A stretch of 31,321 bases of DNA from Bacillota bacterium (GTDB lineage: Bacteria > Bacillota > Clostridia > Christensenellales > Aristaeellaceae), in contig JAGVSV010000303.1 of assembly GCA_019137115.1 (NCBI GenBank), positions 1 to 31,321 of the forward strand, written 5' to 3'. Of this stretch, positions 1-31,321 are shown one piece after another (within the stretch, counting starts at the first letter, position 1; every line of letters begins with the position of its first letter). Made by a program: the position numbers and the translations under genes. The notes below the pieces were generated by a model. That model was not told the origin of the DNA. It saw nothing but the letters and a program-made list of their open reading frames with translations, and did no database searches.

Positions 1-1212
1 ATGATCAGATCCAGACCATAGCGACGCTTGCCGATCCCGTTGCGGCCCTCTACCATATTGCGATCACAGCTGTCCTGATAGGCCTGAGCGTCGTTTTCGT
101 CAGTTCCATCCTTCTTGGGCCGGCCAAGTTTCGGACCGGACAGGCGGATGCCGTGTTCCTTGCAGAAGGCTCTGTTTTCACGGTTGCGGTAGATTGTGTC
201 TGCCAGAATCGCTTCAGGATAGTGGCCAAATCGATCCTTATACCGTTCAGCCGATGCCTGCAGCCGAACCCCCTCGTTGTAGTTGTCATATGACTGGTCT
301 TCGATGAACGTAAACCCATTGACTACCGACAAGTGCAGCTTCTGACCGAATTCGTAGGGTCTGCCCGCTTTTCCCCGCACGACGCAGCGGATATGCGGCT
401 GGCGCAGGCTGACGATCCTGTCAGGACAGCTGCGGGTTCCCGTACCGTGCATGAAGCGCTGCTGCTCATAAACTTTTTCAATGGTTTCAAGCCGTTCTTT
501 GTCTGAGGGGCTCAGTCTTTCCTCACCAACTTCTACCTTCAGCCGGTTCAGCGTTTCGAGATTCTTTCCGACATAGTCCAGTTGTTCCCCGATAGCGCGC
601 CTGGTCGCTTTCAGTTTTGCCTTGCGCTGCTTGGCCACTTTGAGGTAGTTCCGCCGGGCTTTCCTGCGGTTGTACGCGGTCTTGTGCCCCGTCTTGCTGC
701 TGAACGCCCACAGCTTCTCAATCAGCTTCTCGGTGTTTTCACGGCAATCATTGACCAGGCCCAGATCAGTCGGATACTTGATGTCCGCCGGAGCAACCGT
801 CGCGTCCAGGATCAGGACACCTTTGTTCCATCCTTGTCGTCAGGCTTGCTTTCATCGCTCGGATGCGCCCGTTCATACATGAGCTCGTTGACGCGCTGCA
901 GCAGTTCAGGGGTAAAGCGTTTACGGAAGTGTACCATCATTGAAGCGTCAAACAGCGGTTCCTTGCGGAACGCCTTCAGACCCACCAGATATTGCGCATA
1001 AGGGTTCTCGCACAGATAGGCGACTGTCCCTTCATCCGTCAGGTTCTCTTGTTCCTTGATGAATGGATGGAAGGTCGTCCGGATTCCTCAGAGAAGTTCT
1101 TGGCGTACTCCTCCTCAATGAAGTCCCAGGGGATGATCCGGGCAATCTTCACCCAGCGATTATTCGCGTCCAAACCATCTCCAAAGGGAATGTAGTCACG
1201 TTTTCTGTACAT
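1..1212 (-). pseudogene. IS5-family transposase with two frameshifts, truncated by the window edge
   Basis: Manual translation gives three frame segments. First: MYRKRDYIPFGDGLDANNRWVKIARIIPWDFIEEEYAKNFSEESGRPSI. After a shift at about 1060: FIKEQENLTDEGTVAYLCENPYAQYLVGLKAFRKEPLFDASMMVHFRKRF. After a shift at about 827: NKGVLILDATVAPADIKYPTD...RGKAGRPYEFGQKL...ILADTIYRNREN...RNMVEGRNGIGKRRYGLDLI. The D-D-E triad is visible in LILDAT, ILADTIY and RNMVEG. Confidence 0.88.
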
Positions 1213-1256
1213 CTGACACCCCAAACGCCTTATTTTGACTGGCTTTATATGTGTTC

Positions 1257-1285
1257 AGTATACCATGAATCATGCGATTTATCCA
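1257..1285 (-). promoter_or_regulatory. Putative transposase promoter
   Basis: TGGATA (1285-1280), 17-nt spacer, TATACT (1262-1257) with an extended TG, located between the terminal repeat and the ATG at 1212. Confidence 0.5.
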
Positions 1286-1306
1286 GTGTTTTCAACGTGT
1301 TGAGGG

Positions 1307-1321
1307 TTATTCAGCAGGCCC
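1307..1321 (-). repeat. IS terminal inverted repeat (left end)
   Basis: The reverse complement GGGCCTGCTGAATAA matches GGGCCTGCTGAAAAA at 31190-31204 at 14 of 15 positions. Confidence 0.9.
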
Positions 1322-1708
1322 GAAATAGGGGTCGTATTCGTCGGCCAGTTTATTCAGCGGCAGCACCAGATCCGCCGCGATCAGGTCGGCCACCTGCGGC
1401 TCCCACCAGCCCAGGGTGATGATATCGGGCAGGTCATTGGCGGCGATCATGGTGTTCAACTTTTCCGATTCATTGCCGGCAGGCACAATCACCTGCACGT
1501 CAAAGCCGGTCTTTTCCTTCATGTAGGCGGTGGTCCAATCCTCGCCCCACACGCCGGTCACCCAGGAAAGATTCAGGTACCAGGTCAGGGTTCCTTTGTC
1601 CTGCGTGTCGCTTTTCCACGCGGGTTCGTCCGCGTTGACGGCCAGCGCTGCCGTGGGCAGCAGCAGGATCGCCATCAGCAGCGCCAGCATCCTTGCCATG
1701 CGTTTCAT
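1307..1708 (-). pseudogene. Sugar ABC solute-binding protein, 5' fragment truncated by the IS
   Basis: AAGGAGG RBS, ATG at 1708 and signal peptide MKRMARMLALLMAILLLPTAALA. N-terminal SBP motifs EKTGFDVQVIVP and KLNTMIAANDLPDII are present. The frame runs into the IS after YDPYF; the last residues GPAE and the TAA come from the terminal repeat. Only about 130 aa remain. Confidence 0.85.
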
Positions 1709-1734
1709 CCGGGAGAGCCTCCTTCTTTTATCCA

Positions 1735-1759
1735 ATGAACCGGCTTGTGCCGGGTTCAT
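1735..1759. other. Stem-loop between permease and SBP gene
   Basis: ATGAACCGGC-TTGT-GCCGGGTTCAT forms a 10-bp stem with one bulge and no U-tract. It may stabilise the downstream SBP message. Confidence 0.35.
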
Positions 1760-2637
1760 CCCTTGACCGCGCCGATCATGACGCCCTTGACGAAGTATTT
1801 TTGCAGGAAAGGGTACACCAGGATGATCGGCAGCGTTGCCACCGCCATGGTGGCAAACTTGATCGCGATGGACGAGGTCATTTTTGCGGCCACGCCAGGC
1901 ACCGCAACCGCCATTTTGCCCATGGAAGCCGAGGTGACAATGCGGTACAGCACGGTCTGAATGGGCACAAGGTCCGGGTTGTTTACAAACACCACGCCGG
2001 AAAAGTAGTCATTCCAGTGCCCCACGCCGCTGAACAGCGCGATGGTGGCAAGCACGGGTTTGGACAAGGGGATGATGATGGTCAGGAAAATGCGCCAGTC
2101 GCTGGCACCGTCAATGTTGGCGGACTCCTCCAGCGCGGCCGGGATGGTGCGGAAGAAGGACATGAAGATGATACAGTTGTAGAAGCTGAACAGCGCCGGA
2201 ATAATGTATACCCAGAACGTGTCCAGCAGCTTGAGCGATCGCAGCAGCAGGAAGTACGGGATCAGCCCGCCGCTGAAGATCATGGTGCCCGTACCGATCA
2301 GCAGGTACAGTTTGCGGCCGAACAGGTGCCTCTTTGACATGGCATAGGCAACCATCGATGTAAAGAACACGCTGCTGACCGTGCCCACCAGGGTGCGCAG
2401 CACGGTCACGCCAAAGGCTCGTATGAGGGACGCATCCCCCAGCACGCTTTGGTAGTTGCGCAAGGTAAACTCCCGCGGCCACAGGTAGATGCCGCCCCGC
2501 AGGGAATCCGCGCCGTCATTAAGCGATATGATCACCACATACCACATCAGGTACAGGATCGACAGGCAGAACAATGTGAGAAACAGCCCGTTGAGGATCG
2601 GGAAAGCCATGCCCCGGGCGCTTTTATCCCTGACCAT
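1756..2637 (-). CDS. Carbohydrate ABC transporter permease (MalG-like)
   Basis: 293 aa with multiple hydrophobic segments, EAA loop ALEESANIDGASDWRIF, C-terminal YPFLQKYFVKGVMIGAVKG and an AGGAGG RBS. Confidence 0.93.
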   Translation of the reverse strand: MVRDKSARGMAFPILNGLFLTLFCLSILYLMWYVVIISLNDGADSLRGGIYLWPREFTLRNYQSVLGDASLIRAFGVTVLRTLVGTVSSVFFTSMVAYAMSKRHLFGRKLYLLIGTGTMIFSGGLIPYFLLLRSLKLLDTFWVYIIPALFSFYNCIIFMSFFRTIPAALEESANIDGASDWRIFLTIIIPLSKPVLATIALFSGVGHWNDYFSGVVFVNNPDLVPIQTVLYRIVTSASMGKMAVAVPGVAAKMTSSIAIKFATMAVATLPIILVYPFLQKYFVKGVMIGAVKG

Positions 2638-2646
2638 CCAGCCCTC

Positions 2647-3591
2647 CTAAAACAGCGAGTCGCCGGTCAGCGCGCGGGAGCCGCGGTTGGCCAGCAGCAA
2701 AAGCACCATCGAGACAATGGACTTGAACAGGCCGGCAGCAGTCGCATACGAAAAGCGCCCGGTGCCGATGCCCATCCTGTACACATACGTGTCAAACACT
2801 TCCGAACGCAGCGCGTTAAGCGGGTTTTTCAGGATCAGGATCTGGTCAAAGTTGGCATTGAGCATGCCGCTGATCGCCAGGATCAGCATGATGACGATGG
2901 TGCCCTGGATGCTGGGGATGGTGATATGGATGATTTTGCCCCAGCGGTTGACGCCGTCCACGGTGGCAGCCTCGTACAACTCCTGGTCAATACCGGCAAT
3001 GGCGGCCAGGTAGATGATGGCCGACCAGCCCGTTTCCTTCCACATTTCGGAGAACACCGATATCCACCAGAACATGTGCGCTTCGCCCAGGAAGATCACC
3101 GGCGCCTTCAACACGCCCAGTTTGACCAGCACTTCGTTGATCAGCCCGGATTCGCCCATGAAGGAGATGAGTATGCCGCCCAGGATGGCCCAGGAAAGGA
3201 AGTGCGGCAGGTAGGATACCGTCTGCACCGCGCGCTTGAAGCGCGGGGAGCGGATCTCATTGACCAGCACGGCGAACACAATGGCCATGGGGAATGCGAT
3301 GGTCAGGTACATCACGCTCATGCCCAGGGTGTTGGTCAACAGGTTGAGGAAATCTTCGCTGCCCAGGAACTCCTGAAAATGGGTCAGCCCCACCCAGGGA
3401 GAGGCTGCGATGGTACGGGTCACCTTGAACTGCTTGAAGGCAATGATGATGCCGTACATGGGCGCGTAATTGAACAGCAGCATGAACAGCACGCCTGGAA
3501 TGGCCATCGCCTGCAGATAACGCTGGGCGTACAGCCGGGATTGCCAGGATCGTTTGCTGCCTGTGGACACCGCGGGGTTTGCCTGCACCAT
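2647..3591 (-). CDS. Carbohydrate ABC transporter permease (LplB/MalF-like)
   Basis: Start placed at ATG 3591 (MVQANPAVS, GGTGG RBS), downstream of the predicted promoter. Motifs YAPMYGIIIAFK, QTVSYLPHFLSW and EAA loop ELYEAATVDGVNRW. Confidence 0.92.
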   Translation of the reverse strand: MVQANPAVSTGSKRSWQSRLYAQRYLQAMAIPGVLFMLLFNYAPMYGIIIAFKQFKVTRTIAASPWVGLTHFQEFLGSEDFLNLLTNTLGMSVMYLTIAFPMAIVFAVLVNEIRSPRFKRAVQTVSYLPHFLSWAILGGILISFMGESGLINEVLVKLGVLKAPVIFLGEAHMFWWISVFSEMWKETGWSAIIYLAAIAGIDQELYEAATVDGVNRWGKIIHITIPSIQGTIVIMLILAISGMLNANFDQILILKNPLNALRSEVFDTYVYRMGIGTGRFSYATAAGLFKSIVSMVLLLLANRGSRALTGDSLF

Positions 3592-3640
3592 GAAACCACC
3601 TTGTACCTTCAGGTATTTGGATGCTCCCGAGAACCAGCGC

Positions 3641-3668
3641 ATTATAGCACCGCACGGGGAAAACGCAA
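3641..3668 (-). promoter_or_regulatory. Sigma-A-type promoter for the permease-permease-SBP operon
   Basis: TTGCGT (3668-3663), 16-nt spacer, TATAAT (3646-3641) with extended -10 TGcTATAAT. Confidence 0.6.
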
Positions 3669-3718
3669 GGACAATATTTGTAAGGAAAATCCCGTTGCGA
3701 CACATCGTGATCCGCAGG

Positions 3719-3746
3719 TTGACACATGCGGCCGAGCGCTTACAAT
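3719..3746 (+). promoter_or_regulatory. Sigma-A-type promoter for the DUF4091 gene
   Basis: TTGACA (3719-3724), 16-nt spacer, TACAAT (3741-3746), 35 nt upstream of the ATG at 3782. Confidence 0.6.
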
Positions 3747-3781
3747 GGCGGGGTAGCATCGGAATGCCCAAAGGAGGAACC

Positions 3782-5422
3782 ATGGAGTTTTTTGTAGTGC
3801 CCTCGCTGACGCGCGTGTTCCCGGATCAGGCACCTGCCCGCAGCGAAGCCAAGGGTACCGCGCTGCGCAATGAGGCGTTTTCCTTCCAGGTGGTGTACAA
3901 CAGCGACCAGGGCGGTGTCATGCGCGTGGCATGTTCCGGCGCGCTTGCCCCATGGGCGGACATCGCCCAGGTGGGGCTTGTGCCTTCTCAGCTGCCCTCC
4001 TACCCGGGCCCCGATGCGTATTACGAGCGCACACAGCCGGGGCTGTTCCCCGACCCCCTGCTGCCGATCCCCGCGTGGGGGCTGGGGTTGAGCCCATCGG
4101 CAGGTTGGCGCAGCATCTGGGTGACGCTGGACGGGCGGGACAACCCGCTGCCCGAGGGTGAGCATGAGGTGCAACTGTGCTTTGAGCACACCTGGTCGCA
4201 CGAGCATCTGGGGGATTGCACGTTCACATTGCGTGTCCTGCCCGCGATGCTGCCCGCGCAAACGCTGCATTATACCTGCTGGACGTACCTGGACTGTATC
4301 GCGCAGGCGCACCACGCCAGGCTGTGGAGCCAGCGTTTCTGGACCCTGACGGAAAAATATCTGGCGCTGGCCGCGCGCAGCGGCGTCAACACGATCCTGA
4401 CACCGCTGCTGACCCCGCCGCTGGAAACGGACGTGGGTTTCTACCGCCCCACGGTGCAGCTGGTGGACATCCATCTGGAAAACGGCAAGTACACCTTTGA
4501 TTTCGCGCGGCTTGAGCGTTTTGTGGCCATGGCACAGGCGCAGGGCATCAGCCACTTTGAGGTCGGCCACCTGTTCACCCAGTGGGGCGCGGAGCACGCG
4601 CCGCAGGTGGTGGTCATCGAAGGCAAGCGCCGCAGGCGGCTGTTCGGATGGGACACGGATGCCCGCGACCCTGCTTACCGCGCATTCCTGACGGCTTTGC
4701 TGACAGCATTCCGCGAGAAAGCCCGCGCGCTGGGCATTGAAAACAACTGCTATTATCATGTGTCGGACGAGCCCGGCTACGACCAGCGCGAGGCGTACGC
4801 CTACGGCCGCAACCTGTTGGCTTCTGTGCTGGGCGACGTGCCGGTGATCGACGCGTTACAGGATGTGCGCCTGTACACGGAGGGCATCGTCACCCACCCC
4901 GTGCCCACCACCGATCATATCCAGCCTTTCCTTGATGCGAATGTGAAGCCCCGCTGGGGGTATTATTGCTGTGCGCAGGGGCATTTGGTCAGCAACCGGT
5001 TTTTCTCCATGCCGCTCAGCCGCACGCGCATCCTGGGGGTGCAGCTGTACCTGCACAGGATGGACGGGTTCCTGCAGTGGGGTTTCAACCACTACAACGC
5101 GCACGCATCGCGCGCACAGATCAACCCATTCGCAACCACGGATGCCGATTTCGCCTTCCCGTCGGGCGACGCCTTCAGCGTGTACCCGGGGCAGGACGGC
5201 CCGCTGCCCAGCACGCGCCTGATGGTGTTCTATGAAGGTCTTAACGATATGCGGGCGCTGCAGATGCTCGAATCCATGACGGATCGCGCCCATGTGGAAC
5301 AGCTGGTGAAGGACTTGGCGGGCATGGACATCACCTTTACCGAGTACCCGCGCGATGCGGATTTCCTGCCGCGGCTGCGGGCCAGGGTGTATACAGAAAT
5401 CCAGGCGCTGCTGAACGCATGA
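3782..5422 (+). CDS. DUF4091-domain putative glycoside hydrolase (GH123-like), cytoplasmic
   Basis: AAGGAGG RBS and ATG 3782; 546 aa with no signal peptide. Motifs LRNEAFSFQVVY, DGKYTFDF-like segment, HVSDEP (adjacent acidic pair), YYCC, GFLQWGFN and FPSGDAFSVYPG...STRL recognised as DUF4091/GH123-like. Confidence 0.75.
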   Translation: MEFFVVPSLTRVFPDQAPARSEAKGTALRNEAFSFQVVYNSDQGGVMRVACSGALAPWADIAQVGLVPSQLPSYPGPDAYYERTQPGLFPDPLLPIPAWGLGLSPSAGWRSIWVTLDGRDNPLPEGEHEVQLCFEHTWSHEHLGDCTFTLRVLPAMLPAQTLHYTCWTYLDCIAQAHHARLWSQRFWTLTEKYLALAARSGVNTILTPLLTPPLETDVGFYRPTVQLVDIHLENGKYTFDFARLERFVAMAQAQGISHFEVGHLFTQWGAEHAPQVVVIEGKRRRRLFGWDTDARDPAYRAFLTALLTAFREKARALGIENNCYYHVSDEPGYDQREAYAYGRNLLASVLGDVPVIDALQDVRLYTEGIVTHPVPTTDHIQPFLDANVKPRWGYYCCAQGHLVSNRFFSMPLSRTRILGVQLYLHRMDGFLQWGFNHYNAHASRAQINPFATTDADFAFPSGDAFSVYPGQDGPLPSTRLMVFYEGLNDMRALQMLESMTDRAHVEQLVKDLAGMDITFTEYPRDADFLPRLRARVYTEIQALLNA

Positions 5423-5446
5423 CGCCTGGATGCTTTGGCTTTCCGC

Positions 5447-6718
5447 TTACAGGCAGTCTGCCATGCTTTGCCTGACAAGCCCGATCCACCGCCCGATGCG
5501 CTCGGGCCTGCCGCCGCAGGTGCGCAGGTCGCCCAGCACCACCTCAAAGCGCTTGCCGCGCAGGGTGCGCATGCCGCGATCAAGCAGCGCCTTCACTTCC
5601 TTCTCATCCCACGACCCCGCCAGCCAGGCGGGGTTTGGCTTCCAGGAGATGATCACATCCTGCGGCATCTGGTCGCGGTACTTTTCAAGCTCCGCCCAGG
5701 GGCTGGCCGACACTTTGACCAGGTTGGGCATCGTCAGCACATCCGCCAACTTGTCGTGCAGCGGCTCGCAGCAGCCGTATTCGGTGCGGCCAAAGCCCTT
5801 GAGCAGTTTCTGCTCCCGTGAGAACAGCCATTCCCGGTGCATCTGCGGCGACACGGGGGCCAATTCCTGCGCCTCGGCATGGCCCCAGATATCCGCGCGC
5901 GTCACGTTGCCTGCTGGCGCGGGCTTGTCCCAGTACTGAAAGCCCCCCGTGCCCTGGTAGGTGCCGTCAAAGCACACATCCAGCAGGCCCAGCGCTTCTC
6001 GCTGCGCCATCAGGTCAAGCTCGGCATCCACCAGGAAATCCAGGGTGTCTGCCAGCAACGACGGCTCATCGTAGAAATCCTCGTACATGGCCTGCAACCC
6101 GCGCCACAGGCTGTACTGCATGCATAAATGGAAGCCGACTTCGCTGGTGCCCGTTACGCGCACGGGCAGCACATCGCCCAAGATGTCCTGCCAGCCCTGG
6201 GCGCGTCTTGCCGTTTCTTCCACGTCATAGCGCAGTTGCGGAATACGCAATTTCCTGAGATCCTCATAGCCCTTGAGCACCTGCTCAAAGCCCCAGGCAT
6301 CGCCTTCGCGCGCGCCATGATGCTTGACAACCTCCAGCCCCCAGCCGGTGCTGTGCACGGCCTTGGGCACGGAGAGAAACCCCTCCAGCGGCTTGTCATC
6401 CGGGGCGTGCGCATATTGCCACAACAGCTGGCGCAGCTGGAACTCCAGCTGCTGACCGCCCTGGCTCTGGCAAGTCAGCCCAGCAATTTCAGGCATTTCC
6501 AGGAAACTCTCTGCCCATACCGCGACCAAGGGATGATCAAGCTCCCGGTTGTTGTGCCTCACCCAAAGGCGGCGCAACTGCACGTGACGGGGATCCGCAG
6601 CCGCCAGGGCAAAACGCGAGGCTAGCGTTCTTAGGATCACTCTGTCCTGTGACGGAACCTCATGAGGGTCATACCATGCCGAGGGGTATGCGTTGTATGT
6701 CAGGTGCTCAAGCGCCAC
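5447..6718 (-). CDS. Uncharacterised UROD/MtaA-CmuA-fold protein (YGCCEPLH type)
   Basis: 423 aa, GTG start 6 nt after the MttB stop. Motifs WRGLQAMYEDFYDEP, ELAPVSPQMHREW, YGCCEPLHDKL and ISWKPNP resemble the UROD/methyltransferase-2-like TIM barrel. Function is not assignable. Confidence 0.6.
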   Translation of the reverse strand: MALEHLTYNAYPSAWYDPHEVPSQDRVILRTLASRFALAAADPRHVQLRRLWVRHNNRELDHPLVAVWAESFLEMPEIAGLTCQSQGGQQLEFQLRQLLWQYAHAPDDKPLEGFLSVPKAVHSTGWGLEVVKHHGAREGDAWGFEQVLKGYEDLRKLRIPQLRYDVEETARRAQGWQDILGDVLPVRVTGTSEVGFHLCMQYSLWRGLQAMYEDFYDEPSLLADTLDFLVDAELDLMAQREALGLLDVCFDGTYQGTGGFQYWDKPAPAGNVTRADIWGHAEAQELAPVSPQMHREWLFSREQKLLKGFGRTEYGCCEPLHDKLADVLTMPNLVKVSASPWAELEKYRDQMPQDVIISWKPNPAWLAGSWDEKEVKALLDRGMRTLRGKRFEVVLGDLRTCGGRPERIGRWIGLVRQSMADCL

Positions 6719-6724
6719 GTCTTG

Positions 6725-8122
6725 TCAGCCTTTTTTCCTAAGGACCTTCAGCGTGTCCTGGTAGATCCGCTCGATCTCCTGGGCGCGCGCCGCATCGATC
6801 ACCGGATCCATCGTTTCGTAGCCTTCGGTAACGCGCTCGACGTACTCATGTGCGCGGGCGTAGAGATCGGGGGTGTTCTTTTGCCGCCAAGGCTCCCACT
6901 GGTCGCGCCACAGGGTGCGGGAAGGCGCTTCCCAGTAGTTGGTGCGCATGTTCTCAATGGTGTGTTCGCTTTGGATGTAGTTGCCGGCGATGCCGATTTC
7001 CTTGATGAGGTCAAGCGCTTCGGGGTCGTAGGAAACGCCTTTGCGCACGAAGTTGTACGCGTCCAGCCAGTCGTTGTCGATGACCAGCTGCTCCAGGCTG
7101 ATGCCCTGGTCTGCGCCCACGATGCCCTGGCAGCCGATGCCATTGGTGCCGCCCAGGATGGCGAACAGGCCGTTGAAAGCCTTCTCAAAGCCGCACTGGT
7201 AATCCGGCAGGCAGGCATCGGTCAGCGCCGAGTTGGAGCCGCCGCCCCAGCCGTAGAACCGTCCCATCTGCCCGGAGACCATGCCAAACAGCGCCTGCGT
7301 GGGCGAGCCGAAGGAGCACAGCGTGGTGCGCAGGTCCATGGTGTGGCTGGAGAAGCTCATGTAGTTGTTAAACTCACCAGTCATCGCGTAGATGACCATG
7401 TTGGTGCCGGTGATTTCGGCCACTTCCAGCACGCTGGCGCCCCACAGGCTCATGGGGCCGGTGGCGCCGGACACCACCATGGGCGCGGTGCCGATGGGCA
7501 TGCCCTGCTTGGCAAACACCAGCGCCATGGACAGCGAGGAATGCATGAAGCCCAACGGGCTCACCGTCTCCAGCAGATAGCCGGGCTTTTCCCCCATCAG
7601 CTTGCCCATTTCGATGATGCCCCTACCGCTTTCCGGCGAAAGAATGTAGGTGCCGCCGGGGTTTTTGGAGTACAGGTACAGCTCGCGGTAGGAGGCGATG
7701 TCGGTTTCGTTGCTGGGACGATCCTTGGGGATGACCACGGCCGAGGAACGCCAGTAGTTTTTGAGCGTATCGGTCACGCGCACGCCTTTGCGCACGTCCA
7801 TCATGGTGCCCTGCCGGCGCACATTGCCCGGGTAATCCACGATGAACACCTGGGTGGAAACGCCGCCCATGATGGAGGGCGCGGCGTCATCAAGGAGTTC
7901 TTTGGGCTTGTAGGTATCCAGCAGTTCCTGCACCAGCGTTTTCGGGAACCGCACGCGCTGTGCGGCATCATCCACATAACAGCCGATCTTGCGACAGGCG
8001 TCCAGCACTTCCTGGTGCGGCACGCTCATGCCCACGCTTTCCAGCACTTCCAGGGATTCGGCGTGCAGTTTCTTTACTTCATCCGGCGTCAGAACATCGA
8101 CATAATTTCGTACGTGGGCCAC
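6725..8122 (-). CDS. Trimethylamine methyltransferase (MttB) family protein, non-pyrrolysine
   Basis: GGAGG RBS and GTG 8122; 465 aa. Motifs LTPDEVKKLHAESLEVLESVG, RVRFP, SPL, SGATGPMSLWG, MDLRT...FGSP, TDACLPDYQCGFEKA and SLEQLVIDND. No in-frame TAG. Confidence 0.88.
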   Translation of the reverse strand: MAHVRNYVDVLTPDEVKKLHAESLEVLESVGMSVPHQEVLDACRKIGCYVDDAAQRVRFPKTLVQELLDTYKPKELLDDAAPSIMGGVSTQVFIVDYPGNVRRQGTMMDVRKGVRVTDTLKNYWRSSAVVIPKDRPSNETDIASYRELYLYSKNPGGTYILSPESGRGIIEMGKLMGEKPGYLLETVSPLGFMHSSLSMALVFAKQGMPIGTAPMVVSGATGPMSLWGASVLEVAEITGTNMVIYAMTGEFNNYMSFSSHTMDLRTTLCSFGSPTQALFGMVSGQMGRFYGWGGGSNSALTDACLPDYQCGFEKAFNGLFAILGGTNGIGCQGIVGADQGISLEQLVIDNDWLDAYNFVRKGVSYDPEALDLIKEIGIAGNYIQSEHTIENMRTNYWEAPSRTLWRDQWEPWRQKNTPDLYARAHEYVERVTEGYETMDPVIDAARAQEIERIYQDTLKVLRKKG

Positions 8123-8148
8123 AGGCGCCTCCTATATATGTGTTGGGT

Positions 8149-9537
8149 TTACCAGTGCATCGGGGGCAGGATTTCCTTCTGGCGCTCGCACATCTCGTCG
8201 ATCAGGGCGACCGCGTTGTTGTAGGTGGATACGGTGGGGTCAATCAGCATGGCCTGCAGCAGCTTGTTGCGGGATTGCTCCTGGTATGCTTCCAGCACCA
8301 GCTGGTGGATGGTGCCCTGAGTGGCGATCATCTGCGCGATGGCGGGCGGCAGCGGCTTTTCGATGGCGACAGGATGCACACCTTTTCCGTCCACCAGGGC
8401 CGGCACTTCCACCACCATGCCCTGGGGCAAGTTGGCGATCAGGCCATGGTTGGGCACGTTGACCGCGCCGATATGCCGCGGCTTGTCAAAGAAGATGGCC
8501 TCGGCAATCGGAATACCGTACTCACCCGAGGTATGCAGTTTGCCGTCATGCAGCTGGAAGTTGGCTTCAAAGCCCGGGTCGCCGGCCAGCGGCTTCTCGG
8601 AGCGGTCAAACAGCGGCCGCGCGGTGGGGTTGCCGGAAAAACTGTACACAAACTCCGGCGTTTTACCGCCGTGCCAGGGCTTGTCCGAGACGGGGTCGTG
8701 GAAATACTGGATCATGGCGCTGGCCAGCATCTGATCCGACCAGGCGATGTATTCGCCGATGTGGTTGGTGCCCGGGTACGGGTACAGACCGAATGTGCGG
8801 AACATGAGCCGCGTCAGGCCCAGCTCGTCCCAATGGGCCAGCCAGTGCATGGATTTTTCCTTTTCACGCAGCAACGGGTACAGGTCCTCTCCCGTGCCTT
8901 TGCGCGCGATTTTGGTGAACCAACCGAAATGGTTCAGTCCCGCCACCTGCGTGTCCAGCTCCTCCTTGGGCATTTCGAGGATCTGCGACAGCTGGTCCAC
9001 GCCCATGCCCTCGCCGTGGCACAGACCCACCACAGGCGTTTTGGTCAGCTTGCTGACCGCCTCCACCAATTTGGCTTCGGGGTTGGTGTAGTTAAGCAGG
9101 TATGCCTTGGGGCACACTTCCTCCATGGCTTTCGCGATTTCCAGTGTGGGCCCCAGGTTTCGCAAGGTATGGAACATGCCGCCCGGCCCGCCGTTTTCGC
9201 CATATACCTGGCGGAATCCGTACCGGCGCGGGATGTGGAAGTCCATCGACCAGTAATGGTAGCGATCCACTTCGATAGCCGACACCACAAAATCGGCGCC
9301 CTCCAGAGCTTTTTTGAGATCCGTCGTCGCGCTCAGCTTGGCATCGCGGCCCACGGCTTTGAGGGCCGCGCGCGCATAACCTTCGCTGACCCTGAGCGCT
9401 TCAGGCAGGATGTCCATCAGCGCGATCTCAAGCTCCACGCTCTGGATGGATTCGTTGAGCAGGATGTCGCCCAACGTGGCCGGGCAGAAACTAACGCTGC
9501 CGGCGCCGATGATGGCAAACTTGATCTTTCTTGACAT
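8149..9537 (-). CDS. Family 4 glycoside hydrolase (NAD+/Mn2+-dependent, alpha-galactosidase-like)
   Basis: 462 aa. Rossmann motif IIGAGS, ALEGADFV, GENGGPGGMFHTLRN, LNYTNP, VGLCHG (metal-binding Cys), AGLNHF and VVEVPA. Confidence 0.92.
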   Translation of the reverse strand: MSRKIKFAIIGAGSVSFCPATLGDILLNESIQSVELEIALMDILPEALRVSEGYARAALKAVGRDAKLSATTDLKKALEGADFVVSAIEVDRYHYWSMDFHIPRRYGFRQVYGENGGPGGMFHTLRNLGPTLEIAKAMEEVCPKAYLLNYTNPEAKLVEAVSKLTKTPVVGLCHGEGMGVDQLSQILEMPKEELDTQVAGLNHFGWFTKIARKGTGEDLYPLLREKEKSMHWLAHWDELGLTRLMFRTFGLYPYPGTNHIGEYIAWSDQMLASAMIQYFHDPVSDKPWHGGKTPEFVYSFSGNPTARPLFDRSEKPLAGDPGFEANFQLHDGKLHTSGEYGIPIAEAIFFDKPRHIGAVNVPNHGLIANLPQGMVVEVPALVDGKGVHPVAIEKPLPPAIAQMIATQGTIHQLVLEAYQEQSRNKLLQAMLIDPTVSTYNNAVALIDEMCERQKEILPPMHW

Positions 9538-9575
9538 GGTTTCCTTCCTTTCCCTATATCAGAACAGTTGGTCGC

Positions 9576-10985
9576 TTACCAAAGCACCGTTGTCCACAGA
9601 TGGTTGTACGTAAAAGCATCGGTGCGTTCCCAGGCCGACTTGACCATGGCGACATCGCCCGCCAGCTGCCTGTAATCCTGCTTCTCCACAGACCAGGGCC
9701 TGACGGTATTGGGCGCACGGAATCCCTGCGGGATGGTTGCTGGCGTCACGGTGCCCCGCGCGGGTGCGGGCGAGGATTGGCTGTACACGCCGTGCTCCAT
9801 AGTGTAGTCCACCGCTGCCTTGAGGTTCTCGGGCTTCACATCATTGAGCATCAGGGCGGACGCGTCCAGGATGTACCCGCCGCCCGGCTTCATCACGGCG
9901 AACAGTTCCTTGAGGTGATCGCGCACATCCTGCTGGCTGCCGCGAGCCAATACGTCATACGACATGCCGCCGCTGATGGCAAACCGATCCTTGAATGCCC
10001 GCGCCGCGGTTTCAGGGTTGCCGCGGTCCAGGTGGTAGATGATGCTGCCCGCCGGCAACGTGCGCAGGGTGTCATAATGCGCTTCCCAGTTGCCCTCGCC
10101 GTAGAAGAGGATCTGGTAGCCTTTGGCGATGATCTCCTCAAACACCGGCTTGAGCGTCGGCCACATGATGGTGTTGAAGGTCTCATGGCTGATGAACGGC
10201 ACGCATCCGCGGTGCGCCCAGATGGTGATGGGCGCCTTCTTGTCGGGATCGGCGCCGCCCAGCGCATTGGCCACAATGTGCGGGATGAGCGCCTCGCAGG
10301 CTTTGATCACGGTGTCCGGCCGCTCGATGGTGTCCACCGCCGCGTTCATGAAGCCGCGGAACTTGTCGCACAGGATATCAAACGGCGCTTTGATCATGCC
10401 CGCATTGGCCGACACGATGCCAGACTGCTCCTTCAGCCGCTGCGCCGCCGGGCCGAAGGCATGCATGTAGTTGGCGTAGGCGAGCGCCCCGGACCACAGG
10501 GACACGTTGTGGTCAAAATCCACCGGCGCGCCCTGCGGCTGCACCCTGCGGCCGGCCCTGGCCATCCATTTGTTGACCAGAAATGCCGTGGGATCCTCGG
10601 TGAACTCCTCGTACTCGTCTTCCTTCAGGAACTCATCCTCGGGCCGTGTGGGCTCGCCGAACTGCAGCACGCTGTTGAGCTCCACGTCCACGCCCGGCAC
10701 ATACAGGTACCGCCAGCCGGCGGCCTTGGCCACGGTGTAGGTGCTCCAGATGGCGTTGAGCATGACCGCATCGCAGCCCAGCATTTCGCCGGCCTGACGG
10801 GTGGCTTCAAACGCCATGTTGTAGTCGGTGGCTACCTGCTGGATGGTAAAGCCGGCCACCCGCGCCGCGGCTTCCTGCATGAAGAACCGGATGGGGATCC
10901 TGTCTGGCGTGCCGCCGCGCATGGCGGTCAGGTAGCGGGCTTCCCGCAGGGCAAACAGTTGCTCCGTGGCTGCGTCCTTGAACAC
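9576..10985 (-). CDS. Uroporphyrinogen-decarboxylase-fold methyltransferase-like protein
   Basis: Start moved to GTG 10985 (AGGAGG 7 nt upstream); 469 aa. Motifs AMRGGTPDRIP, APFDILCDKFRGF, AHRGCVPFISHETFNTIMWPTLK, LFYGEG and GGGYILDAS fit the UROD/MtaA-CmuA superfamily. Confidence 0.75.
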   Translation of the reverse strand: MFKDAATEQLFALREARYLTAMRGGTPDRIPIRFFMQEAAARVAGFTIQQVATDYNMAFEATRQAGEMLGCDAVMLNAIWSTYTVAKAAGWRYLYVPGVDVELNSVLQFGEPTRPEDEFLKEDEYEEFTEDPTAFLVNKWMARAGRRVQPQGAPVDFDHNVSLWSGALAYANYMHAFGPAAQRLKEQSGIVSANAGMIKAPFDILCDKFRGFMNAAVDTIERPDTVIKACEALIPHIVANALGGADPDKKAPITIWAHRGCVPFISHETFNTIMWPTLKPVFEEIIAKGYQILFYGEGNWEAHYDTLRTLPAGSIIYHLDRGNPETAARAFKDRFAISGGMSYDVLARGSQQDVRDHLKELFAVMKPGGGYILDASALMLNDVKPENLKAAVDYTMEHGVYSQSSPAPARGTVTPATIPQGFRAPNTVRPWSVEKQDYRQLAGDVAMVKSAWERTDAFTYNHLWTTVLW

Positions 10986-11013
10986 AACAATCCCTCCTGG
11001 CGTCGAAATGGGG

Positions 11014-12081
11014 TTACTCGGTCGCGCCGTAGAAGTCCAGCACTCGCTTCTCCAGCGCATGCATGTCCTTTTCGGAATCCGACCATGTTTTGATGAACAG
11101 CCCCTCGGGCGGCAGGCTGTCCATCAGCCGCTGCACATCCTCGGCCGTCTGGGCATAGATCCATGCGGTTTTCCCTGAGGCCAGGATGCGCTTCAGGTGC
11201 GGGATCCAGAACCCCACGGGGTCTGAAACCTGCGGGGTGCACTGCACCTGGATGCCGGTGATTTCCGGGATTGCCAGCAGCCTGTCCAGATGGCGCGCGG
11301 CATTCTCGCCATCCAGGTGGAACAGGTTGCGCCCGTGAAAGGAAGCCATGTCGCGCAGCGGCTGCTCCACAAAGCGGGTGAAGTCCCTGTCGGACAGCAT
11401 GACAATAAAGTCAAGCGAGATAAAGCACCACGGCACGTCGCTGTATACGCTCAGCCAGTTGGTGGAGCCGCCCTGGTACCTGCGGGCGATGCTGTCATAC
11501 AGCGTGTAGACTTCCTTGTACAGGGCGAAGTGCCTGGCTATCGCCGCCATCAATTCCTCGGGCTCGTCCACCATGGCGTAGCACAGGTTCTGCGGGCCCA
11601 CCAGCCCCGCCAGGCCGTCCAGCAGCGTGTTGAGGTCCACCAGGCCCACGATGTAGTCGCCCTGTTTGGCATCGTCGGTGAGCTCCGTCAGGATGTCCTC
11701 CATCTTGCGCAGGTAGAAGTTGTCCTTGCGGTAGGCAATCTGAGCAAGCTCCGCCATGTCCATATCCCGGTGCACCGACCATTCGCTGGACTGGTTGTAA
11801 TGCAGTTCCCAGCCCAGGATGCCTGCCATCAGGTCAGGCCCCAGGGAGGTCATGATGTGCGGGTAGCCTTCCAGCGCGTAGACGCACTGCGACAGGTTGT
11901 GCCGCGCGGAAGCAACAATGTGCTTGACATTGAACCAGTAGTCCATCGGCGGCAGCGAAGCTTCATACCATGTTGCGCCATCCCTTGGCGCCTCGGTGTA
12001 CACCAGGGCACGCTTGTTGGTGCGCGTCCAGTATTGCTCGTACATGCGGCGCACACGCGCAAAGTCCTTTACTCCAAACAC
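11014..12081 (-). CDS. UROD/MtaA-CmuA-fold protein (HLDG type)
   Basis: Start placed at GTG 12081 (GGAGG 8 nt upstream); the ATGs at 12171 and 12159 fall inside the predicted promoter. 355 aa with LGPDLMAGILG, DGLAGLVGPQNLCYAMVDEPE, FHLDG and ITGIQ motifs. Confidence 0.65.
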   Translation of the reverse strand: MFGVKDFARVRRMYEQYWTRTNKRALVYTEAPRDGATWYEASLPPMDYWFNVKHIVASARHNLSQCVYALEGYPHIMTSLGPDLMAGILGWELHYNQSSEWSVHRDMDMAELAQIAYRKDNFYLRKMEDILTELTDDAKQGDYIVGLVDLNTLLDGLAGLVGPQNLCYAMVDEPEELMAAIARHFALYKEVYTLYDSIARRYQGGSTNWLSVYSDVPWCFISLDFIVMLSDRDFTRFVEQPLRDMASFHGRNLFHLDGENAARHLDRLLAIPEITGIQVQCTPQVSDPVGFWIPHLKRILASGKTAWIYAQTAEDVQRLMDSLPPEGLFIKTWSDSEKDMHALEKRVLDFYGATE

Positions 12082-12142
12082 GTGCCGCGCCTCCGCTTCC
12101 CACCGTTCAAAGGGCAGGCACCCGCCTGCTCCTGCTGTGGCG

Positions 12143-12171
12143 ATGCTACCATGCGCCATGGTGCGTGTCAA
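12143..12171 (-). promoter_or_regulatory. Sigma-A-type promoter of the methyltransferase/GH4 operon
   Basis: TTGACA (12171-12166), 17-nt spacer, TAGCAT (12148-12143). Confidence 0.65.
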
Positions 12172-12227
12172 CGAAATTGGCGTGTCCCGTGCTAGTGTTC
12201 AGGGCTTGTGTATGTTGACTGGGGCAG

Positions 12228-12256
12228 TTGCTTTCCGTTTTCCCTCATGTTATGAT
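12228..12256 (+). promoter_or_regulatory. Sigma-A-type promoter of the uptake operon
   Basis: TTGCTT (12228-12233), 17-nt spacer, TATGAT (12251-12256) with an extended TG. Confidence 0.6.
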
Positions 12257-12350
12257 GCGCACAAGAGGAAAGGGATGCCAGGTGTTCCGGTGCCACGGTT
12301 TTCGGAGCCTTGTTCCCTGTTCCACGCGCCCAACATAAGGAGGAAAGCAT

Positions 12351-13748
12351 ATGCGGAAAATCCTGGCCCTGGTGCTGTCCCTGATGCTGCTGGCAGGCAT
12401 CATGCCCCTGGCGATGGCGTCCGAACCCGTGGTGGTGACGGTCGCAACCTGGCAAAACTCTGTCCTGATGGCGGAAATGCTGGAGAAGTTCAACGCGGCC
12501 AACCCGGACATCAAGGCCGTGCCCCACGAGCTGAATGGCGGCTGGTTTGCCAATGAGGACCTGGCCAAGCATGCCGCTGCCGGCACCATGCCCGACATCT
12601 TCTCCATCACCACGCCGGAAGTGCCCGTGTCCAACGGCTGGCTGCTGGACCTGACCCCCTACCTGGAAGCGGAAACCGAAAAAACCTGGTATCCCTCCAC
12701 GATCATGAAGTATGACGGCAAAACCTACATGATGCCGTACAGCCTGTTCTTCTACGGCGTGATCGTCAACAAGACGCTGCTCAACGAACTGAACATCCCC
12801 ATCCCCGGCTATGACTGGACGATTGATGAGTTCCTGAGCATCGTCAACGCCGCCTCCACCGGCCAGTACTATGGCGTGAACGGCTCGGACGCGCTGATCA
12901 CCCACATACCGCCGCAGTTGAACCCGGAAACCGGCTGGGCGCTGATCAACAACAACCTGCAGGAGTACAACCTGGACGACGCGTTCATCCAGATGATCAA
13001 CACCACCAAGGACGTGCGCGACAAGAAACAGGCGCTGGACCAGGTGGGTGCAGGCCTGGAAGGCGATGCCTACACGGAAGCAGCCCAGGCCATCCTGGGC
13101 GTGGACTCGGCCTACACCGCGTTCCTGCAGGGCCGCGCCGCGCTGTCGTTTGATTTCTCATGGTCTCTGGGCCTGGACAAAGCGGATGGTTTCGGCGGCT
13201 GGGAGTGGGACTTCTACCCCGTGCCCGTGGCTGAGAAGGGCAACACCGCCCGCACCGGCATCGTGGCCGACGCGGTGGCGGTTCGCGCCACGGTTGCCAA
13301 CCCCGACGCCGCCTGGAAGGTCGTCAAATACCTGACCTACAGCGAGCAGGGCTTCATGGACAAGGTGGAAATCGCCAAGGCGTACAACAAGGAAGCCGCC
13401 ATGGCCAAGTACCCGAACCTGAACCCTGACGCGTTCTGGGATTACATCAACCTGAATGACCTGCCGGGCTGCTTCACGGCCAATGCCCTGCAGGCCTGGA
13501 GCGAAATCAACGAAGTCAAGCCTGGCGTCGCCCATGCCATCGCTGGCATGGCCAACGGCTACCTGGACGGCTTCAAGTGCGTGCCCGGCTGGGGCCCCTC
13601 TCAGTGGGACATCCTGTGGCCGGAGATCACCAACGAGCTCCTGACCGGCAAGAAAGCCGCCGCGGACGTCGCGGTGGAGCTGAAAGCCAAATGCGACGCG
13701 GCCATCGTCGAAGCCTACAAGGCGATGGGGATTGACCTGGCCAAATAA
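12351..13748 (+). CDS. Sugar ABC solute-binding protein
   Basis: AAGGAGG RBS; 465 aa; signal peptide ending AMA-S. Motifs EKFNAANPDIKAV, AAGTMPDIF, WLLDLTPY, YMMPY...VNKTLLNELNIP and NPDAAWKVVKYL. Confidence 0.9.
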   Translation: MRKILALVLSLMLLAGIMPLAMASEPVVVTVATWQNSVLMAEMLEKFNAANPDIKAVPHELNGGWFANEDLAKHAAAGTMPDIFSITTPEVPVSNGWLLDLTPYLEAETEKTWYPSTIMKYDGKTYMMPYSLFFYGVIVNKTLLNELNIPIPGYDWTIDEFLSIVNAASTGQYYGVNGSDALITHIPPQLNPETGWALINNNLQEYNLDDAFIQMINTTKDVRDKKQALDQVGAGLEGDAYTEAAQAILGVDSAYTAFLQGRAALSFDFSWSLGLDKADGFGGWEWDFYPVPVAEKGNTARTGIVADAVAVRATVANPDAAWKVVKYLTYSEQGFMDKVEIAKAYNKEAAMAKYPNLNPDAFWDYINLNDLPGCFTANALQAWSEINEVKPGVAHAIAGMANGYLDGFKCVPGWGPSQWDILWPEITNELLTGKKAAADVAVELKAKCDAAIVEAYKAMGIDLAK

Positions 13749-13754
13749 CACACA

Positions 13755-13786
13755 AGGGGCTGCGCGGCCGAGGCTGTGCAGCCCCT
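13755..13786 (+). other. GC-rich stem-loop after the SBP gene (likely mRNA stabiliser or partial terminator)
   Basis: AGGGGCTGCGCGGC-CGAG-GCTGTGCAGCCCCT forms a 14-bp stem including two G-U pairs, with no immediate U-tract. Confidence 0.6.
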
Positions 13787-13841
13787 GCCCTTTCGAGCGT
13801 GTACATCATGTGAAGCCCGAATACGGAAAGGATGGGGTGCC

Positions 13842-16736
13842 ATGCGGCTGGTGAAGTGCCTGTGCCTGGCGATGCTGTTGTTGCTTGCTGTGCCTGCCGT
13901 GGCCCAGGAAGCAGAGCCGCGCTATTTCTCCTTTCTGGATGAGATCGCCGCCAACCCGGGCGCGGGCTCGCACACCGTCACCGCGGATCGTTTTATCGCG
14001 GCCCAAGGCACCCTTCACGATAGCCTGCACGACTATGCCCTGCCTGTTGTTTCGCTTGGACCTCGCACCGAGGTGACAGTGCCGGTCACGGTAGACCAGG
14101 AAGGCTGGTACCAGATCTCGGTGGACTACTACCTGCCGGAGCCCGGGATCAACGAAGCGTACCTGTCCGTGCGCGTCAACGGCGAGTTTCCCTTCTATGA
14201 GGCGCGCAACGCGCCGCTGTATGCCATATGGGAAGATGAAAGCCGTGACTACGCCCACGATTCCTACGGCAACGAATTGCCCGCCAACCCCGTCCCTGTC
14301 AGGAAGTGGCAGACAACGGTGCTCAACAGCGAGTCGTTTGCGCTGTCGCAGGGGCTCTTCTTCCCCTTGCGCGCCGGCGAGAACACCATCACATTAACCA
14401 CCAACAACCTGCCGGTGGATCTGGGCATGGTGACGGTTGCCGTCCTGCCCCAGCCCCCCGCCTATGATGCTTACCGCGCCCAGGTCGCTGCGCAGCCCGC
14501 GCCGCAGGATGCGCTCGTGACCGTGCAGGGCGAGCATTATGCCAGCAAAAACCATTCCTATACCTTTGCCTACAGTTCGTCAAACCCCAACCTCACGCCC
14601 TATGTGGCCGGCCGCCGGATGATCAACTCGCTTTCGTGGGGCTCCTGGTATGCGCCGGGTGAGGGCGTAACCTATCAGTTTGAAGTGCCGGCGGACGGCG
14701 ATTACCAGATCACCTTCAAATCCACCCAGCCCAGCAAAAACGATTTTCCGGTGTTCAAGCAGATTTTTCTGGATGGCGGCACCCCGTTTGCCCAGATGGA
14801 AGCCGCCACCTTCCCCTATACAGGCGAGGACCGCTTCGTCAACACCACTTTATCCGCCGACGGGCAGCCCGCGCTGTTTTCCTTGACCAAGGGCACGCAC
14901 ACGCTGACGCTGATGTCCACCGCCCAGCCGGTGTACGGCTGGTACGGGCGGCTGCTGGACGTGATGGGCAGCATGACGGACACCGCACTTGAGATCCGCA
15001 TGATATCCGGCGGCAGCGTGGACCGCCACCGTGACTGGGCCATTGAGGAATACATGCCCGGGATCGCCGACAGGCTCAACGCCCAGGCCGACGAGCTGGA
15101 AGCCATCCTTAATGGTTTGCGCGCCTTTTCCGAGGTGGAGCCAGCGCTGCTGGCGCCCGTGCGGGTTAGCGTCACGCGGCTGCGCGATTTCTCCCAGGAT
15201 CCCGACAAACTGGTGAATTCATTGGCCGTGTATTCCGAGGGCAGCAGTTCCTTCGCAGGACAGATCGCCACGCTGCTCACCGATATGCTGCACCAGAACA
15301 TGGGCATCGACTGCCTGTACATCCATACGCCGCAAGCCGTGCTGCCCCAGCCCATGCTGGCGTTCGGGCCGGCAGCGGCCGAGGCGGTCAAAAGCTTCTT
15401 CTATTCGTTCGGCGAGCGCAGCAGCGCCGACCAGCAGCAAAGCGAGGAAGGCGTGCTCAACATATGGATGGGCCGCAACATCAACTATGTCGAGCAGCTG
15501 CGCACATTTATCGATCAGGAGTTCACGCCCAGAACGGGCATCCGCGTGCAGCTTTCCTCCATGCCCGATGAGGCCAAACTGCTGCTGGCGGTGTCGGCCG
15601 GCCTGGGGCCTGACGTGGTGCTAAGCGGCAGCAACTTCAGGCCGTTTGACTTTGCACTGCGCGGCGCGCTGCTGGACCTTAGGCAGTTTGATGATTTCGG
15701 TGAGTTCATCAAGGTGTTCAACTCGGAAACCCTGGTGCCCTATGTCATCAACGATGCCTGTTACGGCCTGCCGGAAACGCTCAGCTTCCAGGCGTTGTTC
15801 TACCGCAAGGATGTGCTGGCCAAGCTTGGCCTTTCGGTGCCCGAAACCTGGGATGAAGTAACCGCCATGCTGCCCACGCTGGAACGCTACGGCATGAGCT
15901 TTGGCACCCAGCTGGCTTCGGCAGGCTCGTTCAAGCACTTCGGCGTGACGATCCCCTTCATCCAACAGTTTGGCGGCAAAATCTACGCCGATGACGGCTC
16001 CCGCGTGGAGCTGGGCGACCCCAGAACATTGCAGGCCTTCCAGCTGATGACCGACCTGTATACGAAATACTCCCTGCCGCAGACCATCGCGTCCTTCTAC
16101 GCCAGCTTCCGCTATGGCACCATGCCCATCGGCATGTCAGGTTCCGACACATACATCCTCTTGCGTGAGGCCGCGCCGGAGCTGGCCGAGCAATGGGCCA
16201 TCGCGCCCTGCGTGGGGGTCAGGGACGAAAGCGGTCAGGTGCGCCGGTACCAGATGGCATCGTCCACCAGCTGCTTTATCATGGGCAACACCGACATGCC
16301 GGATGAGGCATGGGCGTTGATGAAATGGTGGTTGTCCACCGAAACCCAGGCCAAGTTCGGCCAGACGGTGCGCCTGGTGTATGGCCCGGAATTCCTGTGG
16401 AACACGGCCAACCTGGAAGCCTTCCGCCTGGGCTCCGGCTATGACGAGGACGCGCTGGCCGTGATCACCGAACAGTTTGCCCAAATCAAGGAAATCCCGC
16501 GCAACCCGGCCTATTTCTCGGTGGAGCGCGAGCTGTCCAACGCGTGGAACAAGGTGGTGCTGCAGGGGCAGCCGTACAGAACCGCCATCGATGCCGCCAT
16601 CACGCAGTCCAACCGCGTGATCGCCCGCAAACTCAAGGAGTTTGGCTACATGGACGAAGCCGGGCAGATGGTCAGGCCCTTTGTCCCGGTGGACGGCAGC
16701 ATCATTGACGGATGGAAGGAGGCAGTCAAACCATGA
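13842..16736 (+). CDS. Large multidomain extracellular solute-binding protein (N-terminal beta-sandwich/CBM-like modules plus C-terminal SBP)
   Basis: ATG 13842; 964 aa; signal peptide ending AVA-Q. Two segments of the type [15 protein letters not shown] and [14 protein letters not shown] look like CBM sandwiches. The C-terminal SBP region contains [29 protein letters not shown]...LFYRKDVL and VPETWDEV. Confidence 0.82.
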
Positions 16737-17662
16737 GCAAAGCCCTCCCGCGCGCGGTGCCCGCCGTACCCATGGAGAAGCGCCGCCGCGACCACTCCAT
16801 CCCGGTGATGCTTTCGCCGTATGCCCTGATCTTTGTTTACTTTGTGGGGCTGCCCATTCTGGTGGCCATCTTCCTGAGCTTCACCTACTTTAACACTGTA
16901 CAGCGGCCGTACCTGATCGGGTTTTCCAACTACATCAGCATCCTCACCCAGGATACGGTGTTCCTGCGCAATGTGTTGCCCAATACGCTCAAGTTCGCGA
17001 TCCTGGTCGGCCCCATGGGCTATGTGCTGCAGTTCCTTTTGGCCTGGGTGTTAACCCAGGTGCCCAAATGGCCGCGCACGATATTGTCCCTGCTGTTCTA
17101 TTCCCCTTCCATCACGGCGGGTGTGGCCATGTCGGTGATATGGAAAATCGTGTTCAGCGGCGACCAGCTGGGATACCTCAACCACCTGCTGATGAACTGG
17201 AACCTGATCAGTGAGCCCATCCAGTTCCTGACCTCGCCCGAATACCTGATGCCCATCATGGTGGTGGTCACCCTGTGGGCAGGCATGGGCATTGGCTTTC
17301 TAGCCATGATGAGCGGCATCCTCAACATTGACCCGGAGCTGTTTGAAGCAGGCTACATCGACGGCGTGCGCAACCGCTTCCAGGAGATCATCTATGTGAC
17401 GGTGCCCTCCATGAAGCCGCAGATGCTCTTTGGCGCTGTGATGGCCATCGTGACGGCCTTCTCGGCGGGCTCCATCGGCGTGGAACTGACCGGCACCAAC
17501 CCCACGCCGCAGTACGCAGGGCAGCTGATGGTCAACCACATTGAGGATTACGGCATCCTGCAATATGACATGGGCTACGCCGCGGCGCTGTCGGTGATCC
17601 TTCTGATCATCATCGCGGTGTTCAGCCGTGTGGCCAACCGACTGTTCGCAGAACGCGACTGA
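16733..17662 (+). CDS. Carbohydrate ABC permease (MalF-like)
   Basis: ATGA overlap with the upstream stop, AAGGAGG RBS, EAA loop [10 protein letters not shown] and C-terminal [11 protein letters not shown]. Confidence 0.9.
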
Positions 17663-17675
17663 CAGGCAGGCAGAT

Positions 17676-18587
17676 ATGGCAAAACGACGGGAAAAAGTCA
17701 TCCGGGTCAAGCGCAAGCGCTTGCCCACCAGCATGGTCAACCCCAAACGGTTTGACAAGAGCCAGCTGAAATTTTATGTGCTCCTCATCCCGCTGGCGCT
17801 GTTTTCCTCACTGCCCATCGTGTACCTGATCTCGACCGCATTTAAACCCATGGACGAGTTGTTTGCCTATCCCCCGCGGTTCCTGGTGTACCGCCCCACG
17901 ATGGAAAACTTCCAGGATATCATGCACATGATGACACGCGGCGGCGTGCCTTTCTCGCGGTACCTGTTCAACTCGCTGCTCTCCTCGGCACTTGTGGTGC
18001 TTGCCACGCTGTACATATCGCTGAATGCGGCGTATGTGCTGTCCAAAAAGCGCTTCCGCGGCAAGAACACCCTGTTTGCGCTGAACACGGCGGCGCTGAT
18101 GTTTGTGCCGGCGGCGGTCAAGATCCCCAGGTACCTGCTGGTGCAGCAGGCGGGGCTTCTGAACACCTTTATGGCGCTGGTGCTGCCGATGCTCGCCATG
18201 CCGGTGGGCCTGTTCCTGATCAAGCAGAACATGGACCAGGTGCCCGACAGCCTGATTGAGGCCGCGCGCATTGACGGTGCCAAGGAATACAGGGTGCTTT
18301 ACCAGATCGTGGCGCCGGTGATCAAACCAGCGCTGGTCACGGTGGCCATCCTTGCCTTCCAGTCCGCGTGGAACAACGCGGAGTACTCACAGCTGTACAT
18401 CAACGATGACTCGATCAAGACCTTTGCCTTCTACATGTCCTCGCTGACCAGCTCGGTGGGCAACACGGTGGCCGGCCAGGGCATGGCGGCCGCGGGGTCG
18501 CTGATCCTGTTCCTGCCCAACCTGATCATCTTCATCCTGATGCAAAGCAAAGTGGTCAACACGATGGCCAACTCGGGCATCAAGTAA
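17676..18587 (+). CDS. Carbohydrate ABC permease (MalG-like)
   Basis: ATG 17676. Motifs AFKPMDELFAYPPRF, RYLFNS, EAA loop SLIEAARIDGA and FQSAWNN. Confidence 0.9.
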   Translation: MAKRREKVIRVKRKRLPTSMVNPKRFDKSQLKFYVLLIPLALFSSLPIVYLISTAFKPMDELFAYPPRFLVYRPTMENFQDIMHMMTRGGVPFSRYLFNSLLSSALVVLATLYISLNAAYVLSKKRFRGKNTLFALNTAALMFVPAAVKIPRYLLVQQAGLLNTFMALVLPMLAMPVGLFLIKQNMDQVPDSLIEAARIDGAKEYRVLYQIVAPVIKPALVTVAILAFQSAWNNAEYSQLYINDDSIKTFAFYMSSLTSSVGNTVAGQGMAAAGSLILFLPNLIIFILMQSKVVNTMANSGIK

Positions 18588-18600
18588 GGAGGGAGCCAGC

Positions 18601-20622
18601 ATGTTCAAACGCGCCGCCGCGCTGCTGCTTGCGCTGCTCGTGCTTGCCCCTGTGTCTGTACTGGCCGCGCAAACCGCCTCCACGGGCTACACCATCAACA
18701 TCGGCGTGGACGGCCGGCCGCAACTGACGCAAGATGCCTACCTGCCCACCAGGCTGTTCATGGATCTGGGCTTAAGGGGCCCCAAGGATCTGTTCATCAA
18801 GGATGACATCCTTTATGTCGCCGACAGCGGCAACGGCCGCGTGCTGCGCATTCCGCTTGATACGCTTGAGGTGGAGATCATCGGCGCGGGCCTTCTGCGC
18901 AACCCGACAGGCGTTGCCGCCGATGAGGACGGGCGCATCTATGTGGCGGACTATACCGCCCGCAAAGCCTACCGCTTTGCCCGCGACGGTTCGCTGGAGA
19001 TGACCTTTGAAAAGCCCGAAGCTGCCAGTTTCGGCCGCAACAGCAGTTACATCCCGCTCAAGGTCGCGCCGGGTGATGGCGGAGGCCTGTATCTGGTGAA
19101 CGAGGGCTCGGTCGCCGGCATCGTGCAGATGAGCGGCGAGGGTGATTTCCTGGGCTATTTCGCGGCCAACACCGTCACCATGAGCCTGAGCGACCTTTTG
19201 CGCAGCATCTTCCTCACCGAGGAGCAGCAGCGCTTCTCCATGGCGCGCACGCCGCCCGCTTTTGCCAACATATTCCGCGGCGATGACCGGCTGATCTACA
19301 CCATCAACCGCGGCGAGAACGTGGCAATCAAGAAGCATGCCATCAGCGGCGCCAACCTGCTGGATGATGCCAACGCAAGGATCCTGCTGGACAACCCGGT
19401 GGACCTTGCCGTTGCGCCGGACGGGCGGATGCTGGCCGTGTACACCGATGGCACCGTGGGTGAATACACCGCGGACGGCTACTTCATCTGCCTGTTCGCG
19501 GGCCCCGGCAACCGCACCGACCGCATCGGGCTGTTTGACGCGCCTGCGGGCATCGGGGTGGACAGCCGCAACAACATCTATGTGCTGGATGAGCGCCGGC
19601 AAGCCATCCAGGTGTTTGCCCCCACCCCGGCGCAGGACAGCCTGTACCGCGCGATGACCCATTACAACAACGGCGCGTACGATGACAGCATCGCCTCGCT
19701 TGAGCAGGTGGTGAAGTACAACGACACGTCGTACCTGGCGCACCTGCTGCTGGGGCGCAACTACCTGCAGAAGAACGACTACCATGCCGCGGAAAAGGAG
19801 TTCCGTACGGCGGGCGACCGCGCGTACTTCTCCCAGGCTTACTGGGAAACGCGCAACCTGTGGCTGCAGAACAACACCGGCTGGATTCTGGCCGTCGTGC
19901 TGGTGGTGTTCCTTGTCTGGCTGGGGCTGGGCGTCATACGCCGGTTCAGGCCCGGCTTCCTCACGCGCAAGGGCAACGCAGAACGCAGCCAGCCCCGCCT
20001 GGTGCACGACCTTTTGCAGGTCGGGTACGCGGTGCGGCACCCCATCGACAACTACTACAACGTGCGCGTCGGCCTGACAGGTTCGGCCCTTGCGGCCACG
20101 GTGCTGTACGTGCTGGCGTTCGTCCTGCTGGTGCTGTTCCAGGTCGCGCGCGGCTTTATTTTCTCGGTGGATGTCAGCCGTTATTCGCTGTTCTATACCG
20201 CGGTGTATTTCTTCGGCATCCTCGCGTTGTTCCTGGCGGGCAACTTCTTCATCAGTTCCATCAACGACGGCGACGGAACCTTCCGGCAGATCTATATCGG
20301 CTCGGCCTACGCCCTGGCGCCTGTGTTCCTGATCCTGCCGCCTGTGATCCTGCTGTCCAATGTCCTGTCGCTGGATGAAAGCTTTTTCGTGCAGGCCGCG
20401 ATGGTGTTCATGCTGGCATGGACGCTGGTGACGGTCTATCTCATGGTGATGCAGATCCATGACTATTCCTTCAAGGAGGGCACGGCCAGCCTGCTGATGA
20501 CGCTGTTTTTCATGGTGGTGGCAATCCTGGTGGGTTCGCTGGTGTTCCTGCTGCTCAAGCAGGTGGTGGTGTTTGTGCAGGATGCTGTGACGGAGGTGGT
20601 GCTGCGTGTCCGGCTGCGTTAA
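18601..20622 (+). CDS. Secreted NHL-repeat beta-propeller, TPR-like segment, transmembrane helix and Yip1-like domain in one protein
   Basis: AAGGAGG RBS, signal peptide, 673 aa. NHL-like repeats LRGPKDLFI, LRNPTGVAADEDGRIYVAD, LDNPVDLAV and FDAPAGIGVDSRNNIYVLD. TPR-like YLAHLLLGRNYLQKNDY, a TM helix near residue 425, then HPIDNYY and about five hydrophobic helices with IYIGSAYALAP and IHDYS. Confidence 0.75.
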   Translation: MFKRAAALLLALLVLAPVSVLAAQTASTGYTINIGVDGRPQLTQDAYLPTRLFMDLGLRGPKDLFIKDDILYVADSGNGRVLRIPLDTLEVEIIGAGLLRNPTGVAADEDGRIYVADYTARKAYRFARDGSLEMTFEKPEAASFGRNSSYIPLKVAPGDGGGLYLVNEGSVAGIVQMSGEGDFLGYFAANTVTMSLSDLLRSIFLTEEQQRFSMARTPPAFANIFRGDDRLIYTINRGENVAIKKHAISGANLLDDANARILLDNPVDLAVAPDGRMLAVYTDGTVGEYTADGYFICLFAGPGNRTDRIGLFDAPAGIGVDSRNNIYVLDERRQAIQVFAPTPAQDSLYRAMTHYNNGAYDDSIASLEQVVKYNDTSYLAHLLLGRNYLQKNDYHAAEKEFRTAGDRAYFSQAYWETRNLWLQNNTGWILAVVLVVFLVWLGLGVIRRFRPGFLTRKGNAERSQPRLVHDLLQVGYAVRHPIDNYYNVRVGLTGSALAATVLYVLAFVLLVLFQVARGFIFSVDVSRYSLFYTAVYFFGILALFLAGNFFISSINDGDGTFRQIYIGSAYALAPVFLILPPVILLSNVLSLDESFFVQAAMVFMLAWTLVTVYLMVMQIHDYSFKEGTASLLMTLFFMVVAILVGSLVFLLLKQVVVFVQDAVTEVVLRVRLR

Positions 20623-23041
20623 AAAGTTTGTGTGCGTGCTCGCCGTCGCGCTGGCGCTGCCTGTCATAGGATGGGCGGAGGCGGCCCCTGCGGCCACGCC
20701 CAACCTGTTCAACATGCTGTTGCCTGCCACCGCCACGCCTGAGCCCGCGCCCGCCGCCACGCCCAACCTGTTTGACATGCTCAAGGGCACACAAGCGCCT
20801 GCGGCGGAAACCGCCGCGCCCGGCACGCCCAATTTGTTTGACATGCTCAAGGGCACGCCCGCCCCGGCAGGCGCCACCACAGCGCCCCCGGCGCCTACCG
20901 TGGTGCCTACGCCTGCCATCGCGGTGGCGCGTGACACACTTGCGCTGCGGGCCGATCTGCCTGCACAGCCAGTGCAGAACGGCGCGAAGCTGACGGATTC
21001 CGACCGCCTTGTAGCCGAAAACGCCCGTGTGCGTCTGTATGTGGACGAAGCCGCGTGTTCCTTCAAGGTGGAGGATGTCAGCAACGGCTACCTATTCGCC
21101 TCGTCCCCCGCTCCGGAGCGGCTGACGGCCCTGAACCGCGAGTGGCAGAATATGGCGTCCTCCATCGTGGTGGCGGAAAGCCTGAATGCCTCGGGCACGG
21201 CATCGCGCGCTTTCTACATGGCAGACAATGCGGATGCGCCGGTCTTCACGTATGCTTCGGACGGTTTCTCGGTCGCGCTGCACTTCCCCGCGGCGCAGGT
21301 ACGCCTGACCGTGCATGTCAGCCTGACGGCATCGGGCTTTGCCATCTCCATTCCGCATGACAGCATCATCGAGGATGGCGGCATGTACCTAAGCCGCGTC
21401 CTGGTGCTACCGTTCTTTGGCGCGGCGGAAGGCGATACCATCCCCGGCTATACGCTGATCCCCGATGGCAGCGGCGCGCTGATGCGCTTTGAAAAGCCCG
21501 CCAACTATCTGGCCGCGTTTACAGGACGCGTTTATGGACAGGACTATGGCACGCGCAGGCCGAGCGCGCGCGCAAGCATGCGCTGGGCGGGCGTGACCGA
21601 CCTGAACCTGCCGCTGTTCGGCATGGCGCACGGCCCGGATTGGTCAGCGTACCTGGCGCTGTGCACCCAGGGCGAGGCATTCATGCAGATTGAGGCATCC
21701 CCCGCCGGGGTGATGACGCAGTTCCACCGCGCGTACGCCGCGTTCATATACCGCGAATCCTACAGCCAGCCCACCGGCCGCTCCAGCGCCAGTTTCCTTG
21801 CCATTCCCCCGCGCACCAATGTGCTGGATGTAACCATGGAGTATGTGCTGCTCAGCGGCGAAGAAGCCAACTACTCCGGCATGGCGAGTGTCTACCGCCA
21901 GCGCCTGATCGACCAGGGCATCCTTGCAAAACAACAGGACAGCGAGGTGCCGCTGCTGCTGCGGGTGCTGATGGCGGAAACGGAAAAGGGTGTGGTCGGC
22001 ATGTCGCGGCTGGTCATGACCACCTTGGAGCAAGCCCAGGGCTTTGTGGACACGCTTCGGGCAGGCGGCGTCAGGCGGGTGGATACGGCCCTGTCCGGCT
22101 ACGCGCGGGGCGGTCTGTCGGCACAGAAACTGGGCAACCCCGCGTTGGACAACGCGCTGGGCAGCCGCGAAGCGTTCGACAAACTGGCCACGTCTGTGTC
22201 GCAGCAGGGGCAGGCATACCTTGAAACCGCCATGGTCACAGGCTTTGACGGCCAGGTGGACCGCGCCGGCCTTGCCTACAATGTGGACGGCGGCCTGATC
22301 ACGCTGGACATGCCGGACAAGCCGCTGTTTACCAAACAATCCTTCCAAAACCTTCAGTACGTGCAGCAGACCCTGGCCGCCCTTCCCGGCGCGCCGATCG
22401 CCCTGCGCGACATCGGCAACCAGCTGCATTCCGACCACCGGGAGAACCGCGTACAGCCCCGCGCGGCCGTGATGCTGGGGTACGCCGAAGTGCTGCGGCA
22501 GCTGAATGACCGCGCGCAGGTGGCGCTGTTCACACCGTACGCGTATGCATTCGGCGGCATGGACGCGGCCATGGAAGCGCCGATGAAAAACTCCCAGTTC
22601 TCGTATGAGACCGACACCGTGCCCTTCTACCAGATGGTGCTCTCCGGCTGCGCGGATGTGTTTACCACGCCGCTGAACTACGGCAGCGGCACCGCGCGCG
22701 AGGCGCTGCAGCTGATTGATTACAACGTAAGCCCCGCCTACCTGGTGACCTACAAAGGTGCGGGTGACCTGCGCATGAGCAACACGACCGATCTGTACTC
22801 GTCCCGTTTCACGGACTGGCAGGACGACATGCTGGCGGTGTACCAGCGCGTGTACGAGCCGCTGCGCGCCGTGCGCGGCGCCAGCGTCATCAGCCGCCGT
22901 GTGCCCTTGGACGGGCTGGTGAAGCTGGGCTATGACAACGGCGTGGTGCTGTATGTCAACTATACCGCGTCGCCGCAGACGCTGGACGGTTTGACCATCG
23001 CCCCGGAATCCGCCGTACTGGGAAAGGAGGTCGAGCAGTGA
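20606..23041 (+). CDS. DUF5696-like secreted protein (possible glycoside-hydrolase-like fold)
   Basis: GTG start overlapping the upstream gene by 17 nt; 811 aa; signal peptide and Pro/Ala/Thr-rich repeat linker. Motifs VLPFFGAA, GYTLIPDGSGALMRF, LPLFGM and VPFYQMVLSG, and its position between NHL/Yip1 and permease genes, fit DUF5696. Confidence 0.7.
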   Translation: MSGCVKKFVCVLAVALALPVIGWAEAAPAATPNLFNMLLPATATPEPAPAATPNLFDMLKGTQAPAAETAAPGTPNLFDMLKGTPAPAGATTAPPAPTVVPTPAIAVARDTLALRADLPAQPVQNGAKLTDSDRLVAENARVRLYVDEAACSFKVEDVSNGYLFASSPAPERLTALNREWQNMASSIVVAESLNASGTASRAFYMADNADAPVFTYASDGFSVALHFPAAQVRLTVHVSLTASGFAISIPHDSIIEDGGMYLSRVLVLPFFGAAEGDTIPGYTLIPDGSGALMRFEKPANYLAAFTGRVYGQDYGTRRPSARASMRWAGVTDLNLPLFGMAHGPDWSAYLALCTQGEAFMQIEASPAGVMTQFHRAYAAFIYRESYSQPTGRSSASFLAIPPRTNVLDVTMEYVLLSGEEANYSGMASVYRQRLIDQGILAKQQDSEVPLLLRVLMAETEKGVVGMSRLVMTTLEQAQGFVDTLRAGGVRRVDTALSGYARGGLSAQKLGNPALDNALGSREAFDKLATSVSQQGQAYLETAMVTGFDGQVDRAGLAYNVDGGLITLDMPDKPLFTKQSFQNLQYVQQTLAALPGAPIALRDIGNQLHSDHRENRVQPRAAVMLGYAEVLRQLNDRAQVALFTPYAYAFGGMDAAMEAPMKNSQFSYETDTVPFYQMVLSGCADVFTTPLNYGSGTAREALQLIDYNVSPAYLVTYKGAGDLRMSNTTDLYSSRFTDWQDDMLAVYQRVYEPLRAVRGASVISRRVPLDGLVKLGYDNGVVLYVNYTASPQTLDGLTIAPESAVLGKEVEQ
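20696..20856 (+). repeat. Three in-frame repeats encoding TPNLF(N/D)ML, period 63 and 66 nt
   Basis: Copies start at 20696, 20759 and 20825. Copies 2 and 3 match at 30 of 32 nt and both differences are synonymous (AAC CTG vs AAT TTG). Confidence 0.9.
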
Positions 23042-23931
23042 GCGCGTTTCTGCGCCGCCATCAAAGGCAGCTGGCAGGGCTACTGTTCGTCACGCCCTGG
23101 ATCATAGGCTTCGCCATCTTCACAGCCTATCCGCTGGTCACATCGGTGGTATACAGCTTCAGCCGCGTGACCTTCCCGCTGGACGGCATCATGCTGGAGC
23201 CCGTTGGGGTGGCCAACTACACCAACGTGCTGATGAGCGACCCGGATTTCAAACTGGCGCTGAGCACGTACCTCACCCAGCTGGTGTGCTATGTGCCCAT
23301 GATCCTTGTGTTTTCCTGCATGCTGGCGCTATTGCTCAACAGCCCCATCCGCCTGCGCAAGCTGGTGCGCGCCATCTTTTTCCTGCCTGTCATCATTGTG
23401 TCAGGCCCCGTGCTGGCCAGCCTGAGCCAGATGGGTGCGGCGGTGCTGCTGGGCCTTGAGGACTTCCCGGTGTATGAGTTCATCCACCGCTTTGTGCCGC
23501 CGGCGGTGGCCATGCCCATCCTGTATGTGTTTGATAACGCGGTGCTGATCCTGTGGTTTTGCGGTGTGCCGATCCTGATCTTCCTGTCGGGCCTGCAGAA
23601 GATGGACCGCAGCATGTACGAAGCCGCCATGGTGGACGGCGCGTCCGCCTGGCAGAAGTTCTGGAAACTGACCATCCCCACGCTCAAGCCCTTCTTCTTC
23701 CTCAACGGCGTGTTCAGCGTGGTGGAGATCTCCATGAGCACGCAAAACCCCATCATCAAACTGATCAAGGACGGCTTGTTCCAGATCACGCGCGGGTTCG
23801 GCTTTTCGGCCGCCGTGACGATGCTGTACTTCCTGATTATCCTGGTGTCCGTGCTGATCCTGTATGTGCTCTTTGGCCGCGAAAAGCGCGACATTGTTGC
23901 GGCGCAGCCCCGAAGGGCGGTGAAGTCATGA
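23038..23931 (+). CDS. Carbohydrate ABC permease (MalF-like)
   Basis: GTGA overlap, AAAGGAGG RBS, LFVTPWIIGF, RAIFFLPVII and EAA loop SMYEAAMVDGASAWQKFW. Confidence 0.9.
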   Translation: MSAFLRRHQRQLAGLLFVTPWIIGFAIFTAYPLVTSVVYSFSRVTFPLDGIMLEPVGVANYTNVLMSDPDFKLALSTYLTQLVCYVPMILVFSCMLALLLNSPIRLRKLVRAIFFLPVIIVSGPVLASLSQMGAAVLLGLEDFPVYEFIHRFVPPAVAMPILYVFDNAVLILWFCGVPILIFLSGLQKMDRSMYEAAMVDGASAWQKFWKLTIPTLKPFFFLNGVFSVVEISMSTQNPIIKLIKDGLFQITRGFGFSAAVTMLYFLIILVSVLILYVLFGREKRDIVAAQPRRAVKS

Positions 23932-24869
23932 ACCGCATTATCCCGGAACGCACGCTGGGCCGCGCCAGGCATGTGCTGCTGGGTACCAGGGAGAAAACAG
24001 GGCTGCTCACGCACCTTGTGCTGTTTGTCCTGACCATCGGATTGTGCTATGTGTTCGTGTCGCCGCTGCTGACCATGCTGTCCATGGGCCTTAAGGACGG
24101 CAAGGACCTGAACAACCCCCTGGTCAACTGGTTCCCCACCAAGTTGTACACAGGCAACTTTGACCGCGCCTGGGTGGTCATGGGCGGCTGGAACACGGTG
24201 ATCACCTCCGGCTCCATGTTCCTGATCATTGCCGCCGTGCAAACCTTTTCCTCCGCGGTGATCGCATACGGTTTTGCCAAATCCGAGTTCCCCGGGCGAA
24301 AGCTCCTCTTCGCGCTGATGATCGCCACCTTCGTCATCCCCGATCAGGTGACCTTCATGCCCAGGTACCTGATGTTCCGCGAATACGGCATGCTGCGCAC
24401 CTACCTGCCGCTGCTGCTGCCCGCGGCGCTGGGCAACGGCATACGCAACGCCATCTTCATCCTGATCTTCTACCAATTCTTCCGCATGATGCCCAAAGCG
24501 CTGGACGAAGCGGCGATGGTGGACGGCGCGGGCTACCTGCGCGTGTTCTTTACGGTGAGCATCCCGCTGGCGGTGCCCGCCATCGTGGTGGTGTTCATCT
24601 TCTCGTTCGTATGGCACTGGAACGAAACGTTCCTGACGGATCTGTACTTTGGCAACGCCATCGGCACCATGCCACTGCTGCTGGAACGTTTTACCGACAA
24701 CTACACCAAGATATTCCCGCCCAATGTGGACAACCCCATGGCGGTGCTCAACGAGGGCATCCGCATGGCGGCCACGCTGATCACGGTGCTGCCGTTGCTG
24801 GTGATGTACATCCTGGTGGAGCGCAAGCTGATCGAGAGCCTGGACCGCACCGGCATCACAGGCGAATAG
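23928..24869 (+). CDS. Carbohydrate ABC permease (MalG-like)
   Basis: ATGA overlap, start MNRIIPERT; AYGFAKSEFPGRK, EAA loop ALDEAAMVDGAG and FVWHWNE. Confidence 0.9.
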   Translation: MNRIIPERTLGRARHVLLGTREKTGLLTHLVLFVLTIGLCYVFVSPLLTMLSMGLKDGKDLNNPLVNWFPTKLYTGNFDRAWVVMGGWNTVITSGSMFLIIAAVQTFSSAVIAYGFAKSEFPGRKLLFALMIATFVIPDQVTFMPRYLMFREYGMLRTYLPLLLPAALGNGIRNAIFILIFYQFFRMMPKALDEAAMVDGAGYLRVFFTVSIPLAVPAIVVVFIFSFVWHWNETFLTDLYFGNAIGTMPLLLERFTDNYTKIFPPNVDNPMAVLNEGIRMAATLITVLPLLVMYILVERKLIESLDRTGITGE

Positions 24870-24884
24870 GCGCGATCAAACACA

Positions 24885-24930
24885 AACCGGAGGGGCTGCA
24901 TTTCGCGTATGCGGCCCCTCCGGTTCTTTT
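24885..24930. terminator. Intrinsic terminator between convergent operons, probably bidirectional
   Basis: AACCGGAGGGGCTGCAT-TTCGCGT-ATGCGGCCCCTCCGGTT forms a 17-bp stem with one G-U pair, followed by CTTTT and preceded by an A-rich tract. Confidence 0.85.
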
Positions 24931-24952
24931 GTATCAGTGTGTTTTGGGTTGC

Positions 24953-27900
24953 TCAGCCTTCCTGGTAGATCGGGAAGGTCACCTGGATGTTCCGGACCTC
25001 GCCCAGCGCCGGGGCGGGCACGGTGATGCCGCCTGACCGGTACGCCTGCGTGTTGCGCTCGCCAACTTCCCTGTTGTTGATGCTGACGGCCAGCCTGTCC
25101 CCAGCTGTAAACCTTATGGTGCGGCGCGCGCCGTGCATGCTCAGGGTCAGCGCCATGCCGTCGGCCTCCTTGGGCAGTACGGGGTCAAACACCACGCCAT
25201 GCTTGGTTACCGCCACGCCCAGCACATGCGCCAGCAGCTGCCGGATGAAGATGCCGGGGCCGCTGGAATACAGCCTCCACCCGCCCTTGACGCCGATGCT
25301 GCCATTCCGTAAGCGGCCAAACCCATCGGCAAAGGCGTACCTGTCCGGGAAGTCGCCTTCGCTGCTGGAAAAGTACAGGTTGCTTTGCCTGGGCAATGCG
25401 TTGGGCACGCGGTCGGTAAGCAGCGGCATGGCCACGGTCAACAGTCCCTTGAGCGTCCTGTCATTGCGGCCGATTTTCGCCATGGCTTCCACATAGCGGA
25501 TGTGCGCGTGCACATACTGCAGGGATATTTCGCGGCCGACATTGGCCGCCTGCTCGGCGCGCTGGAACATGCGGCTGACCCCGCCCATGTAGCGCGCCGG
25601 CGCGTCCATCAGGCGTACGCCATCGGGGCAGGCCAGCCTGCTGTCGATCACATCCAGGCTACGCTGCGCCTGTTGCGGCGATGAAAGCCCGGCAATCATG
25701 GCGCGGGTCATGGGCAGCAAACGCGCGGTGATGCCTGTCACCTTGTCGCGCGGGTGCAGCAGGTATTGGTTCTCGCCATCCTCGTTTTTCAGCAGGAACC
25801 CCGCGATTACGCCATCCTTGGTGAGCAGTTCGGGGAAGTCGCGTTCGATCCTGGCCGCATACGCTCGCGCCTCATCAACAATGGGCAGCGGCAGCCTTGC
25901 CAGCGCGGACAAAGTCTGATAGCACAATGCCACCGTCCAGGCGCTGACAAGGTGTTCCTTCATGCGCTCCTGCGCGGGCTGCAGCGTGTCATCCCAGTCG
26001 CCGCCGGCATAGGTGACAAGGCTGGTGTCGCCGATGAAACGCGATTGGATTTCCTCAAAGGCCCTGCGCACATGCTCCCGGATGGGTTCGGCAGGTCGCT
26101 CAAACGCATAGGGGGCAACGGCATCCAGTATGCCGGTATCGCCGGTGGTTTCCACATAATCGCACAGCGCTTTCAGCGGCCAGAACACCACATCGCCGTG
26201 GCAATCCCCCGCCGCATACGGGAAGCGGTCAAACATGAACCATTGCGGCCATTCCGACGCACCCTGGTGGCTGAACACCGTCAGAAGGATGGCCCGGCAC
26301 AGCGGGAAGTGGCCCAGCGTCAGGAAGAACTCGAACGGCCCTTGGCACACATCGCGCGTGCCCCACGCCGCGCCGCCTGGCTGCTCCAGCCCGTGAGGCA
26401 TGGCGTAGTGCGTCAGCGCGCACTGCGCATGCCAGTTCAGGGTGTGCGTAAGCACCGAGCCCGCATTGCCCATGCCCTGCAGCGCAAACCCGCGCGTGAG
26501 CTTGCGCATGTAGTCTTGCACCAACCGGCGTTCCTCGACAGGGTCGGGCAGAGACGGCGCGCGCACGGGCGCATCGGCGAGGCTGCCGGAATAGACAACC
26601 GCGAAACCGCCGGTGTGCTGCATGGTTAGGAATGTCTTGTGGCGCGCCTTGCCGTCCTCATAGAACACGCCGTCATCGGCAAGTTTTGCGCCTGCGGGCA
26701 ACGTGATGTCAAAGTGCGCGCCCTCATAGTACGGCGAGTTGAGCATCACGCGCTGCACACGGCCGCGCCTGAGAGAACGGGTTTCCACGGGCAGGGTGTA
26801 CTCATGCTCGCCGGCCACCAGCTGCTGGGTGAGCAGGTAATCATACGCGCGGCCCTTGTGGCTGTGCACCTGAAGGGTCATGGTGGGCTGGTGGGCGCTG
26901 GCAAACAGCGTCACGGTCACAAGGTCATCGCCCAGCACATAGTGCCACGCGGCATGCGAAAAGCCCGTTTCGTACAGCGCAGGCAAGGTCAGCAGGCGGT
27001 ACTGCCCTTCGATGCGCACATACAGCCGTTGCCCGCTGTTGGTCATGATGTTCAGAAGCCCCCGCGCCGCCGAATGCAGTTTGTGGAAACTGGTGTTGCC
27101 CATCACGGTTTGCGAGCCAAACACGCCATACATGTAATGCGTGGAGCCCAACAGTGCGGCGTCCACGCGGGAGAGCTTGGTGCAGGTCTGGATGATGCCG
27201 CCATGCGGGCGGAAACAAGCCAGTTCCTTGCCTCGGGTGACTACATGCGTGCTGTCGGCAAGAAAGAACGACCACAGCGCGCCGTCCGGCCCGTGTTCGG
27301 CAAGTTCGCGCGCGGGGTACATAAGCGCGATGTCATCCTCCGTCATGGCAGGTGACGCATAGGGCGCACCAAACCCCGCGGAGCGCTGTACCGATGGCAT
27401 GGGTGCGGTTGGCTCCTCAAACGGGAAGGCGAGCGTCGTGATCGCCGTCGGCATGTGCCCGGCATCCGAGACCCCGGCTTCCTCGTTCTCACTCAGCCAC
27501 GCATAGAAAGCGAGATGCTTTTTCTTCTTCTCGATATGGAACTGCTGTGTTTGCAGCGCGATGTAGGAAAACTCCTGTTGGTTGACCCTGGACGGCAGGT
27601 TGCCCAGCAGCTTCTCGGGCACTCGATCCGCCTTGTAGGAAAGGCCGAAGAAATCCACGCCGTCGGTGGCAAACGCTGTGGTCTTGACCCCCAGCGAGCC
27701 CTGCGTCAGCACGGGGAAACCGGTACTTTGGCGCTGGTTCTGCCGGGAACGGATCACATGCCCCGCGTATGCCTCAAACACGCTGTGCCCCAGGTACTGC
27801 GCCATGTACAGCTCGTTGGTCAGCACGCCGCCGCGGTCCGCCACACCGATGTCCTGTCCGTAGATCATGTCATAGGTGCCGGCGTCGCCGTTTAGGGCAA

Positions 27901-28228
27901 TCTGCCACACCCATGCCCCCGGCGCGCAGAGGATGAAACGTACGGTATACTGCGCGCCCAGCGCCTGGCCCTCATACAGCACGCTGTTTTCCCCCATGGA
28001 CCAGCGCGAACCACTGGTCACGCCCAGCAGGGGTACTGCCTGAACATGCTCACCCTCATGACGGCGCAACCACAGCTGGTTGGCGGCACCGTCCCGGCAG
28101 TTCCCGCACAGGCCGTTGAGCATTAGCCCCTTGTGCTGGATGGAGAAAATGTCCCCCGTGTCCAGAAAGTGAACCTGCGTGTCACCCTTGGTGAATGTAT
28201 GCAGCGTGGGCATGGCGTTGCGCTTCAT
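24953..28228 (-). CDS. GH94 glycoside phosphorylase, 1,2-beta-oligoglucan phosphorylase-like
   Basis: AAGGAGG RBS and ATG 28228; 1091 aa. Motifs HGLEQPGGAAWGTRDVCQGP, QWFMFD, DCHGDVVFWPLK, GDWDDTLQP, HLVSAWTVAL, AANVGREISLQYVHAHIRY and GWRLYSSGPG, plus the length, match my recollection of the SOGP subfamily. Confidence 0.85.
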   Translation of the reverse strand: MKRNAMPTLHTFTKGDTQVHFLDTGDIFSIQHKGLMLNGLCGNCRDGAANQLWLRRHEGEHVQAVPLLGVTSGSRWSMGENSVLYEGQALGAQYTVRFILCAPGAWVWQIALNGDAGTYDMIYGQDIGVADRGGVLTNELYMAQYLGHSVFEAYAGHVIRSRQNQRQSTGFPVLTQGSLGVKTTAFATDGVDFFGLSYKADRVPEKLLGNLPSRVNQQEFSYIALQTQQFHIEKKKKHLAFYAWLSENEEAGVSDAGHMPTAITTLAFPFEEPTAPMPSVQRSAGFGAPYASPAMTEDDIALMYPARELAEHGPDGALWSFFLADSTHVVTRGKELACFRPHGGIIQTCTKLSRVDAALLGSTHYMYGVFGSQTVMGNTSFHKLHSAARGLLNIMTNSGQRLYVRIEGQYRLLTLPALYETGFSHAAWHYVLGDDLVTVTLFASAHQPTMTLQVHSHKGRAYDYLLTQQLVAGEHEYTLPVETRSLRRGRVQRVMLNSPYYEGAHFDITLPAGAKLADDGVFYEDGKARHKTFLTMQHTGGFAVVYSGSLADAPVRAPSLPDPVEERRLVQDYMRKLTRGFALQGMGNAGSVLTHTLNWHAQCALTHYAMPHGLEQPGGAAWGTRDVCQGPFEFFLTLGHFPLCRAILLTVFSHQGASEWPQWFMFDRFPYAAGDCHGDVVFWPLKALCDYVETTGDTGILDAVAPYAFERPAEPIREHVRRAFEEIQSRFIGDTSLVTYAGGDWDDTLQPAQERMKEHLVSAWTVALCYQTLSALARLPLPIVDEARAYAARIERDFPELLTKDGVIAGFLLKNEDGENQYLLHPRDKVTGITARLLPMTRAMIAGLSSPQQAQRSLDVIDSRLACPDGVRLMDAPARYMGGVSRMFQRAEQAANVGREISLQYVHAHIRYVEAMAKIGRNDRTLKGLLTVAMPLLTDRVPNALPRQSNLYFSSSEGDFPDRYAFADGFGRLRNGSIGVKGGWRLYSSGPGIFIRQLLAHVLGVAVTKHGVVFDPVLPKEADGMALTLSMHGARRTIRFTAGDRLAVSINNREVGERNTQAYRSGGITVPAPALGEVRNIQVTFPIYQEG

Positions 28229-28256
28229 GGAGTCCTCCTTGTGTCCGGGTTGATGC

Positions 28257-30647
28257 TCAGGCAAAACGGATGGAAACGGCTTCTTTCAGCAAGCGGCTGT
28301 CCACGCGCACCCGCCAGGTGCCGTCGGCATCCGATGTGATGTACAGGTGCGGCGCGGGTTGCGGCGCCAATGGGCCCGACAGCAACAGGGTGGCATAGGG
28401 TTCGGTGTTGCGCAGCACAAGCTCGCGATCCTTAATGTCCAGGATTTCCATGGAGGAACACTCCACCACCGTAAACCCCAGGTCCATGTTGTGCGGCAGC
28501 ATCAGAGCATCGTTGGCGGGCAGATGGATATGTCGCGGCATCCAGGTTTCGCCATGCACATACACGTGGAATTCCTTGTCCACGTCGTCCATGTTGATCA
28601 GGTGCAAGAACTGGCTCTCGCCGCATGATGTTCGCGCCATGAACACCCCCACGCCGGGCACCTGGATATCGTGGGTGATGGCGGGCACCACGCGCAGGTG
28701 CCGTAGCAGCTTGCCGTACTGCGCAAGGTACGCCTTGTATGGGCAGCCGATCACGGCCAGCACGCCTTCGCCTGCCTTCTTGATGAAAGCACAGGTATCG
28801 CCGGAACGGTAGGTGGTGAGCAGCGGCTCCACGCCCTCGCCCGCGTACGCCTCGTACCTTTCCACATGGATGTCTCGGTGCCCGGCCCATGCGCCGGTGT
28901 GTTCCACTGCCTGGTTGTCAAGCCCAATGTGCCATCCCAGCACATCAATGCCCAGTGCATCCGCCAGCAGCGTGCAGGGGTTACCCTCGCGGTCCATGCG
29001 CGGCACACGGCCGTGCAGCAGCAGGCTTTTGCCGGACAGAACATGATCTGCCAGCCTGCGCTGCAAATCCGCGTGCATGTAGGGCGTGCTCGCCACGATC
29101 AGGCAGCGCTGGGCAACCGGTTCGGGGGACTGCAGGTTCACCACCCTGGGCATGACGCCCAGCAGCAACAGCGAGCGCACGCTGGCATCCCAGCAGTTGC
29201 CGGCCCTGAGTTCCGTGATGGCGGCGTACATGCCACGCGCTTCATGCGTTTTGTCGGCGTGGTACTCGGTCATGTAATCGTCCGGAATGAACCCAAAGGC
29301 CACATCGTCGTACTGAAGCCGTGACTTGGCCAGCCAGCGCTGCTGCGCCATCATCTGGTTGGTCACGCGGGCAAGACGGGCGAAATCCTTGCCGGGCACG
29401 CCCTCTGGGCCGATGGGCGCAGCGTAGCCGTGGTTTTCACCCGTGAACGACCAGCGGTCATTCGGATCCCGGTGGTCGGGGAAGCGGGCGTTCTGCCCGC
29501 CGCAGAACAGGTAGTAGTTCAGCAGTTTGTTGCCCATCGCCAGGAACAGCCTCGTCTTGTGATCGGACGCCGACGCAAGCGACCGGCCCATGAAGTCATC
29601 GCCAAAATTGCTGTCCCCGGCGTTGAACTCCATGCTGGTCAGGGGTTTTCCCTGGTCATTGATGCACGCAGTAATGCCGTTTACCAGCACCATGTCGTGG
29701 AAAATGTGCATGGCCAGGTTATCAAAATAGACGTCACTGCCGGTGATCACGTCATTGGCGACCGTGACGGTGTGAAGCAACTGGCTCACGCCAATCGGAT
29801 ACAGAAGGCCGCGCCCGGCAGACGTGCCATGGATATTGACCACATACAGCACATCGTGCATGCCGCAGGCAATGGCATATTCCCTGAGGATGCCAATATA
29901 GTCCGCAAACCGTTTGCGCATGTACAGGCCCAGATCCATCTGCAGGGCCAGGTCATAGGGCGCTTCGGGCGATCGGAAGCGGGCAAACGCAGTTGCGTCC
30001 AGCGGAAAGGGGTACCGCGCCGCCAATATGTCCTGCGTGTACGTGTCCTTCAGCCATCTTAGCAGCCCGTGCAGGCTTTGGTCGTTCAGGTTCGGGCGGT
30101 TGCTGACCCAATCCAGCATGCCCACTTCGTTATCCAGCTGCACCATCACAAGGTTGCCGCCCTTCCCGGGCAGGAAGGCTTTGGCCATGCCCAGCACCGC
30201 CTCATACCAGCGCCGCACATAAAAAAGGAAATCGGGGTCCAGATAGTCAAGGCTGCGGGTGGTCGCGGGCTGCCCGTCAAAACTGACGATCGCGGCCCCC
30301 GGGCATTTGTCGTAGACCCAGTAGGGGATGCCTTCGTTCTTCATCTCGGCCATGATATACGGGCCGGGCCTCAGGATGATCATCAGGCCGTTTTCCTGGC
30401 AGAGGGTCAGGAATGCCTTGAGATCCAGCCATGGGTGTGTGCGGCCATCAAGGTCAATGTCGCCCTCACGGTATTCATGCGCTACCCACGGCACATAGGT
30501 GGCCACGGCGTTCATGCCGCATTCCTTCAGGCGATCCAGCCGATCCTGCCAGACATCCGGCGGCAGGCGGAAATAATGCACTTCGCCCGACAGCACCACC
30601 ACCGGCTTGCCGTCGCGAAGCAACTGCCCTGATTGATACGTGAGCAT
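28257..30647 (-). CDS. GH35-like beta-glycosidase with a GH42-like C-terminal region, cytoplasmic
   Basis: Start placed at ATG 30647 (GGGAGG RBS); 796 aa; no signal peptide. Motifs LSGEVHYFR, GMNAVATYVPW, LRPGPYIMAE, VQLDNEVG (acid/base) and TSMEFNAG (candidate nucleophile). Confidence 0.85.
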   Translation of the reverse strand: MLTYQSGQLLRDGKPVVVLSGEVHYFRLPPDVWQDRLDRLKECGMNAVATYVPWVAHEYREGDIDLDGRTHPWLDLKAFLTLCQENGLMIILRPGPYIMAEMKNEGIPYWVYDKCPGAAIVSFDGQPATTRSLDYLDPDFLFYVRRWYEAVLGMAKAFLPGKGGNLVMVQLDNEVGMLDWVSNRPNLNDQSLHGLLRWLKDTYTQDILAARYPFPLDATAFARFRSPEAPYDLALQMDLGLYMRKRFADYIGILREYAIACGMHDVLYVVNIHGTSAGRGLLYPIGVSQLLHTVTVANDVITGSDVYFDNLAMHIFHDMVLVNGITACINDQGKPLTSMEFNAGDSNFGDDFMGRSLASASDHKTRLFLAMGNKLLNYYLFCGGQNARFPDHRDPNDRWSFTGENHGYAAPIGPEGVPGKDFARLARVTNQMMAQQRWLAKSRLQYDDVAFGFIPDDYMTEYHADKTHEARGMYAAITELRAGNCWDASVRSLLLLGVMPRVVNLQSPEPVAQRCLIVASTPYMHADLQRRLADHVLSGKSLLLHGRVPRMDREGNPCTLLADALGIDVLGWHIGLDNQAVEHTGAWAGHRDIHVERYEAYAGEGVEPLLTTYRSGDTCAFIKKAGEGVLAVIGCPYKAYLAQYGKLLRHLRVVPAITHDIQVPGVGVFMARTSCGESQFLHLINMDDVDKEFHVYVHGETWMPRHIHLPANDALMLPHNMDLGFTVVECSSMEILDIKDRELVLRNTEPYATLLLSGPLAPQPAPHLYITSDADGTWRVRVDSRLLKEAVSIRFA

Positions 30648-30701
30648 CGGCACGTACCTCCCATGTTGCGGCAGCCAACCCGCCGCCAAATCTTTTGGTC
30701 C

Positions 30702-30710
30702 ATCATAACA
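30702..30710 (-). promoter_or_regulatory. Extended -10 element for the GH35-GH94 operon
   Basis: TGtTATGAT on the minus strand, about 55 nt upstream of the ATG at 30647. No good -35 seen. Confidence 0.45.
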
Positions 30711-30776
30711 CATATTCATCAAACATTGTGTATCTTTTTGCACAAACATGGCAGTGAAGCCCCTGCCCTTCCTGCC

Positions 30777-30805
30777 TTGCACGCGGCAACCGTCCATGCT
30801 ATGAT
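30777..30805 (+). promoter_or_regulatory. Sigma-A-type promoter for the right-hand SBP gene
   Basis: TTGCAC (30777-30782), 17-nt spacer, TATGAT (30800-30805) with an extended TG. Confidence 0.6.
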
Positions 30806-30836
30806 GCGGTCAAACATTTCGTGGAAGGCGGTACAT

Positions 30837-31190
30837 ATGATGAAACGGATCGCGCTCGTCCTGGTTCTTGTCATGCTCGCGGGTATGGCGGCGTTCCCTG
30901 CCATGGCGCAGGAAACCACGCTGACGCTGCTGATTGACAACTCCACCAACCTCCCCGGCATTCAGGCGGTGGCAGAGGAAATCAAGCAGAAGCTGGGCAT
31001 CGGTCTGGAAGTGGAAATCCGCCCCAGCGGCCCGGAGGGCGTCAACTTCGTGCGCACCAGGCTGGCCGCGGGCGAAATGACCGACCTGTGCGCGTTCAAC
31101 AGCGGCTCGTTGTTAACCACGCTCAACCCCGCCAAGAACTTTGTCGACCTGACCGACATGCCCTACATGAGCCAGTTTTCCGATACTTAG
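30837..31190 (+). pseudogene. Sugar ABC solute-binding protein, 5' fragment truncated by the IS
   Basis: Signal peptide MMKRIALVLVLVMLAGMAAFPAMA and motifs VRTRLAAGEMTDL and LNPAKNFVDLTDMPY. It ends after 117 aa at a TAG whose G is the first base of the IS terminal repeat. Confidence 0.85.
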
Positions 31191-31204
31191 GGCCTGCTGA
31201 AAAA
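31190..31204 (+). repeat. IS terminal inverted repeat (right end)
   Basis: GGGCCTGCTGAAAAA, 14 of 15 identical to the reverse complement of 1307-1321. Confidence 0.9.
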
Positions 31205-31321
31205 AGCGATTCGCGCTATGGTCGTTCCTTCAAACAGCTGCTTGTGCTATCCCAACCGATTCTCCAGTCCAATTTACGCTCTTCAGCACGCGCCAAAAAA
31301 GAGCTAAAAGGAAGCGCAGCA
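31190..31321 (-). mobile_element. IS5-family element, right (3') end; runs off the window end
   Basis: Terminal repeat at 31190-31204. The minus strand reads LRFLLALFWRVLKSVNWTGESVGIAQAAV* (stop at 31230-31232), consistent with a transposase C-terminus. Confidence 0.8.

Follow-up and report, generated by a model that had tools for sequence, protein, structure and literature searches.

What does a bacterium import with an operon that carries two permease pairs and two binding proteins, has two accessory proteins lodged between the permease pairs, and encodes no ATPase of its own? The question is raised by a 31,321-nucleotide stretch of DNA (the window) from a Bacillota bacterium, whose features are collected in Table 1. 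We think it probable, with some room for doubt, that the eight genes concerned (g1 to g8) make up one beta-1,2-glucan uptake operon, in which two CUT1-type importers are combined with two extracytoplasmic accessory proteins.

The observations of the first-pass annotation stood up well. The eight co-oriented genes that it had reported are present on the + strand at 12351-24869, and their overlaps are exactly as it had described them (ATGA at 16733, GTGA at 23038, ATGA at 23928 and 17 nt at 20606-20622), joining g2 to g3, g5 to g6, g6 to g7 and g7 to g8. Two small corrections concern the start of g2 and the statement of gene order, which is SBP, giant SBP, two permeases, NHL-TPR-Yip1, DUF5696, two permeases. 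Its interpretation, that of a membrane-anchored machine that binds, trims and imports large glycans, found partial support and is considered point by point below.

Table 1. Features of the window, in order of position.
Feature	Position	Strand	Evidence
Divergent gene, conserved ~355-aa protein	11014..12171	-	no Pfam, NCBIfam or PDB match
5' leader of operon transcript	12276..12350	+	RNA contig of metatranscriptome X19 covers 12276-13737
g1, 465-aa secreted solute-binding protein, Chy400_4166 group	12351..13748	+	best PDB match 22HH, E 1.1e-18
Intercistronic 14-bp hairpin after g1	13755..13786	+	-31.3 kcal/mol, z -4.18
g2, 964-aa giant binding protein	13842..16736	+	two beta-sandwiches, helical bundle, SBP domain
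g3, MalF-type permease, pair 1	16733..17662	+	Pfam BPD_transp_1; EAA-like loop
g4, MalG-type permease, pair 1	17676..18587	+	Pfam BPD_transp_1; EAA loop EAARIDGA
g5, signal peptide, NHL propeller, TPR, TM helix, 5-TM Yip1 domain	18601..20622	+	Pfam NHL, TPR, Yip1
g6, DUF5696, predicted exported GH129-fold protein	20606..23041	+	PF18952, E 1.8e-137
g7, MalF-type permease, pair 2	23038..23931	+	weak Pfam match, 20.8 bits; EAA loop EAAMVDGA
g8, MalG-type permease, pair 2	23928..24869	+	Pfam BPD_transp_1; EAA loop
Strong hairpin terminator	24885..24925		17-pair stem, 11 GC pairs, T-rich tail
1,2-beta-oligoglucan phosphorylase (GH94, SOGP)	24953..28264	-	Pfam SOGP_N, SOGP_2nd, GH94; 5H3Z full-length, E 1.9e-286
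GH35 homolog of beta-1,2-glucosyltransferase IALB_1185	28257..30797	-	Pfam GH35, GLMA_2nd; 7VKW E 8.6e-62, residues 59-744

The eight genes are one real, transcribed operon. In metatranscriptome X19, g1 is its most highly expressed gene; RNA depth is about 26 ahead of the hairpin that follows g1 and 1.4-5 past it, with g2-g6 lying at 1-5, while the flanks of the operon are silent, even though the DNA run from that sample shows a uniform depth of about 7. A search of the + strand at the operon leader gave no convincing sigma-70 match. Because GTG 13776, the start of a longer reading of g2, sits in the 3' arm of the hairpin, g2 probably begins at ATG 13842 instead. At the far end of the operon, the terminator separates the convergent genes for g8 and the phosphorylase.

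The operon is the beta-1,2-glucan version of a widespread and almost unstudied cassette. The same eight-gene order was found in the best 80 loci wherever the contig was long enough, in Bacillota, Chloroflexota and Thermotogota (a Fervidobacterium), and a recurrence of this kind across three phyla is far more than chance would give. The cassette is present in about a third of the genomes sampled from the window's class, some with up to five copies, and in the 150 genomes sampled from that class an NHL/Yip1 gene lies directly upstream of 47 of the 49 full-length DUF5696 genes; the DUF5696 family as a whole comprises 4071 clusters at 50% identity. The recurrence of such strings of genes had been pointed out for Firmicutes and is upheld, although they occur outside that group as well. 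It had likewise been stated that they are not mechanistically characterized. We found no mechanistic study of the string and no paper treating its NHL-TPR-Yip1 or DUF5696 proteins, but an ortholog of one component was solved with its ligand in 2026. Could the two transporters and the two accessory genes nevertheless be independent units that merely share a promoter? Each importer does have its own SBP and permease pair, and nothing more specific speaks for this explanation, which we regard as very unlikely given the fixed gene order, the overlaps that tie g2 to g3 and g5 through to g8, the pairing of g5 with g6, and the fact that the block passes from one glycan context to another as a unit.

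Both transporters have the family 1 binding proteins (g1, g2) and MalF/MalG pairs (g3/g4, g7/g8) of CUT1 importers. All four permeases have EAA loops, including g7, which falls below the Pfam cut-off for BPD_transp_1 yet keeps its loop. Since g3 and g7 are 24% identical and g4 and g8 30%, the pairs represent two distinct heterodimers. As had been noted, an ATPase is missing: Walker A and LSGGQ motifs are absent from all six frames of the 31-kb contig. The accompanying idea of a shared ATPase finds support, as an MsmX/MalK-type protein with ABC_tran, OB_MalK and TOBE_2 domains is encoded on another contig of the genome (C22), and both permease pairs would be powered by a shared ATPase of the MsmX type.

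The second binding protein, g2, is unusual in its size. Its SBP_bac_1 domain (Pfam, E 7e-24, residues 574-859 of the 986-aa reading from GTG 13776) is preceded by about 540 aa that could be assigned to no family, and the AF2 model (pLDDT 87.7, pTM 0.84) has domains at 40-200, 225-360, 362-483 and 538-960. The best PDB match of the SBP domain is Lin1841 (5YSB, E 1.4e-18). There is no lipobox in g2, and just one of 72 homologs has one. A Chloroflexus homolog bound none of the polysaccharides tested, and most of the ligand residues of Lin1841 are not kept in the Chloroflexus g2-type protein (PMC13731917). Across cassettes of different glycan context, the g2 SBP domain and g3/g4 are 41-63% identical (g3 54-63%, g4 51-57%), whereas g1 and DUF5696 are only about 25-29% identical. 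This contrast between a conserved core and the divergent g1 and DUF5696, seen in sequence comparisons, is new here.

What, then, does the operon import? The substrate is most likely beta-1,2-glucan, judging by the sequences of g1 and of the neighboring genes. The g1 product had no Pfam match and was recognized as a binding protein from its PDB and NCBIfam matches, and by sequence it is a member of the Chy400_4166 family with the key residues kept. [quoted passage not shown] In the alignment of g1 with 22HH these correspond to W34, W271 and D307, with K419 lying outside the alignment. The W74 equivalent is also kept in 30 of 30 g1 proteins from beta-1,2-glucan-type loci and occurs in no clade-3 g1. 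The relationship between the window's g1 and Chy400_4166 is no more than a distant one (70 bits); the proteins at the g1 position of two other loci match 22HH with E 1.5e-216 (L013, 723 bits) and E 5.5e-101 (L009). The signal peptide of the window's g1 is without the lipobox Cys that is present in 50 of 53 homologs. The suggestion that the system binds and takes up large glycans thus fits the characterized relative of g1, a mid-chain binder of beta-1,2-glucan (PMC13731917), and for the window itself it is a prediction.

The neighborhood points the same way, in part. Among the enzymes by which a beta-1,2-glucan locus can be recognized, a GH94 SOGP is present, a sophorose-disposal enzyme is probably supplied by the GH35 protein, and an endo-glucanase of PF10091 is absent. 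GH144, GH35, GH94 or GH3 genes adjoin 40 of 80 related loci, and a gene of the same GH35 family lies beside the cassette in 30 of 80 loci as well as in L085 and G080. The divergent gene at 11014..12171, whose homologs adjoin the cassette in L085, L086 and G080, travels with this cassette sub-type. We searched the genome, which is 91% complete, for a GH144 beta-1,2-glucanase and found no PF10091 match; cyclic glucans could therefore not be opened by any enzyme recognized in it.

Alternatively, the substrate might be another glycan, for instance a beta-galactoside or an amino-sugar glycan, with the phosphorylase and GH35 genes being neighbors by position only. They lie on the opposite strand past a strong terminator, and they are silent in the one metatranscriptome in which the operon is on. 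Additionally, GH123, GH4 and MTTB-like genes lie upstream of the operon, with GH4 and MTTB also adjoining the cassette in G080, and the window's DUF5696, which is on a long branch, falls outside the main beta-1,2-glucan clade and groups loosely with cassettes neighbored by GH31, GH3 or GH66. We nonetheless consider another glycan unlikely, because the best match of the GH35 protein is a beta-1,2-glucosyltransferase and not a galactosidase, its family recurs beside the cassette elsewhere, the SOGP match is near-orthologous, and g1 retains the equivalent of W74 that marks beta-1,2-glucan-type loci.

If the substrate is beta-1,2-glucan, what do the accessory proteins do with it? The g5 protein has six hydrophobic helices past residue 428, and the structures nearest to its propeller are NHL domains of the PknD-sensor type. 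In g6, a 110-aa Pro/Thr/Ala linker bears three TPNLF[ND]ML repeats. The AF2 model of g6 (pLDDT 78) has the three-domain architecture of GH129 with its central (beta/alpha)8 barrel and matches GH129 NagBb and ZgGH129 over residues 133-811 (VIA Z about 26, with Z 26.6 over residues 133-807; Foldseek E 7e-27), although a family-model search of g6 returned PF18952 only, GH129/GH101 models co-occurring only in distant DUF5696 clusters.

Is DUF5696 then an active surface glycosidase that, in place of the missing GH144, cuts beta-1,2-glucans, long or cyclic, down to a size that can be imported? The fold extends over all three domains, and the protein is predicted to be exported. By a weak profile alignment D602 would occupy the position of the ZgGH129 nucleophile, D486, an Asp that in GH129 and GH101 enzymes ends barrel strand 4, while D610 and E657 lie at strand ends of the barrel, E657 being the acid/base candidate (Asp in most relatives) at a position that the alignment does not reach. 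The beta-1,2-glucan clade retains acidic residues at 601 and 610. Against this, the window's Asp is one residue off the D601 of most relatives, and among 150 family representatives an acid is present at the nucleophile position in 96, at 610 in 95 and at 657 in 92. Both acids at 601 and 610 are lost in the arabinan clade, which retains DUF5696 all the same, and the nearly invariant polar residues of the family are D287, R619 and N691 instead. GH129 and GH101 enzymes, moreover, act on alpha-linked sugars, as do their wider structural relatives as far as is known, but the glucan here is beta-linked. That DUF5696 trims the glycan, as the first-pass annotation had it, is consequently unproven, since no more than about two thirds of relatives have an acid at the position of the nucleophile, and we consider a glycosidase to be rather doubtful.

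We find it more plausible, if still somewhat short of an even chance, that DUF5696 and the NHL-TPR-Yip1 protein are non-catalytic, forming a scaffold or glycan-handling platform that assembles both transporters and passes polymer chains along, in the way that the Yip1 protein YknW aids YknXYZ of Bacillus subtilis. The canonical catalytic acids are poorly conserved across the family; the pairing of g5 with g6 is near-obligate; g5 has a TPR, for which the conserved LF-motif repeats of the g6 linker could be a docking peptide; and the pocket residues of DUF5696 vary with glycan context, as those of a binding site would. However, a complete three-domain glycosidase-like fold is an expensive way to build a scaffold, D287, R619 and N691 could form a non-canonical active site, and the parallel with YknW concerns an exporter.

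How might a single beta-1,2-glucan uptake operon, the reading that we prefer, work? We propose that g1 would capture beta-1,2-glucan chains and feed them to the permease pair g7/g8, a pairing supported by the arabinan clade, where the gene for the small SBP comes immediately after g8 and not before g2. In g2, the variable N-terminal beta-sandwiches would hold the glycan and the conserved SBP domain would dock on g3/g4. Exported g6 may be anchored by g5 beside both transporters, the two together presenting or processing long chains. In the cytoplasm the phosphorylase would free glucose 1-phosphate from oligomers of at least 3 units, and sophorose would be disproportionated by the GH35 enzyme, so that under this proposal no beta-glucosidase would be needed.

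In a bolder version, the whole cassette would work as one envelope machine that handles glycans of polymer length. The g2 SBP domain with g3/g4 would be a sugar-blind, common ATP-driven core, and specificity would come from the fast-evolving g1, the g2 beta-sandwiches, the NHL propeller and a non-hydrolyzing DUF5696, which would supply the second importer with whole chains, such as cyclic beta-1,2-glucans of 17-20 units. We offer this as speculation, with the balance of probability well against it. If it were true, monoderm bacteria would have their own counterpart of the Sus utilisome, assembled from ABC parts. In guts, soils and digesters, much of the breakdown of complex glycans is the work of Gram-positive and other single-membrane bacteria, but how they take up long chains is far less understood than it is in Bacteroidota, and no function is known for two of the eight cassette proteins. 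Through its beta-1,2-glucan version the cassette is tied to a defined ligand that can be obtained, as well as to a binding protein whose structure is solved. As the cassette also occurs in cultivable Bacillaceae and Paenibacillaceae, the roles of NHL-Yip1, DUF5696 and the second transporter are directly testable.

Among known systems, the closest is the beta-1,2-glucan cluster Chy400_4165-4178 of Chloroflexus aurantiacus (PDB 22HH-22HL; FEBS J 2026), whose small SBP is of the same family as g1. It is described as having "two sets of type I ABC transporter genes" beside GH94, GH35, GH3 and GH144; the NHL-Yip1 and DUF5696 genes, by a text search, are apparently not addressed in the main text (PMC13731917). 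Genes 4166-4173 are the right number for an eight-gene cassette, and the Chloroflexota loci that we examined have its exact order. The window differs in its very divergent g1 (70 bits, against 723 for L013), which is without a lipobox, and in having no GH144 or GH3 gene nearby. Listeria innocua Lin1838-1841 (Lin1841, PDB 5YSB; SOGP Lin1839) also has a CUT1 importer adjoining a 1,2-beta-oligoglucan phosphorylase, but it is a single importer with a 400-aa binding protein and neither an NHL-Yip1 nor a DUF5696 gene. More generally, the cassette resembles those CUT1 (TC 3.A.1.1) importers that share an MsmX/MalK ATPase in its family 1 SBPs, its MalF/MalG permeases with EAA loops and its remote ATPase. 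Unlike them it holds two importers in fixed linkage, has an SBP of ~1000 aa and two obligatory accessories between the permease pairs, and has a permease pair that is 51-63% identical across substrate classes, compared with 24-28% for ordinary CUT1 paralogs.

For the accessory proteins the parallels are looser. DUF5696 can be aligned with GH129 (NagBb 5WZN; ZgGH129 5OPQ) and GH101 over 550-570 residues, with weak profile similarity (E 3e-9), but the identity is 11-14%, the catalytic acids are not conserved family-wide, and, unlike those enzymes, DUF5696 carries an anchor or linker at its N-terminus and its gene always belongs to the transporter operon. YknW, a membrane protein of the Yip1 family, is encoded with and needed by the Bacillus subtilis YknWXYZ ABC transporter, which belongs to a different ABC type and works as an exporter. 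YknW and g5 are both bacterial Yip1-domain proteins encoded with an ABC transporter; YknW is without the propeller/TPR ectodomain that g5 has. Lastly, the likeness to SusCD systems that had been suggested holds for role and not for the homology of any component: although the cassette has no TonB-dependent barrel and is set in a different envelope architecture, it is like the SusCD utilisomes of Bacteroidota in co-encoding a surface glycan binder, a glycosidase-like protein and a transporter that are swapped between specificities.

The first-pass annotation had described eight co-oriented genes, and we found eight on the plus strand (g1-g8), overlapping one another exactly as it had quoted. The ATPase that it had reported as missing is missing throughout: an ABC ATPase motif is absent from every frame of this contig, which is the entire 31-kb window and comes from a metagenome-assembled genome of 2.27 Mb that is 91% complete. 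A MalK/MsmX-type ATPase is encoded on contig C22 of the same genome. The EAA loop of the permeases, the docking site for the ATPase, is kept in all four (g3, g4, g7 and g8), and identity between the two permease pairs is only 24% and 30%, from which we conclude that the operon encodes two distinct, apparently functional membrane dimers.

Features of the window, with median identities of cassette proteins to their relatives
Feature	Position	Strand	Description	Median identity
Transposase fragment	3-638	-	DDE type; at contig end	
Second CUT1 permease pair and binding-protein gene	1307-3783	-	beside the transposase fragment; binding-protein gene apparently truncated (150 aa; SBP_bac_1 start only)	
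GH123 catalytic domain protein	3554-5422	+	E 2.8e-92; overlapping long minus-strand ORFs have no family matches	
Four genes	5447-11060	-	423-aa protein without family match, MTTB-superfamily protein, GH4 glycosidase, 494-aa URO-D-like protein	
~355-aa protein gene	11014-12171	-	divergent from operon	
RNA contig	12276-13737		g1 and leader	
Cassette g1-g8	12351-24869	+	eight genes	
g1		+	465 aa; secreted binding protein	24-26%
Hairpin	13755-13786		perfect, 14 bp; -31.3 kcal/mol, z -4.2	
g2		+	~964 aa; SBP_bac_1 domain is last 420 residues	SBP domain 41-44%; N-terminus 26-29%
g3		+	permease, pair 1	54-63%
g4		+	permease, pair 1	51-57%
g5		+	signal peptide, NHL propeller, TPR, one TM helix, Yip1 domain of five helices	domains 27-35%
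g6		+	DUF5696, E 1.8e-137; hydrophobic N-terminal segment, 110-residue low-complexity linker	28-29%
g6 linker repeats	20690-20860	+	residues 28-82; three TPNLF[ND]ML repeats with Pro/Thr/Ala spacers	
g7, g8		+	permeases, pair 2	36-44%

The hairpin lies directly 3′ of the g1 stop and covers GTG 13776, which we therefore rejected as the g2 start, making ATG 13842 the likelier one; a 17-pair terminator follows g8. DNA of the window is present in wastewater, digester and manure metagenomes, and in one metatranscriptome the contig spanning g1 and its leader has a depth of 26, g2-g6 have a depth of 1-5, and the phosphorylase/GH35 flank and everything upstream of 11664 have a depth of 0, while the DNA run of the same sample has an even depth of ~7 throughout. 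RNA depth over g1-g6 indicates that the operon is transcribed in nature. The five- to ten-fold drop coincides with the hairpin, although the ratio is rough because these are assembler depths from contigs, and a g1 message several-fold above the rest would be expected of a hairpin that stabilises or attenuates the transcript. An apparent joint of 12514 to 20752 in X20 (one contig, with a 21-nt side) was set aside as probably a chimeric assembly.

For the locus search we built a pattern on DUF5696 from a narrower alignment (A2), the 19-sequence alignment A1 being too diverse, and it yielded 561 confirmed relatives. Among these, the 80 top-ranking loci belong to Bacilli, Clostridia, Chloroflexota and a single Fervidobacterium, and the order g1-g8 is identical wherever the contig is long enough. 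A second sample of 150 genomes of the window's class, drawn by taxonomy and not by feature, contained DUF5696 in 47 genomes; a g5-like gene lies directly upstream on the same strand in 47 of its 49 full-length DUF5696 genes, the other two being accounted for by a contig break and by a genome without a match at the threshold. The family as a whole comprises 4071 clusters at 50% identity (E <= 0.001), 1550 of them at E <= 1e-30. Several sampled genomes (G103, G084, G142, G132 and others) also have a shorter DUF5696-like paralogue of ~570-600 aa that covers profile positions 190-612 only, has no NHL/Yip1 gene next to it and is apparently a branch of the family that stands alone.

Which glycan would such a cassette import? 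Two convergent enzymes lie downstream of it in the window, one a full-length match to the 1,2-beta-oligoglucan phosphorylase of Lachnoclostridium phytofermentans (5H3Z, E 1.9e-286) and the other a GH35 protein, for which the beta-1,2-glucosyltransferase IALB_1185 is the closest match of solved structure (7VKW, E 8.6e-62). When genes around the 80 top-ranking loci were clustered, GH144 endo-beta-1,2-glucanases were found at 31, usually immediately 3′ of g8, the window's own GH35 family at 30, LacI regulators at 26, GH94 at 19 and GH3 at 18. A second clade of cassettes has GH43/GH51 arabinan enzymes as neighbours, and a third, mixed clade has GH31, GH3, GH66 and others. Cultivable carriers of the beta-1,2-glucan cassette include Metabacillus idriensis NRS-1149 (L009), Paenibacillus lactis DSM 15596 (L056) and Fictibacillus halophilus (L039). 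A 2026 paper shows that in Chloroflexus aurantiacus the binding protein Chy400_4166 holds both long linear beta-1,2-glucans and cyclic ones of 17-20 units by their mid-chain; its gene cluster is described as having “two sets of type I ABC transporter genes” next to GH94, GH144, GH35 and GH3 genes (PMC13731917). From gene numbering and the other Chloroflexota loci we infer that this cluster also holds both accessory genes. Proteins in the g1 position match the Chy400_4166 structure (22HH) at E 1.5e-216 in a Chloroflexota locus and E 5.5e-101 in Metabacillus; g1 of the window does so at E 1.1e-18 only, with equivalents of the ligand residues W74, W308 and D336 kept. The W74 equivalent is present in 30/30 g1 proteins of beta-1,2-glucan-type loci as well as in that of the window; the mixed clade and the Lachnospiraceae arabinan clade lack it, and two Bacilli arabinan loci have it. 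The best solved match of the g2 SBP domain is Lin1841, the Listeria sophoro-oligosaccharide binder. On the strength of the phosphorylase and GH35 neighbours, the g1 residues and this g2 match, we read the window cassette as a divergent beta-1,2-glucan version. Several observations call for caution as to substrate. A quick FastTree puts the window DUF5696 outside the main beta-1,2-glucan clade and on a long branch, a placement that we do not rely on, given the tree method and the branch length; the catabolic genes are silent in the single RNA sample; the upstream neighbours of the operon include GH123, GH4 and MTTB-like genes; and a search of this 91%-complete genome for GH144 found none.

The ~355-aa gene divergent from the operon had no match in Pfam, NCBIfam or PDB searches. 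In G080, a more closely related genome of the window's class whose g1-g8 are 37-69% identical to those of the window, GH35, the ~355-aa gene, GH4 and MTTB adjoin the cassette; cassette loci L085 and L086 keep the ~355-aa gene, and L085 the GH35 gene too. Because its homologues, only 24-28% identical, adjoin the cassette in all three, the gene appears to be linked to this cassette sub-type. The opposite plus-strand ORF (11290-12195), without family match, was rejected in favour of this conserved minus-strand gene.

The AlphaFold model of g6 (pLDDT 78, core > 90) is similar in all three of its domains to GH129 enzymes (Foldseek E 7e-27; Z 26 over 550-570 residues at 11-14% identity), with GH101 next (Z 16), and in a weak profile alignment D602 aligns with D486, the nucleophile of ZgGH129. 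At this site the beta-1,2-glucan clade reads A-L-D-[GS]..G...S-D, the arabinan clade reads A-L-[AS]-G...S-Y, both acids being gone, and in the window and its near relatives the Asp is shifted one residue later. Among 150 DUF5696 representatives an acid is found at 601/602 in 96, at 610 (D/E) in 95 and at 657 (D/E) in 92, a patchiness from which it follows that a canonical retaining mechanism is not a property of the family. Position D287, which lies within a P-D-G-x-G loop in the N-terminal domain, is an Asp in 147/150, and 145/150 is the count for R619 and for N691 alike. That the nucleophile-position site varies with glycan context suggests contact with the glycan, although with one change on the tree the correlation is no statistical test. 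Relatives only 49% identical keep the linker repeats of g6 as DDLFxILxP, and more distant homologues have another short motif (R-H-T-Q or Y-T-Q-P-E) ahead of the folded domain; the TPNLF[ND]ML repeats could serve for docking to the TPR domain of g5, whose propeller is nearest to an NHL domain of the PknD-sensor type.

The giant binding protein g2 was modelled (pLDDT 87.7) as two beta-sandwich domains, a helical bundle and the SBP domain; its N-terminal domains had no Pfam match even at E 10 and only unnamed clusters in an Atlas feature search. Across loci L002-L081 a lipobox, predicting a lipoprotein, is found in g1 homologues at 50/53 loci and in g2 homologues at 1/72, g1 of the window being an exception without the lipobox cysteine. 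The median identities tabulated are nearly equal across the glycan contexts of the relatives, and the same gradient is seen when a Metabacillus beta-1,2-glucan cassette is compared with a Roseburia arabinan cassette (g3 61%, g4 56%); the ordinary CUT1 permeases of the window share only 24-28% identity with any of g3, g4, g7 and g8. Cassettes of the arabinan clade carry the small SBP gene 3′ of g8 and not 5′ of g2, which argues, from gene position, that g1 would partner g7/g8 and g2 would partner g3/g4. The g2 homologue of Chloroflexus showed no binding to any polysaccharide with which it was tried (PMC13731917). Taken together, the gradient, the SBP gene position and this non-binding suggest a division of labour between a substrate-specific module (g1, g7/g8, the g2 N-terminus, the g5 ectodomain and g6) and a conserved core (the g2 SBP domain with g3/g4) whose ligand or role would be independent of the glycan. 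We know of no precedent for such a division in CUT1 systems.

The first-pass annotation had proposed a machine that binds, trims and imports large glycans, and this interpretation is partly supported: the cassette probably takes up large glycans, while trimming by DUF5696 and physical coupling of the components are hypothetical. Our literature searches returned no paper on the two accessory proteins or on the twin-importer logic, none in full text on DUF5696 (PF18952), and nothing relevant on Yip1 with ABC transporters, NHL or polysaccharide utilisation. The cassette's small binding protein has recently been characterised in another phylum; relative to published ABC sugar importers, the cassette is a new variant.
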